Source: Prorocentrum cordatum (taxonomy: Eukaryota). Taken from it: 64,000 bases of DNA. The position numbers and the translations under genes are program-made. The notes beneath the pieces were generated by a model. That model saw nothing but the letters and a program-made list of their open reading frames with translations. It did no database searches and had not been told where the DNA came from. The stretch is taken from assembly GCA_963575745.1 (NCBI GenBank), contig CAUYUJ010000103.1, positions 496,001 to 560,000 of the forward strand, given 5' to 3'. Positions 1-64,000 of the stretch are shown one piece after another. Within the stretch, counting starts at the first letter, position 1; each line of letters starts with the position of its first letter.

Positions 1-195
1 TGTTGTGGTTGTTGTTGTTAATGTTGTTGTTTGTTGTTGTTGTTATTCGTGTTCTTGTTGTTGTGGTTGTTGTTGCGGCTGTTGTTGTGATTGTTCTTGT
101 TGGTGTGCTTGCTGGTGTTGTTTTTGTCGTTGTGGTTGTTGTTCTTGCTGTTGTTCATTTTGCGGCTGTTATTGTGGTTCGTGGAGTTGTTGTCG

Positions 196-229
<34 letters not shown>

Positions 230-1081
230 AGTTGTCGTTGTTATTGTTGCTGTTGTTGTTCTTCTTGCTGCTGTTGTTGCTGGTGTTGTTGTTGCTATTG
301 TTGTTATTGCTGCTGTTGTTGATCTTGAATTCGCACTTCTCAATCAGAAGTAATGTTGATCTCCCCTCCAGCGACAGTTGCATTGTTCAATTACCGTGCT
401 CCTCCTAGGGCTCACACAGTTTTTTTACGAGGGAAGCTCTTGAAGCTCAGATTCGCCCCTGGCCCCCGACTCATAACAACAGCGGCTCCCGCCTGATACG
501 TCCTCAAAATGGATTCCCAAATCGCGCTCTCGCGCGGCACCTCCCCACACATTCTACAGCAATTGCGCTCTCGCCCGGGACCTCCTCGCAATTTTTACAG
601 GAATCGCGCTCTCGCGTGGGACTTCATCGCAATCTCTTCAGACGCCGCGCCCTCGAAACTCAGGAATCACGCTCTCGCTGTTGCTTTTCTCACGATTTAC
701 TTGGGAATCGCGCTATCGCTGGAGACTTCTTTGCGATTCATGCAGGACTCACGCTTCAGCAACCCGCCTGCTAGACCTGGCCGCTTGGGCCCACCTTCCC
801 GACCCGGCCGCTAGGGTCTGCCCGCCCGATCTGCCCGTCTGGTTCTGCTACGTGTTTTCTGCTCCTAGCCGCCTTCCTGCTAATTTCTGTCGCGCTCAGA
901 CCTTCTCTCCCCCCCTTCATCCGTCCTCTCTTCCCTTGTTTTAGGGCCTGCGGTAATTCCACGTGGCATGTACTGAAGATATACCCCCAAGGGGGTACGA
1001 TCGAAGACGAAGAGGGCGGGTACCGATGCTTTGGGATATACGTGGTGAGTGACACGCGAGCAGGCAGGAGCGAACAGTCTT

Positions 1082-1130
<49 letters not shown>

Positions 1131-1182
1131 TTGTTGTTGTTGTTGTTGTTGTCATTGTTGTTGCCGTTGTTGTTGTTGTTGC

Positions 1183-1232
<50 letters not shown>

Positions 1233-1233
1233 G

Positions 1234-1303
<70 letters not shown>

Positions 1304-1314
1304 ATTATCGCTGA

Positions 1315-1365
<51 letters not shown>

Positions 1366-2225
1366 CGTTTCTGTGGTTGTTGCTGCTGCTATTGTTGTTG
1401 TTGCTGTTGTTGTTGGAGTTGTTGTGGTTGTTTTGGTTGTTACTGTTGTTGTAGTTGTTGTTGCTGCTGCTGCTGTTGTTATTGTTTAATGATATCTAAA
1501 GAATATTGTTATTGTTTAGTGATTTCTAAAGAATACTTACTGTTGATCTCCGAAATTGGTTCCGCGCGCTCTCGCCTCGACGCCGGCTACATTTTCTTTG
1601 AAAAAGAGGCTCCCGCTTGAGCGTTGGTTTGAGCCTAAATGTGGGTGGGTCCTTGGAGGCCCAGCTACGACGACAACGGCTCCCGCTCGATACTTCCTCA
1701 CACTTTACCCCGAGACACCATGGCCAGAGAGGCCCCCGAACTCAGGAACGGCGCTATCGCTCGAGACTTCTTCGTAACTCAATCAAGTTGGCGGAGGCCC
1801 AGGAACGACGACAAGGGTTGTTCCTGCTCGATACTTCCTCACGATTTGCTCTGAGAGCTCCTGGCCAAGAAGGCCCCCGAACTAAGGAGCGGCGCTCTCG
1901 CTCGAGACTTTCTCGTAATTCAGGAAAGCTGGTGGAGGCCCGGACACGGCGACAAGGGTTCCCGTTCGATATTTCTCAATGGGTATTCCGAGAGCCCCTG
2001 GCCAGAGAGGCCCCCGAACTCAGGGACGGCGCTCTCGCTCGAGACTTCTTCGCACTTCAGTCAGTGGCTGGCAAGGAAGAGTTCCCCCCCGAAAGGGGGT
2101 GCAATCGAAGACGAAGTGGGCGGGTATCGAGGGTTGGGGTATACGGAATGCAAGACACGCGTGCTAGTAAGAGCGAACGGATTTAACATGATTGTTGTTG
2201 TTGTTGTTGCTGCTGCTGCTGCTGC

Positions 2226-2257
<32 letters not shown>

Positions 2258-2365
2258 TTGTTGTTTTTGTTGTTTTTGTTGTGGTTGTTGTGGTTGTTGT
2301 GGTTGTTGTGGTTGTTGTGGTTGTTGTGGTTGTTGTGGTTGTTGTGGTTGTTGTGGTTGTTGTGG

Positions 2366-2426
<61 letters not shown>

Positions 2427-2500
2427 GATTGTTGTGGTTGTTGTTGTTGATGTTGTGGTTGTGGTTGTGGTTGTTGTTGCTGTTGCTGTTGCTGTTGTTG
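1..2500 (+). repeat. (GTT)n microsatellites (1-325, 1080-1485, 2190-2500) alternating with GCGCTCTCGC-repeat modules
   Basis: Both modules end in a shared motif ATCGAAGACGAAG.GGGCGGGTA.CGA (about 1000 and 2104). Confidence 0.85.
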
Positions 2501-3449
2501 CTATTCTCGGCCCCTGGGGGCCGTCGCCGGGCTCTGGGCCGTCGGAAAACGACTCGGGATGGACAGACGGCCTCGGGGGAAGGGTCGAGACCTCTGGGGG
2601 TCCTCGTTGTGAAGATACCTCTGCGTCGGGGGCCTGAGGTCCGATATCAAGGTTGGCTGGCCCGATCCGATTCGATTTCGTTCGACATTCCCACGATCCG
2701 ATTCGGCCCGATGTTTGCACGGGGAATCCTGGCGCGACTCGTCCGGTTCGATTCTGGTTCCGTGCCGATGCGGCCCGATCCGCGCGTTCCGACCCGACGC
2801 TGGCGCCCCTGGCAGGCCGAGCTGAGGGCCGAGGATCGCGGGCGGGAAAGAGTTCCCCCCCCCTCCTCCTCCTCCTCCTCCCCTCCTCCTCCTCCTCCTC
2901 CTCCTCCTCCTCCTCCTCCTCCTCCTCCTCCTCCTCCTCCTCCTCCTCCTCCTCCTCCTCCTCCTCCTCCTCCTTTTCTAGGGATACGGGGCGCCTCTGC
3001 TGCGACCCCACGGATGCAGGGCGGCTCTGCGCGACTGTCCTGAGCGAAGCGCATCCGTGCGGATCGCGTATCCATGCAGTCATGCAGGCCTCTCCATCGC
3101 GCCGTCGGCGTGCAGGGGATCGGGCTCCAAATCGAGTCGCATCGCCGATGCATCGGCGTTGCGGCGCGATCCTCCGACCCCATCCAATTCGGGCCCCATC
3201 TGGGGGGCCTCAACTCCATGGGGTCGCGCCTCGGTGCAAATCCAGGCGATGGACATGGATAAACCCAGACGTACTCCGTCATGATTTTTTGTTTGTTGTT
3301 GCACACTGGCTCCCCAGAGGTCTGGACCCCTGCTCAGGGACTGGCTCTTCGTCCTGAGTTGTTTTTCTGACGGTCCCGGGGCCTCGTGATGGCCCCCAGA
3401 GGTCGAAACATGCCAGAACCCTTCGTGGTGTCTCTTGTTTCGGGAGCCT

Positions 3450-3660
3450 TGAAACGGGGGTCAATGCAAACGGGGGTCAGCCAGAGCGCCCGATCTTGCA
3501 GGATCCTGCAGGGCCAAGGTCGCACTGACCAGGGTCTGGGCGCAGGATCCTGCAGCATCTTGCAGGATCCTTCGCGTTGACCCGGGTTTGGGTGCAGGAT
3601 CCTGCAGGATCTTGCAGGATTCTGCAAGGCCTGACTGACCCGGGTCTGGATTGGCCTGGT
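3450..3660 (+). repeat. Dispersed repeat with (CT)GCAGGATCCTGCAG palindromes
   Basis: Homologous to about 10008-10180; motif also at 7184, 7412 and 9790. Confidence 0.75.
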
Positions 3661-3699
3661 TCAGCAGATCCCCGATAGTCCACGGCGAGAGTCTAATTA

Positions 3700-4370
3700 G
3701 GCCTCCTAGATGGGATGGGGTCGGAGTAGATGGGGTCGGAGGATCGCGCCGCATCGCCGATGCATCGGCGATGCATCGTCGATGCGGAGCTCGCTGCTCT
3801 CCGCGCCGACGTCGGCGACGCATCGGCGACGTCGGCGACGCATCGCCGATGCATCGTCGATGCACCGTCGATGCGGCGCGAGCCTCCGACCCCATCTGCT
3901 CCGACCCCGTCCAGGAGGCCTCTGGAGAGGATGCCAGGGGGGCCCGCGCCTCGCAGGCACGTTCCTCGCTCCCCGGGAGGAGCTGGCCGAGGCGAAGGTC
4001 CGGGCGGCCGAGCGGGCGCGGCGCGAGGCCGCGGGGGCGGGCGGCGCGCCCGACGGGTCCGGGGGGCGGGCCGCCGCGGAGCCCGGGCGCCACGCCAGGA
4101 GCTCGAAGAAGGGCAGCAGCAGACGTCTTCACAGCGCTGAGGGTCGAGGCCTCCCAGAGGGGGTCGGAGTCGATGGGGTCGAACGATCGCGCCGCATCGC
4201 CGATGCGTTGGCGGTGCGGCTCGAGGTGGGGCCCGCGTTTCGCCACGCCCACGTCGTCGATGCATCGGCGACGTCGCCAGTGCATCGCTGATGCATCGCC
4301 GATGCATGGGCGATGCATTGGCGATGCGGTGTGATCCTTCGACCCCATCTACTCGGATCCCATCTAGGAT
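3700..4370. repeat. Two foldback units built from CATCGCCGATG palindromes
   Basis: AGATGGGGTCGGAGG...CCTCCGACCCCATCT arms around the perfect palindrome GCATCGCCGATGCATCGGCGATGC; related copies near 3130, 5925, 10240, 19020 and 50290. Confidence 0.75.
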
Positions 4371-4527
4371 GCCTCTACTGATGCCATCAGCAGTAGTACA
4401 GATAATACTTGAGACTGACAGTAATACGATTCACGCCGATCATACGAGTAGCATTTTTTTGAACGAGGAGAGCAGTGTGATTCAAAGTAAAGTGATAAGA
4501 ATGATGAGAAGAAGAGACGCGGTCGTT

Positions 4528-4564
4528 TTGTGGTTGCTGCTGTTGCTGTTGCTGTTGCTATTGC

Positions 4565-4623
<59 letters not shown>

Positions 4624-4765
4624 TTGATCTTGTTGTTGTTGTTGTTGTTGTTGTTGTGTTTGTTGTTGTTGTGTTTGTTGTTGTTGTTGTTGTCATTGTT
4701 GTTGCCGTTGTTGTTGCTGTTGTTGTTGTCGTTGTTGTTTCTGTTGCTGTTGCTGTTGCTGTTGC

Positions 4766-4813
<48 letters not shown>

Positions 4814-4927
4814 CGTTGTTGTTGTTGTTGTCGTCGTCGTCGTCGTCGTTGTTGTTGTTGTGGTTGTTGTTGTTGTTGTTGCTGCTGCTGTTGTTTGCTG
4901 TTGTTGTTGTTGTTGTTGTTGGTGTGG

Positions 4928-4985
<58 letters not shown>

Positions 4986-4991
4986 CGTTGG

Positions 4992-5065
<74 letters not shown>

Positions 5066-5070
5066 TTGAT
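4528..5070 (+). repeat. (GTT)n / (GTC)n microsatellite
   Basis: Direct reading. Confidence 0.95.
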
Positions 5071-6854
5071 TCTGCTGCTCATCTTGCGGCCTCTGTGGGG
5101 CCGCCGCCGCGCCCCCCAGGGCCACAAGACACCAGCCCAGGACGAAACGTTGGTCCCCGGGAACGGGTCGATACCTCTGGGGGATCTGCGCTGGTCTGGG
5201 TCTCAGATGCCGTTGCTATTTCGTGGGAGGCGTTCGTCGCAACGGCCGGACTCGTCGTGGAACCCCGGGCAGAGCGCACCCCTGGAGAGGTCCGTGGAGT
5301 GGTGATGTCTGTACCTTTCTGTCCCCCAGTACTTTTTATTGAAAGAGGTGCCCCGACCAGGGTCTGGCCAGAGGGTCTGGCCTGGAAGGTTGGCCGGGGT
5401 TGGCCGCAGGGTCAGGTAGGGTTGGCTAGAGGGTTGGCCGGAGGGTTGGCTGGTCCAGCTCTTCGACAGGCAGCTCTTTCTTCACCATCTGTGTCTTGGC
5501 GGAGGTCCGCTAGAGTTTCTTGGGCCAGCGCTGGACCCTCTTGCGGCCCCCCCGGTCCCGCCCCGCGCGCCAGGGACCCCCGGAGTTTCTCGATCGCGAT
5601 CGGTAGAGACCCATCGGCACTCCAAGTCGATCGCGACCGATTGCGACCAGTCGGTCGCAACCCATGTTGAAGCAACTCGATAGCGCCCGAGACTAGAATT
5701 CGAAGCACATCGGTAGCGACCGATGCTGGAATTTGAAGCAACATCGGCAGCGGGAGGGGGGCTCCAGCGCCAGCCCGAGGGATCCAGGCAGGCCTCCGAA
5801 GGTTCGAGTTGAAGTTTTTGTGTTTGTTGTTGTTGCTGTCCCTTCCAGGAGCCCCTCGCAGCTCCAGGATCGGTGCGATCGAAACGGGGACGGAATCTGG
5901 GCCTCACAGGTGAAGTCCAAGTTAGATGGGGTCGGAGGCCGCGTCACATCGCCGATGCATCGCGGATGCGGCTCGATGCGGAGCCCGATTCTCTCCATGC
6001 CGACGGCGCCGATGCGTCGCCGACGTCGCCGATGCGGTGCGATCCTCCGACCCCACCTGCTCCGACCCCATATGGGAGGCCTGTACGGGAGGAACGGGGA
6101 CGACGACCCGCAGCAGCAGGTCCTGCCCGTCCTGGGCAGGAGTTGCAGCGGGTGCTGCCCTCGGACGTCGCCCCCTCGAGGCACAGCAGGTCGGCTGTGC
6201 GACGGATGCCGCCGCAGGCTGCGGACAGCAGGGTCACCCGCAGGGGTGCGAAGGCGACAGCGCTTCGCGCATCGCGGCCCGAGTCGGACCGCTGGCCTCC
6301 CCCAGAGGGCGGCGCGAGCCTGCCAAGAGCTAGCTGCGCAGTGCCCATCGCGGGGCGCGGCGCCGCGCGGAGCGAGGCGACCTCAAGCAGGTCGCGTCCC
6401 AGACCTCCGTCGTGGCTTCCTCGCAGCGTAGCCGCCCCGAGGTCCGGGCCCCTTCCCCCTGGGACCCTAGTCAGGGGACGATTTTCGGTGCTCTTTTGAA
6501 GATTTTTGTTTTTTTTGACTACTTTTTTTTTGTTGTTCCTCCCAAAATCCGCCTGCATGCCCGACCTAATACTAGGACGAGGATGAATCCGTTCCGGAGC
6601 GCGCCGGAACGCTCTCAGAGCGTTCCAGAACGCTCTGAGAGGACCGCGGCGCCCGAGACGTCCTCCAGAGCCGCCCAGTCTCAGAGGTTCCGGACTATAT
6701 CCTTACACCCGAATTTCTTCCCGTCCTGGCTTCGCCTTTTCAGAGGCCCTCCGCCACGACAGCGGCCGCCGCTGGCTGTGGACGGCATCTGCTGCTGGGC
6801 GTCGTGCCCAGGCCTCCTCAGGCATATGTTTTTTTTTGATCCGCGGCCCCAGAT

Positions 6855-7071
6855 TTATGTCGGGCGTGTCCCCGTACAGGGGGGTTTTCGACTAAAAATT
6901 AAGAATACCCCCCAAATGCCCCAAAAAGGTAAAAAATATATGCAAAACATAATCCCCAGAATATTTTTGGAGTATTTATTTATTTGTATATATATATATA
7001 TATATATCTCTCTCTCTCTCTCTCATTTTTTCGTCGAAAATCCCCCTGTAGGGGGGACAGGCCCGACTGAA
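6855..7071. mobile_element. MITE family 1 copy (TIR about TTARGTCGGGCNTGTCCCTCTACAG), 8-bp TSD
   Basis: Imperfect TIRs; TSD CCCCAGAT at 6847-6854 and 7072-7079. Confidence 0.8.
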
Positions 7072-7263
7072 CCCCAGATGTCCCGGTCCCGGCCCTCGGG
7101 CCGCCTCCCAGAGGTCCCGTTGTGTTCCTGGATGGCTCCCGGGCCCAAGGGTGGGCCCTGGAGTCGGGGCTCGAGAGAGCCTCCTGCAGGATCCTGCAGG
7201 GCCACGGGGTTTGGGGTTCGGGATCCCGCGGGATCTTTCGGAGATTGATAGACCTCCTACCCT

Positions 7264-7395
7264 GACACGTCGATTAGTGAATTGGCCGTTTTCGGTTCGC
7301 GAGAGGGCGTCGCGGCCGTCATTTTTGCGGATCCAGGTCCGTCGGTTTCGGTCCCAGGCCGTTTTCACAAGGGGAGGTTTACTAAGGGGAGGTTT
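7264..7395 (+). repeat. Dispersed repeat (second copy at 8958-9090)
   Basis: GACACGTCGATTAGTGAATTG...CGCGGCCGTCATTTT...TTACTAAGGG in both copies. Confidence 0.8.
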
Positions 7396-9566
7396 GTCCA
7401 CCGCCGAATCTTGCAGGATCCTGCAACCCTTAACCACCCGGGTCTGGATTGACCCGGGTCAGTAGATCCCCGCTGGAGGCCGAGATCGAGGAGCCACGCC
7501 CGGATGGAAAGGATTTGAAACACACAAATTCCCTGAGGTCCGGGGAGGTTGTCTCCGCATTGGTTCGTTACTTCGGGGGTGTCCAGGAGAGGGGTGGTGA
7601 CCAGGGGGATTGGATATCATGGAGGTGGCCATGGCATCCCCCCAGATATCTTGGCCCCCTCGTCTTCTTTTGGGACGCACCTTGGTCCCCCCTCGGCTTC
7701 GCAGAAGCGCTGGGCCATGTTTTGTGACCCCCCCTCTTGGGAGACTGTTTTTTTGTGTATCTTTCGGCGCGTAACGGTCGTTACCCTGGCCAACCCCTCC
7801 CTCCCTCCGGGGTCACGGTAACGATCGGACGGTGGGGGGGAGGCTGGACCCCCCCCCACATGCTGGTGCCCGCGCGCATGCCATGGCGATCGCATGGCCC
7901 CCGCGCGCTGCCCCCGGGCCTTTTGGATCCACCCCAGGTAACGACCGCTGCCAGAATTTGTAGCACACTGCAACTGCGGGTAAGAATGACGGGGCGGGCG
8001 CGGGTGGTTCGGGGAGTGGGATGCGGGTGGGTCGCCGGGGGGTCGCAGGGAGGAGGACAACGAATGCAGCAGCAGCAAGCAGCGATCGGCAAACAAGCAG
8101 AGTCCAGACCTCGGGATCCCACTTCACCCACGCACCCGGGGATGGCGTACGCTTGGCGTTGCAAAGCTAACCTGCGATGTGGCGCCACCGGCCAGCTTGT
8201 TACACGCTACCCCTTACCTGGAGGAAGGCAGGGGGATAGCGTGCACCGACGAGACCCTCGCAGGGGGATATTGTGCGCACAAGGGGCCCTCGCGGGAGGA
8301 TCGTCTCACAGGTATATCATGCTTTTTGGAGATCGATGTTGCACGATATCTTTGCAACGCCAGCCGTAAGACCGTTTGGCCCCCTCGCTTTGGTTCGGAA
8401 AAACATAATCTTGGTGCTGGATGCCGCAGTTACGTTGCCTGCCGGAGCAGCGGCGCTCGGCGAAGCTGATCTGATCCTCGACCCCGTCCTCTTCCCTCCT
8501 CTCTCCTCCTCCTCCTCCTCCTCCTCCTGTTCCTCCTCCTCCTCCTCCTCCTCCTCCTCCTCCTCCTCCTCCTCCTCTATCTCTTCCTACGCTTCCTTCT
8601 TCTCCTCCCTCTCTTCTTCCTCCTCCTCCTCTTCCGCCTCTTCCTCTGTTGTTTTTCCTCCTCCTCCTTCTCTTCCTCCTCCTCCTCCTATTCCGCCTCC
8701 TTCTCGCCCCCTCTTGGATCTTCCCGAGTTGTTGTTTTTGTGCCCGCTCCGCTGCGCGCCCGCCACGCGAGGAGGTGCACGCCTCCTCGCCCCCGCTGCA
8801 CGCCGTGCCGCTCTCCCAGGACGCGGCCCTGCCGCCGGGGGCGCCCAGGAAGAGCGCGTCGGACCCGGAGGCGGTGCGGCGGCCGGGGGAGGAGGAGGAG
8901 GAGATCTTCGGGACCCAGAACCGTCCTCTTTCGGGGGTGGACAGAACCCCCAACAGTGACACGTCGATTAGTGAATTGTCCGTTTTCGGTTCTCGAGAGT
9001 GCGCCGCGGCCGTCATTTTCCAGGCTTGCGCCCGCCAGGTTTGGGCCTCAGGTCGTTTTCACTAAACCACGTTTTACTAAAGGGAGGTCTGTCCATCCCC
9101 GACTCTTGGCTCTCCTGAGCGACCCACGATGGCCTCCCTCGTCCTTTTGCTGCCTCTTTCTGGCTCTGGTCGCGGTCTCTGGCACTGGCCCTCTCTTGGA
9201 GCTCTCGATCCTGGTCGGGGCCCTCGCCCGGGCGCTGCCCGTCCTGGGGACCATCTCGCCGGGGTCGTTGTCAGGCGATCGCAAGCATGGATCAAGGGGG
9301 CGTGGATTAGCGAGGGGGCCCGTTTCCATGGGACGCCGCAGACTTCCGCCGCCGAGCGAGGCGGCACTGGCCGCATTATGGGGAGGGCACCTCCCCCGAT
9401 CCATGGATTTTTGCGACCGCGCGCCAAATCAAAGGATCGCTAATCCATGTTTGCGCGCCCCCGACGTTGCGCACGACTGCCTCGTGAGAGGCGCCTTTCT
9501 TCTTGCTCGGCGGCGTCGCGCGGCCGTTCTGCTGAGACGCTGCGGGCGCATCGGCGCCCCCACAGC

Positions 9567-9707
9567 TTTACGTCGGGCATGTCCCTCTACAGGACGAATA
9601 TTCAAAAATAGTCAAAATATAATATGGGGACGTTTTGTGTTTTTGACTGTTTTGGACTATTTCGGGGTATTTAGTTCGACTATTGTAGGGGGACATGCCC
9701 GAACCTA
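9567..9707. mobile_element. MITE family 1 copy
   Basis: TIR GTCGGGCATGTCCCTCTACA / TGTAGGGGGACATGCCCGA; TSD CCCACAGC at 9559-9566 and 9708-9715. Confidence 0.75.
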
Positions 9708-10404
9708 CCCACAGCTTGGCAAGGAAAGACATCTTCGGGGCTCAAGAGATGGGGGTCGAAGCAGGCGTGGGTCAGCCAGAGCGCCAGATCTTGCAGGACC
9801 CTGCAGGGACAGGGATGCATTGAGACCCGGGAGGAGGAGACCTTCCAGGCTCAAGATCATTTTGAACACGACTGGCTGTCCGCGCTGCCGCGGTCGTTGT
9901 TCACTGAAGACAAAAAACCGCCTGCCCAACAGCGGCCGCTGTCGGTTTTGGACTTGTTGGGCATTGTACCCTGTTTCCCCGCACCCATTTCGGGCGTCCA
10001 AACAAGAGACGGGGGTCAATGCAAACGGGGGTCAGTCAGAGCGCCGGATCTTGCAGGAGCCTGCAGAGCCAGGGTTGCATGGACCCCGGGTTCGGGTGCA
10101 GGATCCTGCAGGGTCCTGCAGGACCTTTTAGTATCTTGCAAAGCCTGACTGACCCAGGTCCGGACTGACCCAGGTCAGTAGAACCCCTAGATCTGGGGAG
10201 AGACACGGTTGCTGTTGGAGCCCGATGCTCTCCACGGCGGCGTCGCCGATGCATCGCCGACGCCACTGGTGCATCGGCGAGGCATCGACGATGCGGGCCT
10301 CGGGACACGGCCGGGCGGGCACAGTTTGCAGCCGGCTGGAGGGCGGGGTGGTCCAGCACAGGTTCCGGCCAGCAGGAAGGGGCTGCGAGGTCCGAGGTGA
10401 TTGT

Positions 10405-10565
10405 CAGGAGGGAAAAAACACAGACACAATTAATCGACGATTCCCCAGAAAATATGGGAAAATATGGGCGGTGGGGGGGGGGAAGACAAAAACCAAGAAA
10501 ATATGGGAGAATATGGGGAATATTTTATTTGTGTGTATTTATTTGTGTGTCCCAGTTCCCCTTCA
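10405..10565 (+). repeat. Approximately 160-bp host repeat (GAAAATATGGG family), uninterrupted copy
   Basis: Homologous to 41741-41903 and to the split copy 33805-33923 plus 41057-41093. Confidence 0.8.
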
Positions 10566-11989
10566 GAGGTGGTTGGTTCGAGAAGGGTTTTGGCCTTTTC
10601 GGTCTCTGGGGGCCAGTCCCAGGTCCCAGGACCGCTAAAAACGGATCCGTGTGAAAAGCTGCGCCAGACGGACCCTGGGAGGCGCCAGGGACATGTTACA
10701 CAATAGGTGCGCAGACTGACAGCAGCTCCTGTCTATTTTTGATGGGATTCGCTGTCGCGGATGTGGTCCATTTGAGACAAGGCCGCCCGCCCAACCTCTG
10801 CCGCTGTTGGTTCTGGACATTATTTGCTGATGGGCATGGTACCCATTTTTTCCGTACCCATGTCGGGCGTCCAGCGAAACGGTTGATGGACAAATTCTTT
10901 AACCTTGTATGCTGGTTTTTGTGAACATCCCCGGCGCCCCCAATTGCGGGCTGCGCCGCGATGTCTAGATCTGTCGACTGGCCAAAATCCTGCGCCCCGC
11001 TGGTGATGCCAACCAACATTGGATTGGGCGCAGGGGGCGCGTTGAAATTTGCGCTGGCCCCCCTCGCCGCGTGGGTGGTGGAGGACTTTGCCCATCAGCT
11101 AGGACTCGTCATGAAGCCAAAGGGGTCCCAGAGGTTTTCCGCCGTTTCTCGGGCCCCAATGGTCCTCCACGGGCCCTGGGACCGTCCAAAAACAACTCAG
11201 GTTGAAGAATTGGTCCCCGAGGAGGGCCCCGAGGTTCAGGACCCGGTTTCCCTCAGGACCCTTTTCTGTCATGGTAGAATACAGCGCGCCTCCGTCCTAC
11301 ATGACCCCCCTCCCCCAACCCTGGGAGCGCGCCCTGAAATCCTGGCGTCGCAGTTTTTCACAGCGGACGATTCTGCTCTGTTTCGGGACCCCAGGGCCCT
11401 CACGGATCGATACGGCCCGAAAAATGCACCAGAAAGATGGGTCCAGGGGTTTGGCCGAATTTTTGTACGATGTTGCAGTGTTTTCGTGACGTCGGATTCC
11501 AGGGCACGTCCATCCCCAGCTGGCCCCCCTTCCCCACAGGAAGGGGGATGTGGGGGTCGGGGCATTCTCTTGGTCAATACATGCTTTGGGGACTTTCTTG
11601 GGGTCCACCAAACGGACTCGAGTTTTGGGCGCTGGCTCGGCTCGAGCTTGGCTCGAGTCAGCGGACGTTCGACGCAATCTCGGCACGGGCGTTTTCTGCC
11701 GCTGCTGGCAGTCGGAGGGTTCAACACACTCCACTCCCTGGTAAAGTCATTCGCGGGGTCCAGAGCTCCCCCCGCCCTCTTCCGCGGGAAAATGATTCGA
11801 GGGTTCCAGAACACCCCCTGGCAACGACGACGACGACGCCGATGACGACGTCGCCGACGACGACGACGGCGACGGCGACGGCGAGGGCGACGACGCCGAC
11901 GCCGACGCCAACGACGACGACGATGACGAAGACGACGACGACGCGTACGACGACGCGTACGTCGACGCGTACGACGACTCCAGCGACGA

Positions 11990-13015
11990 CGATCGAGCCC
12001 TAGTGGGATGCGATTAATGCTGGAGCGAGTTCTAGGATTCTATCAGAGCTGGTCTAGCCCTGAGAGGATTCTATTAGAGCTGGAACCACCCCTAGCAGAA
12101 TTCGATTGCATATGAACCGAGCCCTTGTAGGATTCGGTCGGAGCTGGAACCAACATTACAGCGAATTTGCATTCATGCTGGATCGAGCTTCTTTTGAGTC
12201 CCATCAGACATGGATCCAACCTTGATGATATTCTATTAGAACAGGACCCAGCCATAGTAGGCTTCTATCAGAGCTGGATCGAGCCTGAGTCGGATTCTAT
12301 TAGCTCTGGATTCAATTTTCGTAGGATTCGATTTGAGTTTGATCGAATCCTAATCGGATTCCATCAAGTATGATTCGAGCCCTTGTAGGATTCTCAGAGA
12401 GCTTGATCGACCCCATGAAGGATGTTCTCAAAGCTGGTTAAGCCTTAGCAGGATTCTGTTAGAACTGGATCGAGCCTTAGTATGATTCGATTACAGCTGG
12501 ATCCAGTCCTAGCAGGATTCTGAGAGAGAGAGAGAGAGAGAGAGAAAAAGAGAGCTGGATCGATCCCCAGTACGATCCGAGTATGGCTGGGTCCAGTTCC
12601 ATAAGTTTGTCGAATCTCGCTAGATCTGTCCCCAGTGGGATTCTATTTGAGCTGGATTGACCCCTAGTGAGATGCTTTTAGAGTCGGTCTCACGCATCAA
12701 GCATACGGAAAGAGCCTTAGTACGACTCCAATCTAGCTGGATCCAGTAGGCGTGCATCCAGGACTTCATGACAGCTGGATCGTGCCTATGTATGATTTTT
12801 GTAAGGTCCATCCAGCCCTTTGCAATTTTCCAACGCCTCACGTGAATCCGTTTATCTCAACCCACGTCCGGGCCTTGCTTCTTCTTGGCCGTTTTCGGAC
12901 CGATTCGATTTAACCAAGCCTTGCTTGCTTCCAACCTTATTGTGAGAGCTGGATCCAGCCCTAGCATCCGGATTCTAGTAGAGCTGGATCCAGGCCTAGA
13001 GACAGCTGGATTGAA
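11990..13015. repeat. Old diverged minisatellite, period about 31 bp
   Basis: Consensus about GAGCTGGATCGAGCCCTAGCAGGATTCTATTA recurring with regular spacing; interrupted by (GA)n at about 12520-12550. Confidence 0.75.
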
Positions 13016-14259
13016 CCGTGGTGGCATTTTCTTATCGCTGGTGCAGACCTGGCGCCTGGCGCGGGCGTTGATGACAGGTGCGCCGCCGCTGACGTTGTCG
13101 CCGCCGTCGGCATCGTCGTACGCGTCGTCGTAATCGTTGTCGTAAGCGTCGTCGTCGTTGTTGCCAAGGAGGGCGGGGGAGGATTCTGGACTCCCCGCAG
13201 AATTTTCCAGGGGAGGATGGTAAGGGAAGTTGGGGGTCACTTGGTTTCCAATATTTTTCTGATTCTTGTTTAATGGGGGAGGGAGGGCCTTGGTTTATGT
13301 TCCCTCCTTATAATATATTTTTTGGCCAGCGGTGGTGGATCGCGCTCCCTCCAACATCGACGCGCAAGCGGAGCGAGTGGCTCCAAGGGGTTCCCACAAA
13401 AGAACATCAACTTTGCTATCCCCGACGTGCGTTTTTTTCACCACGCGGATCCCCAGGGGTCTCGGCCTGTTCCCCAGGATTGGCTTTTCTCCTGGAGTCG
13501 TTTTTTGACGGCCCCAAGGCCTGGCGAGTGCACCCAGAGGCCGAAACTGGCGAAGACTTCCCGTCGTTATTTTTTCTAGAGCGCGTGGATGTCTGGGGTG
13601 GGGTTATTTTTTTGTCGGCGGCGCGCCCGGGGAAACGTGTGCACGGGCGGGGGGTCTAAGAAGCCTCGGAAGGCTTCGGGCTTTCTGGTAAGTTTCTGAG
13701 CCTTCCCGAAGATGCAAGAGACTTCTCAGAAGGCCGGGGGATTCTGAGAAGCCCCGCCGCCTTTGAAACGGCCTGATCTTTCTCTATTCCCCCCCGTTCT
13801 CGATGCCGATCTTTTGCACCCCGAAGGAGGAGGACGTGGAACGGTCCTTGGCCAGACTCTTTACCCAGAAGCTGGCCAGCCGCCCGTCGGACGCTGGTAG
13901 CCAGGCTGACCTGGCGGCGCTGGCGCGGAGCCCGGCTCTTGGGCGACGAGATCTACGCTGGCTTGCGTATTTGAAGTGGGGGTGATTGACCTTCTGCGGA
14001 GCGGGCCCTCCCCCCCCCATTCCTCCTTCCTCCTCACCCTACCCCTCCTCCTGCTCTCCCCCTCCCTCACTCAAATAGGAGGGCTCGCCGCTGTTTGGTC
14101 CGAGCGTCGACGCATATCTGTATATTGTACGGAGAGTTGAGCAGTGCATTTAATTGCACCAAGACCGTCAATTACTGCGTATTTTTGTTTTTTTGAGGGG
14201 TTTCGGAGGCGCGGAAAAGGGTGCTGGGAGGGGGGGCCGCCGCGAGCATTGGGGCCTGC

Positions 14260-16205
14260 AAAACCAAATTCGCCTGACGAAGGACCCAACCATATGCAGT
14301 TGCAAGTACCACAAGGCAGGTTGAACGAACGAGAGGGAACTTTCTATGGGGCCACGAAAAGTTTGAGGGGTGTGCCGACATGTGCGCGGTGGGCGCATAC
14401 GAACGCAGCCACTGGTGCCTTCGGTGGAGCTCCCTGTGGGGCCACGAAACGTGCAAGAGGTGTGCCGACATTGGTGCTGTGGGCGCATTGGAACGCAGCC
14501 ACTGGGGCCTTCGGTGGAGCTCCCTGTGGGGCCACGAAACGTGTGAGGGGTGTGCCAGAATGGGTGCGGTGGGCGCATGCGAGCGCAGCCACTGTGGCTT
14601 TCGCTGGGACTCCCTGTGGGGCCACGAAACGTGTGAGGGGTGTGCCGAAATGGGTGCGGTGGGCGCACGTGAACGCAGCCACTGTGGCCTTCGGTGGAGC
14701 TCCCTGTGGGGCCACGAAACGTGTGAGGGGGTGTGCCGAAATGGGTGCGGTGGGCGCATGCGAACGCAAGAATTGGAGCCTTCGGTGGAGCTCCCTGTGG
14801 GGCCACGAAACGTGTGAGGGGGTTGCCGAAATGGGTGCGGTGGGCGCATGTGAACGCAGCCACTGGTGCCTTCGGTGGAGCTCCCTATGGGGCCACGGAA
14901 CGTGTGAGGGGCGTGCCGAAATTGGTGCGGAGGGCGCATGTGAACGCAGCCATTGTGGCCTTCGGTGGAGCTCCCTGTGGGGCCACGAAACGTGTGAGGG
15001 GTGTGCTGACGTAGGTGCGGTGGGCGCACGTGAACGCAGCCACTGGCCTTCGGTGGAGCTCCCTGTGGGGCCACGAAGCGTGTGAGGGGTGTGCCGAAGT
15101 GGGCGCGTGTGAACGCAGCCACTGGTTCCTTCGGTGGAGTTTCTTATGAGGCCAAGAAACGTGTGAAAGGTGTGCCGAAATGGGTGCGGTGGGCGCATGC
15201 GAACGCAAGAATTGGAGCCTTCGGTGGAGCTCCCTGTGGGGCCACGAAACGTGTGAGGTGTGTGCCGAAATCGGTGCGGTGGGCGCACGTGAACGCAGCC
15301 ACTGTGGCCTTCGGTGGAGCTCCTTGTGGGGCCACGAAGCGTGTGAGGGGTGTGCCGAAATGGGTGCGGTGGGCGCATGCGAACGCAGCCATTGCTGCGT
15401 TCGGTGGAGCTCCCTATGGGGCCACGAAACGTGCGAGGGGTGATGGTGATGATGATGAGGATGGCCTTCGGTGGAGCTCCCTTTGGGGCCACGAAACGTG
15501 TGAGAGGCGTGCCGAAATAGGTGCGGTGGGCGCATGTAAACGCAGCCATTATGGTTTTCGGTGGAGCTCCCTGTGGGGCCACGAAACGTGTGAGGTGTGG
15601 GCCGAAATTGGTGCGGTGGGCGCATGTGAACGCAGCCATTGTGGCCTTCGGTGGAGCTCCCTATGGGGCCACGAAGCGTGTGAGGGGTGTGCCGAAATGG
15701 GCGCGGTGGGCGCATGCGAACGCAGCCACTGTGGCTTTCGGTGGGGCTCCCTGTGGGGCCACGAAGCGTGTGAGGGGTGTGCCGAAATGGGTGCGGTGGG
15801 CGCATGTAAACGCAGCCATTATGGCCTTCGGTGGGACCCCCTGTGGGGCCACGAAACGTGTGAGGTGTGTGTGCCGAAATCGGTGCGGTGGGCGCATGTG
15901 AACGCAGCCATTGTGGCCTTCTGTGGAGCTCCCTGTGGGGCCCAAAACGTGTGAAGAGTGTGCCGAAATGGGTGCGGTGGGCGCATGTGAACGCAGTCAC
16001 TGTGGCCTTCGGTGGAGCTCCCTATGGGGCCACGAAGCGTGTGAGGGGTGTGCCGAAGTGATGATGATGGTGATGATGATGATGGTGACGGTGATGCTGA
16101 TGATCGGGATGCTGATGATGGGGAGGGGGAGGGGGGGGCAGCGGGAGGAAGGACGCGGGCGCTGTCTGTTCAAAACGAGGGCCCAACACCAGAGGATAGT
16201 TGGGA
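14260..16205 (+). repeat. 90-bp satellite array (about 19 units, 14340-16058) inside a dispersed element with conserved ends
   Basis: Unit GTGGAGCTCCCTGTGGGGCCACGAAACGTGTGAGGGGTGTGCCGAAATGGGTGCGGTGGGCGCATG...; both flanks are shared with the 59.0-61.5 kb array. Confidence 0.9.
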
Positions 16206-16899
16206 AAAAACCAAACAACAGCAAACATACATATTGTTTCCTTGCATTCCAGACAACAAACCCAAGCACCCAACCTACACAGTGCTTCCTTGCACTGAAG
16301 GCACCAAACGCTGTCTGGTATTGCTTCTGTATTGCTGGGAGGAGGAGGAGGAGGAGGAGGAGGAGGAGAGGAGGAGGAGGAGGAGGAGGAGGAGGAGGAG
16401 GAGGAGGAGGAGGAGGAGGAGGGGAGGAGGAGGAGGAGGAGGAGGAGGAGGAGAGGAGGAGGAGGAGGAGGAGGAGGTTCACCGCCCATAGAGGGAGAGT
16501 CAAGGGGAGAGAAATGACAATTGGGGTGGGGGCGCCCTTCAGACGAGAACTTTTTGTTCCCGCCCGAGGCTGTGACCCACTTCGGACGGGCCCTGCCGAC
16601 AGGGCCCCCCACCCCCCAGAAACTTATCCTTCAGCCTCTGGGTCCGCGGCACCCGCAGAAGCTCGGTCCAGGAGCACCTGTCGACCAAGCACCTCGGCCT
16701 CCTCTCGGGAGCTGAAGCCACAAGCGAGCAGCACGGAATCAATGCCGAGGCGAGGCGCCACAGCTTGCTTCGAAAACGGGACGACCCTCGGCGCTCTTGG
16801 AGCCGACGCCGCCCCGACAGGGGCCTCCCCCAAATGCCTTGAGAAACGGCCCCTGGTCTCCGCCGACGCCCTGAAGGCCCGGGCGCCACCTGAGGGTGA

Positions 16900-18230
16900 G
16901 CCACAGGGTGAAAACCTTCACGCAGCATTTTCCTGACGGTGTACGCCGACCCCCCCGAGATCTTCTTGGGCCCCTTGCATGGCCCAGTGAGACCTCGCTG
17001 CATGGGGATGGTCGCATACTGCCAGCAGGACGGGCAATCAATTATTGGAACGTCATCTGGCACCGAGCTCTTATCAATACAGTGACCGTTCACACGCCAG
17101 GGCTGGACACCCTTGCCCCGAAGCCATTCGGGGTCTTCTGAGGCGGGCCCTGGATGATCCCCAGCAGGCGCAGCAGCAGGAGGCTCGAGAGGAGGGAGGG
17201 CCATATCGTGGGACTCCGCCTCAGGAACATCTGGAACCGCAAAACCGTGGTAGTCAACAGTCCCCAAGTCGATTTTCTTGAGGTAATCAACTCCCGCATT
17301 GTCGCGGGTGCCCGCCGTGGCCATCGAGGCCGACAACTGGGCCGAAAACTTGGCCGCAAGCCTGGCGATCAACTGGCACCATTCGGCAAATTCAACATCT
17401 GCCGTGGCGGCTCTCGCTGAGGCCGCTCCTTTTTTCGCGAAGCTATCTGCAGCATTGTTGCCGTCTCGGTCGAACGCCGAGATCTGATCGCGCTCAACCG
17501 CAATGGCCGACGTGTGGGCCTTGACGTGCTCGAGAGACCGAGCACAACAATCCTGTCGCACATGCACCTGCCTCCACAGGTGGGCTCGCGGGTTGCACGG
17601 GGACGTGGACATTCGGGGCGACTGACAGCAGCTTAGTGTACCTTTGCAATCGGCCCTGACTGAATACAAACCCAGAAGGCACTGGGAACACATTAGCATC
17701 GCAAAGTCTCCTCCATCTCGGGCCGTGCCCGTGATTCCAAACCCTGGTGGCACAGCTCCGAACATGGCACCGACATGGCGCCTATCACTATCGTGGGCTA
17801 CAACACTCCAACCCGCTACTCGCGAGGTCGGCTGATGTTGATCAAGCCCCGAGCCATCCGTGAAAGCAAACCCTCCATCCAGGAGGTAGGGCAGCCCGAG
17901 GGATCCCCAGACGCAGCGCCCCCAGCTCGGATCGAAAGGTGGTCGACGCACACGCGCTGGCCAGGCTCAGGAAACAATCCTCGCGCGGACCTTTCCTTCC
18001 CAGTTGGAGAGGGCCATCATTGATTCTGGCAACAGACCTGCACAGCCCTCATTGGCATGTAATCTCTCCGAGACTGCTCAGGACCAGGGCATGCGTAGCA
18101 TCCGTGACACATCGCGCCCCTTTCTCTTCCTGGCGCAGCTGGGAGACCTCGGGGATCGTCCGCTCCCGATCGTGGGAGCCTGCCTCGGGCCCAGAGAGAC
18201 CCTGACATCAGCCCCCGAAGCGCGTCCTGC
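16900..18230 (-). pseudogene. 5'-truncated non-LTR retrotransposon (LINE) remnant: degenerate Cys/His finger, RNase H and C-terminal Cys motif
   Basis: ORF 16539..17951(-) contains FTDGS (17850-17864), ADC, HVKAH and GNNAADSFAK RNase H motifs. The expected catalytic Glu reads Gly (RDGGDFA). Upstream GSLWARGRL...H..Y.CP finger-like segment is frameshifted. No RT is present. Confidence 0.8.
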
Positions 18231-18500
18231 TCGCGGCGGCCCGGGGTCTCCGACCAGTCCGAACACGGCAGCTCCAGGAGGGGCCTCCGGCGCAAATGCG
18301 CGGCCCGCGCGTCGTCCTGCGGCCCGAGAGCCCCTCCTCCTCCTCCTCCTCCTCCTCCTCCTCCTCCTCCTCCTCCTCCTCCTCCTCCTCTTCTGCTATC
18401 CGAGGCCCTTCGCGCCGAGAACGAGATCTAAGACGCGATGCAAGCCGGCGAGAACAATCGGAGGTCCCACTCCGCCCCCCGATCGTCAACCGCCGTCGCA

Positions 18501-18600
18501 NNNNNNNNNNNNNNNNNNNNNNNNNNNNNNNNNNNNNNNNNNNNNNNNNNNNNNNNNNNNNNNNNNNNNNNNNNNNNNNNNNNNNNNNNNNNNNNNNNNN
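18501..18600. other. Assembly gap (100 N)
   Basis: Run of N. Confidence 1.
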
Positions 18601-18759
18601 CCTCCTCCTCCTCCTCCTCCTCCTCCTCCTCCTCCTCCTCCTACTCCTCCAGGGGGGCAGACGGGGGGGGAGGGGCGTGCCTTCTCGGGGGGCTCGGAAA
18701 AGACCCCCGGCCTCCCGAGAAGCTCCCCCCATTATCAGGGGCAACGATCGGGCATAGGG

Positions 18760-18919
18760 TTAGGTCGGGCCAGTCCCTCTACAGAAGAAGTATTCGAAAG
18801 TAGTCGAAAAATTGTACGGGGAGGACGTTTCGACTGATCTTGACCATTTGGGGAGCATTTGTTGACTATGGTTAATTTTTTGTCCAAAATCCCCCTGCAG
18901 GAGGACGCGCCCGACCTAA
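18760..18919. mobile_element. MITE family 1 copy
   Basis: TTAGGTCGGGC...GCCCGACCTAA; TSD GCATAGGG at 18752-18759 and 18920-18927. Confidence 0.8.
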
Positions 18920-20960
18920 GCATAGGGGGGGTGCATCGGCCCCCGATCGCCCAGTGATCGCCGAGAGGGGCCCAACAGCCCCAACCTGCCCAGGAACGTG
19001 CGGATTCACTGTCCGAGGCTCATCGCCGATGTATCGCCGATGTATCGCCGATTCCAGGCCGATGTGTCCCCCCCTATGCCAGCCCCCACTCTATCGTTGC
19101 CCCTCACCCCGGCCTTCCCCGAAGCCGCATGGGGGGCTCCCCAGAAGGTCGGAGGGGGCTCCCGAGAAGCCCCGCCGCCCCCCGAGAAGGCCTGCCCCCT
19201 CTCGCGCATCCCATCGGCGCGCCGCTGAGGCGCGCGCGCGCGCCCCTGCTTCCAGGGGGGAAAAAAAGCCACCTCGACCCCGACAGCTGGCATTTACCGA
19301 ACGGCCCTGGGCCTTTACGAAGCAGCCCTGCCCTGCTCGATTCCTTCATTTTGGGCGCGTTGGCTGAGCGGTCTCGCTTTTTATCGGGGCGATTCTTCTG
19401 GGAGTGGCCGTTCTGATCCGTTCTGCTCTTCGCTGCTGCTATCCATGGCCACTGCGTCTTGGACTTTCCGAGGCGGCGCGCCAGAAGGCCGAGGCGCCAA
19501 GGGGGTGGACAGACATCTGGCCTCCAGCGGCCAGACGTTAGTCCATGCCCACAGCGCCCTTTGCATCTGGGGACGGGAGTCCCGAGTTCCAGGGCGCAGT
19601 GGGTGCGGAGCCACGGCCTTCTGCAGTGGGACGCGCGCCGAAGGAAGAGCGGGAGGCCACGATGTCAGACAGATCCTCGTGGCCCGGGCCACGATGTCCG
19701 CACACCTCTGCAGTCGAGCTCGCTGATGAGGGAGGGGGAAGGATGGATAAGGAGGAGGAGGAGGAGGAAGAAGAGGAGGGAGAGTTCGCTCGCTGTTCAC
19801 ATCGGCTCGCCAGGGAGCAGTCGCCCGCCTGCAGGGGGCCCCCCCGCAAGGAGCTCAGCGACAGCCTGCAGGAGCTGCGAAACGTGCAGGACCTGGAGGA
19901 CGGCGGCCCAGCCTCCGCGCCCAAGTATCGCGCTCGGGGCGCGCTCGCCTCCCGGGGGGCCTCTCACCCGTCGACGCCACCGGGGAGGAGGCACCGGCGG
20001 CGGCGGCGGGAGGTGGGAGGGCAGGCGGGGGAGGGGGAGGAGGAGGAGGAGGAGGAGGAGGAGGAGGAGGAGGAGGAGGAGGAGGAGGGAGGGAGGAGGA
20101 GGAGGAGGAGGGAGGAGGAGGAAGAAGAAGAAGAGAAGAATAAGAAGAAGAAATACGAATAATAAGAAGCATAATAAGAAGAAGAAGAAAAGAAGAAGCA
20201 GAAGCAGAAGAAGAAGAAGAAGAAGAGGAGGAGGAGGAGGAGGAGGAGGAGGAGGAGGAGGGGGAGGAGGGGGAGGAGGGGGGCGAGGGGGTGGGAAGGC
20301 GGAGGGGAGGTGGGAGGGAGGAGGGAGGGGGTGGGTGGAAGAAGGAGGTGGGGTGGGGAGGGGGGGGAAGGAAGGGGTGGAGTCGCGTTTTGGCGGCCTC
20401 TTGGAGGTTCGACGGGGGCTTTTCGGGGCCTTCTGGGGGCGTAGGGCCTCTGCGGGGAATATTGGGGGACCGCCGTGGGATGTAGGGTTCGAAGGCGCCG
20501 TCGGATTCTCCCTCTTGGGGCCCTCTTGGAGCTTGTTGGACCCGGAAGAGGTTTTCGGGCCGTATTGGAGCGATCTTGGAGGCCCCGGGAGAGTTCCCAG
20601 ACGGGCCCCGCACTCGCACCACAATTTCCACGGATTATGTTTTTGTTGCCCTCCGGTTGTTCGCTCTTTGAAACCAAGCGAGTGGTATGGGGTGAAGTAT
20701 TATTTCTGTCGTCGTTCCAGCAGTGTGGTGTGATTCGATTCAAGCGATATCCTTCGTTTCTCAACCGGGGTGATTATGTGTGTGGTGGAGGGTGGAGGAG
20801 TGGTTTGTCGAATTATGAGAGACTGAAGTATTGTTGTGCGGAATGTGATTTGTAGTTATTCCTGGTTTTTGGGTTCAACGTGTAGAGACCCCGCATCCTG
20901 ATACCGACAGTAAACTTTTCCCGCGCACGAGCAAGATACCTCCAATGCCTTCAAGACCCC

Positions 20961-22114
20961 TCACATAGCCCGATACCAGTCCATCTCATATCTTAGTGCG
21001 ATCGAGGCTAGTTGAACGCTGGGAAGACCAACCTCACCATCGCGACACAAGGCCAGGGCATCGGGACACTCAGGAACGAGCTGATCAAGAATGTTTGCAC
21101 AATCGCGCAGTCTGGCATCAAGGCTCCTACGAATGCCATGGAGTGAATTTGAGGCGGTATAATATTGAGTAGTTGTCAGTTTGGAACTGGCTCTTACTTC
21201 ACGTAGGTGGACTCGGGCAATGCGCCTGTAGCCAACGAAACAATGGCGACCAGCAGTGCGTCTTGGAGTGTGGCGCTGGAATCTCCCTCACAACGCATCT
21301 GGACACGGCAATTGTGCGTTGGAAGGGCCAGCGCGGCACCACCTTTACAAACGTGGGCCATTCCGAGTTTTTGCACGCGCGCCGCTTGAAGGAGCAGGTC
21401 AAGACGCACAAGGTGTTCATCGGCGTCCCCATCGACAGAATCTATTCCTCGTCCGTGACGGATGCGTGCATGATCGATGCGCATCGGATCTTCCACATCA
21501 AGATCACGGCTAGCAAGACAGGATCCGTTTTGACGAACAGCCTCATCACAACGCCCAGCACCACGGCCTTCACGGGGTCCATGACAGCAAGCGACGACGT
21601 CCTTGTCATAGGTTCTCGTCGGAACCGCCTTATATTTCGCATGTCATTTTTGGGAAAAGGCGTGGGCGATCAGCGACAACAGACACGACGATCAGCACAT
21701 ATGAGAGCCCGGCGTCATCAGATCTTTCACTGTGCAGGAGGAAGCCTTGGGGCGCTCCACTACGTGCTGAAGGCACGGTGGCGGACGTTGTGCGGCCACA
21801 GCTGGGCGACAGACCGTCACAGGCGGTCGATGACAAACCCGTGAGAAATCTTGATGCACCTCACAGTGGTCACGCAATGTCGTGAACCAAGCGACATCGA
21901 GGATCCGATCCAGTGGAGCGGAAGCGGGTGCGACTTTGCCGTGCACCGGTTCTTCCAGGAGCACTTGCATCAGATCGACGGGCTCCACGTCTGGAGCGAT
22001 GAGGGGTCGTTCAACCGGACTCGGAAGCACAGGGGTCGTGATCAGGTTGGTCCCGTTGGCCACCGCCGCAGAGTACCACGAGCAGGTCGCTCTTTCCATG
22101 CCAGCCGAGGTCAC
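20961..22114 (-). pseudogene. Possible highly degenerate coding remnant with tyrosine-recombinase-like motifs
   Basis: Non-repetitive island with fragmented frames. Motif-like order on the minus strand: AVILMWKIR (about 21490), RRACKN or SKT, SLHGIRR (HGIRR at 21126-21140), GWSS or LRY (about 20990). Requires several frameshifts. Confidence 0.25.
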
Positions 22115-25010
22115 GGTCTTGAGCGGATGGGTGTTGGTTTCAATTTTCTGATCGTTCTCGCAGCCGTCCTGTTCTTACCGATCGCGCGCCGAGCATACAT
22201 TTTCTGGCAGCACGAGCCGCGACGGCCCGAGGTCTCTCGGCAGTAAGGCGAGGCGGCTTGTGGAGCACAGCTGGGTGGCACTTACATCCACGTTACCCGC
22301 GGGGGCGTTCAAGCAATCGCGCTTCGCGCGTCGCGGTCTGGGCCAGAGCGGTGAGCCTTCTCCAAGAGGGCGGCGCTAGGGAGCCAAGCTCATCGCACAT
22401 CGCTGGGCGCGATGTGCGAAGTTAGGCGACCCAGTTGAACGCGATCAAATGAGACTGAACGGTGCCGTTTGAACGATCCGGTCAAGACGCATCACATTTG
22501 ATGTTGACCGTTTTCTCATTCAGATGTGCGTGAACCGGTTCCTCCTCTGAGGATCCTTCGTGCGGCTCTTTTCCTTCTTTTGTGATTCATATTGGTATCG
22601 TGTGCCGAGTGAGCTGTCCAGCAGGGAAGCCGAAGACGTTCAGTGGAATACCCTAGAATGGCGGGATCCGTTGATGCGGCCACATTCCCTTCTCATCCTG
22701 CTCCTCCCTGCTCATCCTGTGTCTTTGGGTGTTGGGACCGTGCCACAAGAGACTCCTCAATCTGACGGACATGGGTAGCCCTGAGTCTGCAGAGGAAGAG
22801 GTGGATGAGGGTCGCGCCAGGATCCTTCCATCATGTCGCCGCCCCCGACGGCCACAAGCCTGCCTCCCGGGATCATCGACGACCTGGCAAACCGGAAGGA
22901 GCGTTTTCTCTCGGAAGGGTCCGTGTTCCGGCTTTGGTCGAGGACGGCGGACGAGGAAGAAGGAGGGGGAATGGTGGAAGAAGGGAAGAAGACGGAAGAA
23001 GGAGGAACGAAGGAGGAACGAAGGAGGAACGAAGGAGGAACGAAGGAGTGTGAGGAAGAAGGAGGAAGAACGAGGAAGGAAGGAGGAAGGATGAGGAAAA
23101 TAGAGGGGAAGAGGAACGACGAAGTGTGAGTGTGGCAGTGGGGGAAGGGGGAGGAAGGTGGAGGGAGGAGGGTTGAGGGCAGAGGGAATGATGGAACACA
23201 GCATGCAGAGAGGCAGGGAGGAGGGAGGAGGGAGGAGGGAAGGAAAGCAGGGAGGGAGGAGCCGAGGAGGGAGCAGGGAGCAGGGAGGAGGGAGGAGGAG
23301 GACGACGACGGGAGGCGGGGAGCCAGCCTGCCAAGCTGGAGGCTGCTCCCGAGCCAGCTCGCATCAGGCCTGCGGCCGAGAGGCGTCTTGCACAGGGCGG
23401 CGTGCACTGGGGCCAGGGCCGCCTGCCGCGCCCACCTTCTGTGGGTGTCAGGCATCTCCTCCTCCTCCTCCTCCTCCTCCTCGTCCTCCTCCTCCTCCTC
23501 CTTCCCCTCCTCCTCCTCCTCCTCCTCCTCCTCCTCCTCCTCCTCCTCCTCCTCCTTCTTCCCCTTCCCCTCCTCCTTCTTCCCCTCCCCCTCCTCCTCC
23601 TCCTCCTCCTCCTCCTCCTCGTCCTCCTCCTCCTCCTCCTATTCCTCCTCCTCCTCCTCCTCCTCCTCCTCCCCAGGCAGTGTACAGTGGAGGCCCGTGC
23701 CGAGAAACACCCTGCTTTTGCTTCCAGGGCGCTCTGGGTTCTTGGGCTTCGATGGTCTTTTCCCGAGTAGCTAGTAGAGAGCCAAGGGGGCCTCAGATTA
23801 AGAAGCCGGCGCCGCAGGGTAGCCCCAGAGGTCGTTCTGGCTTCCGTGAAAGATCCCTGGAGAAGGCTGTCCGAGCCAGAAGCGTGTCCCGAGAGATGCT
23901 TCCTAAGCTTTTCCCAGCACGCGTGCCCGGAAGCTCCCCAGAAGGTCCTTTGGAAGCTCTCTCCAGGTCCTTCCAGAGTACTTCGACGGGCCTTTCCACG
24001 CCCCCTCGGGCGGTCTGCTACCCGGGTTTTGGGGCCTCGCAGCTTGCGATGGAGAGCGTGGCCTTCCCACACCGAGTGATCAGTGGACGTCCTGGGGCCT
24101 CAGGGTTGGGTTTCTTGTGGGCGGTCTCTTGTGGACTGGCCTCCGCTGTGCGCTCGGGAACTTGGCGCGTCGCTCGGCCGGTCTGGGCCCACGACGCTGC
24201 GGCGCGGCACGCTATCCACTTTCGAGTCCGCAGGCGTCCGCGTCCAGAGCCCTTCCCGAGCCTCCCGCCCCGCGGAGCGGAGCGACACGGGATCCGCTCA
24301 CAGGTCGAGTCGGAGGTCGACTGCAGAATTGACGCACCCCGAAGTTCAGAGCGTCGTCGAGCCTGCGAAGCACGCGTGCGTGGGCTGTGCGCGGATCCAC
24401 GGCATTCTGCGGACCCGTTTTCTGCAGATTCGGTGGGGCAGCACTGCTGTTGGGGCAGGTCAGTTCTGCAGCCGATCCCCCGCTCGAGCAGGGGGCAGCG
24501 TTAGGGGGCCACATGCGAACCCTACCCCATACCTTCCACGATTTCTCCTCGGCCTCCTTCTCCTCCTCCTCCTCCTCCTCCTCCTCCTCCTCCTCCTCCT
24601 CCTCCTCCTCCCCCTTCTCCTCCTCCTCCTCCTCCTCCTCCTCCTCCTCCTCCTCCTCCTCCTCCCTCCGTGGACCCTTTTAGGGGGCCACAAGCGAACC
24701 TTACCCCATACCTCCCACGATTTCTGAGGGGGAGGGCGGGGTTCACTTCGCTCGGGAGCTCCCGAACGAAGGGAACCCCACCCTCCCCCTCAGAAATCGT
24801 AGGGGGTAGGGGTAGGGTTCGCATCTGGCTCCCCAGCAGCCGATCCACCTGCTCGAGCAGGGGGCAGCGCGTCGCCGGGGCCGCCGCCGCGGCCCGCCGT
24901 GCAGAGGTTCCCGGCCGCGCGGGCGTGCCAGAGAGGGCTCCGCCCTCGGCACGCCTGAGGGCCGGCAGGCGGGCGGAGAGGGAGGCCGAAGCGAGAGTTG
25001 GGCTGGGCCT

Positions 25011-25455
25011 CCCTGACTCCGGATCCGCCCTACGGTAGGTTCGCGTCGTGTCGACCAGCGGCGACCCCAGCGCGGGCGTTCAAGGTTGAACGCCGCCGGC
25101 GACCCAGAATCGATCGATGTTGAACGATCGGACGTTGCGGCAGCGGCCGATCGTTCAAGGTTGAACGATCACCGCTGTGTCACAAACCATTGCCAGGGTC
25201 GTCACGACACGAACCTGCCCTACTCTGGCTTTTTTTCCAGCTTAAAATTGCGTCGGAAATCCACAAGAGGCCGAAAAAGTAGGGCGGGGATTTCTGCACC
25301 CAGCATACAATAGGGCGAACATCCACATGAGTAGGGCGGAAATGACGAAAGAAAAGTAGGGCGGAAATTGGCATCAGCGGGGCTTGAAAAGTAAGGCGGA
25401 AATTCCAAGCCCTACTTACGAATTTCCCCAAAGTAGGGCGGATCCGGAGTCAGGG
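25011..25455. mobile_element. Non-autonomous DNA transposon, 445 bp, perfect 23-bp TIRs, flanked by 24-bp direct repeats
   Basis: CCCTGACTCCGGATCCGCCCTAC (25011-25033) and its exact reverse complement (25433-25455). Flanks 24987-25010 and 25456-25479 match 22/24. Subterminal GTAGGGCGG repeats at the right end. Confidence 0.85.
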
Positions 25456-25466
25456 CGAAGCGAGAG

Positions 25467-25631
25467 TCAGGCTGGGCCTGTCCCTCTGCGGGGGGGAAGA
25501 TTCAGAAATACCCCCACAAAAAATAGCCGGGGGACGATTATTTGGCCTTTCTGTGGCCATGTTGGAGTTTGTTTTGAGCATTCGTTAGTTTTCGTCGAAG
25601 GCCCGCCTGTAGGGGAGCATGCCCGACTTGA
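25467..25631. mobile_element. MITE family 1 copy whose left TIR was the target of the 445-bp element
   Basis: GGGCCTGTCCCTCTGC...CTGTAGGGGAGCATGCCCGACTTGA. Confidence 0.65.
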
Positions 25632-26602
25632 CCGAGGTGAGAGATGAGGCGGCTCCGCCGGCGGGGGGTTGGCGGGAAGGGGCGGAAGTGAAGGCGAGGC
25701 TCGAGGAAGAAAAGACCACACAGACGTGAATGTTTGGCGCTTCGCGCGGAGTTCTTGGATCGGCGCTGGGCCCTCCTGGCGGCGCCTCCGGCGCCGCCCC
25801 TGGCGCGCTCCGCGCGCCAGGGAGGGTGATCCAGCGCAGATCCAAGAAATCCGCGCGGAGCGCCAACAGTTTATGTTTGTGGCGTTTTTTTTTCTAGAGA
25901 CGCCACTTTTTCTGGCAAACGTAAGACTCGAGTACGCCGGGACTCGGGTTTGCCGGCGCGTTTTGGCCAGCGCGTCCCAGATTTTGACGGTCCAGTTTTC
26001 GTGGGATGTTTGCGGGAGCTCGCGTCAACTTTCAGATTGGGTCTCATCATTTTCATGATGGCCCCGTCAGGCCAACCCGAGTCCCCCGAACCCGAGTCTT
26101 ACGTATCCCAGACCTTTCTGGATCTGGCTTCTGGAGTCTGCCAGGTGCTTTTCTCCCCTTTCTCTTCCCCATCCCCACATTCTCCCTCCTCATCCTCGTC
26201 CTCCATCTCCCTGTCCTGGGCCTTGCCAAGGCTTCGAGGCCTCCAGTACAGAGGCCTAGAAATGCAGACCTCCATCACGGTATGAAGATTGTTGTTCAAC
26301 CAGTGTGAAAGTTTGTGGAGGCTCGGGAGACTTCTAGAGGCCCAGAAGGGATGTAGGGAGGATGGTAATGTGCATGGGGGGACAAGGATTAAGAGGATTG
26401 TGGAAAGATGGGGCAACATCCACGCACGGGGATTTCACATTCAGGAGACTCATGGTGCACAAGTGCACGGCCGTGTCGCCAAGTGCAATCACCGCGAAAC
26501 AGAGGAACGCCAGCGCGACGCCTGGGCAACGGCGATCCGCCATCCGAGCAATGCCACGTCAGCAGCACAGCTCAAGTCACAGACTGCGGACCTGGAGGGG
26601 AA

Positions 26603-26744
26603 ACCTGTCCCCCTACAGGCGAATTTTGGAGGGAAAATAATCCAACAAAATTCAAAATCGTCAAAAATCAAATCAAACATCGTCCCTAGACTATTTTTAA
26701 CTATTTTTGAATATTCCTCCTGTAGAGGGACAGGCCCGACTTAA
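26603..26744. mobile_element. MITE family 1 copy, left tip missing
   Basis: CCTGTCCCCCTACAGG...CCTGTAGAGGGACAGGCCCGACTTAA. Confidence 0.6.
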
Positions 26745-27502
26745 CACAAGCAGCTGCAGGCAGACCCCGCACCCTCACTGCAGCACGCCGCGCGCAAACC
26801 CTCAGACGACGACGCCCTCCTCTCACGCCGCCCCAGGCCACCCGCCTTTTGGTACGGCTGGACCGAGGCCTGAGATCGAGGTCAGTTCGGAGAGGGCACC
26901 CTAATGTTCTTCGTGCTCGCTGGATGTTCTTGTGCATCCAGGGGAGGGTACCCTTGGCCATTCTGTGTGTCTGGGCCCGCGGTGGGTCTCGTGTTCTTGA
27001 AGGATGTTCTTCTGCCCTAGGTCCGATTGTAGGTCGGGGGCCATGGCCCACATCTCGACTGCCTTGCGGGGAACGCGGCACGACTACTGTACGCACAGGG
27101 ACCACCATCCTGGGTCAAGGGAGGAAAAAACCACCCGTACCTGACAATTGGCGTTCACAAAGCGGCCTTGGGCGATTGCTAAGCAGCCCTGCCCATCTCG
27201 ATTCCTTCCCAGGGTGCGTTCACTGGACGGCTTCGCTTGTCGGAGTGCTTATTGTGGGGGTGGGTTTTCTGCACTCCACTGGGTGGGCCTTGTGCGTAGT
27301 CTTGTGTAGGACGATCAAAGGAGGAGAAACATGTTGCAAAATATTTTCCAGATGTCTAAAGCATATGTTAAGCATGTTTCGAACATGTAAAAAACATGTT
27401 TCAAACACGCTTAGAACATTTTTCCGACATCTTAAACACATCCTAAATTCAAGGATAGAACTGTGCTGGTGTCCACTGTCGTGGCATCCACAAGCGTAGT
27501 CG

Positions 27503-27522
27503 CGTAGCCGTTTTGGCTCAAG
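27503..27522 (+). other. Relict dinoflagellate spliced leader (DinoSL)
   Basis: CGTAGCCGTTTTGGCTCAAG versus the DinoSL 3' 20-mer CGTAGCCATTTTGGCTCAAG: 19/20. Followed by GC-rich UTR-like sequence, not by an SL-RNA GT donor. Confidence 0.85.
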
Positions 27523-28043
27523 CTGCTCCGGCCCACGCTGCCCGCAGCCTCCCGCGGCGGTCTCCGCGCGCCTCCCGCGCGGCCCCCGGCACGCCAACCG
27601 CTCCTCCTCCTCCTCCTCCTCCTTCCTCCTCCTCCTCCTCCTCTTCCCTTCTCCTCCTTCTCCTCCTCCTCCTACTCTTCCTCTTTCTCCCTCCTCCTCC
27701 ACCTCCTCCTCCTCCACCTCCTCCTCCTCCTCCTCCTCCTCCTCCTCCTCCTCCCTCCTCCTCTTCCTCCTCGTCTTCCCTCCTCCTCCTCCTCCTCCTC
27801 CTCCTCCTCCTCCTCCTCCTCCTCCTCCTCCTTTGTTTCCGATTCCTGCCCTTGCGAGCTGGCCACTCTGTTTGGGAGCCATGCCCCGCGGACCTTCGGC
27901 GACCCGCTGGACGTTGACGCAAGTCTCGACGCGACCCTCGACGCCAGCACCCGCTCGGGCACCGAAGCCCGCAGCATCGACGCCAGCACCGCTTCCAGCA
28001 CCGAAGCAAGCAGCATCGGCGCTGGCACCAACGCCAGCTCCGA

Positions 28044-28094
<51 letters not shown>

Positions 28095-31000
28095 AGCGAC
28101 GTCAGCAGCATCATCAATGCCGTCTCCGACGCCAGCACTGGCTCCGGCACCGACGCCCGCAGCAGCATCGACGCCACCACCACCTCCAGCACGGCGGCCA
28201 GCGGCATCTGCCCCGGCGCTCCGACTGGCACCGGCGCAAACAGCAACGACGCCGGCACCGACTCCGGCGCCGACACCAGGAGCATCGACGCCAGCACCGG
28301 CTCCAGCGCCGGCGTGGGTGGTGCCCAGGTGCAGCGCCGCCCTGCACCGCCGCACGGTGGCCACGAGCACGACCCCGACGACAACGGTCGCCGTCGTGGT
28401 AGTGCTGGTGGTGCTGGTGGTGCTGGTCGTAGTGGTGCTGCTGGTCGCAGTCTCGGTGCTGCTGCTCCCGGTTGCGGTGGTCGTGGTCGTGGTCGTGGTG
28501 GTGCTGAGGGTCGCAGTCGTGGTGGTGGTGCTGCTGGTCGCAGTCGTGGTGGTGGTGCTGCTGGTCGCAGTCGTGGCGCTGCTGGTCGCAGTCGTGGCGC
28601 TGCTGGTCGCAGTCGTGGCGCTGCTGGTCGCAGTCGTGGCGCTGCTGGTCGCAGTCGTGGTGGTGGTGCTGGTCGCGGTCGTGGTGGTGGTGCTGCTGGT
28701 GGTGGTGGAGGAGGCGGAGCGCGGAGGGAAGCAGGAGCGAGGAGAAGCAGGAGCGAGGAGGCGGAGCGAGGAGGAGGAGGAGGAGGAGGAGGAGGTTCTG
28801 GGACGCTGCGAGTTTAGGCGGCGTCCGTTGGATTGTGGGGTGCTGGGCTTGGTAGTGCGGGGGCGAAAAGACGGTCTTGAGCATGTGCTGTGACAGGAGG
28901 AAGACAGGAGGACGAGGAGGATAAGGAGGAGGATGAAACGGATGAGGAGGGAAGAAGAGGGACGAAGAGGGAGATAGATGATGAGGATGACGAGGAGGGA
29001 CAGGAGGAGGCGATGCTGTTGAATCGTGTTTCGCCGATCTCGGCTTTTCCCTGCTGGTGTCTCCCTGCCCAGCGAGGAGGGCGGAATAGCTGGTCCACAT
29101 TGTGTGTTTCCTTTCGCGCACGCCCACCTGGTCTGCGCAGAAATTCCACGTCTATAGTTGGGACTCACATTTTGATTAACGAAATACCGACAGGCTCAAA
29201 GGGACCAACCCAGCATCACAATCACCTCGTGTCTTTCCAACGCTCTGCAACAGCTGTTCGAAAGATAGCGTTTTCAGCGCAATTCAAGGCCACGCCAAAA
29301 GTGCATTCGCTGATGTGCATCACAGCCTTCCCAGAAGGCCTGGGACAAGTTGGAGCGCACGTAGCAGTGGAGGAGGACGACAGATGGGAGCAGTAGAGGT
29401 CATCTGGCAGCTTTGGAAAGACGCGGCCCTCCAGCTCGTCAGCGACAGCTTCATCGAAGAGGCCGAGGCCGCCGTTACGAGGAGGAGAGTGATGATAAGG
29501 AGCAGGAGGGAAGGATAATGATGAGGAGCAGGAGGGAAGGATGCTGAGAGCTCTGGTCGACGTCTCGCGGTCTCCCTCCTGAGCCAGTGCCGCCCCGTCG
29601 AAAATTAGCACCATTCCCTGACATGCCCACACTGTCAATCCTCCCCTCCCCCATGTCCTTCCTCCTCCTTTTTCCTTCGAGCCGTCATCCTCCCTCTTCC
29701 TCTTCGTTTGGGGGAAGAGGGGGGGGAGAGGGATCAGGAGGGCGAATCGGTGGGGGACGATCGCACGGGGAGAGGGGGCAGGATTGTGAGGAGGAGTTGA
29801 GATTCTGATGCGCTCCACAACTTCTGACGGATCTAACGGGGAGATGGAGGGCGTTTACATGGACGTCAGTTTCATGCGCGGCGTCGGGGCCTAATTTCTC
29901 ACGTGTGATGGGCCGAACTTCACGTCTGGAGGTTACGATCGTCTTGGGTTGGCTCGTGCACTAGGTAAACTCTGGATGCCGCCGAAAGGTTGAGTTCACA
30001 CAAGGACATGCTGCATTGCTTGCATGCCCTATGTCTTTCCGCTAGCTGGAATGAGGTACCATGCGCCGCACCCGCGCGGGACGCCAGTTCCGAGCGACGT
30101 GCGCATGGAGCTTGGACGAGGGCGACGACTGTCGTCGGGCGATGGGTTGCCCAGAAGGTAGTATCCGAAAAAAGAAAAAATCCGGCATCCAGAATCGGGG
30201 GCTCACGCGCTATGGCCCTCCCGGGCCATCCGAGAGACCCGGAGTTATGGGAAGCCCGAAAGCATCGAAACTAATCTGAACAATCGGCTGGCCATGGGTT
30301 CCCCACAGTTCAAATTGCGTAGAACCCGACAATCTCAGCCAGCGTGGACCCCAAATAGCTTAGACGACTCAAAGCAAGGAATCAGAGGAAACAAGCATGC
30401 TTGGAATCCGCAAGACAGCGAGCAAGCAAGCAAGCAAGCAGGCGTAGGCATAGGCATAGGCGTAGGCATAGGAGTTAGGGGGAGGCATCGGCATATGCAT
30501 AGGCATAGCCATAGGAATTAGGGGGGGCATAGGAATCAGGGAGGGGGGCAACGGACCAATTAGAAGGGTTTGAGCTAGGACTCCTACAGGGCAAGCTTAT
30601 TTGGGGAACATCGGTGCAGTCGGATGGCTATGGGCTGCCGGCAGTTCCGAACCATGGGAACCCATAGTCAGCCGATTGCACACACGTGCTTCCAGTGTTT
30701 CTGGGCTTTCCACAATACGGACTTATTGGAAACACTTAGCCAACCCTTTTCGCATGTTTCCAATTCTCTAGGTTACCCCAAATTCGACGTCCCGAAGGGT
30801 CTTGCTATTCGAATTGAGTTGTGGGAAACCCATATCCAGCCCATAGCACGCATGTTTTTCAGTGTTTCTGGGTTTCCAGATGCGGTTTCGGGCTTCCCGT
30901 AATAATTCGGGCTTGCGGCAAACCCATAACCAACCGATTGCACACATTCTTTTCTGTTTGTCGGGTTTCCCATAATTCGACGCCCCGAGGCATTCGCTAT

Positions 31001-31250
31001 TCGAATCTGGGGAAGACCATCTTCAGCCCATCGCGCGCGGTTTTTTCAGTGTCCCCGGGTTTCCCATCTCCGTTGGAGCTCTTCCGATTTCCCCGGACGT
31101 CCGGAATTCGAATTCTCAGAAATCTGCCGCAGCGTTTTGCCCCAAACGTACAAACCGAGGCGGGAATTTATACATGACCACCGCCTGGAGGATCAATTTT
31201 CGGGGACCTCGGCAGGCGGTGGATATGGACATATTCGGGCCCCCAGGGGG

Positions 31251-31292
<42 letters not shown>

Positions 31293-31295
<3 letters not shown>

Positions 31296-31975
31296 CTTCT
31301 ACCTATCAAATTACAAGGAAAAACCCGGCATGTCACCGACACCCCCCCCCACATGGACCCCAGATGAACCCCACAGGCCCCCAAGAGAGCCCCACAATGC
31401 TTCGAGGCGGCCCAAAATGCCCCGAAGAGAGCGACACGAGGCCTACATCGGGAGCCCAAGACAGCAGAAGGCACTTCCCAGACGTCCTCTGCAAGGCCCA
31501 AGAGGCCCCAAGACGGCCCCAGAGTGCTCCAACAGGACCAAACATGGGCTCAAGACGGCCCAGGATGCCCCCGCAAAGACCTCCAATACGGCCTCAGCAG
31601 GCCAAAAACCTTAATTTTCCGTTGGTTTTTGAACGACTCTGTGCTTCTCGCCTTTTCTGGCCACGAACGGCCCAAGAATGGTCTGCGAGCTTCCGAGGTC
31701 GCCCCGAAATGGCCTCCAGGCGGCCCAATGGGGCCCCAAGATGGGCCAATAAAGCGCCAAGAAAGCCAGGGAGTGCCCAAAAGACCCTTAAAAGACCTCC
31801 AAGAGGGCCCCAACAGAGCCACGGGATGCTTCAGAGAGGGCCCGAGAGAGCCCCAACACGGCCCCAGGACGGCCCAAGCCCCCCCAGACAGCCCACAAGG
31901 GCCCCAGGACAGCCCAAGAAGGCCCTCCGATGGTATACAAAAGCACCAACAGGAGCTCCACTCAGTCTTAGGGCC
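31293..31975 (+). repeat. Dispersed repeat of about 680 bp, copy 1, preceded by (TA)n
   Basis: Near-identical to 51791-52473 (TTCCTTCTACCTATCAAATTACAAGG...CTCAGTCTTAGGGCC). Confidence 0.9.
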
Positions 31976-32054
31976 TCCTCCTTCTCCCTTCCATTTCCTC
32001 CTCCTCCTCCTCTTCCTCCTCCTCCTCCTCCTCCTCCACCTCCTCTTCATCCCG

Positions 32055-33740
32055 AACGGCATCTCGGAGCCTAGAATTGCGAGGATGTCTCCAGCGTGAC
32101 GGGCTGGACCACCTCGCGCGCGGCATCTCGGACCCCAGAGTTGCGACGATGTCTCGGGCGAAACGTGCTGCGAGGAAGTCTCAGGCGAAACGGGCCGGAC
32201 CACCTCGAGCGCGGCGTCTCAGAGCTCCGAGTTGCGGGGGCCTCCTGGGGCCTCCAGGGGCCTCCTGGGGACCTCTTGGAGCTCTCTCCTGGGCCTCCTG
32301 TGGCCTCGTGAACTCCGCCTGGGGTTTCCTGAAGCCTCTTGGGGCTCCCAGGGGGGATATCTGACCTGTGGCCGCTTGGGCCTCTCAAAATGGAGGGGAG
32401 GGGCACAAGAGCAGGAAGAATCAACGAACCGACACCGGATGTGTATTATCTTGACACGTTCTGATAGGGGGCCTCCTGGAGATCTCCTGGGGGCCCCTGG
32501 GGCCTGTCCTGGGCGTCCTGCGGCCTCCTGGACCTCTCTGGGGCCTCCTGGGGCTCCCAGGGTCCCAGGGAGGATATGTAATGTAACATGTGGTCTTCTG
32601 GGCCCCCAGGCTGGACCACCTCTTGCGCGGCATCTGGGAGCTCAGAGTTGCGAGAATGTCTTGCGCACGGCATCTCAGAGCTCAAAGTTGCGAGGAAGTC
32701 TCAGGCGAAACGGGCCGGACCACCTCGCGCAGGGCATCTCAGAGCTCAGAAGTTCGAGGATGTCTCAGGCGGGCTCCCAGGGTCCCGGGGAGGATATGTA
32801 ACATGTCCTGGGCGTCCTGCGGCCTCCTGGTACCTCCAGGGGCCTCCTGGGGACCTCCTGGAGCTTCCTCCTAGGCCTCCTGTGGCCTCCTGAACTCCAC
32901 CTGAGGTTTCCTGAAGCCTCTTGGGGCTCCCAGGGGGGATATCTAACCTGTGGCCGCTTGGGCCTCTCCAAATGGAGGGGGGGCACAAGAGCAGGAAGAA
33001 TCAACGAATCGACACCGGATGTGTATTAACTTGACACGTTCTGATAGGCGGCCTCCTGGGGCCTCCTGGGAGCCTCCTGGGAATCTCCTGGGGGCCCCTG
33101 GGGCCTGTCCTGGGCGTCCTGCGGCCTCCTGGACCTCTCTGGGGCCTCCTGAGGCTCGCAGGGTCCCATGGAGGATATGTAACATGTGGTCTTCTGGGCC
33201 CCCAGGCTGGACCACCTCTTGCGCAGCATCTGAGAGCTCAGAGTTGCGAGAATGTCTTGTGCGAAACAGGCCGGACCACCTTGCGCACGGCATCTCAGAG
33301 CTCAGAGTTGCAAGGATGTCTCAGGCGAGACGGGCCGGACCACCTCGCGCAGGGCATCTCAGAGCTCAGAAGTTCGAGGATGTCTCAGGCGAAACGGGCC
33401 GGACCACCTCTCGCGCGGCATCTCCGAAGTCAGAGTTTCGAGGATGTCTCAGGCGAAACGGGCCGGACCACCTCGCGCAAGGCATCGCAGAGCTCAGAGT
33501 TTCGAGGATGTCTCAGGCGAAACGGCCCGGACCACCTCTCGCACGGCACCTCGGGGCTCAGAGTTTCGAGGATGTCTCAAGCGAAACGGCCCGGACCACC
33601 TCTCGCGCGGCGTCCCGGAGCGCAACTTTTCGAGGATGTCTCAGGCGAAACGGCCAATCCCGGCCAACTCAGAAACGAGAGTTGTGAGGATGTCTCCAGC
33701 GAAACCGCCAAAACCATAAAATTTTAGTGAGGATGTCTCT
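32055..33740 (+). repeat. Compound tandem repeat (about 66-bp GAGGATGTCTCAGGCGAAACGGGCCGGACCACCTC units and GGCCTCCTGG blocks, with an approximately 600-bp duplication)
   Basis: Visible repeats; the GAGGATGTCTCNNGCGAAACG motif is shared with the 42.6-46.6 kb elements. Confidence 0.8.
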
Positions 33741-33920
33741 GCTCCGCGTTCCCACGGCCGGAGTTAGTTTCTATCACAACAGCACCCCGTTCAGCAAGCT
33801 GTTTGGGGAAAAACACAGGCACAATTCATCGTCGATTCCCCAGAAAATATGGGAAGATATGGAAAGTGGGGGGGAAGACCAAAGCCAAGAAAATATGGGA
33901 AAATATGTGGGAGATGTTTA

Positions 33921-34056
33921 AATGATTATCTTTGGATGCAGTTTTCCTCCGCGTCGAGCGGCCAAGCGAGAGGGGCTTCTCCCCTTCCGTCTTCTCTTCT
34001 GCTCTGCTCTCCTGCTGCTGCTCTCCCCTCTCGCGGCCATTCTGGTTTCAAGGCTT
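33921..34056 (+). repeat. Split direct repeat A1 (136 bp)
   Basis: AATGATTATCTTTGGATGCAG...TTTCAAGGCTT; one C/T mismatch to A2 by eye. Confidence 0.95.
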
Positions 34057-34078
34057 GCATGGGCCAGCGTCGCGCCGG

Positions 34079-34753
34079 ATGCCCCTTCCCCTCGCGGCCC
34101 TCGGGCAGTGGGGCGCGGCGCTGGTTTCAGTCTGGGCCAGCCGCTGCCCCGCCTGCCCGGCCTGCCCGCCCTGTGGGTCGGTCAACGTCACCTGCGGCAA
34201 CTGCCCGGCGGCGCCTGCGGTGGCGTGCCCAGCAGTGCCCGACCCTCGGCCCTGCCCCGAGCTGTCCTGCCCGGCCCCCGCTCCGGCCGCGCTGGACTGG
34301 GCCTCGTGGCTGGGGCTGGGTTGGGTCCTGGGCGTGCTGTGCGCTGTGGCGGCGCTGGCGGTCTGCGCGCCCGTCGCAGCCCTACTGCACGGGTTCACCG
34401 CGCGGGCGCCGGCGCGCCCAGCAGGCGACGGCGGAGCTGGGGGCAGGGCCGAGACCCTGGACATCGTCGAGAGCCAGGTCTGCATCGCCTTCGACGACGA
34501 CCCGAACTTCAGGTGGCACCGCCGAGTGCTACTGGTCCCCTCGCCCACGCCTGGGCACTGGGTGGCCGCGACACCCGACGCCGAGATCTACCTCTTGAAG
34601 CTGGACGAGCACCTGGTGGTCGCCCTTCCGCGGGCGGCCGCGTTCCCGCAGAGAGTCCGAGGCCAGGTCTACGCGTTCGGGGCCCTCTCGGACGCCGACC
34701 TGGCCAACCTCCGCCGCGACGGGCGCAACTTCGCGAAGGTGCTGGGCTTTCCC
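34079..34753 (+). CDS. ORF1 N-terminal part: Cys-rich and transmembrane segment followed by the Gag-like N-terminal domain
   Basis: ATG at 34079 in the 33932 frame. MPLPLAALGQWGAALVSVWA (hydrophobic), CPACPACPPC...CPELSC (9 Cys, NVT sequon), WASWLGLGWVLGVLCAVAALAVCAPVAALL (TM-like), then globular-looking TLDIVESQVCIAFDDDPNFRWHRRVLLV...FAKVLGF. Protein-like sequence moves to the +1 frame at TTTCCCCATC (about 34748-34757). Gag assignment is by position. Confidence 0.6.
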
Positions 34754-34754
34754 C

Positions 34755-35615
34755 ATCCCCGCGGTGCAGGCGGGGGTCGACGTCCCGAGGTGGATCGTCT
34801 CCGACCCCGCGATCGACCACTTCGGGGAGGAGGTGAGCCTGGAGCCGATCACCTCGGCCGAGCGCTTCATCGGGCGGGACGCGGTGGCGCTCGTGATGCT
34901 GTCCGACGCCGAGGGCTGGGTCGCCGCCGAGAACGTCCAGCTCAGCGACGAGCCAGACTGGAAGGCGGAGAAGAGGGCCGGTCCTGGCAGGGACCGCCGC
35001 GTGCTGCCGCAGACGGGCGTGCCCGCTCAGACCGTCTCTCTAGCGCAGCTGGTGGCTCTGCTGAAGAGCGTGGACGTGGGCGACTGGCCCTTCGAGGGGC
35101 CCAAGGCCCTGGTCGAGTTATTAGCCGCGGTGGTCTCGTCTGGGCACTCGCTCTCGTCCTGCTGGGGCTTCTGGGTGGCCCAGTCGGGGGTCTCGCGCGC
35201 CAGCGCCGTCGCCCAGGAGCTGAAGAACATCGTGGAGGTCTTGCACCATGCGCTGGTCTTCGACGCGCTGGACGTCTCGAACCTCGCCTCGCTCGAGCTC
35301 CTGAGTCGCCGGGGCCTCCAGATCCAGAGGGCGGTCAAGCGCTGCCCGCGCCGCCCGCCCTTCGAGGTGCTGGAGTTGATGGTGTCGAGCCGCCTCGACG
35401 ACTCAGGCGGAGCCGTCACGACCAATTTCGACGCGTGGGTCGCCGACCAGCAGAAGGCGAGGAGCACCGTCCTCAAGCAGGAGAGGATGTACAGGGAGGA
35501 GGCCGACCACGAGGACAAGACGTACCGCCACGAGCAGAGGGACGAGGCAAGGCCCCCGCGCCCCAAGGCCAAGCCGAAGGGCAAGGCCGGGGCTGGGCCG
35601 GCCGGTGCTGGATAG
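34755..35615 (+). CDS. ORF1 C-terminal part (Gag-like), +1 frame relative to the N-terminal part
   Basis: Track ORF 34764..35615 has protein-like composition (DWPFEGP, WGFWVAQSGV, FDALDVSNLASLELLSRR) and a basic tail (KAKPKGKAG); it lies upstream of pol. Confidence 0.7.
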   Translation: MPAVQAGVDVPRWIVSDPAIDHFGEEVSLEPITSAERFIGRDAVALVMLSDAEGWVAAENVQLSDEPDWKAEKRAGPGRDRRVLPQTGVPAQTVSLAQLVALLKSVDVGDWPFEGPKALVELLAAVVSSGHSLSSCWGFWVAQSGVSRASAVAQELKNIVEVLHHALVFDALDVSNLASLELLSRRGLQIQRAVKRCPRRPPFEVLELMVSSRLDDSGGAVTTNFDAWVADQQKARSTVLKQERMYREEADHEDKTYRHEQRDEARPPRPKAKPKGKAGAGPAGAG

Positions 35616-35686
35616 CAAGCCGGGGGCCTCCGCGCCCCCCTCGGCCGCGGCGCCACCTGCCGCGGCCGTCGGCACACCGCGTCGCC

Positions 35687-38600
35687 ATGGCCACCACCTT
35701 GGACCGCGGCTGCCTCCCCGTCGAGGGTTCCTCCTCGCGGGGGCCCCCACCCTTGTTCCCGCTTCCGGTCACGGACGCCTTCTACTCGCATCCACCGCGA
35801 GGGGAACGTACCGCTTTGCCTCGGTATAAAGCGCAGCGTGCTGCCGCTGCTGATCGTCGCTCGGCCCGTGCCATCGAGACGATCACGACCCTCAATGGGA
35901 TGGCCGCCGCCTGCGCTGGGAGGGAAGGCGCGCTTCGGCCCCCTCAGAGGACTGGGAGCGCCGACATCGCCCAAGAGTCGGCGCTCAGGCGCATCCGCCG
36001 TCGGATCGCGGCCTTCGGTGATCGGCCCGCCGACTTGGATGGCGCTGGAGCCCTTCAGGAGCTCCTCAAGTCCAGGGGCGTCTACGGCGGCCTCGACGCT
36101 TCCACGACTGTGGTCGATTTTGATCCGAGCCGCCTCGACATCCTGCGCAAGGGGCATTTTTCAACGCCACTCGACGACGTGGCCCCTCAGAGCGTCATGG
36201 ATGTGATGGACAATTTTGACACTGCCGTCGCCCGCCCGCTCTCCGAGCTGCCAGAGGACGAGCCGCTGGTGCAGCCGTACTGGGGCCCGCAGCTCGACCC
36301 GCGCCGGCGCGGCACGCGCCCCGCGCTTGTGGCCTTTCTTCGCGCGCTGGCTCTCCGAGGGCTCGTGGGAGCTCGGGCCCGTCGGAAGGCGTGCATCTCC
36401 GCGTTCTTCGTGCGAAAGAAGAACGGTGATCAGAGGATGGTGCTGGATGCCCGGCAGGCCAACCAGTTGCAGCGCCTCCCGCCCAAGACCGCGCTGGCCT
36501 CAGGAGAGGCGCTCGCGGCGATCAACCTCGTGGACGCCACCGACCTCGGCCCCGACGACCTCGACATCGTGGCGACCGGGGGCGACTTGGTGGCCGGCTC
36601 GGTGGACCTGCAGGACGGCTTCTACCAGTTCCGCCACCCGGCCTGGGGCTCCTGGATGCGCTTCGACATCGAGATGGACGCCGGCGAGCTGGGGGCGACC
36701 CAGCTTTACGACGAGGAGCTCGGCCGCTACATCGACATCAGCCTGGACTCCCGAGTCTGGCCCTGCTTCGAGGCCCTTCCCATGGGATGGTCATGGGCCT
36801 TGTGGATCTGCCAGGAGGTCCTGATCGACGCCATGGGCGCCGTCTTCGGGGACAAGGACTCCTGGTGCCTGGACAAGGGCAAGCCGCCCTCCTTACTGAA
36901 TGGGGGGGTTGCCCATGCGCCCTACGTCGATAACGCGAACCTCATCTCCTTGGACGCCGGCCAGCTCGACCAGCGCCTCGGCGCCGTGACGGGCGAGCTG
37001 GACAAGAGGGGGCTCCGCTGGCACGAGCTGCAGCATGCCACCTCGTCGCAGGGCATCCGCGGTCTCGAGTTCGATGGCCGACACGGGCGCCTTCGCCACA
37101 CATCGCGGCGAGCCTGGCGCCTGTGCCTTGGCCTACACGAGGTCCTACGCAGGCCCAGGCTTGCCCGCTGGCAGGTCAGGAGGTTGCTGGGACACATCGT
37201 GCACTATTTCAGCATGATGCGGCCCGCCCTCAGCGCGCTGGGCGAGTGCTACGCCTACCTCGAGTCGGGCCCTATGGAGGGCGTCTCCCGCTTGCCGTCC
37301 AGCGTGCTGACGGAGCTTCGCTGCGCTGCTGGCCTCGTGTTCCTCGGCCAGGTGGACCTGCGCCGACCTCCTGCGCCGGTGTCCTTCACCACGGACAGCT
37401 CGACGCTGGGGCGCGCCGTCTGCGAGGCCGAGCTCTTCGGGGACGAGGTCCTCGGCGTGTCGCGGTGGCGCGAGAGGCAGCGCTTCAGCGAGGTCGAGGT
37501 CTCCGGCGACCCCGACAGGGACGCCTACCTAGGCCGCGCCGCGGGGCTGGCCGACGTCTCCGACCTGTACTACGATGAGCTCGGCGACGCCAGCGCGGGA
37601 CGCCCCCGCCGGCAGGCGCGGGCCCGCCGCCGTCGCCAGGAGATGGAGGTGGGCCGCCCCCCGCCTCCGCTCCCGCCCGAGCTGGTCGACCCGCAGCGGT
37701 GGACCGAGGCCTTCCGAGGCGCGTGGCGCCACCCCGGCCGCATCCACAGCCTGGAGGCTCGCGCCTCGGTGATCGGGCTGGGCGCGGCCGCGCGCCAGGC
37801 CAACTGCAGTGGGACCGAGCTGCAGAGCCTCTCGGACAACCTCTCCAGCGTGCTGTCGTTCGAGAAGGGCCGCGCCAGTAATCGGGAGCTCCTCGCCCAA
37901 TGTCGTCGGGCCGGCGCCTTGCAGCTGGGCACCGAGATCACGTGGCGAGTGCGACACGTTCCAGGATGTGTGAACGTTGCTGACTGGGGGGGCCGGGCCG
38001 CAGATCGCCGCGAGCTCCTGCCTGGCTGGATCCGCGGGGTCGGCTTCAGGGCCTGCCCGCCGGCGCCCAGCAGGTGCGCTCCCGTCGCGAGGCCCAGCGG
38101 CAGCCCGCCAGGTCCCGGGCCTGAGGAGCCCGGGCCCCCCATCGCCAGCGTTGCCTTCGCGACTCGGCCGTCCCCGAGCCGCGTCTCCGAGCCTCCAGGG
38201 CTTGGGGGGAAACATATTGGTTGCACGGGACAGTGGAGCGAGGACCTCGCACAAGGGATCATCCTCTCTACCACCCCAGCTGAGTCTGTTCTCCCATCCT
38301 GTCCTTCCCCTCCTCCATCATGCTCCACTTCATCGAGACCACGTACAGGTTATTGTTCACAGATTGGGTCGTCGCGCTCTTCGTCGGGTTACTGGCCTCA
38401 TATTGGGTCTCCAACTGCATCGGCTCATCAGCGACCCCAGGCTGGGCCCCCAGCTTCTTCGGCTTCTTGGGCGTCACGGGACAGGCCACCAACATCATCA
38501 TCGAGTCAAGGTCCCCAGGCTGGGTCATCAAGCTCTTCGGCTCCTCCTCGGGCGCGCAGCGGGCCTCGTAAGTGGTGCTCCTCGGGGTCTTCGTCTACGG

Positions 38601-39442
38601 CCCCGCGGGGCCAGCAGTCTAGCCGCGCCAGCTTCCTGGAGCTATTTGCTGGAGGTGCAAACCTATATGGGGCCTTCCGCGAGGCCTGTTTTCGCATTGC
38701 CTGCCCTCTGGACATTGCAAACGGCAAGCATCATGACCTCGCGCATCCTGGAGTCCGTAACGCTGTCTTGGCTTGGATTACTCAGCGCCGTTTCTGGTGC
38801 ATACATTTTGGCCTTCCGTGTGCCCACTGGGTGCCGGCTGGGGGCAACCGACCTCCACGCCCGGCAGACCTCGCTCTCGTCAGCTTCGCCGTGCGGGTGC
38901 TCAAGCTCTGCAGGAAGCTCAACATCTTCGTTCTCCTCGAGAACCCTGGCCCCAGCCGGGTCTGGCGCTGGGCGCCCCTGGAGAGGGAGCTCCGCTACCA
39001 CAGGCCCGGCAGGGTCGAGTGCGACTCCTGCCGCTTCGGGGCGCCCTTCAAGAAGCCAGGAGCGGTCGCCGGCGCGTTGCCGAACCTGGAGCTGCTGGGC
39101 CGGCGGACTATCTTGGCGGGCGCGTACCTCCCCGAGTGGTGCCGAGAGCTCGCGCGCATCGCCTCGCTCTCCGCCCCGAGGTCCGCCTATGGCCGAGCCA
39201 CGCCCAGAGACCTCGCGACTTGGGATGGCGTCCTGGCAGCCGCGTCGGGCGAGGTCCGCCTCCGTGCCCCCGGCCTCCCGCTCTGCCCGCGGAGGTTCAG
39301 GCCCCCTTGGCGAGCCGCCTGGGCCTCCGCGCTCGACCCGCGCCCCCGCCCCCCGGGCGGCGGGCGGGCCTCGCAGCGCCGCCCCGCCCCCAGGCGGAGG
39401 CCAAGCGCGGGGCCGTCGGGCGCTGGCGGCCGAGCGCCGTAG
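35687..39442 (+). CDS. Pol polyprotein: reverse transcriptase, RNase H and C5 DNA methyltransferase-like domain (about 1251 aa)
   Basis: ATG in GCCATGG context at 35687. RT motifs FFVRKKNGDQRMVLDAR, DLQDGFYQ (36605), LPMGWSW (36776), YVDN (36923). RNase H motifs TDSS, IHSLEAR, SDN, NVAD (about 37390-37995). MTase motifs FLELFAGG (38633), GLPC (38810-38821), ENP (38939), DSCRFG, AGAY. Confidence 0.9.
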   Translation: MATTLDRGCLPVEGSSSRGPPPLFPLPVTDAFYSHPPRGERTALPRYKAQRAAAADRRSARAIETITTLNGMAAACAGREGALRPPQRTGSADIAQESALRRIRRRIAAFGDRPADLDGAGALQELLKSRGVYGGLDASTTVVDFDPSRLDILRKGHFSTPLDDVAPQSVMDVMDNFDTAVARPLSELPEDEPLVQPYWGPQLDPRRRGTRPALVAFLRALALRGLVGARARRKACISAFFVRKKNGDQRMVLDARQANQLQRLPPKTALASGEALAAINLVDATDLGPDDLDIVATGGDLVAGSVDLQDGFYQFRHPAWGSWMRFDIEMDAGELGATQLYDEELGRYIDISLDSRVWPCFEALPMGWSWALWICQEVLIDAMGAVFGDKDSWCLDKGKPPSLLNGGVAHAPYVDNANLISLDAGQLDQRLGAVTGELDKRGLRWHELQHATSSQGIRGLEFDGRHGRLRHTSRRAWRLCLGLHEVLRRPRLARWQVRRLLGHIVHYFSMMRPALSALGECYAYLESGPMEGVSRLPSSVLTELRCAAGLVFLGQVDLRRPPAPVSFTTDSSTLGRAVCEAELFGDEVLGVSRWRERQRFSEVEVSGDPDRDAYLGRAAGLADVSDLYYDELGDASAGRPRRQARARRRRQEMEVGRPPPPLPPELVDPQRWTEAFRGAWRHPGRIHSLEARASVIGLGAAARQANCSGTELQSLSDNLSSVLSFEKGRASNRELLAQCRRAGALQLGTEITWRVRHVPGCVNVADWGGRAADRRELLPGWIRGVGFRACPPAPSRCAPVARPSGSPPGPGPEEPGPPIASVAFATRPSPSRVSEPPGLGGKHIGCTGQWSEDLAQGIILSTTPAESVLPSCPSPPPSCSTSSRPRTGYCSQIGSSRSSSGYWPHIGSPTASAHQRPQAGPPASSASWASRDRPPTSSSSQGPQAGSSSSSAPPRARSGPRKWCSSGSSSTAPRGQQSSRASFLELFAGGANLYGAFREACFRIACPLDIANGKHHDLAHPGVRNAVLAWITQRRFWCIHFGLPCAHWVPAGGNRPPRPADLALVSFAVRVLKLCRKLNIFVLLENPGPSRVWRWAPLERELRYHRPGRVECDSCRFGAPFKKPGAVAGALPNLELLGRRTILAGAYLPEWCRELARIASLSAPRSAYGRATPRDLATWDGVLAAASGEVRLRAPGLPLCPRRFRPPWRAAWASALDPRPRPPGGGRASQRRPAPRRRPSAGPSGAGGRAP

Positions 39443-40466
39443 GCGGGCGGCAGCGGCGGTGGATCGCGCCGAGCAACAGCGGCGAGCTCGCCGAGTGCCT
39501 CCTGGTGATTTCCTGCGTACGGCTTCGTTGCGGCCAGCGACCCTGACAAAGTATCAGCAGGCGGTCGCCGACTTCGAGGCCTGGGCTCGTCGCCAGCGTC
39601 TTCTCTTTGACAATCCAAAGAATGCCGACACGTCAATGAACTTGTACATTGAGCACCTTTTCTTTTCTGGATCTCCCCAGTACATGGCTCGCAATGCACT
39701 TTACGGTCTTGTTCGACTCCGAGGATGGGCTGTGGCCAAGCCTCACTTTGTGCGATCCAAAGATGCCCTGGCGGGCTGGTCTGCCAAGCTACCACGGCAT
39801 CCCAGGATGCCAGCCCCCTTCGACGCCGTCGTTGCCTGCATGGGGGCCCTCTCGGAGCGCTCCACGTTGGGGGCCCTCGCCGCCGTGGCCATGATAGTCC
39901 AGTTTGACCTGTACCTGCGGCCCAGCGAGGTGCTCTCCATCACCGCAGGCGACGTCCACGGCAGCGCGGGGGGCCAGGTCTCCGTCATCATCGCGCCTCT
40001 CACAGGCGGAGTGCCGTCCAAGACGAACGAGTTTGACCGCACTGTCGTTGCTGGCACGCCTGTCCCCCTTAGACGCCAGGTACCGGCTGCGCTACTCGCC
40101 CTCCGCAAAGGCCGAGCAGACGCGGCCAAGCTTCTTGCTCCTCTGAATCTCAGTGCATACGAGAGGCTCGTGCGGGGCGTAGCCTCCAACATAGGTCTGT
40201 GCCACGTCTTCTCCGTGCCTCATCAGCTTCGGCACGGAGGCCCCTCGCATGACGCTCTGGAGCATTTGCGTAGCCTGGATCAGATCCAACAGCGGGGGAG
40301 ATGGCGCGCACGAGAGTCCGTGCGCATCTATGAGAAGCACGGCTCACTCTTGCGTCAGCGTGCCGCCGTGCCTGCCGCCGTCCGTCAACGGGCCGCCCGT
40401 TTCTCGGCGGCGGATCTTCGCCACCTCGTCTCTCGCGTTGCCAGTTCGAGTCGGGTGCCAAGCTAA
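39189..40466 (+). CDS. Tyrosine recombinase (about 425 aa), overlapping the 3' end of pol in another frame
   Basis: Catalytic set present: R in YLRPSE (39918), K in SKT (40020), HQLR (40221-40232), W in RGRW (40302), Y in RIYEKH (40329). Start uncertain (ATG 39189 or 39225). Confidence 0.92.
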   Translation: MAEPRPETSRLGMASWQPRRARSASVPPASRSARGGSGPLGEPPGPPRSTRAPAPRAAGGPRSAAPPPGGGQARGRRALAAERRRRAAAAVDRAEQQRRARRVPPGDFLRTASLRPATLTKYQQAVADFEAWARRQRLLFDNPKNADTSMNLYIEHLFFSGSPQYMARNALYGLVRLRGWAVAKPHFVRSKDALAGWSAKLPRHPRMPAPFDAVVACMGALSERSTLGALAAVAMIVQFDLYLRPSEVLSITAGDVHGSAGGQVSVIIAPLTGGVPSKTNEFDRTVVAGTPVPLRRQVPAALLALRKGRADAAKLLAPLNLSAYERLVRGVASNIGLCHVFSVPHQLRHGGPSHDALEHLRSLDQIQQRGRWRARESVRIYEKHGSLLRQRAAVPAAVRQRAARFSAADLRHLVSRVASSSRVPS

Positions 40467-40529
40467 TATTATCTTTTTCTTTTCTTCCCAACCCGCCCAC
40501 CCAATGACAACTGAATTGGGGGTGGGAGC

Positions 40530-40714
40530 CAATGCTACGCAGTCTGTTCTGGTGATTTGATCCGGGCCCGGGTCCTTTTCCCATCGCTGCCAAGCAAGCT
40601 CAGCATTATATAATCTCAAGTGCACCTCGTCCTGAGCAAGGACGCGTCCTCGTGAAAAAGTGGATCGTCCGTCTCATGTATGTTCGAATGGTGGCCGCGC
40701 CTAGCTTGAGGAAT
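40530..40714 (+). repeat. Split direct repeat B1 (185 bp)
   Basis: CAATGCTACGCAGTC...CTAGCTTGAGGAAT; one C/T mismatch to B2; overlaps A2 by AAT. Confidence 0.95.
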
Positions 40715-40847
40715 GATTATCTTTGGATGCAGTTTTCCTCCGCGTCGAGCGGCCAAGCGAGAGGGGCTTTTCCCCTTCCGTCTTCTCTTCTGCTCTGCTC
40801 TCCTGCTGCTGCTCTCCCCTCTCGCGGCCATTCTGGTTTCAAGGCTT
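40712..40847 (+). repeat. Split direct repeat A2
   Basis: Copy of 33921-34056. Confidence 0.95.
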
Positions 40848-40871
40848 CCCTCCCTACCCACCCTGGGGAGT

Positions 40872-41056
40872 CAATGCTACGCAGTCTGTTCTGGTGATTT
40901 GATCCGGGCCCGGGTCCTTTTCCCATCGCTGCCAAGCAAGCTTAGCATTATATAATCTCAAGTGCACCTCGTCCTGAGCAAGGACGCGTCCTCGTGAAAA
41001 AGTGGATCGTCCGTCTCATGTATGTTCGAATGGTGGCCGCGCCTAGCTTGAGGAAT
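40872..41056 (+). repeat. Split direct repeat B2 (element 3' end)
   Basis: Copy of 40530-40714, separated from A2 by a 24-bp spacer. Confidence 0.95.
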
Positions 41057-42278
41057 TTGTGTCCATTTATTTGTGTGCCCCAGGGCCCCTTCAGTGTGGC
41101 GAGTCGGTCTCGGGTCGCTCTCCGACAGCATCTTCGGGGCGGGGCGCACCCGCTCCCGCGCCCCAGTTCGGGTTCGCCCAGGAACGGAGGGCCCCCGAAC
41201 GGTGCGGTGACCACACCGTGTGGTGAGTCGGTGCCCGTCCGTGCACCAGCGCGCCGAACCAGATGATACCATTTGGGTACACTTTCATGTCAGCCCTATC
41301 CTCTTCCCTCCTCTCCTCCCGCCTCCCTGGTCGCGTCTATTGGTATTTTTTCGCGTGCTGGTGCCTGAGAGTGCTGGTGCCGAGTCAGTGGAGATTCGGG
41401 GTGGCCGCACGGTTTTGGGACTCGGGTCGTTCTCCGGGGTCGCCTTGGGCGACCGGCCTCGGAGGTCCCAACATCGTGCGGTGGCGGACCGTGGGGTGAG
41501 ATCGTTGGGTGTTCCCAGGTCACCGCGCGGTCCGTCTCCATGCCGTCCTGGGGTCCCCAAGGAAGCCCGGTCGAGACAACGGCGGCCCTTTTCTCGGGGA
41601 CCGAGTGCTCCTGATCATGATGCCAGCTCCAGGACTGCCCAGGTGCGGGATCAAGGAAGGAGGGCCGCTAGATGCTCCAGAGCTCCTGGAACGCATCCAG
41701 AGCCAATCGCATCATGACTTCATGCTCGTCGGGCTACTGCCAGGAGGGGAACAAACACACAGACACGATTAATCGCCGATTCCCCAGAAAATATGGGAAA
41801 ATATGGGAAGTGGCGGGGAAGACAAAAAACCCAGAAAATATGGGAAAGTATAGGTAATCCTATTATTTGTGTGCATTTTTTTGCGTGTCCTGGGGCCCCT
41901 TCATACCGACGTGCTTCGTCCCTCCGGAGTCTCCCGGAGACTTCTCGGCGCAGACGGATCCGGATGGACCTTGGGAGGCGACCCTGGGAGGTGTCCGGAG
42001 GCCGCAGGGCTTGACCCAAACGGTGGTTCTGGCGATTTCGGGAACCGTGCTCGTTTTGGCTTCGTTTTGCAGCGAAGGCGAAACGCAGACAGAGCGAGGG
42101 AGAACGAAGACGCAGCGAGGGATTTTGTCGAGCCCTGGTCTGGAGGCCGATCTCGAGCTTGTCTGGCCCACGAGGGGCGTCCAAGAGGGGGGTGCTCCGA
42201 GCCGGGCCGGCCGAGGCCGCGGCCCGTCTTCAGGAGAGCAGGAAGCCATGATAGAGTTAAGTCGGGCGTGTCCCTCTA

Positions 42279-42443
42279 CACTCCAGGCGATGCTTAAGAA
42301 AACCCAAGTTTTCGGCCAGAGTCTCGATTATTCTTAATGTGTCAATGTAAATCCTAACATTTGAATAGACATTCTGGGTTTGATTTCAAATTCTGAGACT
42401 ATGAATTTCTTAACCCATGATTTCTAAAGCATTTCGCAGGGTG
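42279..42443. mobile_element. AT-rich MITE with TA duplication (Tc1/mariner-type) inside the family 1 TIR
   Basis: Imperfect TIR CACTCCAGGCGATGCTTAAGAAA / TTTCTAAAGCATTTCGCAGGGTG. It splits the host motif CTCTACAGG at TA (42277-42278 and 42444-42445). Confidence 0.7.
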
Positions 42444-42511
42444 TACAGGAGAAATATTCAAGCATGGTCAAAGAATAGTCTGGGGACTATCTCGTTTCGT
42501 ATTTTGTGGCA

Positions 42512-43535
42512 TTTTTTCCCGGAAAGGGCGTGGGCCCAGGGTTCTCTTTTAGTATGTAAACATGTCCCCGGTGCCCAACTTGAAGGAGGCCGGCGAATTT
42601 TTTCCCTGATAAATATCGAGGTCGAAGGAGGCCGGCGAATTAAAATTTGAGGATGTCTCAGGCGAAACGCTTGTTTTTGAAATCCCGATCGATAAATCAC
42701 AGGGTGCGGGCCACTTTTTCGTGCGTTGAGGATGTCTCGAGCGAAACGCTTGCTCCGCAGAGTTTGCCGAGGATGTCTCGAGCGAAACGCTTGTTTTGTT
42801 ACGTATGTGCCTATTCGCCCACCCCAGCACGACCACGCCCCAGCACGACCACACCCCAGCACGACCACACCCCAGCACGACCACACCCCAGCACGACCCC
42901 ACCCCAGCACGACCCCACCCTAGCACGACCACACCCCAGCACGACCACACCCCAGAACGACCACACCCCAGCACGACCCCACCCCAGCACGACCCCACCC
43001 CAGCACGACCACACCCCAGCACGACCACACCCCAGCACGACCCGACCCCAGCACGACCCTACCCCAGCAAGACCACACCCCAGCACGACCACACCCCAGC
43101 ACGACCTCACCACAGCACGACCACACCCCAGCACGACCACGCCCCAGCACGACCACGCCCCAGCACGACCACGCCCCAGCACGACCACCCCCCAGCACGA
43201 CCACCCCCCCAGCACGACCACCCCCCAGCACGACCACCCCCCAGCACGACCACACCCCAGCACGACCACTCCCCAGCACGACCACACCGCCTTGGTTGAG
43301 TGGTTGCCTGTCGTCGTGGAATGTTTCGTGGGGTGTCTCGTGGAATGTTTCGCGGGGTGTCTCGTGGAATGTTTCGTGAGGTGTCTCGTGGAATGTTTCG
43401 TGAGGTGTCTCGTGGGATGTTTCGTGAAGTGTCTCGTGGGATGTTTCGTGAGGTGTTGCCCAGTTGGGTATCGTGAAAACGTGTCCATGCTCCACATGTC
43501 TATATCCCTTTCCGGGTTCGTGGGTCCATCATGTT
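42512..43535 (+). mobile_element. Helentron-associated (HINE/DINE-like) element copy 1, carrying 16-bp and 24-bp minisatellites
   Basis: 5' CCCGGAAAGGG (42518) and subterminal inverse CCCTTTCCGGG (43506); ends in T runs with no TSD. Contains (CCCCAGCACGACCACA)n at about 42820-43290 and (CTCGTGGAATGTTTCGTGAGGTGT)n at about 43313-43455. Confidence 0.65.
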
Positions 43536-43561
43536 TTTAAGCATTTTGGGGGTATTTGGAA

Positions 43562-45094
43562 TTTTTCCCGGAAAGGGCCTGAGCCCAGGGTTCTCTTTTA
43601 GTTGGTTTCCCCCCGGTTTTGACGGCTGTAGGGCCGGCGAATTTCTTTTGCGATAAATAACGAGGTCGCGTAGGGCCGGCGAATTAAAAATTGAGGATGT
43701 CCCTAGCGAAACGCTTGTTTTTCAGAATTTGTTGAGGATGTCTCGAGCGAAACGCTTGTTTTGTGTTATAGATTGTCCTCTCCTGGGGACCTGAATTCTG
43801 AGGATCTCTCAAGTGGATTGCTTGTTTTCACGTGCCCAGGTCTTGAGGATGTCTCGAGCGAGACGCTTGGTTTCACGCCTCCAGGTGGCCCAGACAGATG
43901 TCTAGCATGAGGATTTGTTGAGGATGTCTCGAACCAGAGGCTTGTTTTCACGTGTCCAGGTCGCCCAGGCGGATGTCTAGCATGAGCATGTGTTGAGGAT
44001 GTCTCGAACGAGACGCTTGTTTGCACGTGTCCAGGTTGCCCAGGCGGATGTCTAGCATGAGGATGTGCTGACAACGTCTTGAGCGAAACGCGTGTTTTCA
44101 CGTGTCCAGGTCGCCCAGGCACAGCACAGCCCTCGGCACGGTACATCAATATCGATACCCTTAGCATTGCAGCCTGGCATGTTGCCTGGCACGTTCCGCG
44201 GAGCGTCCCGTGGCGAGTCCCCCTTGCACGTCGCGCGGTGCACGTCATTGGCACGTTCCGTAGCGCGTCCCCTTGGCACGTCCCGCGGTGCGTGCCCATG
44301 GCACGTCCCCTGGCACGTCGCCTGGCGCGTCCCTTGGGACGTTCCGCGGCGCGTCCTCTTGGCATGTTCCCTCTGTCGATTAGTTCTGGGGCAGCTACCA
44401 TCTGCTCAGGCAGCTCGAGCTTACGATCCAGATCAGTTCGGTGAGGACTCGGATGCCAGGGAGGACTCGATCCACAACGCTATATAGAGCACAATCGCGG
44501 CATGGCACATCGCAGTTCAGCACGGCCCAGCACAGCACAGCCGTCGGCACGGTACATCAAGATCGATACACTCAATTATGCACCTGGGCACGTTCCTTGG
44601 CGCGTTCCGTGGCGAGTCCACCTGGCACGTCGCGCGGCGCGTCCCCTGTCACGTCCCTCGGCACGTCCATTGGCACGTTCCGTAGCGCGTCCCCTTGGCA
44701 CGTCCCGCGGTGCGTGCCCATGGCACGTCCCCTGGCACGTCGCCTGGCGCGTCCCTTGGGACGTTCCGCGGCGCGTCCTCCTGGCATGTTCCCTCTGTCG
44801 ATTAGTTCTGGGGCAGCTACCATCTGCTCAGGCAGCTCGAGCTTACGCTCCAGATCAGTTCGGTGAGGACTCGGATTCCAGGGAGGACTCGATCCACAAC
44901 GCTATATATAGAGCACAATCGCGGCATGGCACATCGCAGTTCAGCACGGCGTAGCACAGCACAGCCCTCGGCACAGTACATCATCATCGATACATTCAGC
45001 ATTGCATGTGCCCGTCGCCCAATCAGGTGTCTTTGAAATGTTGCAATGCCTTACATTTCTATATTCCTTTCCGGGTTCGTGGGTCGATCATGTT
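43562..45094 (+). mobile_element. HINE-like element copy 2, carrying an approximately 420-bp satellite
   Basis: Same ends (43567; 45065); about 2 units of a GGCACGTCC-rich repeat at 44120-45000. Confidence 0.65.
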
Positions 45095-45201
45095 CGCCCA
45101 AGAGCCCCTTGCAGGGGGACAGGCCCGACTTAATGATGGAGGTGCGGTCCAGGAGTGCCGCGGTGGCTGCGCGTGCGTCCTCTCACCGGCGTTGCTCGTC
45201 C

Positions 45202-48200
45202 TTTTTTCCCGGAAAGGGCTCGAGCCCAGGGTTCTCTTTTAGAGGTTTACCCCCGGATCTGACGGCTGATGGGCCGGCGAAATTATTCTGCGATAAATTC
45301 TAGACGCTTCGCGTATCCCCACCAGCCGCCTGACCGCGGCCCCGCGCGCGCCCGCCCCCCTAGTCGCGGCCGCAGCCCGACCGTGACCGCCTGCCGCTGG
45401 CGCTTCCGCCTGCGGCTGGAAGAAAAAAAAAGTATCCCCACCAGACGCCCTGGGTTGCTGCTTGCACCGCCGCCTGATCCGCGGCCCCCGCGCGCGCCCG
45501 GATAATTCGTCACGGCCGCAGCCCGACCGTGACCCCTCGCCGCCGGCGCTTCCGCCTGCGGCTGTAAAAAAAAAAAAGTATCCCCACCAGCCCGTCCAGA
45601 AACGACGCCCAGGCGAGTAGAGGGTCGTCCTGAGGGGCTTTTCGGCGTCTTGGGTGCCTCGGGGGGGCCTCTTTGGGCCGTTTGGGATCCTCTTGGGGGC
45701 CTCCTGGGGGCCTCTTGGGGCCATCTTGGGGCCATCTTGGGGCCTCTTGGTGCCTCCTGGGCGCTTCTTGGGGCCATCTTGGAGGAAATCGATCAAAGAA
45801 GAGGGGAGCTTCAATTAGTGCTGCCCCCTCTGGGGGCCAAAATGGGGCCAAAACCTTAGTAAAATCAATGATTTTGGCTTCCTCGGCGAGGCCGTTTTGG
45901 ACGCTCTGACCGCTCCCCGCCCCCCCTGTCCAGGTCAGTGGGGAGGGGGTAGGGGGAGGGGTAAACCCCTCCCCGAAGGGGAAGAAGGAGGGGTGGAAGA
46001 GGAAACGCTCTAAACCACCGACGCCCAGAGGGCTGGTGGGATTACGTGCGGGAGTAGGGCCGGCGGAATTATTTTTGAGGATGTCCCTAGCGAAACGCTT
46101 GTTTTTCAGACTTTGTTGAGGATGTCTTGAGCGAAACGCTGGTTTTGCAGAGATGGGGATGTCTCGAGCGAAACGCTTGTTTTCAGAATTTGTTGAGGAT
46201 GTCTCGAGCGAGGCGCTGGTTTTGCAGAGCCGACCGCGACGCGGAAAAGCGCCACGCGCGCAGGAATTCCGAGGATGTCTCGCGCGTGCCGCGTCCTGCG
46301 CGCAGGAATTTTGATTTCTTGGGGGTTTGACAGGATTTCTCGAGCGAAACGCTTGTTTTTCATAATTTGTTGAGGATGTCTCGAGCGAAACGGTGGTTTT
46401 GCAAAATTGGGGGATGTCTCGAGCGGGGGCCTCGTGGGGGGCCAGAATTCAGAGGATGTCTCAGGCGAAATGCTTGTTTTCGTGTCCCGCTCGCAGGAAT
46501 TCCGAGGATGTCTCGCGCGTGCCGCGTCCCGCGCGTAGGAATTCGGATGATTTTGATAGGATGTCTCGAGCGAAACGCTTGTCCCCAGCACGTTCAGTAG
46601 CGCGTCCCCTTGGCACGTCCCGCGGTGCGACCCCATGGCACGTCCCCTGGCACGTCGCCTGGCGCATCCCTTGGGACGTTTCGCGGCGCGTCCTCCTGGC
46701 ATGTTCCCCTTGTCAATTAGCTCTGGGGCAGCTACTATGTGTTCAGGCAGCTCGAGCTTAAGATCCAGATCAGTTCGGTCAGGACTCGGATGCAAAGGAG
46801 GACTCGATCCACGACGCTATCTAGAGCACAACCGCGGCATGGCACATCGCAATTCAGCACGGTGCAGCACAGCACAGCCCTCGGCAGGGTACATCAAGAT
46901 CGATACACTCAGCATTGCAACTTGGCACGTTCCTTGGCACGTTCCGTGGGGCGTCCCTTGGCGAGTCCCCCTGGCACGTCGCGTGGCGCGTCCCCTGGCA
47001 CATTCCGTGGCACATCCATTGGCACGTTCCGTAGCGCGTCCCCTTGGCACGTCCTACGGTGCGACCCCATGGCACGTCCCCTGGCACGTCGCCTGGCGCG
47101 TCCCTTGGGACGTTCCGCGGCGCGTCCTCCTGGCATGTCCCCCTGTCAATTAGCTCTGGGGCAGCTACTATGTGTTCAGGCAGCTCGAGCTTAAGATCCA
47201 GATCAGTTCGGTCAGGACTCGGATGCAAAGAGGACTCGATCCACAACGCTATCTAGAGCACAATCGCGGCATGGCACATCGCAGTTCAGCACGGCGCAGC
47301 ACAGCACAGATTTCGGCATGGTACATCAAGATCGATACACTCAGCATTGCACTTGGCACGTTCCGTGGGGCGTCCCTTGGCGAGTCCCCCTGGCACGTCG
47401 CGTGGCGCGTCCCCTGGCACGTCCCGCGGCACGTCCATTGGCACGTTCCGTAGCGCGTCTCCTTGGCACGTCCCGCGGTGCGTGCCCATGGCACGTCCCC
47501 TGGCACGTCGCTTGGCGTGTCCTTTGGGACGTTTCCGCGGCGCGTCCTCCTGGCATGTCCCCCTGTCGATTAGTTCTGGGGCAGCTACTATGTGTTCAGG
47601 CAGCTCGAGCTTAAGATCCAGATCAGTTCGGTCAGGACTCGGATGCAAAGAGGACTCGATCCACAACGCTATCTAGAGCACAATCGCGGCATGGCACATC
47701 GCAGATTCAGCACGGCGCAGCACAGCACAGATTTCGGCATGGTACATCAAGATCGATACACTCAGCATTGCAACCTGGCACGTTTCCTGGGGCGTCCCTT
47801 GGCGAGTCCCCCTGGCACGTCGCGTGGCGCGTCCCCTGGCAAGTCCCGCGGCACGTCCATTGGCACGTTCCGTAGCGCGTCCGCTTGGCACGTCACGTGG
47901 TGCGTGCCCATGGCACGTCCCCTGGCACGTCGCTTGGCGCGTCCCTTGGGACGTTCCGCGGCGCGTCCTCCTGGCATGTCCCCTCTGTCGATTGGTTCTG
48001 GGGCAGCTACCATCTGCCCAGTCAGCTCGAGCTTAAGATCCAGATCAATGCGGTCAGGACTCGGATGTTAAGGAAGACTCGATCCACGACGCTATGTAGA
48101 GCACAATCGCGGTATGGAACATCGCAGTTCAGCACGGTGCAGCACAGCACAGCCCCTGGCACAGTACATTAAGATCGATACAACAGTTGCCATGCCTTAC

Positions 48201-48240
48201 ATTTCTATATTCCTTTCCGGGTTCGTGGGTCGATCATGTT
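45202..48240 (+). mobile_element. HINE-like element copy 3, carrying about 3.7 units of the 420-bp satellite plus an insert at about 45300-46050
   Basis: Same ends (45208; 48211); unit marker CACAGCACAG...GTACATCAAG at about 46868, 47300, 47721 and 48143. Confidence 0.65.
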
Positions 48241-49344
48241 TCTTGGGCCTTCTGGAGGCTTCGCCTCGCCACTGCCGGATCCGTGTCGAAGAGCGGACGA
48301 GGGCGGATCCCCATAAAACGACGCGAAGATCGGGACAAAATCGGATCGGGATAACTCGAAATCTCTGAGAATCGGCGGGTTTGGAGGATGTCGCTCCGGA
48401 ACGCTCTGGAGCGATTTATCCCGATCCTAGCCCTGTTTTACCCCAGGAGGCGTCCAGAGACCGACCCTGAGGTGGTTCTAAGCGCAACGCGTGGCCCCAC
48501 CGGCCCATCCAGAAACGATGTCCATGGGAGCTGCCCGAACGAGGGGCGTGGAGGAGTACTCAGTGGAAGCGAGGGCTGGGGAAGCCGTTATGCTCCAAGA
48601 GGGGGAAGGATGAAGGAGGGATCGGAGGAGGAGGGGGAGGAGGAGGAGGAGGAGGAGGAGGAGGAGGAGGAGGAGGAGGAGGAGGAGGAGGAGGAGGAGG
48701 AGGAGGGGGGAGGAGGGGGAGGAGGAGGAGGAGGAGGAGGAGGAGGGGGAGGAGGAGGAGGGCGAGCAGAAAGGCCAGATGCCTCTTGGATGCCTCCCGG
48801 AGTCTCTTCGGATCGGCCTGGCGGGAGGCTCGACGTCTGGGAGAGGTGGCCGTGGTGCGCGCGGTGCAGCGCGCCTGCGCGAGCGACCTCGCGCCCCTCC
48901 CCGCCGCCACGCCCGCGACGACGGCAAGTTTTTGGCGCCGAGGGGCGCCATGGACCCGCCCGCGCCACCAACCTCCCCCTCCTCGGAGGGCCTCTCTGGT
49001 TAGCGCTTCAGACCCTGCGACGTCGTCGCTCAGCGTTCCACCTCCTCCCTCCCTCATCCCTCCTCCTCGCTCCTGCTCCTCCTCCCTCCTGCTCCTCCTC
49101 CTGCTCCTCCTCCTCCTGCTCCTCCTCCTACCTTCTGCTCCTCCTCCTCCTCCTGTTCCTCCTCCTCCTGCTTCTCCTCCTCCTGCTCCTCCCCCTCCTG
49201 CTCCTCCGCCTCTTCCCCCATTCCTTTCCCTTATGAGTAATTTCTCCCTGTCGCACCCCGAGGCCAGTTTTTTAGGGATGGCCAGGCGTTTCGCCTGAGA
49301 CTTCCTCACCAGTTCTGACCCTGAAGCTCAGACATTGGCAAAAG

Positions 49345-49765
49345 CTTCACAGATGGAGGGCGGGTGATTTTCAACAAGTGACTCTCGCATTAGCGCCCCG
49401 CACATTCGTTTTAAACATTTGCAAGAGTTTCACGGATTGAGGGCGGGTGGTTTTCAAAATGTGGTTCTCGCTGTAGCGCCGCGCACATTCAACATTCGGA
49501 AGAGCTTCACAGATTGAGGGCGGGTGGTTTTCAACATGTGGCTCTCACTTTAGCGCCGCCCGTATTCATTCTAAACATTTGCAAGAGTTTCGCGGGTTCA
49601 GGGCGGGTGGTTTTCAACATGTGGCTCCCGCCTTAGAGCCGCGCACATTCGTTTTAAACATTTGCAAGAGTTTCACGGATTCAGAGCGGGTGGTTTTCAA
49701 CATGTGGCTCCCGCCTTAGCGCCGCGCGCTTTCGTACATTACATCAGCAAGAGTTTCACGGATTC
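49345..49765. repeat. Tandem repeat, about 80 bp, 5 units
   Basis: GAGGGCGGGTGGTTTTCAACATGTGGCTC...GCAAGAGTTTCACGGATT recurring. Confidence 0.85.
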
Positions 49766-50939
49766 CCATGATCAAACTACCAGAACATGCGTTTTGGAAG
49801 GATTCCGGATTTTGAGGGTGTAACAGTTACGTTCATTCGCGGTGCTGAAGTCGCAAGAGTGGCGTTCTGGCACATTCAGGATCGTCAACATTCAACAGTC
49901 AGGTTGATCCTTAGCGTTGGAATCCCGAGAACCATGTTTTGGCATGTTTCAGGGTCTTCAAACGGTTGTCTTCCAACGAGGCAGTTCCCCCAATGGAAAT
50001 GAACCCTTGTAGGGTCCTATGAAGAGGGAGCTTGGAGGGAGGGTTTATTCCAACATCGTTGATGATTCTTGGGTTCACACTAGTCCTCCTCCTCCTACTG
50101 CGTCGCCTTCCCCGCCGCAGGCACTGAGGCGCGGCACCTCGTAGCCTGGACCGCCGCGGCCGAGCAGCTGGTACGGAAGGCGTGATGAGGAGGGGGAGAG
50201 GCGCTAACGGCCAGGGGGAGGGATTCAGGGGCAAGGTTAGAGGGGGTGGTGGGCTCAGGGGGGGATGCGTCGACCCCCAATCGCCCACACATCGCCGATA
50301 GGGGCCCGATAGCCCACCCCGCCCAGGAAGGTGCGGATTCGCTGTCGGGGGCCTACCGCTAATCTATCGGCGATGTATCGCTGCTTCCAGCTCGATGTTT
50401 CCCCCCTGAGCCGGTCCCCTCCTAACGTTGTCCTTTGTAATGCGACGGGAGAAGGGGAGAGATGCAGTTTCACGAGCGGGGGCAGGACAGTAGGTGGGTC
50501 GGCGGCGGCGGAGTGGGGAGGGGGGGGGACGGGGAGGTTGAGGAGATGGATTGGGAGGAGGAGCGCGCGAAGGAAATCAGGGGTGGGACGAGGGAGGAGG
50601 ATAATGCCACGGATGGTGTTGTGGAGGATGAGGAGATTGATATGGCGAAATTTGTGATGGAGAGGGAGGAGCAGGAGGAGGAGGAGGAGAAGGAGGAGGG
50701 GACCAGGAGGAGGAGGAGGAGGGAAGATGTAGAGGGATAGATGAATGAGGATGGGGAAGATATGGATGGGGAGCGGAGGAGATGGGAGAGACGGAACGTG
50801 GGGATGAGAGCGAATGGGAGATGGAGGGCGACGAGCAGGACGAGGAGGAGAAGGAAGAGGATAAGAGCAGACCCAAGAAGCATCAGCGATGTTGCAGCAC
50901 GCCCTCCCGCCCGAAGTCACCGTGCCCATCCCCCTCCTT

Positions 50940-51605
50940 CCGCTCCTCCTGCACCTCCTCCTCCTCCTCCTCCTCCTCCTCCTCCTCCTCCTCCTGCTCT
51001 GCCTCCTGCTCATGCTCCTCCTCCTCCTCCTCCCCCTCCCCCTCCTCCTCCTCCTCCTCCTCCTCCTCCTCCTCCTCCTCCTCCTCCTCCTCCTCCTCCT
51101 GTTAGTTTCTGCAGTCGCTTTGCGCACCGCGGTAAAAAGAAAAGGCCCCCTGTGGAAGGCGAGGCGCCCCGCGGCCCCCCGCGGCGCGGGCGGGAGCTCC
51201 GCTTTTGGAAGGGCGCTTGCCCTCCTCCCGTCGAGCTGCAGGGGCTGCGACGGGGTTGGCTGTATACGCGACCACGAAACGCATGACACCTCCTCCTCCT
51301 CCTCCTCCTCCCTCCTCCTCCTCCCTCCTCCCCCCTCCTCCTCCTCCTCCTCCTCCTCCTCTCCTCCTCCTCCTCCTCCTCCTCCTCCTCCTCCTCCTCC
51401 TCTCCCTCCTCCTCCTCCTCCTCCTCCTCCTGCCCTCCTCCTCCTCCTCCTCCTCCTCCTCCTCCTCCTCCTCCTCCTCCTCCTACTCCTACTCCCTACT
51501 CCTCCCTCCTCCCTCCTCCCTCCTCCCTCCTCCCTCCTCCTCCTCCTCCTCCTCCTCCTCCTCCTCCTCCTCCTCCTCCTCCTCCTCCTCCTCCTCCTCC
51601 TCCAC
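50940..51605 (+). repeat. (CCT)n tracts (representative; similar CCT/GGA tracts near 2860, 8500, 16340, 18330, 20040, 23455, 24545, 27600, 48625)
   Basis: Direct reading. Confidence 0.95.
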
Positions 51606-51734
51606 CCCACCTGCGGCGCGCCGTGCTGGATGTTTGCGACCCTGCCTCGCTGTCCTTCGCGTGGTGCTTCTTGGCCGACGACGGCGTGATGGCGACGTGC
51701 TGAGCACACGGCAAGGGGGCCGTCCTGCCGTGTG

Positions 51735-51765
<31 letters not shown>

Positions 51766-51790
51766 GTATATATATATATACAGATACATC

Positions 51791-52473
51791 TTCCTTCTAC
51801 CTATCAAATTACAAGGAAAAACCCGGCATGTCACCGACCCCCCCCCCACATGGACCCCACATGAACCTCCCAGGCCCCCAAGAGAGCCCCACAATGCTTC
51901 GAGGCGGCCCAAAATACCCCGAAGAGAGCGACACGAGGCCTACATCGGGAGCCCAAGACAGCAGAAGACACTTCCGAGACGTCCTCTGCAAGGCCCAAGA
52001 GGCCCCAAGACGGCCCCAGAGTGCTCCAACAGGACCAAACATGGGCTCAAGACGGCTCAGGATGCCCCCGCAAAGACTTCCAATACGGCCTCAGCAGGCC
52101 AAAAACCTTAATTTTCCATTGGTTTTTGAACGACTCTGTGCTTCTCCCGTTTTTCTGGCTACGAACGGCCCAAGAATGGTCTGCGAGCTTCCGAGGTCGC
52201 CCCGAGATGGCCTCCAGGCGGCCCAATGGGGCCCCAAGATGGGCCAATAAAGCGCCAAGAAAGCCAGGGAGTGCCCAAAAGACCCTTAAAAGACCTCCAA
52301 GAGGGCCCCAACAGAGCCACGGGATGTTTCAGAGAGGGCCCGAGAGAGCCCCAACACGGCCCCAGGACGGCCCAAGCCCCCCCAGACAGCCCACAAGGGC
52401 CCCAGGACAGCCCAAGAAGGCCCTCCGATGGTATACAAAAGCACCAACAGGAGCTCCACTCAGTCTTAGGGCC
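51791..52473 (+). repeat. Dispersed repeat of about 680 bp, copy 2, preceded by (TA)n
   Basis: See 31293-31975. Confidence 0.9.
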
Positions 52474-54257
52474 GTCAAATTCATTACACTCTGATTGACC
52501 TGAACCGTCGTCCTTGGCTCGGCTGGCCCGCGCGCCGAATGGGCCCGCGTGGCAGAGAAAGAAAAGGAGCAGGAGGCGGGACGGAGGAGAAACAGGAGGA
52601 AGAGGAAGGAACGGTGAGGATTGCGAGAAACAGGAGGGGCCCCAGGAAGACGGAAGGAGGGCACGGAGGAGCAGGAGGAGGGGAAGGCAAACGGCGGAAA
52701 CAGAAGACAGCTTTCACTGGGCCCCGTGCTCTCGCCGAGGCGCCGGCCACATCTCTCATTCAATATCGTGTTTCCGCTTCTCTCGCGGGACTCCCAGCCT
52801 CTACCAGGTCAGCATCCCGTCCTCCAGCATGCGGCCGCCGACTTTCCTTTCAATTCTTGACGCTTCGCGTATTCCCACCAGTCTCAGCCGACCCCGCGTA
52901 CGGCGGTGGTACCTCATGCTGAGTGGTTCAGCCTTCAGCGTGTCGCTTCGGTGCTACCTGTCTGATCGGCTAGGTTGGCTGCGCGGACTGGCGCCGACAG
53001 GGCGACTCTTCCGCTGCGTAGCACTGCGGCTGCTTCACCTCGGTGTGGCTGGCGCCTAGGTGCGTTCGCCTTAATGTGGTGCACTTTGCTTAATGCATGT
53101 GCACACCTCGCTTTCTTTGCGAATTATTACTGCAGATGCGTTGCCGGCTGTTGCTAATTAGCCTCGCCTGCTGGCCCAGACGACGCCTTCCGCTCCCTGT
53201 CCGCCGCCTCGGAGCCGCCGACCAAAAAAATATCCCCACCAGCCCGTCCAGAATTGATTGCCAGCTTTCCCGAGGCCTGTTGGAGGCTATCCTGAGCCAT
53301 GCTCGGCTCGAGGCTGCCGGAAGCTATTCTGAGCTATGCTCGGCTATGTCGGGTCATATTCAGGCTGTCTTGAGGCCTCTTGGAGATCTGTCGGAGGCTA
53401 TCTTGAGCCATGCTTGGCTATCTTGGGCCATTTCGGAGGCCATCTTGGGTTATCTAGGGCTCTCTTGGAGCCATTTTGGGCCACAAAGGGCGGGGTGGAG
53501 AATCTTCAGGAGAGGCTGGGAGGCCTCTCGGGGCCGGCCCCTCTTGGGGCTCTCTTGGGCCATCTTGGGGCCATCTTCATGCCTCAGGGGCCCATCGGAA
53601 GCGAAAAGACGAGAATGCCAAACACATGGACTTTCCTTCGGCTTTTGAAGCATTTTGGCTTCTTGGAGGGCGCCGTGGAGGGCTCGAAGGGCACTTGGAT
53701 CCGTCTTGAGGACTCTTGGAGGTGTGTCGGAGGCTATGTTGACCCATCTTGAGGTATCTTGGGCCATCTTGGAGGCCATCTTGCGACTCTGAGCGCCTCT
53801 TGGAGCCATCTTGAGCCATCTTGGACGCTCTAACGCCTCCATCCCCCCCTCCAGGTCCAGGGGAAGGTTACCCCTCCCCCGAGCAGGGGAAGGGGAAGAG
53901 AGAAGACCAAACTCGCTATACCACCGTAGCCCTAAAGGGTTGGTGGGACTTCCACCTATAAACTTCCAGCCTCCATCAGCTCAGCACTCCGACCTCTAGC
54001 GTCCGGCAACCGACTTTCCACCTTCACCTCCACTCAAGCGTCCACCAACGCTGCGCCCTGAGCCCCGCCCCGGGCGCTACCGCGCACTCGCCTCGCTTCG
54101 CCTCCGCTCGCACAATTCCCACACACCTCATTGAAAACATGTGTTCTCGCCCGCGCCCAGAAACATCGTAGGTGCAAGGATCAAGATTACAAGGCGAAGC
54201 GCAGCGAGCCATTAAATCTTGTGTGTGTGTATATATATATATTCCCTTTTCTATACT

Positions 54258-55547
54258 TTTATAATCCTGGGGGGTGGGACCCCCCCCCCCCGAAATAGGA
54301 TCCTCCCCAACCGGGACTTCCGGAAACGGGACCCCTCACGAGGATCGCAGCCTCCGAGCGCGAAAATTAGCGATCTCCGTCCAAAGAGGAAGGTGAGAGG
54401 ACACGCGAGGCTCCTTGGACCTCCCGAGAGGCTTTCTCGAGGCTCCTACGAAGGCCCAAGAGGGTCCCAAGAGCCTTCCAGAGTCCTCCGAAGAATCCCC
54501 CGAGAGATGAAAATCAGTGATTTCCTATGGTTTCTCTAAGATTGTTGCTTCTTTGCATGTTCACTGTTCCGACGTGCCAAGACGGCCGAAGACGCCCACA
54601 AGACCGATGCCAGACGGCTCAAGAGGCCTCCAAGCGAGTCCGAAACCGGCCCAAGACAGCCCCGACACGGCCCAAGGGGTGCCCAAGACGGCCCCAGAGA
54701 GCCCCAAGACGGCCTTCAGAAACGGCACCCCTCACGAGGATCGCAGCCTTCCAGCGCGAAACTGAGCGATCTTCGTCCGAAGAGGCACCTACGAGGGTAC
54801 GCGAGGGTCCTCGGGTTGCCTTAAAAGCTTCTTAAAGGTTCCCCCGACAGCTTGAGAAGGCCCCACGAACCTCGCAGAGTTCTCTGAAGAAGGCCCCACG
54901 AGATCAAAATCATTAATTTCCTATGGCTTTCCTAAGATTTTGGCTTCGTTGCATGTTCAGTGTTCCGACGTGCCAAGACGGCCGAAGACGCCCACAAGAC
55001 CAATCCCAGAGGGCCCAAGCAGCCTCCAAGCGAGTCCACAGCCGGCCCAACAGAGCCTCCAGACGGCCCAAGCCGTGCCCAAGACGGCCCCAGAGAGCCC
55101 CAAGACAAGCTTCAGAGAGAGCTTAAAAGGGAAAAAACATACAATTGCAACGCGCTCGGCTCCCACACGGCCACGCGAGGCCCCAAGCCCCTTCCAGGAG
55201 GCCACAAGAAGGGCCACAAGGCGCGCAAAAGGCTTATGATTTCAAGGACTCTGCACCCAGACGCCCACACGAAGCTCCAAGACTCCTCAACGGCTCCCCA
55301 GACGTGCCACGAGGCGCCCAAGAGCCGCCAAGAAGCATTCACGAAGTTCCCCCACGACGCCCCACAAGGCCTCTAAGAACCTCCACGAGTTCTCCGAAGA
55401 AGGCCTTTATAATCCTGGGGGGTGGGACCCCCCCCCCCCCGAAATAGGATCCTCCCCAACCGGGACTTCCGGAAACGGGACCCCTCACGAGGATCGCAGC
55501 CTCCGAGCGCGAAAATTAGCGCTCTCCGTCCAAAGAGGAAGGTGAGA
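54258..55547 (+). repeat. 1.3-kb segment bounded by near-identical 140-bp direct repeats
   Basis: 54258-54398 matches 55406-55547; the interior has two diverged subrepeats of about 400 bp and no credible ORF. Confidence 0.8.
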
Positions 55548-57649
55548 ACGAAGCCCATACATAACGTTCGTAGAGCCTGCCTGTCCCAAAGTCGCGTCAG
55601 CACGCCTCCCCGCGCCCCCCCTGCCTCATATTTTGCAGTATAAAGCTGCATTCTGGTCAGAATCCTGGGTTCGCACCCTTTTTTAGAGAAATTTGGTTGC
55701 GAACCCGGGATTCGATAAGTTTCCCTCTGAAGTCCTTTTCTTGCATTCCATTTGCCCCTTTCGTTGCTTCGAACACCAAGTTCTCCCACTCCCCCTCCGC
55801 AACCTCTGCACATTCGCAATGCGAGCCCGCAAGGACCCCTCGAAGGGACCGCAGGATACCGCGAGAAGCCAGCCGATCCAAAGCTTCAAGGAACAAGATG
55901 CATGGCGCGAAGCGCCTATGCAGCCTTGTATATATATATATATATATATATATCTATATACATATATACATATGTGCATATATGCATAGATGTACGGCAG
56001 GGCGGCCCCCTACTGACGGGGGACGGGTGAAGGCGGCACGCCCCCTCATCGATGGGGGGAACGAAGAATGACATGTAAACACAGCAACTCTGGATTTTCG
56101 GGGACTTCGCATTTCCCAGACAAGCACGAATAATACATCGATCGGAGCTCGGAGGTCCGCGCGGATTTCTCGGATCCGCGCCGGACCCCTCTGGCCGAGT
56201 GGGGTCCAGCGCCGATCTGGGAAATCCGCGCGGACCTCCGAGTTGTTATGTTTATGTCATTCTTCGTTCCCTTTACAGTGGGCGTTCGACCACAAGAAAC
56301 CTGGCACAACCCAGCTCAGAGACCCCAGGACGTCCATGGATCTGTGGTGTAAGGACGCCACGTTTTCCGTAGCAATACCGTCGAAGCCCAATAAACCCAG
56401 AGCGCCTTGGAGGCAAGCAGGGCACTTCGTGGCATGGATTTCCATTGTAACCGCTGTACACGCATCAACTTCTGGCGAACAAGTAAACGAAGTCTCATGC
56501 TAGAGCTTCCTTCTGGAAAGGAGCCACCCTCCACGCTTGCGGTTGTTGCACATTGCTTCGCTCGTGGTCTTATATGTTTCGAGGGCGGCTCAGGCGAGAG
56601 CCCTTTTTCCCAAAAACATGCCGGCAAAACGTGCCGGCGTCCATCCAAGCAGCGGTTGCACAGTTGTGCCCTTGTGGTGCTACTGGTTTGATAATTTTCA
56701 GGCGAGAGAGACATGTTGAAAACGACTTGCCGTCTCTACGTACAAGTGTTCAGAGTAAGACGAATGCTCATGGCATTACTTCGAAAGCCACCTCTGGAAC
56801 AAAATCGGCCCTCCATCCGTGTAATCCAGGCCTCGGAAAAAATTAGCGAACACTCATGCCACATTCATCTGTGAACGCCTCCCCCTTCCCCCAATGTTCA
56901 AAGTTGGCGGTGGGTCTGATGAGTTGCACCTCGACCGCAGTCTCCCCCCCGCGTGCCAACTTTGAGTTTTGGGGGCAGGGGGGGTGTCCACTAATTGTTT
57001 CCCTCAACCGTCGTTGGAATGTGTAGGCTTTGGGACAACATGCTGTAGCGGAGCATCAGGCGAAACGCCCAGTCTGACCTACGGACACGTCTTGTGGTAT
57101 TATTGTTTCGAGACAGCCCCAGGCGAGGTTCACGTTTTGAAAACGACTGGCCGTTTCTCCGTGGAACTTCTCGAATCAAGGCGACTGTGCGTGGCGCTAA
57201 GTCGAGAGCCACATTTCGAAAATGACTGGTACCCCCCTTTTGCAATCGTTGAAACATGAAACCGCTGTAGCGATGTATCAAGCGAAACGCCTGGCCTGGC
57301 CAACGGAAACTTCTTGTGGTGTTTTCGTTTTGGGGAATTCTCAGGCAAAGCTCGCCACTGGGAGCCCCCGTACTACTTGTAAAGGGGTCGTGTGTTAACG
57401 GGGCCCCCCCCCCATCCCCCAATTCAAGGGAGGGGGGTCGAACCCCCCTTCCCGCTCCCCCTTTAAATGGAGCGAGGGGGTGTTCGGACCCCCCCCCCTC
57501 CCCCTTTGCGCCGGAGGTGGGGGGGGGGAGCATTTCAGACCCCCCCGCCCCTTTCAAAATAATTGGGTCGGACCCCCCCGCCTGCGCTGGACAGGGGGGG
57601 TGGGGGGAGTGCCTCCCGCTTCCCTGTGCTGCGTTAGAGGTCGTAGGGG

Positions 57650-59020
57650 GTCAAGGTTAGGGTAGTTGGGTTGGGGTGAAAGTGTTGGAGTTAGGGTGAT
57701 AGGTTTCGGGCGTTAAGGTTAGCGTGTTAGGGTCAGGGTTTGGGTTAGGGGGAGAGGGTTAGGGTTAGGATTAGGGTTAGGGGGCCGGATTAAGGTGTTC
57801 GGATCAGGGTTCGGGTTAGGGGATTACTGTTTGAGTGGTGGGGTAGGGTGGTAGGGATAGTGTCAGGGGGTCAGGGTAAGGATGGTAGGGTTAGGGTTAG
57901 GGTGCTAGGGTTAGGGTTAGGGGATGAGGGGGTTTGGATTTGGGTGGTAGGTTTGGGGGTGGTAAGGTTAGGGTTAGGGGGTTAGGGTTAGAGAGGGTTA
58001 GGGTTCGGAGTTCAGGATTAGGGTGATAGGATTCGGGTTCGGGTTAGGGGATTCGGGTGAAGCTGGGAGGGTTAGGCATAGGGTGTTAGGGCTAGCTCGG
58101 GTTAGGGTTAGGGTGTTCGGGTAGGGTTTAGGGGTAGTGGATCAGGGTTGAAGGGGTCGGGTTAGGGTTAGGGTTAGGGTTAGGCGATTCGGGTTCGAGT
58201 TCGGGGGCTCGGGGGCCATATGGGGTTAGGGTTGGGATGATAGGATTAGCGCTCCTGTTGTGTCTAAGGTTCGGGTTCGGAGGTTTGGGTTATGGTATTA
58301 GGGCCAGGGTTTGTGAGTTAGGGGGTTCGGGATAGGGTAGTAAGAGTAGGTTTAGGGTTAGGGTGAGTGTTATTGGGGGGGTTAGGGGGTAGGGGTCAGA
58401 GATTAAGGGTTTGAGCTCAATATTAGGGGTAGGGTTCGGGCTAGGGTTTAGGTGTACGGTTAAGGTTAGGGTTAGGGTCAGGGTGAGGGTGCGGAATATG
58501 GTTAGGATTAGGGGTTTGGGGTTAGGGGATACATAAGCTGAGGGTCAGGGGGTTAGGGTCAGGGTTCGAGTGGTTGGCTTGTGGTGGCAGTGTTAGTGTC
58601 AGGGTAATCGGGTTCGGGCGTTAAGGGTAGGGTGTTAGGGTTAGGGTTCGCGGGTTAGGGTTAGGGTTGTAGGGTTAGGGCTAGGGTGCTCAGGTTAGGT
58701 CAGGGTTAGTGGATTCGGGCTCGGCTGGTAGGGGGTTAGGGATAGGGTGATAGGGTTATGGGATTATGTTTAGGGTTCGGATTAGGGTCAGGGGGTTATG
58801 GTTAGGGTTAGGGTTAGGGTTGGGTGGGTAGGGTGAGGGTTAGGGTTTGGTGGTTCGAATTTGACTGTTCGGAATAGGGTTTGGGTTTGGGGTTTTGGGT
58901 TTGGGTGGTGGGGTCCAGGTCAGGGTGATAGGGATAGCGTCACGGAGTTAGGATTAGGATGGTCAGGTTCGAGTTAGAGTGTTAGGGTTAGGGGTTTAGA
59001 GGATTAGAGGTCAAGGTTCG
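57650..59020 (+). repeat. Degenerate interstitial telomere-like (TTAGGG/TTCGGG)n tract
   Basis: Dense AGGGTT hexamers with many variants; strongly G/T-skewed strand. Confidence 0.85.
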
Positions 59021-59029
59021 GTTGGTAGT

Positions 59030-61470
59030 TTGTCCCTGCTATATTGTAGTGTTGGGTCCTCGTTTTGAAGAGAAAGCGCCCTGCGTCCCTCCACTCCTCC
59101 TCTCCTCTCCTCTCCTCTCCTCTCTTCCTTCCTCCCCCCTCCTCCGCAGTTCGCATGCGGTTCCCTCACCCAGTACACAGCTTCGTGGCCCTATGCGGGG
59201 CTCCACCGAAGGTCCCAGTGGCGCAGCCCGCATGCTTCTCCTACACCCAGTACAGCGCTCCGTGGTCCCATAGGGAGCTCCACCTTAGGTCCCAGTGAAG
59301 CACCCTGCAGGCGTCCCCACACCATGTACGGCGCATCGTGGCCCCATCGGGAGCTCCACCTACGGCCACAGTGGCGCAGCGCAGCCCGCATGCGTCTCCC
59401 ACGCCCAGTTCAACGCTCCGTAGCCCCATAAGGGGGCCCCACCTAAGGTCCCAGTGGCGCCGCCCGCCTGCGTCTCCCACACCCAGTTCAACGTTCCGTG
59501 GTCCCATGGGGAGCTCCACCGAAGGCCCCAGTGGCGCAGCCCACATGCGTCCCCCACACCAAGTACAGCGTTTCGTGGCCTCATAGGGGGCTCCACCTAA
59601 GGTCCCAATTACGCAGCCCGCATGCGCCCCCCACACCCAGTACAGCGTTGCGTGGCCCCATAAGGGGCTCCACCTAAGGTCCCAGTGGCACAGCGTCCCC
59701 CCACCCAGTACAGCGCTTCATGGCCCCAAGGGAGCCCCACCGAGGGTCCCAATGAAGCAGCCCGCGTGCGTCCCCCCCGCCCAGTAGAGCGCACCGTGGC
59801 CCCATAGGGAACTCCACCTTCAGTCCCAGTGAGGCAGCCCGCATGCGTCCCCCACACCGAGTACAGCGCTTCGTGGCCCCATCGGGGGTTCCATCGAAGG
59901 TTCCAGTGGCGCAGCCCGCATGAGTCTCCCACACCCAGTACAGCGTGCCGTGGCCCCATAGGGGACCCCACCGAAATTCCCAATGGCGCAGCCCGCATGC
60001 GTCCCCTCACACCCGGTACGGCGCATCGTGGCCACATAGGGGGCTCCACCTGAGGTCCCAGTGACGCAGCCCGCCTGCGTCTCCCACACCCAGCTCAACG
60101 CTCCGTGGCCACATCGGGAGCTTCACAGAAGGTCCCAGTGGCGCAGCCCGCATGCGTCTCCTACACCAAGTACAGCGCCTCGTGGACTCATAGGGAGCTC
60201 CATATACGGCCCCAGTTAGGCAGCCCGCACGCGTCCCCCACACCAAGTACAGTGCTTCGTGCCCCATAGGGAGCTCCACCGAAGGTTCCAGTGGCGCAGC
60301 CCGCATGCGTCTCCCACGCCCAGCACAGCGTTTCGTGGCCCCACAGGGGGCTTCACCGGAGGCACCAGTGAATCAGCCCGAATGCGTCCCCCAGACCGTG
60401 CAGCGCTTCGGGGCATAGGGAGCTCCACCGACTGCCCCAGGGGCGCAGCCCGCACGCGCCTCCCACACCAAGTACAGCGTTTCGTGGCCCATGGGGGGCT
60501 CCATCTAAGGTCCCAGTGGCGCAGCCCGCATGCGTCTCCCACACACAATTGAACGCTCCGTGGCCCTACAAGGGGGCTCCACCGAAGGTCCCAGCGGCGC
60601 AGTCCGCATGCGTCCCCCCTCCCAGTACAACGCTTCGTGGCCACATTGGGAGTTCCACCGGAAGTCCTAATTGCGCAGCCCGCATGCGTCCCCTCAGCCA
60701 GTACGGCGTATCGCGGCCCCATGGGGAGCCCCACCTAAGGTCCCAGTGGCGTAACCCGCATGCGTCCCCCTCACTCAGTACAGCGGTCCGTGGCCCTACA
60801 AGGGGGGCTCCACCGAAGGTCCCAGTGGCGCAGCCCACATGTACAACGTTTCGCGGCCTTATAGGGAACTCCACCGAAGGTCCCAGTGGCGCAGCTCGCA
60901 TGCGTCTCCCACACGAAGTACAGCGTTTCGCGGCCCCGGGGGGGGGGCACCCGTTGTCCCAGTGTTGCAGCCCGCATGCGTCCCCACATCCACTACAGCC
61001 TTCATGGCCACATGGGGAGCTCCACCGAAGGCCCCAATGAAGCAGCCCGCATGCGTGTCCCCAGAGGGAGCTCCACCTGAGCCCCCAATGAAGCAGCCCG
61101 CATGCGTCTCCCAAACCCAGGTGAACGCTCCGTGTGGCCCTACAAGGGAGCTCCACCGACTGTCCCAGGGGCGCAGCCCGCATGCTTCTGCCACACCAAG
61201 TTCAGTGCTTCGTGGCCCATAGGGAGCTCCAGATGAGGTCCCAGTGGCGCAGCCCGCATGCGTTTCCCCCACCCGATAGCACGTTGCGTGGCCCTACAAG
61301 GGGGCTCCACCGACGGTCCCAGTGGCGCAGTCCGCATGCGTCTCCTCCACCCAGCACAGCGTCTCGTGGCCCTACAAATGGGGCTCTACCGAAGACGGGA
61401 CCTACACTTGCGGCATTCACAACTGCATACGGTTAGGTCCTTCGCCAGGCTAATTTTTTCAAGGGGGGGA
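59030..61470 (-). repeat. Approximately 80-bp satellite array (59140-61400) related to the 90-bp satellite, opposite strand
   Basis: Shared core TTCGTGGCCCCATAGGGAGCTCCACCGAAGG and shared end sequences. Confidence 0.88.
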
Positions 61471-61471
61471 T

Positions 61472-62030
61472 AGGTCTAAGGTTAGGGTGGAGGGGATTTG
61501 GGTGAGGGTTAGAGGGTTAGGTTTAGGTTTAAGGGAGAAGGATTAGTGTTAGGGTTCGAATTCGGGCTAGGGGGGTAGGGTTCAGGTGGTAGGGTTAGGG
61601 TTCGGATGTTAGGGTCAGTGTCATGGGGTTTCGGGTTAGGGCGGTAGGGTTAGGAGTAGGGTGTTAGGGTAGGGGTTAGGGGTAGGGGTGAGGATTAGGG
61701 GGGTCGGGCAAGGGTAAGGGTTAGGGTTCAGCGGTTATGGTTCGGGTTGGGGGGGTAGGGGGTAGGGGGGTCAGGGTTAGGATGGTAGGATTTGGGTTCG
61801 GGTTCGGTCAAGGTTAGGGTTAGGGGGCTAGGGTTTGGGTGTTAGGGTTAGGGATGGGGAGTCAGGGGGTTCAGGTTAGGATCGTAGGTTTAGGGTTAGG
61901 GTTAGGGTGAGGGTTATAGGGGGTTTAAGGGTTAGGGGTTAGGGGTTAGAGCTTAGGGTTACGGTTAGAGTTCGGTATTGGATTAGGGTGAGGGTGAAGG
62001 GGTGAGGGTAAGGATAAAGGTAAGGGTCAA
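61472..62030 (+). repeat. Second block of the degenerate (TTAGGG)n tract
   Basis: Same motif and orientation as 57650-59020. Confidence 0.85.
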
Positions 62031-62317
62031 GCTAGCCAGCTCGAGCGAGTCAAGCATGGCATGCCAATTCCCACCCGCCCTCCCACAACATAAGAAACAG
62101 TGATGGCACAACTGGGGGCTGCGCGGGCATTTTAAGTGCGAGTGGAGGATACCCCAAGACACCGCATTGACGTCAGCGCGGGATGTGCGCCGCGTCCCAT
62201 TCCTGCCACGCATTTCGCATCGTCGACGACAAGACTGGCCATGCTGAAAAGAACAACGGACACGTTCCGCCCTCCCACAACATAAGAAACAATGCTGGCG
62301 CAACTGGGTGCTGGCGC

Positions 62318-63390
<1,073 letters not shown>

Positions 63391-64000
63391 AGGAGGGGAG
63401 GGCCCGCAACCCGCATGGACGTCCGCGCGCGATGCGCGCCGCGTCCCATTCCTGCCACATATTTCGTACCGTCGGCGACAAGGCAGGCCATGCTGAGAGG
63501 AAAAAACGAAGACTTTGCATTGTTTTTTACGGTCAGGGTGGGCGGGCCCAGATTGACTGCCGCGCGCGATGTGCGCCGCGTCCCATTCCTGCCACGCTTT
63601 TCGCATCGTCGACGACAAGAAAGACGATGTTGAGAAGAAGAACGGTCACTTTGTATTGATTTTTTACCGTCCGGATGGGAGGTCCCGGATTGGGTCGCTA
63701 TCGGCCGGAATACGAGGTAGGTGGGGGTATATAATAATAAGGAACAAGGATAAGGGTGAGGGTAAGGGTAAGAGTAAGGGCAAGGGTCAAGCTAGCCAGC
63801 TCGAGCGAGCCAGAGGGCTCCGTCCACCCCCACCCGCCCTCCTTCAACATAAGAAGCAAGTGCGTCGCGTCCGACGCCTGTCGCTCATCTTCTATCATGG
63901 GCGGCTGGACGTTTAGCGCGCGACATGAGCTGCGTCCTCTTCCTGCCGCGTACTTATTGAGCAACGTCGACGAGAAACAATACCACGCGCGATGTACGCC

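What the first reader, a model, noticed from the sequence alone, without database searches (positions are those of the whole stretch)
24987..25479. TIR transposon with an apparent 24-bp target-site duplication
Seen: perfect 23-bp TIRs abutted exactly on both sides by CGAAGCGAGAGT(TG/CA)GGCTGGGCCT. The duplicated sequence includes part of another MITE's TIR, so it is target-derived. Established: most eukaryotic DNA transposons make 2-11 bp TSDs; TSDs near 25 bp are rare (reported for IS481EU, whose termini differ from these CCC..GGG ends). Inference: a non-autonomous member of an unusual or undescribed superfamily.
Basis: partly seen in the sequence, partly recalled or inferred. Interest (0 to 1): 0.7.

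Follow-up and report, generated by a model that had tools for sequence, protein, structure and literature searches.

The report
Small transposon with 24-base insertion scar
A small gene-less jumping element in a dinoflagellate-type genome is flanked by an unusually long 24-base copy of its landing site, and a different element 150 bases away has a 35-base one, but whether such long scars are the rule for these families could not be tested.

Summary
Perfect 23-nt inverted ends (25011-25033 / 25433-25455) are abutted on both sides by a 24-nt direct repeat (24987-25010 / 25456-25479) that matches at 22 of 24 positions.

Contigs of four public runs show that other copies of the element end exactly at 25455 and begin with the same CCC, each with different flanks. 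The 24-mer is therefore not part of the element.

The repeat comes from the target. Its right copy holds 10 nt of flank and the first 14 nt of a neighbouring TIR element. The TG/CA difference fits two separate decays of one ancestral CpG.

Without it the host element is about 255 nt and non-coding, with six GTAGGGCGG-type subterminal repeats.

A second, unrelated MITE (24501-24833) is flanked by a 35/36-nt direct repeat. This argues against a pure one-off.

No other complete copy could be reached: no genome is held and five collection scans gave 0 hits. Target-duplication length across the family and the transposase remain untested. IS481EU membership fails on the termini. The reading is partly supported and of moderate interest.

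The parts
24987..25010 (.). Left copy of the 24-nt target-site duplication (TG at positions 13-14)
   Evidence: (family D4). It abuts the left TIR with no gap.
25011..25033 (+). Left terminal inverted repeat of element E (begins CCCTGAC)
   Evidence: (I5). A run X2 contig consensus shows the same TIR start preceded by an unrelated flank (loose end before 25217).
25031..25223 (.). Nested foldback MITE, a later insertion. Its body is about 25033-25220 with TA on both sides; a flanking direct repeat of 2 to 7 nt cannot be fixed more closely.
   Evidence: summed contig word depth reaches 46,000 (X20). Loose ends at 25031 are heterogeneous. One 197-nt X2 contig spans 25031-25223. X2 contigs join the left TIR directly to 25217, which is the form without the nested MITE. 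Own TIRs: (N_L against N_R, z 8.9).
25243..25446 (+). Six subterminal direct repeats of a 19-nt unit with core (A)GTAGGGCGGAAAT. The last one is the inner half of the right TIR. They are putative transposase binding sites.
   Evidence: family D2, 6 copies, 68-100% to the reference. GTAGGGCGG occurs 5 times in the window, all inside E.
25433..25455 (-). Right terminal inverted repeat of element E (ends GTCAGGG)
   Evidence: Other copies stop aligning at 25455: loose ends 'behind 25455' in 4 X8 contigs and 1 X2 contig with unlike flanks, and pieces end at 25455/25456 in X2, X1 and X8.
25456..25479 (.). Right copy of the 24-nt target-site duplication (CA at positions 13-14). It holds 10 nt of flank plus the first 14 nt of the M2 element.
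25466..26740 (.). M2, an older 1.27-kb TIR element of a family with termini GTC-GGGCCTGTCCCTCTAC. E inserted across its left end.
   Evidence: I7, I8; 8 matches against 2.04 expected; GTC directly before GGGC in 5 of the 7 other hits.
24969..24986 (.). Upstream arm of an imperfect inverted repeat that pairs with the start of M2. The duplicated 24 nt is roughly its spacer.
   Evidence: the DNA fold of the site rebuilt by slicing gives -17.4 kcal/mol and z -2.4 against mononucleotide shuffles. This is weak; the arm is not found by the stricter palindrome scan.
24466..24500 (.). Left copy of a 35/36-nt direct repeat flanking the neighbouring MITE F (second long duplication)
   Evidence: (24468-24500 against 24836-24869, 94% over 34, E 5e-8).
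24501..24833 (.). MITE F, a foldback element with a duplicated left end and a (CTC)n core. Its TIRs are 24504-24546 / 24792-24833.
   Evidence: D1, D3, I2, I4, I7; TIR alignment score 30. Its right end is very abundant in X20 and X1 (bin 24800-24830).
24834..24869 (.). Right copy of the 35/36-nt direct repeat flanking MITE F. It abuts the right TIR.

Best explanation
Element E (25011-25455) is a non-autonomous cut-and-paste TIR transposon (MITE). Its core is about 255 nt, with 23-nt TIRs and an array of GTAGGGCGG-type subterminal repeats that presumably bind a transposase encoded elsewhere.

When E integrated, its two ends were joined to the two target strands 24 bp apart. The site straddled the left terminus of an older M2-family element. 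Filling of the two single-stranded gaps produced the 24-bp target-site duplication. Later, one CpG in the duplicated stretch decayed independently in each copy (C>T on the left, G>A on the right), and an abundant foldback MITE landed at the inner edge of the left TIR.

I infer, but have not shown, that the long stagger is a recurrent property and not a fluke. My guess is a short basic stagger plus whole helical turns, as proposed for IS481EU and IS1202. The reason is that a second, different MITE 150 nt upstream carries a 35/36-nt duplication.

Shown: the anatomy, the element boundaries, the target origin of the repeat, and the nested insertion.
Inferred: the DDE-type chemistry, action in trans, and recurrence of long duplications.
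For: - TIRs and the abutting 24-mers: (0 expected by chance).
- Boundaries from independent copies: 5 contigs (4 in X8, 1 in X2) lose similarity right after 25455 and their flanks are unlike. X2 contigs carry the TIR start CCCTGACTCC preceded by an unrelated flank.
- Target origin: the right 24-mer runs 14 nt into M2, whose family terminus is GTC+GGGCC. GTC stands directly before GGGC in 5 of the 7 other window hits. Both 24-mers share M2's private 5-nt extra (GGGCT), so both descend from this one locus.
- That family terminus has C-G where the left copy has T-G and the right copy has C-A. Two CpG transitions therefore explain the only two differences.
- Non-coding: stops in all six frames of the core. 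No Pfam family below gathering-score noise in any of the window's 129 frames of 170 aa or more.
- Recurrence: MITE F at 24501-24833 is flanked by a 35/36-nt repeat with 2 substitutions and 1 indel, abutting its right TIR.
- Precedent for about 24-bp duplications made by DDE enzymes: IS481EU (PMC10045372, passages) and the IS1202 family (bioRxiv 10.1101/2022.12.17.520857, passages).
Against: - Only one complete copy of E was seen, so the duplication length in other copies is unknown.
- A weak counter-hint comes from X2. The one right flank starts AAG and the consensus of two left flanks ends AAG. If these belong to one copy, that copy has a 3-nt duplication. However, the two left contigs differ from each other (agreement 0.82) and pairing cannot be shown.
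- E and F termini are not significantly alike (score 13, z 1.0, 0.18 of shuffles reach it). A shared transposase is therefore not supported.
- In F a TTA stands between the left repeat and the TIR and has no mirror at the right end, so F's duplication is less clean than E's.
- Earlier unchecked notes on this genome report 3-8-bp duplications for other MITE families. Long duplications are therefore not general there.
- No transposase was found, so the chemistry is assumed.
Confidence: 0.6

Rival explanations
1. This is a one-off aberrant integration. The E family normally makes a short duplication of a few bp. At this site the two strand transfers happened 24 bp apart by accident, and the long repeat beside MITE F is an unrelated coincidence.
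For: Only one complete copy was examined. In X2 one right flank and the left-flank consensus share AAG next to the element. Even in IS481EU-7_TV only 1 of 11 full-length copies has 24 bp (PMC10045372). Other MITE families of this genome are noted with 3-8 bp (unchecked).
Against: Two long, abutting flanking repeats (24 and 35/36 nt) lie within 1 kb, among only 46 TIR pairs scanned in 64 kb. That is hard to get from two independent rare accidents. The AAG hint has about a 1 in 64 chance per comparison and the contigs cannot be paired.
Confidence: 0.25
2. This is host-repair capture and not a transposase-set stagger. An excised E copy was ligated into a chromosomal break with long overhangs made by two nicks 24 nt apart. 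Fill-in of the overhangs created the repeat.
For: This would explain different lengths (24 and 35/36 nt) at two neighbouring sites with elements of unlike termini. Nothing here ties the length to an enzyme.
Against: Both ends of E are complete to the last base, exactly as in other copies, with no filler or erosion. End-joining capture usually leaves such marks (established knowledge, not tested here).
Confidence: 0.08
3. The 24-mer was already present twice and E inserted exactly between the two copies with no duplication of its own. The two copies could come from a tandem duplication or from two M2-type termini brought together by recombination.
For: M2's terminus here does carry a small local 5-nt duplication, so slippage has happened at this site. 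The region is packed with repeats.
Against: This needs an insertion at exactly 1 of 24 possible phases and an element that makes no duplication. The first 10 nt of the 24-mer are not part of the M2 family consensus; the other family termini have other flanks. No third copy of the 24-mer exists in the window at 3 or fewer mismatches.
Confidence: 0.04
4. E is a non-autonomous member of the IS481EU superfamily.
For: A 24-bp duplication falls in the third length class of IS481EU, about 25 bp (PMC10045372).
Against: IS481EU termini are TNT..AYA / TGT..ACA, and E has CCC..GGG, which is conserved in other copies. IS481EU is known only from parabasalids. No transposase was found.
Confidence: 0.03

Closest known systems
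IS481EU (eukaryotic IS481-like DNA transposons of parabasalids; Kojima and Bao 2023, PMC10045372, passages read)
   Same: They are TIR elements with non-autonomous derivatives. Their target duplications come in classes of about 4, 15 and 24/25 bp, and single copies with 24 bp are documented.
   Different: Their termini are TNT..AYA / TGT..ACA, against CCC..GGG here. The host group is parabasalids, against a dinoflagellate-type genome here. Their transposase is known, and none was found here. Only one E copy was measured.
IS1202 family of bacterial insertion sequences (bioRxiv 10.1101/2022.12.17.520857, passages read)
   Same: They make direct target repeats in three classes about one helical turn apart (5-6, 15-17, 27-28 bp). 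This shows that DDE enzymes can set staggers of more than two turns.
   Different: They are prokaryotic and autonomous, and the length class is fixed per subgroup. No sequence relation to E was tested, because no transposase is at hand.
piggyBac-like elements
   Same: The termini are 5'-CC..GG-3' (stated in PMC10045372). That piggyBac TIRs begin CCCT is my recollection.
   Different: piggyBac duplicates TTAA (4 bp). E's flanks here, and the flanks seen in X2 contigs, hold no TTAA.
Ordinary MITEs and introner-type MITEs of dinoflagellates
   Same: They are short, non-coding, multi-copy TIR elements with subterminal repeats, and they nest within one another.
   Different: Reported duplications are 3-8 nt, against 24 nt here. 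No evidence was gathered that E is spliced or lies in a gene.

Membership tests
MITE (non-autonomous TIR DNA transposon) | Terminal inverted repeats at both ends | tested here: met
   23 of 23 nt complementary.
MITE (non-autonomous TIR DNA transposon) | No coding capacity for a transposase | tested here: met
   All six frames of the core have stops. The ORFs overlapping E that were scanned match no Pfam family.
MITE (non-autonomous TIR DNA transposon) | Multiple copies with the same ends and different flanks | tested here: met
   Contigs of 4 of 4 runs laid carry parts of E. Five contigs end at 25455 with unlike flanks. There is no second copy in the window.
MITE (non-autonomous TIR DNA transposon) | Flanking target-site duplication | tested here: met
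   A 24-nt repeat, 22 of 24 matching, abuts both TIRs.
IS481EU | Target duplications in discrete classes of about 4, 15 and 25 bp | tested here: inconclusive
   One copy with 24 bp. Other copies could not be measured.
IS481EU | Terminal signature TNT..AYA / TGT..ACA | tested here: not met
   E begins CCCTGA and ends TCAGGG. The same start is seen in X2 contigs. The signature is taken from PMC10045372.
IS481EU | DDD/E transposase related to IS481 | not testable with these tools
   No autonomous copy was found. No genome is held and 0 hits came from five collection scans.
piggyBac | CC..GG termini | tested here: met
   CCC...GGG.
piggyBac | TTAA target duplication | tested here: not met
   The flanks are ..GGGCCT and CGAAGC... 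The X2 flanks ..GGAAAG and AAGCCC.. hold no TTAA either.

The most novel reading that the evidence does not exclude
Some dinoflagellate MITE families (E, and perhaps F) may be moved by an undescribed eukaryotic transposase lineage. Its strand transfers would be spaced by a short basic stagger plus whole helical turns, giving discrete target duplications near 2-3, 13-14, 24-25 and 35-36 bp. That would be the behaviour known so far only from IS481EU in parabasalids and IS1202/IS481 in prokaryotes, but with unrelated CCC..GGG termini. The three insertions seen here (2 to 7 nt for the nested MITE, 24 nt, 35/36 nt) fit that series. They are too few to show it.
Probability: 0.3. Interest if true: 0.75.

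Novelty: new variant of a known kind. Interest (0 to 1): 0.5.

Why it matters
Target-duplication length is one of the main characters used to classify DNA transposons, because it reflects the geometry of the transposase on its target. Duplications longer than about 11 bp are almost unknown for eukaryotic cut-and-paste elements. In the library searched, '24 bp TSD' occurs only in the IS481EU paper.

If E and its neighbour F regularly make 24- to 36-bp duplications, dinoflagellates hold a second, independent case of multi-turn staggered integration. Standard transposon finders cap duplications at about 10 bp and would then miss or mis-delimit these families in genomes that are mostly repeats. 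If this site is instead a one-off, it is a neat but minor curiosity.

Tried and rejected
- Whole-genome search for other copies: no genome is held for this window.
- Earlier notes of this scan by place, by sequence (E and F) and by relatives: nothing. Word look-ups gave only other families with 3-8-bp duplications.
- Second copy in the window: none at 3 or fewer mismatches. The hits of short motifs at 60.5-61.9 kb lie in a satellite and a telomere-like array.
- Pairing left and right flanks of other copies from the laid contigs: not possible. The output gives only 30-letter consensus ends. Neither an AAG match nor a 6-nt match at offset 18 between X2 flanks can be told from chance.
- Finding other copies through read-through ORFs in protein databases: dropped, because all six frames of E have stops.
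- Autonomous partner in the window: no transposase or any other Pfam family reaching its gathering score in 129 of 129 frames of 170 aa or more. Only four sub-threshold low-complexity hits appeared.
- Reading the 24-mer as part of the element: rejected, because other copies have different flanks.
- Palindrome or cruciform target as the cause of long duplications: weak. The rebuilt E site folds at z -2.4. A strict inverted-repeat scan covers 63% of F's repeat but 0% of E's, against a window base rate of 10%.
- Relatedness of E and F termini: not significant.
- An unrepaired doubly deaminated CpG resolved by the staggered cut: rejected. For the usual 5'-stagger polarity it predicts CA on the left and TG on the right, the opposite of what is seen (reasoning only).
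- Runs found hold only small shares (0.23 or less) of the stretch. No habitat or strain is claimed from them.
Full report
**1. The observation**

The window shows, at the stated coordinates, two perfectly complementary 23-nt arms (25011-25033 and 25433-25455, pair I5). Directly outside them lie two 24-nt stretches in direct orientation (24987-25010 and 25456-25479). They differ only at positions 13-14, TG on the left and CA on the right.

With up to three mismatches, neither the arm nor the 24-mer occurs anywhere else in the 64 kb. Dinucleotide-preserving shuffles give none.

**2. What the element is**

No genome is held for this window. Earlier notes of this scan call the genome dinoflagellate-type, and one names Prorocentrum cordatum (unchecked). 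GC content is about 0.6.

I laid the Logan contigs of four public runs on 24800-25700 at 80% likeness or more. Three things follow.

- **A nested MITE.** Positions about 25031-25223 are a separate and enormously abundant foldback MITE. Summed word depth is up to 46,000 in X20 and 12,000 in X1. Many contigs begin to match at 25031 with unlike sequence before it, and one 197-nt X2 contig covers 25031-25223. X2 contigs also show the host element without this insert, with the left TIR running straight on to 25217. The nested MITE is flanked by TA, or by up to a 7-nt repeat; one copy cannot fix the boundary.
- **Independent copies confirm the ends.** Other copies of the host element, which I call E, exist in all four runs and end exactly where the TIR ends. 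Four X8 contigs and one X2 contig lose similarity right after 25455, and their flanks are unlike each other and unlike the window. On the left, the X2 consensus has the same CCCTGACTCC start after an unrelated flank. The 24-mer is therefore not part of the element.
- **None of the runs is the source.** Nothing in the four runs covers 24924-25016, so none of them contains this very insertion.

E is non-coding. All six frames of its core have stops. It carries six direct repeats of a 19-nt unit with the core GTAGGGCGGAAAT in its right half, and the last of them is the inner half of the TIR (family D2). GTAGGGCGG occurs five times in the window, all inside E. This is the usual look of transposase binding sites in a MITE.

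No transposase, and no other Pfam family reaching its gathering score, was found in any of the 129 frames of 170 aa or more in the window.

**3. Is the 24-mer a target-site duplication?**

Downstream of E lies another TIR element, M2. Its family terminus appears eight times in the window against 2.04 expected. When the eight ends are lined up, GTC stands directly before GGGCC in 5 of the 7 other hits, and three of those have TTAA before it.

M2 therefore begins at 25466 and ends at 26740. The right 24-mer consists of 10 nt of M2's flank plus M2's first 14 nt. Both 24-mers also share a private 5-nt extra (GGGCT) that the other family ends lack. They are thus two copies of this one locus, not two family members brought together.

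The family terminus reads C-G where the left copy has T-G and the right copy has C-A. The only two differences are the two classical products of CpG decay, one in each copy.

Homology between the two sides stops exactly at the TIR ends and at the outer ends of the 24-mers. This is the signature of a duplication made at insertion.

The alternatives are listed as rivals and together get about 0.15:
- a pre-existing tandem copy that was hit exactly at its joint;
- recombination between two sites;
- capture at a staggered break by host repair.

**4. A second long duplication next door**

While checking the surroundings I found that the foldback MITE F (24501-24833) is flanked by a 35/36-nt direct repeat, 24466-24500 and 24834-24869. 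F has a duplicated left end, a (CTC)n core, and TIRs 24504-24546 / 24792-24833. The repeat has two substitutions and one indel.

The right copy abuts the right TIR. On the left, a TTA stands between the repeat and the TIR. That TTA belongs to the repeated left-end unit (D3) and has no mirror at this right end, so this case is less clean than E's.

The termini of E and F are not significantly alike (score 13, z 1.0, reached by 0.18 of shuffles).

Among 46 imperfect TIR pairs in the window, only E has a long ungapped abutting repeat. F was missed there because of its indel, and was found by the repeat-first scan. The other candidates in that scan turned out to be palindromic element ends or dispersed repeats.

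Two such cases within 1 kb are unlikely to be two independent accidents. This moves me towards a recurrent cause.

**5. Mechanism**

The best-supported reading is ordinary DDE-type integration with the two strand transfers 24 bp apart, followed by gap filling.

What sets the distance is open. The literature offers a model. In IS481EU the duplications are about 4, 15 and 24/25 bp, even within one family: IS481EU-7_TV has 7 copies with 4 bp, 1 with 5 bp, 2 with 15 bp and 1 with 24 bp among 11 full-length copies. In the IS1202 family they are 5-6, 15-17 and 27-28 bp. The IS481EU authors point out that the classes lie about one helical turn apart (PMC10045372, passages; bioRxiv 10.1101/2022.12.17.520857, passages).

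The three insertions here have repeats of 2 to 7, 24 and 35/36 nt. They would fit a series with a 2-3-nt base and steps of about 11. That is numerology on three points, and I give it a probability of 0.3.

I tested whether palindromic targets could explain the lengths. The rebuilt E site folds as a hairpin whose loop is most of the duplicated stretch, at -17.4 kcal/mol and z -2.4. A strict inverted-repeat scan covers 63% of F's repeat but none of E's, against a base rate of 10%. I do not rely on this.

**6. Comparison with known families**

- **IS481EU** shares the 24-bp class but not the termini (TNT..AYA against CCC..GGG). Its transposase could not be looked for, so E is not filed there.
- **piggyBac** shares CC..GG ends but not the TTAA duplication.
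- **MITE:** as a member of this general kind, E meets all four features tested.

In the paper library, the phrase '24 bp TSD' occurs only in the IS481EU paper. One search searched six phrasings, found 9 papers, and none of the others concerns DNA transposons. I did not see supplements.

**7. What remains open**

No second complete copy of E or F could be reached. Five collection scans gave no hit, and earlier notes hold no look-alike. The contig output gives only 30-letter end consensuses, so left and right flanks cannot be paired.

In X2, the single right flank begins AAG and the consensus of two differing left flanks ends AAG. This may hint at a 3-nt duplication in another copy, or it may be chance.

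It is still the decisive step and it needs the genome.

**8. Verdict**

The target origin of the repeat is well supported, at about 0.8. The claim of an unusual superfamily is neither shown nor refuted, though the neighbouring 35/36-nt case strengthens it. Interest is 0.5. I class the finding as a new variant of a known kind.

Noticed in passing
window 24466-24869: Foldback MITE F (24501-24833) has a duplicated left end and a (CTC)n core. It is flanked by a 35/36-nt direct repeat (24466-24500 / 24834-24869; 2 substitutions, 1 indel). This is a second long target-duplication-like repeat 150 nt from the finding. The repeat contains an 18-nt palindrome around CTCGAG.
   Followed up: partly
window 25031-25223: A very abundant foldback MITE is nested in the left TIR region of E. 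It is flanked by TA (or by up to a 7-nt repeat). Its ends share a GGTAGG(G)TTCGC motif with F in opposite orientation (fraction of shuffles 0.012-0.018).
   Followed up: partly
window 25466-26740; also 9575-9700, 18767, 42264, 45126: A TIR family has termini GTC-GGGCCTGTCCCTCTAC, preceded by TTAA at three ends. There are 8 hits against 2.04 expected. TTAA may be its target duplication. M2's left end has GAGA in that place.
   Followed up: partly
window 3131-4329: Elements have 25-nt perfect TIRs whose outer flanks are an 18-nt perfect palindrome (TCGCCGATGCATCGGCGA type). This mimics an 18-nt target duplication but is really an extension of the TIR. Several such ends stand in tandem.
   Followed up: partly
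window 7402-7425, 9782-9805, 10042-10065: A 24-nt word containing the 14-nt palindrome TGCAGGATCCTGCA occurs three times. It is a dispersed repeat, not a target duplication.
   Followed up: no
window 60400-62020: A satellite with a unit of about 75-115 nt (60400-61400) is followed by a degenerate TTAGGG/TTTAGGG-like array (61440-62020). This is an interstitial telomere-like tract.
   Followed up: no
window 33926-39439 (+): An open frame of 1838 aa lies in a stretch of about 0.70 GC and has no Pfam match. It could be a real gene or a composition effect.
   Followed up: no
window 24834-24917: The sequence into which F inserted is itself repeated in runs X1 and X8 (depth about 300 and 30; loose ends at 24917).
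   Followed up: no

What the first reader, a model, noticed from the sequence alone, without database searches (positions are those of the whole stretch)
33921..41056. Complete young YR retrotransposon combining RT-RNase H, a cytosine methyltransferase, a recombinase and a membrane-like segment
Seen: A1-ORFs-B1-A2-B2 architecture with only one mismatch per repeat pair, uninterrupted pol and YR frames, and all YR catalytic residues. Established: this repeat layout is that of PAT/Ngaro-type DIRS elements, which integrate a circular cDNA through a YR; DNMT-carrying DIRS elements are known in Symbiodiniaceae. Inference: a recent insertion. The full combination seen here (SL-like A repeat, Cys-rich TM segment, YVDN RT, MTase) may define an undescribed lineage.
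Basis: partly seen in the sequence, partly recalled or inferred. Interest (0 to 1): 0.85.

Follow-up and report, generated by a model that had tools for sequence, protein, structure and literature searches.

The report
Dinoflagellate recombinase retrotransposon with methyltransferase-like domain
This is a real, recently inserted but damaged copy of a tyrosine-recombinase retrotransposon of a dinoflagellate, of a kind already described in coral symbionts, whose enzyme gene carries a hidden domain shaped like a cytosine methyltransferase.

Summary
The repeats are real: A1 33921-34056 / A2 40712-40847 (1 mismatch in 136) and B1 40524-40714 / B2 40866-41056 (2 in 191), in the order A1-genes-B1-A2-B2. 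The 7,136-bp unit sits in a dispersed host repeat, and empty paralogues exist. It encodes:
- a signal/Cys-rich/transmembrane segment fused to a gag-like ORF1;
- a pol with a divergent reverse transcriptase (YVDN), RNase H and a domain with the cytosine-5 methyltransferase fold (Z 11.6 to DNMT3A);
- a recombinase with a Cre-like fold and all catalytic residues.

Pfam recognises almost none of this.

The copy is not intact. ORF1 changes frame at 34748, where related copies lack one base. The methyltransferase-like domain lacks about 26 conserved residues.

It is not a lone lineage. The same gene set occurs in Prorocentrum, Amphidinium and marine metagenomes, with 2,583 protein clusters at E<=1e-30. 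The closest described kind is SymbioDIRS-Dnmt3 (PMC5890265). The spliced-leader likeness of repeat A is at chance level.

Verdict: a new member of a known kind, of moderate interest.

The parts
33921..34056 (+). Repeat A1 (136 nt)
   Evidence: 99.3% identical to A2 (1 mismatch). It starts with the AAT that also ends repeat B.
34079..34450 (+). N-terminal extension fused in frame to ORF1: signal-like start, Cys/Pro-rich stretch and a hydrophobic helix (about 34298-34402). It takes the place of the separate small membrane ORF0 of relatives.
   Evidence: hydropathy maximum 2.53. GC3 is 0.83-0.93 in this frame. 10 of 12 listed differences from related copies are at codon position 3. Relatives have a separate ORF0 with a hydrophobic N-terminus (3 of 3) and a segment with hydropathy above 1.6 in L004 and L015 (L010 maximum 1.44).
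34451..34748 (+). ORF1 (gag-like by position), N-terminal part, in the frame of 33926
   Evidence: residues 126-223 of this frame match residues about 9-106 of the continuous ORF1 of L015, L004 and L008 (E 1e-10 to 1e-12). For L010 the match is 107-223 to 4-113.
34748..34750 (+). Frame break in ORF1: a TTT run where related copies have one base fewer
   Evidence: table 4: 'left out 1' at 34748 in 2 contigs, depth 16.6 of 16.6. The GC3 phase switches here. Sequence read.
34751..35615 (+). ORF1, C-terminal part, in the +1 frame; ends in a basic Lys/Gly-rich tail
   Evidence: residues 65-319 match residues 117-367 of the same ORF1 of relatives (E 1e-24 to 1e-33).
35687..39442 (+). pol ORF (RT, RNase H, linker, MT-like domain), uninterrupted
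   Evidence: 37-39% identity over its length to metagenome proteins P0010 and P0011.
36330..37250 (+). Reverse transcriptase; motif C YVDN at 36923-36934
   Evidence: Invariant motifs. RVT_1 matches weakly in 4 of 26 relatives. P0061 carries PF00078. Y-x-D-N in 115 of 119 relatives.
37380..37990 (+). RNase H; acidic residues D (37394), E (37754), D (37835), D (37982)
   Evidence: These columns are invariant. Weak DNA_pol_viral_C hits in 2 of 26 relatives. The fold was not tested.
37991..38605 (+). Ser/Pro-rich linker of variable length among relatives
38606..39193 (+). Cytosine-5 methyltransferase-fold domain: FAGG (about 38642-38653), PC (38816-38821), ENP (38939-38947)
   Evidence: pLDDT 81; DNMT3B, E 8e-6; Z 11.6 to DNMT3A; lead.
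39104..39107 (+). Site of an in-frame loss of about 26 conserved residues (Cys/His-containing segment) in the MT-like domain
   Evidence: the segment is present in 31 of 31 relatives; it is present in the Prorocentrum proteins P0177, P0179 and P0180.
39225..40466 (+). Tyrosine recombinase ORF, overlapping the end of pol in another frame. The conserved part runs 39498-40463. Catalytic R 39918, K 40020, H 40221, R 40230, W 40302, Y 40329.
   Evidence: pLDDT 83; Cre/Tre, E 1.5e-6.
40524..40714 (+). Repeat B1 (191 nt)
   Evidence: 2 mismatches to B2.
40712..40847 (+). Repeat A2. It abuts B1 and shares AAT with it, so it is the internal copy of the presumed circle junction.
40866..41056 (+). Repeat B2, the right end of the element
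33805..33920 (.). Left flank: a member of a high-copy dispersed host repeat
   Evidence: depth 15,433 in the bin 33700-33953; paralogue at 10410-10526.
41057..41094 (.). Right flank: the continuation of the same host repeat
   Evidence: paralogue at 10529-10566, directly behind the left-flank paralogue; contigs join 33901-33910 to 41055-41066.

Best explanation
The 7,136-bp unit is a retrotransposon of the DIRS order. It is copied through RNA and integrated by a tyrosine recombinase, and it has split direct repeats (A1-genes-B1-A2-B2). It lies in a Prorocentrum-like dinoflagellate genome.

It belongs to a very large family found in dinoflagellates and marine metagenomes. The family's gene set is a small membrane protein (ORF0), a gag-like ORF1, a pol with a divergent reverse transcriptase (Y-x-D-N), RNase H and a compact cytosine-5 methyltransferase-fold domain, and a Cre-like recombinase.

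Likely mode of action, inferred from the published models for DIRS1, PAT and Ngaro elements (recalled from memory) and for SymbioDIRS-Dnmt3:
1. An RNA running from within A1 to within B2 is reverse-transcribed.
2. The internal B1-A2 junction guides the joining of the cDNA ends into a circle. The circle's B-A junction reads ...GAGG-AAT-GATT...
3. The recombinase crosses this junction with a target at AAT. This leaves AAT at both ends and no other duplication.
4. The methyltransferase-like domain may methylate the cDNA.

This copy inserted recently into a dispersed host repeat, but it is probably not autonomous. ORF0 is fused to ORF1, ORF1 is frameshifted at 34748, and the methyltransferase-like domain has lost about 26 conserved residues.
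For: Shown here:
- Repeats and layout.
- AAT is shared by the B1/A2 junction and by both outer junctions.
- Empty paralogues of the host repeat exist, in the window at 10410-10566 and in contigs that join 33901-33910 to 41055-41066.
- The recombinase has a Cre/Xer/lambda-Int fold, with 39 matches at E<=0.001. R, K, HxxR, W and Y are invariant in 7 of 7 sequences. Phage_integrase matches weakly in 4 of 7 members.
- The methyltransferase-like domain has pLDDT 81. All 50 rows listed by VIA-align are cytosine-5 methyltransferases, with Z 11.6, rmsd 3.9 and 176 residues aligned. G of FxGxG, PC and E-N-P are invariant or nearly so in 32 sequences.
- Reverse transcriptase and RNase H motifs are invariant. 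There are weak RVT_1 hits in 4 of 26 relatives.
- Family size and spread.
- Damage to this copy.

Inferred: every step of the replication cycle, and any methylating activity.
Against: - No Pfam model reaches its cut-off on any part of the window's element.
- Sequence and profile searches of PDB gave nothing significant.
- The RT and RNase H folds were not modelled.
- No split repeats of 40 nt or more were found in 7 metagenome loci of relatives. Short-read assemblies tend to break at such repeats, so this is weak.
- No reads showing a circle junction were available.
- The extra base at 34748 lies in a TTT run and could be an assembly error.
- The related contigs are only 85-95% alike, so the 'damage' is judged against a sister subfamily, not against this copy's own parent.
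- The paralogous empty site is about 85% alike, so it cannot fix the exact crossover.
Confidence: 0.85

Rival explanations
1. The copy is intact and autonomous. On this reading the frame change at 34748 is an assembly error or a programmed frameshift, the ORF0-ORF1 fusion is how this subfamily is built, and the short methyltransferase-like domain is tolerated.
For: - The pol and recombinase frames are open.
- The repeats differ at only 3 of 327 positions.
- The extra base lies in a homopolymer.
- The catalytic motifs of the MT-like domain are kept, and it still models with pLDDT 81.
- The closest protein, P0182 (78% identity), also lacks the segment, though it is a gene model.
Against: - Two related contigs lack the base, at depth 16.6 of 16.6.
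- ORF1 is one continuous frame in 4 of 4 metagenome relatives compared.
- The lost segment is present in 31 of 31 aligned relatives and in 3 Prorocentrum proteins of the same subfamily.
Confidence: 0.2
2. The methyltransferase-fold domain does not methylate DNA cytosines. It could be an inactive scaffold, a nucleic-acid-binding module, or an enzyme that acts on RNA as DNMT2 does.
For: - PF00145 does not match it, in 0 of 26 relatives and not in the window.
- The usual target-recognition domain is replaced by a short Cys/His segment.
- DNMT2 is among the fold matches.
- PMC5890265 (passages read) raises the possibility of RNA methylation for the LINE-borne DNMT.
Against: - The catalytic Pro-Cys, the Glu-Asn of motif VI and the glycine of FxGxG are invariant or nearly so across 32 diverse members. 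That points to selection for catalysis.
- PMC5890265 (abstract) reports de novo CG methylation by retrotransposon DNMTs.
Confidence: 0.35
3. The family captured its methyltransferase domain independently and is a lineage separate from SymbioDIRS-Dnmt3. That would be the first reader's 'undescribed lineage', but at the level of the family.
For: - No named Symbiodiniaceae protein appeared in 3 word-seeded searches.
- No relative carries PF00145, whereas the published elements were found with that model (PMC5890265, methods passage).
Against: - The published elements share the A-coding-B-A-B layout, a DNMT within pol, a separate recombinase ORF and an RT that does not fit Pfam (PMC5890265, passages).
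- The searches scored only 8,000 word-sharing candidates each, so missing names prove little.
- Fold scores do not separate DNMT3 from other cytosine-5 methyltransferases (Z 11.6 against 11.2).
Confidence: 0.25
4. The A/B repeat layout is an assembly artefact or a local duplication and is not part of a mobile element.
For: No raw reads of this locus were seen. The only run that holds related sequence is kept as contigs.
Against: - The unit is bounded exactly by the repeats.
- Paralogous host repeats lack it.
- The layout is the one published for this class (PMC5890265).
Confidence: 0.03

Closest known systems
SymbioDIRS-Dnmt3 of Symbiodinium (de Mendoza et al. 2018, PMC5890265; abstract and passages read, figures and main supplement not seen)
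   Same: Both are in dinoflagellate hosts. Both have the A-coding-B-A-B repeats, a cytosine-methyltransferase domain inside the pol ORF together with RT and RNase H, a separate recombinase ORF, and an RT too divergent for Pfam.
   Different: Here the domain is not detected by PF00145, is compact (about 200 residues) and has a short Cys/His segment in place of a target-recognition domain. The host is Prorocentrum-like. An upstream membrane-protein ORF exists in the family. Whether the published elements share these traits could not be checked.
PAT-like elements of the DIRS order (recalled: Goodwin and Poulter)
   Same: Both have split direct repeats and the gene order gag, then RT/RNase H/methyltransferase-like domain, then recombinase.
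   Different: The PAT and DIRS1 domain is an N6-adenine (Dam-like) methylase, called inactive by Iyer and Aravind (PMC3537659, passage). Here the fold is that of a cytosine-5 methyltransferase.
Ngaro elements (recalled: Goodwin and Poulter 2004)
   Same: Both have split direct repeats A1-B1-A2-B2, RT/RNase H followed by a recombinase, and no target-site duplication.
   Different: Ngaro elements lack a methyltransferase domain.
DIRS1-type retroposon of Ectocarpus with an ALOG recombinase (Iyer and Aravind 2012, PMC3537659; passages read)
   Same: It carries fast-diverging extra ORFs at its 5' end, including a predicted membrane protein. This is a precedent for ORF0.
   Different: That protein has seven transmembrane helices. 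The element also has an adenine methylase, an ALOG domain and plain terminal direct repeats.

Membership tests
DIRS order (tyrosine-recombinase retrotransposons) | Tyrosine recombinase in place of a DDE integrase | tested here: met
   Cre/Xer/lambda-Int fold. R, K, HxxR, W and Y invariant in 7 of 7 sequences. Weak Phage_integrase matches in 4 of 7 members.
DIRS order (tyrosine-recombinase retrotransposons) | Reverse transcriptase and RNase H in pol | tested here: met
   Invariant RT motifs and D-E-D-D columns. RVT_1 at E 1.5e-6 to 7e-5 in 4 of 26 relatives, all below the cut-off. P0061 carries PF00078. The folds were not modelled.
DIRS order (tyrosine-recombinase retrotransposons) | Terminal repeats of the DIRS type (inverted repeats plus an internal complement, or split direct repeats) | tested here: met
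   A1-genes-B1-A2-B2, with B1 abutting A2.
DIRS order (tyrosine-recombinase retrotransposons) | No target-site duplication from staggered cuts | tested here: met
   Only the AAT that is also present once at the internal B1/A2 junction flanks the element. The empty paralogue is too diverged to fix the exact site.
SymbioDIRS-Dnmt3 | A-coding-B-A-B layout with the DNMT in the pol ORF and a separate recombinase ORF | tested here: met
   The description is taken from passages of PMC5890265.
SymbioDIRS-Dnmt3 | DNMT domain detectable with Pfam DNA_methylase (PF00145) | tested here: not met
   No hit in the window at E<=10, nor in 0 of 26 relatives.
SymbioDIRS-Dnmt3 | DNMT belongs to the Dnmt3 clade | tested here: inconclusive
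   DNMT3A, 3B and 3C rank first, but they are within 1 Z unit of M.HaeIII and M.HhaI. No tree was made.
SymbioDIRS-Dnmt3 | RT groups with the published SymbioDIRS RTs | not testable with these tools
   No reference sequences were at hand. The main supplement was too large to read.
PAT-like / DIRS1-like | Dam-like N6-adenine methylase domain after RNase H | tested here: not met
   The domain in that position has a cytosine-5 methyltransferase fold with PC and ENP motifs.
Ngaro | No methyltransferase domain in pol | tested here: not met
   The domain is present. The feature itself is recalled.
Cytosine-5 DNA methyltransferases (for the domain only) | Fold with motif I (FxGxG), motif IV (Pro-Cys) and motif VI (Glu-Asn-x) | tested here: met
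   The motif names are recalled.
Cytosine-5 DNA methyltransferases (for the domain only) | Target-recognition domain between motifs VIII and IX | tested here: not met
   Relatives have only a segment of about 25-35 residues containing Cys and His, and this copy lacks even that.
Cytosine-5 DNA methyltransferases (for the domain only) | Methyl transfer to cytosine | not testable with these tools
   This needs an enzyme assay.

The most novel reading that the evidence does not exclude
The family as a whole may be an undescribed four-gene branch of recombinase retrotransposons that is widespread in dinoflagellates and marine plankton. Every member would pair a Y-x-D-N reverse transcriptase with a miniature cytosine-5 methyltransferase that standard domain models cannot see. 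That enzyme has a small Cys/His knuckle where the target-recognition domain should be. Each member would also carry a small signal-plus-transmembrane protein gene ahead of gag. If so, methyltransferase capture by these elements would be far older and broader than the Symbiodiniaceae cases in print, and elements counted there as 'without DNMT' might carry a hidden one.
Probability: 0.35. Interest if true: 0.6.

Novelty: new member of a known kind. Interest (0 to 1): 0.4.

Why it matters
Retrotransposons that carry their own cytosine methyltransferase have been described in dinoflagellates only for Symbiodiniaceae (PMC5890265; still cited that way in the 2026 preprint 10.64898/2026.05.21.726589, passages read).

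This element shows the same design in a bloom-forming Prorocentrum-like genome. Its relatives show it in Amphidinium and in open-ocean metagenomes. There the domain escapes Pfam, so surveys based on PF00145 would miss it.

That bears on how old and how general the link is between these elements and the heavily methylated dinoflagellate genome. The conserved small membrane-protein gene ahead of gag is a second lead, and its role is unknown.

The copy itself is ordinary: a recently inserted but damaged member.

Tried and rejected
- Pfam on 8 and then 6 translated stretches gave nothing above chance except Phage_integrase at E 0.044.
- PDB sequence searches with single sequences and with profiles gave nothing significant. 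The best was FIV RT at E 0.12.
- Pfam on ORF0 and ORF1 of relatives gave nothing. The ESM Atlas on ORF1 gave no score of 0.9 or more.
- Rfam on the whole window gave 0 matches.
- Split repeats were sought in 7 metagenome loci. None of 40 nt or more was found, only one simple array. This is uninformative, because assemblies break at such repeats.
- Sequencing runs: no RNA holder is listed. One DNA run kept as contigs holds 21% of the words. Parts without cover say nothing.
- Spliced-leader likeness of repeat A: rejected as evidence, because the match quality is at chance level and no such motif lies upstream in the relatives' loci.
- An intron or another coding frame in the linker 38000-38600: rejected. 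The odd codon-position composition fits a Ser/Pro/Ala-rich linker whose length varies among relatives.
- Supplements of PMC5890265: the 3 readable files are review and data files without element sequences, and the main supplement was too large to read.
- Earlier notes of this scan: none by sequence.
The recombinase model therefore rests on 7 sequences.
- CpG observed/expected is 0.97 in the element against 0.80 in the flanks. I noted this but drew no conclusion from it.


Full report
OBSERVATION

A1 33921-34056 and A2 40712-40847 differ at 1 of 136 positions. B1 40524-40714 and B2 40866-41056 differ at 2 of 191. All three mismatches are C/T differences. B1 runs directly into A2, and the two share the triplet AAT. 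The left flank meets A1 as ...GTTTA|AATGATT..., and B2 meets the right flank as ...GAGGAAT|TTGTG.... AAT therefore stands once at the internal junction and once at each outer junction. There is no other duplication.

The unit is GC-rich (0.68 against 0.60 for the window).

THE INSERTION

The flanks belong to a high-copy dispersed repeat. Summed contig depth is 15,433 in the bin 33700-33953 and 2,514 in 41066-41300.

A paralogue in the same window joins the two flank sequences almost directly, at 10410-10526 and 10529-10566 (84.6% and 86.8% identity). Several contigs of a public DNA run join 33901-33910 to 41055-41066 and skip about 7,150 bases (table 5). The 7,136 bp are therefore an insertion. 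The paralogues are too diverged to fix the crossover to the base.

CODING FRAMES

GC at third codon positions shows which frame is read:
- The frame of 33926 from about 34000 to about 34750.
- The +1 frame to 35615.
- The first frame again from about 35700 to 37950 and from 38650 to 39300.
- The +1 frame for the recombinase from about 39400.

The long 1,838-codon 'ORF' is thus open by composition between about 34750 and 35690, but it is not coding there.

ORF1 AND ORF0

The window's first-frame piece and +1-frame piece match consecutive parts of one continuous ORF1 in 4 of 4 metagenome relatives compared. These parts are residues about 9-106 and about 117-367 (L010: 4-113).

The switch lies at a TTT run at 34748-34750. 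There two related contigs lack one base, at depth 16.6 of 16.6 (table 4). So this copy's ORF1 is frameshifted, or the assembly has a homopolymer error.

ORF1 has no Pfam family and no Atlas match. I call it gag-like only from its position and its basic tail.

In the three relatives with enough upstream DNA (L004, L010, L015), ORF1 starts at a Met just before the conserved TLDI..EVQ. It is preceded, in the -1 frame with 17-35 nt of overlap, by a small ORF0. ORF0 has a hydrophobic N-terminus, a conserved Cys-x-Trp, a hydrophobic segment (hydropathy above 1.6 in L004 and L015; maximum 1.44 in L010), and an end reading RP.RPSD(L/F). ORF0 is 30-46% identical among them, against 53-69% for ORF1, and differences are most frequent at third codon positions.

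In the window the matching place is taken by a 125-residue extension fused in frame to ORF1. It has a signal-like start, a Cys/Pro-rich stretch and a hydrophobic helix with a hydropathy maximum of 2.53.

Of the 12 differences from related copies that one search lists between 34099 and 34378, 10 fall on third positions of this frame (my count). This speaks for a translated segment. Related contigs carry 53 letters in place of 12 at 34433-34446, so the fusion may be peculiar to this subfamily or to this copy.

There is a precedent for membrane-protein ORFs at the 5' end of a DIRS1-type element in Ectocarpus (PMC3537659, passage).

POL

Pfam sees nothing in the window's pol, and PDB sequence searches see nothing either. 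Relatives are nevertheless plentiful:
- 23 proteins in the first search: 12 named Prorocentrum cordatum, 1 Amphidinium carterae, the rest unnamed.
- 32 at E<=1e-10 in the profile search.
- 22,501 clusters at E<=0.001, of which 2,583 at E<=1e-30, in the exhaustive search.

The alignments show invariant reverse-transcriptase motifs (..FFV.KK...R.V.D.R..N, D.QDGFYQF, GWSW, YVDN) and four invariant acidic columns of an RNase H. Of 26 relatives scanned, 4 match RVT_1 below its cut-off, 2 match the hepadnaviral RNase H model weakly, 1 matches Phage_integrase, and none matches PF00145.

Motif C reads Y-x-D-N in 115 of the 119 relatives in which I could locate it.

THE METHYLTRANSFERASE-LIKE DOMAIN

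A profile of the C-terminal domain finds it in 127 of the 172 proteins held at that time. In an alignment of 32 diverse members, G of FxGxG, Pro-Cys, Glu-x-Pro, a Ser, a Cys, a Lys, an Ala and a Tyr are invariant.

The AlphaFold model of the window's domain has pLDDT 81.2 and pTM 0.80. Foldseek gives 89 PDB matches at E<=0.001, led by DNMT3B, 3A and 3C, DNMT2, M.HaeIII and DNMT1. In the VIA-align re-alignment all 50 listed rows are cytosine-5 methyltransferases. The best is DNMT3A at Z 11.6, rmsd 3.9, with 176 residues aligned. M.HaeIII and M.HhaI are within 1 Z unit, so the fold does not say which clade it came from. The Atlas lead agrees.

The family has only a Cys/His segment of about 25-35 residues where a target-recognition domain would lie. 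The window copy lacks that segment. It is present in 31 of 31 aligned relatives and in the Prorocentrum proteins P0177, P0179 and P0180 of the same subfamily. The subfamily-wide KKPG and AYLP variants show that those two departures are not decay of this copy.

THE RECOMBINASE

The ORF overlaps the end of pol, as it does in the relatives. R, K, H-x-x-R-H, W and Y are invariant in 7 of 7 sequences. Phage_integrase matches 4 of 7 weakly, best E 3.9e-4.

The model (pLDDT 82.6) matches Cre/Tre at E 1.5e-6, and also XerH, the integron integrase, lambda Int, XerD and Flp.

The domain co-occurs with the pol in many fused gene models. In three of them it lies between RNase H and the methyltransferase-like domain. 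This recalls the two domain orders reported for SymbioDIRS-Dnmt3 (PMC5890265, passage).

MECHANISM

The mechanism is inferred, not shown. Following the published models for this class (recalled) and the proposal of PMC5890265:
1. An RNA that lacks the outer parts of A1 and B2 is reverse-transcribed.
2. The internal B1-A2 junction templates the closure of the cDNA into a circle.
3. The recombinase exchanges strands between the circle's GAGG-AAT-GATT junction and a target.
4. The methyltransferase-like domain may mark the cDNA.

What is shown here is the anatomy, the folds, the conserved catalytic residues and the insertion.

COMPARISON AND NOVELTY

The closest described kind is SymbioDIRS-Dnmt3. 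It has the same repeat layout, a DNMT in pol, a separate recombinase ORF and an RT that does not fit Pfam (PMC5890265, passages).

The differences I could establish are the host, the failure of PF00145, the compact domain, and the ORF0 gene in the family. I could not establish whether the published elements share these traits, because the figures and the main supplement were not readable.

A 2026 preprint still names only Symbiodiniaceae for dinoflagellate TE-borne DNMTs (10.64898/2026.05.21.726589, passage).

The spliced-leader likeness of repeat A is no better than chance.

The scan had already noted another recombinase retrotransposon family in this genome, on other DNA.

VERDICT

This is a real, recently inserted but damaged copy, and a new member of a known kind. 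The family-level traits are worth a proper phylogenetic study.

Noticed in passing
window 27507-27522: A near-perfect relic of the dinoflagellate spliced leader (1 mismatch in 16 to the recalled motif) on the + strand. It fits a retro-copied gene or element start.
   Followed up: no
window 33141-33716 (also 32585-32776): A tandem array of 64-nt units just left of the element. The 82-nt repeats at 32500, 32799 and 33101 are Gly/Pro-codon-like.
   Followed up: no
window 33809-33883, 41753-41851 and 10402-10566: Three copies in the window of the high-copy host repeat (about 85-88% alike) into which the element inserted. Its depth in a public run is in the thousands.
   Followed up: partly
L015 3060-3250: A 10-nt microsatellite-like array (ATATTCAATC) upstream of a related element in a metagenome contig.
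   Followed up: no
proteins P0166, P0114, P0164: Family members in which the recombinase domain lies between RNase H and the methyltransferase-like domain in one predicted protein. This is a second domain order.
   Followed up: partly
window 40606-40615 and 40948-40957 (repeat B): Each B repeat holds a TATATAA-like stretch. Its role, if any, is unknown.
   Followed up: no
window 18501-18600: An assembly gap of 100 N.
   Followed up: no

What the first reader, a model, noticed from the sequence alone, without database searches (positions are those of the whole stretch)
34000..34081. The element's A repeat ends in a spliced-leader mimic behind a polypyrimidine tract, just upstream of the first ATGs
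Seen: CGCGGCCATTCTGGTTTCAAG (34032-34052, and 40823-40843 in A2) aligns to the DinoSL 3' 20-mer at 16/20 with one extra T; all four mismatches are transitions. About 55 nt of C/T-rich sequence precede it, it ends in AG, the A repeat stops 4 nt later, and ATGs follow at 34059 and 34079. Established: dinoflagellate mRNAs are SL trans-spliced. Inference: the repeat either carries a captured SL relic or acts as a trans-splice acceptor. Trans-splicing would remove A1 and so separate translatable mRNA from replication-competent genomic RNA, and SL similarity in A2 might still permit strand transfer from SL-capped RNA.
Basis: partly seen in the sequence, partly recalled or inferred. Interest (0 to 1): 0.8.

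Follow-up and report, generated by a model that had tools for sequence, protein, structure and literature searches.

The report
Weak spliced-leader look-alike in retrotransposon repeat
The inner end of a repeat in a dinoflagellate jumping gene loosely resembles the short leader these algae splice onto their messages, but the likeness is about what chance allows and could not be tested against RNA or related copies, so it is an open lead, not a finding.

Summary
The sequence facts are correct. CGCGGCCATTCTGGTTTCAAG lies at 34032-34052 and 40823-40843. It differs from the last 20 bases of DinoSL by four transitions and one extra T. It follows a 57-nt, 88% C/T tract, ends 4 nt before the A repeat ends, and precedes ATGs at 34059 and 34079.

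The element (33921-41056) is a young split-direct-repeat (A1-ORFs-B1-A2-B2) tyrosine-recombinase retrotransposon. Its closest named relatives are Prorocentrum cordatum gene models.

The leader likeness is weak:
- 300 window shuffles give 5.9 +/- 2.4 sites of equal quality, against 5 observed.
- Against the 21-mer it needs 6 edits, and the longest exact word is 6 nt, so it fails the published 9-mer relic criterion.
- 25 other tracts as C/T-rich lie in the window.
- Position is the only pointer: P = 0.012 for the 158-nt leader and about 0.0005 for the last 10 nt of A.

ATG 34079 is the real ORF1 start. A1 and A2 carry the same 21 bases, so the last round did not copy a canonical leader into A1.

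No RNA run, genome or related DNA could be reached, so conservation and leader-joined transcripts remain untested.

My odds: coincidence about 0.5-0.55, decayed leader relic about 0.3, functional mimic under 0.1. Use of the AG as a trans-splice acceptor is plausible but unshown.

The parts
33921..34056 (+). A1, left copy of the A repeat (136 bp); the only element sequence upstream of ORF1
   Evidence: 135 of 136 identical to 40712-40847. The left border is fixed by empty paralogous sites and by contigs that join 33901-33910 to 41055-41066.
33975..34031 (+). C/T-rich tract, 57 nt, 87.7% pyrimidine; part of a 78-nt stretch without AG (33973-34050)
   Evidence: sequence read.
34032..34052 (+). 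Spliced-leader-like 21-mer, ending in the candidate acceptor AG (34051-34052)
   Evidence: 4 substitutions + 1 insertion against the DinoSL 20-mer.
34059..34061 (+). Upstream ATG, out of frame with ORF1
   Evidence: Only 1 of 11 listed differences of relatives falls on a third position of this frame.
34079..35615 (+). ORF1 (Cys-rich/hydrophobic leader plus gag-like domain). It starts at ATG 34079 and is shifted into the next frame by one extra C in the C-run 34746-34749.
   Evidence: The P0005 N-terminus aligns to the M at 34079. 9 of 11 listed differences at 34099-34378 are synonymous third positions. Frames by tblastn; C-run.
35873..39442 (+). pol ORF: divergent reverse transcriptase and RNase H (about 36533-38100) plus a C-terminal domain without a Pfam match
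   Evidence: tblastn of P0003, P0005, P0008. 2989 relatives at E<=1e-3. A family profile hits 13 RT/Gag-Pol chains among 14 PDB matches. Sub-threshold RVT_1 in P0006, P0084, P0098.
39501..40466 (+). Tyrosine recombinase ORF
   Evidence: Phage_integrase E=0.047, below the cut-off. 34% identity, E=6e-38, to the part of P0018 that matches Phage_integrase at 9.8e-4. LRPSE, HQLRHGG and RIYEK motifs read.
40524..40714 (+). B1 repeat (191 bp)
   Evidence: 189 of 191 identical to B2.
40712..40847 (+). A2, internal copy of A, overlapping B1 by AAT; carries the second copy of the 21-mer at 40823-40843
40848..40865 (+). 18-nt spacer between A2 and B2, loosely like the sequence before B1
   Evidence: Sequence read.
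40866..41056 (+). B2, right end of the element
   Evidence: right border from the empty sites.
10410..10566 (+). Empty paralogous copy of the host repeat into which the element inserted (a second one lies at 41753-41903)
   Evidence: BLAST of both flanks; sequences.

Best explanation
The 21-mer is the inner end of the 136-bp A repeat of a young, almost intact split-direct-repeat (A1-ORFs-B1-A2-B2) tyrosine-recombinase retrotransposon of a Prorocentrum-type dinoflagellate.

Shown: the anatomy, the insertion borders, the ORF1 start at 34079, and the near-identity of A1 and A2.

Inferred: the two A copies are identical while a relative's A differs, so A1 is rebuilt from A2 in each round, as the left repeat of DIRS-1 is rebuilt from its internal copy. 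The template RNA should therefore begin at or near the inner end of A. The AG-free C/T-rich 78 nt and the first AG after it (34051-34052), 26 nt before the start codon, are a reasonable place for the host to add its spliced leader to the element's mRNA.

The likeness of the last 21 nt to the leader itself is most likely coincidence in a pyrimidine-rich leader. None of the above requires it.
For: Anatomy:
- Repeats.
- Empty sites and joining contigs.
- RT/RNase H and tyrosine recombinase.
- The A-coding-B-A-B layout and an RT that escapes Pfam are described for Symbiodinium DIRS elements (PMC5890265, passages).

Chance level of the likeness:
- 5 sites observed against 5.94 +/- 2.40 in 300 shuffles.
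- 6 edits against the 21-mer.
- The longest exact shared word is 6 nt, against the 9-nt criterion of PMC5585692.
- One of the other equal-quality sites, at 53810-53827, lies in CAAGATGG-type short repeats and is plainly spurious.
- 25 other tracts as C/T-rich.

ORF1 start: P0005 alignment and 9 of 11 listed differences synonymous in that frame, P=0.0014.

Homogenisation of A: A1 and A2 match in 135 of 136 bases, while one X1 contig laid on A shows three 1-nt indels at 40782, 40795 and 40797.

DIRS-1 precedent: its transcript and cDNA lack the left repeat, which is restored from the internal complementary region (PMC7192593, passages).
Against: - Position is not what chance favours. In local shuffles, P=0.012 for a match anywhere in the 158-nt leader and 0.0005 for one ending in the last 10 nt of A1. 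These figures are post hoc.
- Leader relics are common upstream of dinoflagellate ORFs (about 23% of Symbiodinium genes, abstract of PMC5585692).
- A true relic lies in this window at 27501-27522.
- Earlier unchecked notes on this genome report leader copies in LINEs and copia LTRs. The prior for a real relic is therefore not small.
- The RNA start near the inner end of A and the use of the AG as acceptor are inferences only.
- The out-of-frame ATG at 34059 would stay in an mRNA spliced at 34052.
Confidence: 0.5

Rival explanations
1. Decayed relic of the spliced leader. At some past round a leader-capped transcript of the element was reverse transcribed. The leader was fixed at the border between A and the unique part and later spread to both A copies. 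Its terminal AG is re-used as acceptor, as in recycled dinoflagellate retrogenes.
For: - Place and orientation fit: the match ends in AG, 26 nt before the ORF1 start, at the inner end of A.
- Local chance P is 0.012 to 0.0005.
- All four mismatches are transitions.
- Relics are frequent in dinoflagellates (PMC5585692), and one lies at 27501-27522.
- Leads only: notes e1-7628710, e1-7626221 and e1-7627054 on leader copies in other retrotransposons of this genome.
Against: - Window-level chance expectation equals the observed count.
- It fails the 9-nt exact criterion.
- The first two leader bases do not match.
- 111 nt of element-specific A lie upstream of it, inside the element, so it does not mark the 5' end of the retro-copied unit.
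- A relic captured from capped RNA should sit in A1 only. Its presence in A2 needs an extra step such as gene conversion.
- Three of the four transitions are C/T swaps expected in a C/T-rich stretch.
Confidence: 0.3
2. Functional mimic. Trans-splicing at 34052 removes A1. The leader on the RNA then pairs with the look-alike in A2, so that reverse transcriptase can jump and rebuild A1 from leader-capped mRNA.
For: - The A repeat ends 4 nt after the AG, as expected if the RNA's 5' end defines the repeat border.
- The A copies are homogenised.
- DIRS-1 shows that the left repeat is restored from an internal copy.
Against: - A1 and A2 carry the same 21 bases with the same five differences from the leader. 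A copy made this way should have the canonical leader in A1.
- Pairing would be 16 of 20 with a bulge, and two mismatches lie near the cDNA's 3' end, where extension is most sensitive.
- There is no sign of selection for leader identity.
Confidence: 0.07
3. Own promoter, no role for trans-splicing. A1 is a promoter-plus-leader, the RNA starts at a transcription start site inside A, and both the C/T tract and the AG are incidental.
For: - In DIRS-1 the left repeat lies upstream of the transcription start (PMC7192593).
- C/T-rich tracts are common in this window.
- No acceptor consensus is known in dinoflagellates (PMC2488372).
Against: - Trans-splicing of nuclear mRNAs is described as general in dinoflagellates (abstracts of PMC5585692 and PMC6050394).
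- Two ATGs in A1 (33922, 33936) and one at 34059 would burden an unspliced leader.
Confidence: 0.2

Closest known systems
SymbioDIRS / SymbioDIRS-Dnmt3 retrotransposons of Symbiodinium (de Mendoza et al. 2018, PMC5890265; passages read)
   Same: The A-coding-B-A-B repeat layout. A pol ORF with an RT too divergent for Pfam. A separate tyrosine recombinase ORF. A dinoflagellate host.
   Different: The closest named relatives here are Prorocentrum cordatum gene models. No Pfam-detectable cytosine methyltransferase in the pol C-terminus. ORF1 begins with a Cys-rich/hydrophobic leader. That paper's main text has no occurrence of 'spliced leader', and its three supplementary files held as text gave none either.
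PAT-like and Ngaro-like elements, order DIRS (Goodwin and Poulter 2004, as described in PMC3783388 and PMC7192593; passages)
   Same: Split direct repeats A1-B1A2-B2. gag-like, RT/RNase H and tyrosine recombinase genes. No target-site duplication beyond a shared trinucleotide (AAT here).
   Different: Very divergent RT with a YVDN motif C. Phylogenetic placement among PAT, Ngaro and DIRS was not tested.
DIRS-1 of Dictyostelium (Cappello model; Malicki et al. 2020, PMC7192593; passages)
   Same: Works alike by inference: the left repeat lies upstream of the RNA start and is restored from an internal copy.
   Different: DIRS-1 has inverted repeats and an internal complementary region, not direct split repeats. 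The RNA ends of the present element are unknown.
Relic DinoSL of retroposed dinoflagellate genes (Song et al. 2017, PMC5585692; Slamovits and Keeling 2008, recalled through those papers)
   Same: Leader-like word ending in AG just upstream of an ORF.
   Different: No exact 9-mer. It sits not at the 5' end of the retro-copied unit but after 111 nt of element sequence, and it is present in two copies as part of a repeat. The true relic at 27501-27522 has 1 substitution.

Membership tests
Split-direct-repeat tyrosine-recombinase retrotransposons (order DIRS: PAT/Ngaro-like, SymbioDIRS) | Repeats in the order A1 - coding - B1 - A2 - B2 | tested here: met
   A 33921-34056 / 40712-40847 (135 of 136). 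B 40524-40714 / 40866-41056 (189 of 191). No further copies in the window.
Split-direct-repeat tyrosine-recombinase retrotransposons (order DIRS: PAT/Ngaro-like, SymbioDIRS) | Reverse transcriptase and RNase H in a pol ORF | tested here: met
   Weak but consistent. Pfam finds nothing in the window's own protein. The family profile hits 13 RT/Gag-Pol chains among 14 PDB matches at E 0.04-0.3, all on the motif C stretch. Among the 35 distinct homologues scanned over two calls (3 were scanned in both), 3 give sub-threshold RVT_1 (E 4e-6 to 2e-5) and 1 gives a hepadnaviral RNase H domain. PMC5890265 states that these RTs escape Pfam.
Split-direct-repeat tyrosine-recombinase retrotransposons (order DIRS: PAT/Ngaro-like, SymbioDIRS) | Tyrosine recombinase instead of a DDE integrase | tested here: inconclusive
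   Phage_integrase E=0.047, 13.9 bits, against a cut-off of 27.1. Homology at E=6e-38 to P0018, whose aligned part matches Phage_integrase at 9.8e-4. R...HxxR...Y-like motifs seen by eye. No fold was made.
Split-direct-repeat tyrosine-recombinase retrotransposons (order DIRS: PAT/Ngaro-like, SymbioDIRS) | Insertion without target-site duplication, ends sharing a short word with the B-A junction | tested here: met
   Two empty paralogous sites and joining contigs fix the borders. AAT stands at both ends and at the B1/A2 overlap. No longer duplication.
Relic DinoSL (retroposition mark) | At least 9 consecutive leader bases without mismatch within 500 bp upstream of the ORF (criterion of PMC5585692) | tested here: not met
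   The longest exact shared word is 6 nt (GCCATT). 4 substitutions + 1 insertion over 20 nt.
Relic DinoSL (retroposition mark) | Marks the 5' end of the retro-copied unit | tested here: not met
   The element begins at 33921, so 111 nt of A precede the motif inside the element.
Relic DinoSL (retroposition mark) | More leader-like than chance | tested here: inconclusive
   Window level: 5 observed against 5.94 +/- 2.40 expected. Local level: P=0.012 for the leader and 0.0005 for the end of A; post hoc.
Spliced-leader trans-splice acceptor | AG at the junction | tested here: met
   AG at 34051-34052, the first AG after 78 AG-free nt. A second AG lies at 34066-34067, before the start codon.
Spliced-leader trans-splice acceptor | Transcripts with the leader joined at that AG | not testable with these tools
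   No reads of RNA could be laid (see Tried and rejected).

The most novel reading that the evidence does not exclude
A tyrosine-recombinase retrotransposon of a dinoflagellate has built a worn copy of the host's spliced leader into the inner end of its A repeat. The leader added by trans-splicing then acts like the R region of a retrovirus: leader-capped mRNA pairs with the look-alike in A2, and the missing A1 is rebuilt from it. The element would need no promoter of its own and could ride on host read-through transcripts.
Probability: 0.07. Interest if true: 0.8.

Novelty: new member of a known kind. Interest (0 to 1): 0.35.

Why it matters
How tyrosine-recombinase retrotransposons with split direct repeats start their RNA and rebuild their left repeat has not been shown experimentally; the only tested model I found is DIRS-1 (PMC7192593). 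How retroelements cope with universal leader trans-splicing in dinoflagellates was not addressed in the passages I read. My two searches for DinoSL together with retroposition or retrotransposon terms listed no paper whose title or abstract start concerns a leader copy inside a retrotransposon repeat, and the retrotransposon passages of PMC12014239 mention none.

If the motif proved to be conserved and leader-joined transcripts mapped to its AG, this element would link host mRNA processing to the copying cycle of a third retrotransposon class in this genome. As it stands, the element is an ordinary, well-preserved member of a known class, and the leader likeness is a lead of about even odds.

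Tried and rejected
- RNA: no RNA holder listed. The look-up of sequencing runs listed 5 runs, none on record as RNA, so no leader-joined reads could be sought.
- Contigs of relatives: four DNA runs were laid and pieces fitted (X1 2477, X2 429, X3 22, X4 1). The tables are cut (968 substitutions and 26 indels not shown) and show no letters for 34032-34052 or 40823-40843, so conservation of the motif cannot be read from them.
- Whole genome: not held.
- Related DNA, all without confirmed relatives:
  - Viral contigs with the recombinase and with alignment A3;
  - Metagenome contigs with A3 (428 pattern matches, none confirmed) and with ORF1 alignment A4 (82, none);
  - Genome contigs with A4 (49, none).
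  - Alignments A1 and A2 were too diverse for that tool.
- Protein searches meant to catch translations running through A:
  - the N-terminal query including translated A1 (3 hits, all on the ORF1 domain only, among 8000 candidates scored);
  - the B1-A2 ORF (34 candidates, none significant).
- A second family member in the window: tblastn of all stored family proteins gave 269 hits, 0 outside the element.
- Rfam: no match in the window at gathering scores, nor in 33800-34200 at E<=1.
- Pfam, NCBIfam and PDB with single sequences of the window's proteins gave nothing useful.
- Supplements of PMC5890265 held as text contain no element sequences and no leader motif. One supplementary PDF was too large to be read and may hold figures of the elements.
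- Zhang et al. 2007 (PMC1838650) is not held.
- Rejected: the SL-like hit at 53810-53827 (-) as a relic; it lies in CAAGATGG-type short repeats.
- Rejected: the 1838-aa ORF as one gene. It is a stop-free reading of GC-rich DNA across three genes and a frameshift.

Full report
**The observation**

The 21 bases CGCGGCCATTCTGGTTTCAAG stand at 34032-34052 and again at 40823-40843. The dinoflagellate spliced leader is printed in PMC5585692 as DCCGTAGCCATTTTGGCTCAAG. Against its last 20 bases the motif has four substitutions and one inserted T. By eye the substitutions are T>C, A>G, T>C and C>T, all transitions.

The preceding 57 nt (33975-34031) are 87.7% C/T. No AG occurs from 33973 to 34050, so the AG of the motif is the first after 78 nt. 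The A repeat ends at 34056, and ATGs follow at 34059 and 34079.

**The element**

The repeat finder and a self-BLAST give A1 at 33921-34056 and A2 at 40712-40847 (135 of 136 identical; the mismatch is 33979 C against 40770 T). They give B1 at 40524-40714 and B2 at 40866-41056 (189 of 191). There are no other copies in the window.

Both flanks recur, joined to each other, at 10410-10566 and 41753-41903. Contigs of two DNA runs join 33901-33910 directly to 41055-41066. The element is therefore an insertion of 7136 bp into an abundant host repeat. AAT stands at both ends and at the B1/A2 overlap, and there is no longer duplication.

The inside is 67-72% G+C, against 55-62% around it, so all frames are long. 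The 1838-aa reading is not one gene. tblastn with relatives resolves three genes:
- ORF1 from 34079 to 35615, shifted by one extra C in the C-run 34746-34749;
- pol from about 35873 to 39442;
- a recombinase ORF from about 39501 to 40466.

Pfam does not see the RT in the window's protein. The RT/RNase H part nevertheless has 2989 relatives at E<=1e-3. A profile of 25 of them hits 13 RT or Gag-Pol chains among 14 PDB matches. Three of the 35 distinct relatives scanned over two calls reach sub-threshold RVT_1.

The recombinase part gives Phage_integrase at E=0.047. It is 34% identical (E=6e-38) to the stretch of P0018 that matches that family at 9.8e-4.

De Mendoza et al. [quoted passage not shown] The closest relatives that carry a name are Prorocentrum cordatum gene models.

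**Where ORF1 starts**

P0005, a relative about 50% identical, begins with an M that aligns to the M at 34079. It shares the Cys-rich and hydrophobic leader that follows.

Of the 11 differences that one search lists between the window and X1 contigs at 34099-34378, 9 are synonymous third positions in the frame of ATG 34079 (P=0.0014). Only 1 falls on a third position in each of the other two frames. That table shows only the best-supported rows.

ATG 34079 is therefore the start, 26 nt after the AG. The ATG at 34059 is out of frame.

**Is the likeness more than chance?**

At window level it is not. With up to 5 edits the window holds 5 sites:
- the two A copies;
- a true relic at 27503-27522 (1 substitution);
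- two unrelated sites on the minus strand, one of them inside CAAGATGG-type short repeats.

300 dinucleotide-preserving shuffles give 5.94 +/- 2.40 such sites, 0.38 with up to 4 edits and 0.017 with up to 3. 30 shuffles counted by regex gave 4.7 +/- 1.6.

The match was framed on the 20-mer. The two bases before it do not fit the leader, and with the 21-mer at up to 5 edits only the true relic is found. The longest exact word shared is 6 nt, below the 9 nt that PMC5585692 requires. Three of the four transitions are C/T swaps in a C/T-rich stretch, so 'all transitions' carries little weight. Tracts as C/T-rich occur 25 more times in the window.

What remains is position. In 20,000 shuffles each, a match of this quality appears:
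- in the 158-nt leader with P=0.012;
- in A1 with P=0.009;
- ending in the last 10 nt of A1 with P=0.0005.

These figures are post hoc. They still mean the coincidence is not trivial, given that leader relics are common in dinoflagellate genomes (abstract of PMC5585692).

**What the two A copies say**

A1 and A2 agree at all 21 bases of the motif and at 135 of 136 overall. One X1 contig laid on A differs from the window by three 1-nt indels at 40782, 40795 and 40797. The A copies of one element are thus kept alike while the family drifts, which points to copying of one A from the other in each round.

This matches the only tested model of the order. In DIRS-1 the transcript and the cDNA lack the left repeat, and it is restored from the internal complementary region, which is essential (PMC7192593, passages).

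By that analogy the template RNA of this element should start at or near the inner end of A, that is, in or beside the 21-mer. This is inference.

A copy made from leader-capped RNA should hold the canonical leader in A1 and the worn form in A2, but this copy has the worn form in both.

**How it most likely works**

I read A1 as the element's upstream region, rebuilt from A2 each round, and the inner end of A as the place where the RNA's 5' end is made.

In an organism that trans-splices its nuclear mRNAs, the first AG after a long AG-free stretch, 26 nt before the start codon, is a reasonable acceptor. It would also remove the two ATGs of A1 (33922, 33936). A second AG at 34066-34067 would additionally remove the out-of-frame ATG at 34059.

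None of this is shown. A polypyrimidine tract is not an established signal here. Bachvaroff and Place found the acceptor to be 'clearly an AG' with no consensus features and a flexible choice of AG (PMC2488372, passages).

I judge the leader likeness itself as coincidence at about 0.5-0.55, a decayed relic at about 0.3, and a working mimic at under 0.1.

**Limits**

The two tests that would decide the matter could not be run; the attempts are listed under Tried and rejected. Earlier notes of this scan on the same genome report leader copies at the start of LINEs and inside copia LTRs. I used them only to set the prior and did not check them.

**Novelty**

The element is a new, well-preserved member of a known kind. 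In the searches made and the passages read I saw no report of a leader copy inside a tyrosine-recombinase retrotransposon repeat. If the motif proves real it would be new, but the present evidence does not carry that claim.

Noticed in passing
window 27501-27522 (+): A true DinoSL relic (1 substitution against the 20-mer), preceded by a GCGTAG stub and followed by GC-rich and then CTC-repeat sequence. It marks a retro-copied unit of unknown content: five ORFs at 27500-32071 downstream of it gave no Pfam match.
   Followed up: partly
window 36920-36935 (motif C of the RT); alignment A1: The RT motif C of this family reads YVDN instead of the usual Y-x-D-D. D and N are invariant in 25 of 25 aligned members, while a closer subfamily shows VDK/VDD/VDH. 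Whether such an RT is active is open.
   Followed up: no
window 33805-33920 + 41057-41100; also 10410-10566 and 41753-41903: The element sits in a very abundant host repeat (summed word depth about 15,500 in X1 against 20-60 over the element), with many empty copies. Whether this family targets that repeat cannot be told from one insertion.
   Followed up: partly
window 34079-34440: ORF1 opens with a Cys-rich stretch (CPACP...CGxCP) and a hydrophobic segment, shared with P0005 at about 50% identity. This is unusual for a gag-like protein. Closer relatives P0153 and P0154 are called from an ATG just before the conserved domain, where X1 contigs carry 53 letters in place of 12.
   Followed up: partly
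window 34746-34749: One extra C in a C-run shifts ORF1 relative to all relatives. It is either the only disabling mutation of an otherwise intact copy or an assembly error in a homopolymer.
   Followed up: partly
window 38543-39439: The pol C-terminus after RNase H is shared with P0008 and P0030 and shows LFAGG, LPC and ENP words that recall (from memory) cytosine methyltransferase motifs I, IV and VI. Pfam gives no DNA_methylase match at E<=1.
   Followed up: no
window 33141-33716: Tandem array of 64-nt units just upstream of the insertion site.
   Followed up: no
window 53720-53830 (-): CAAGATGG-type short repeats that produce a spurious leader-like hit.
   Followed up: yes
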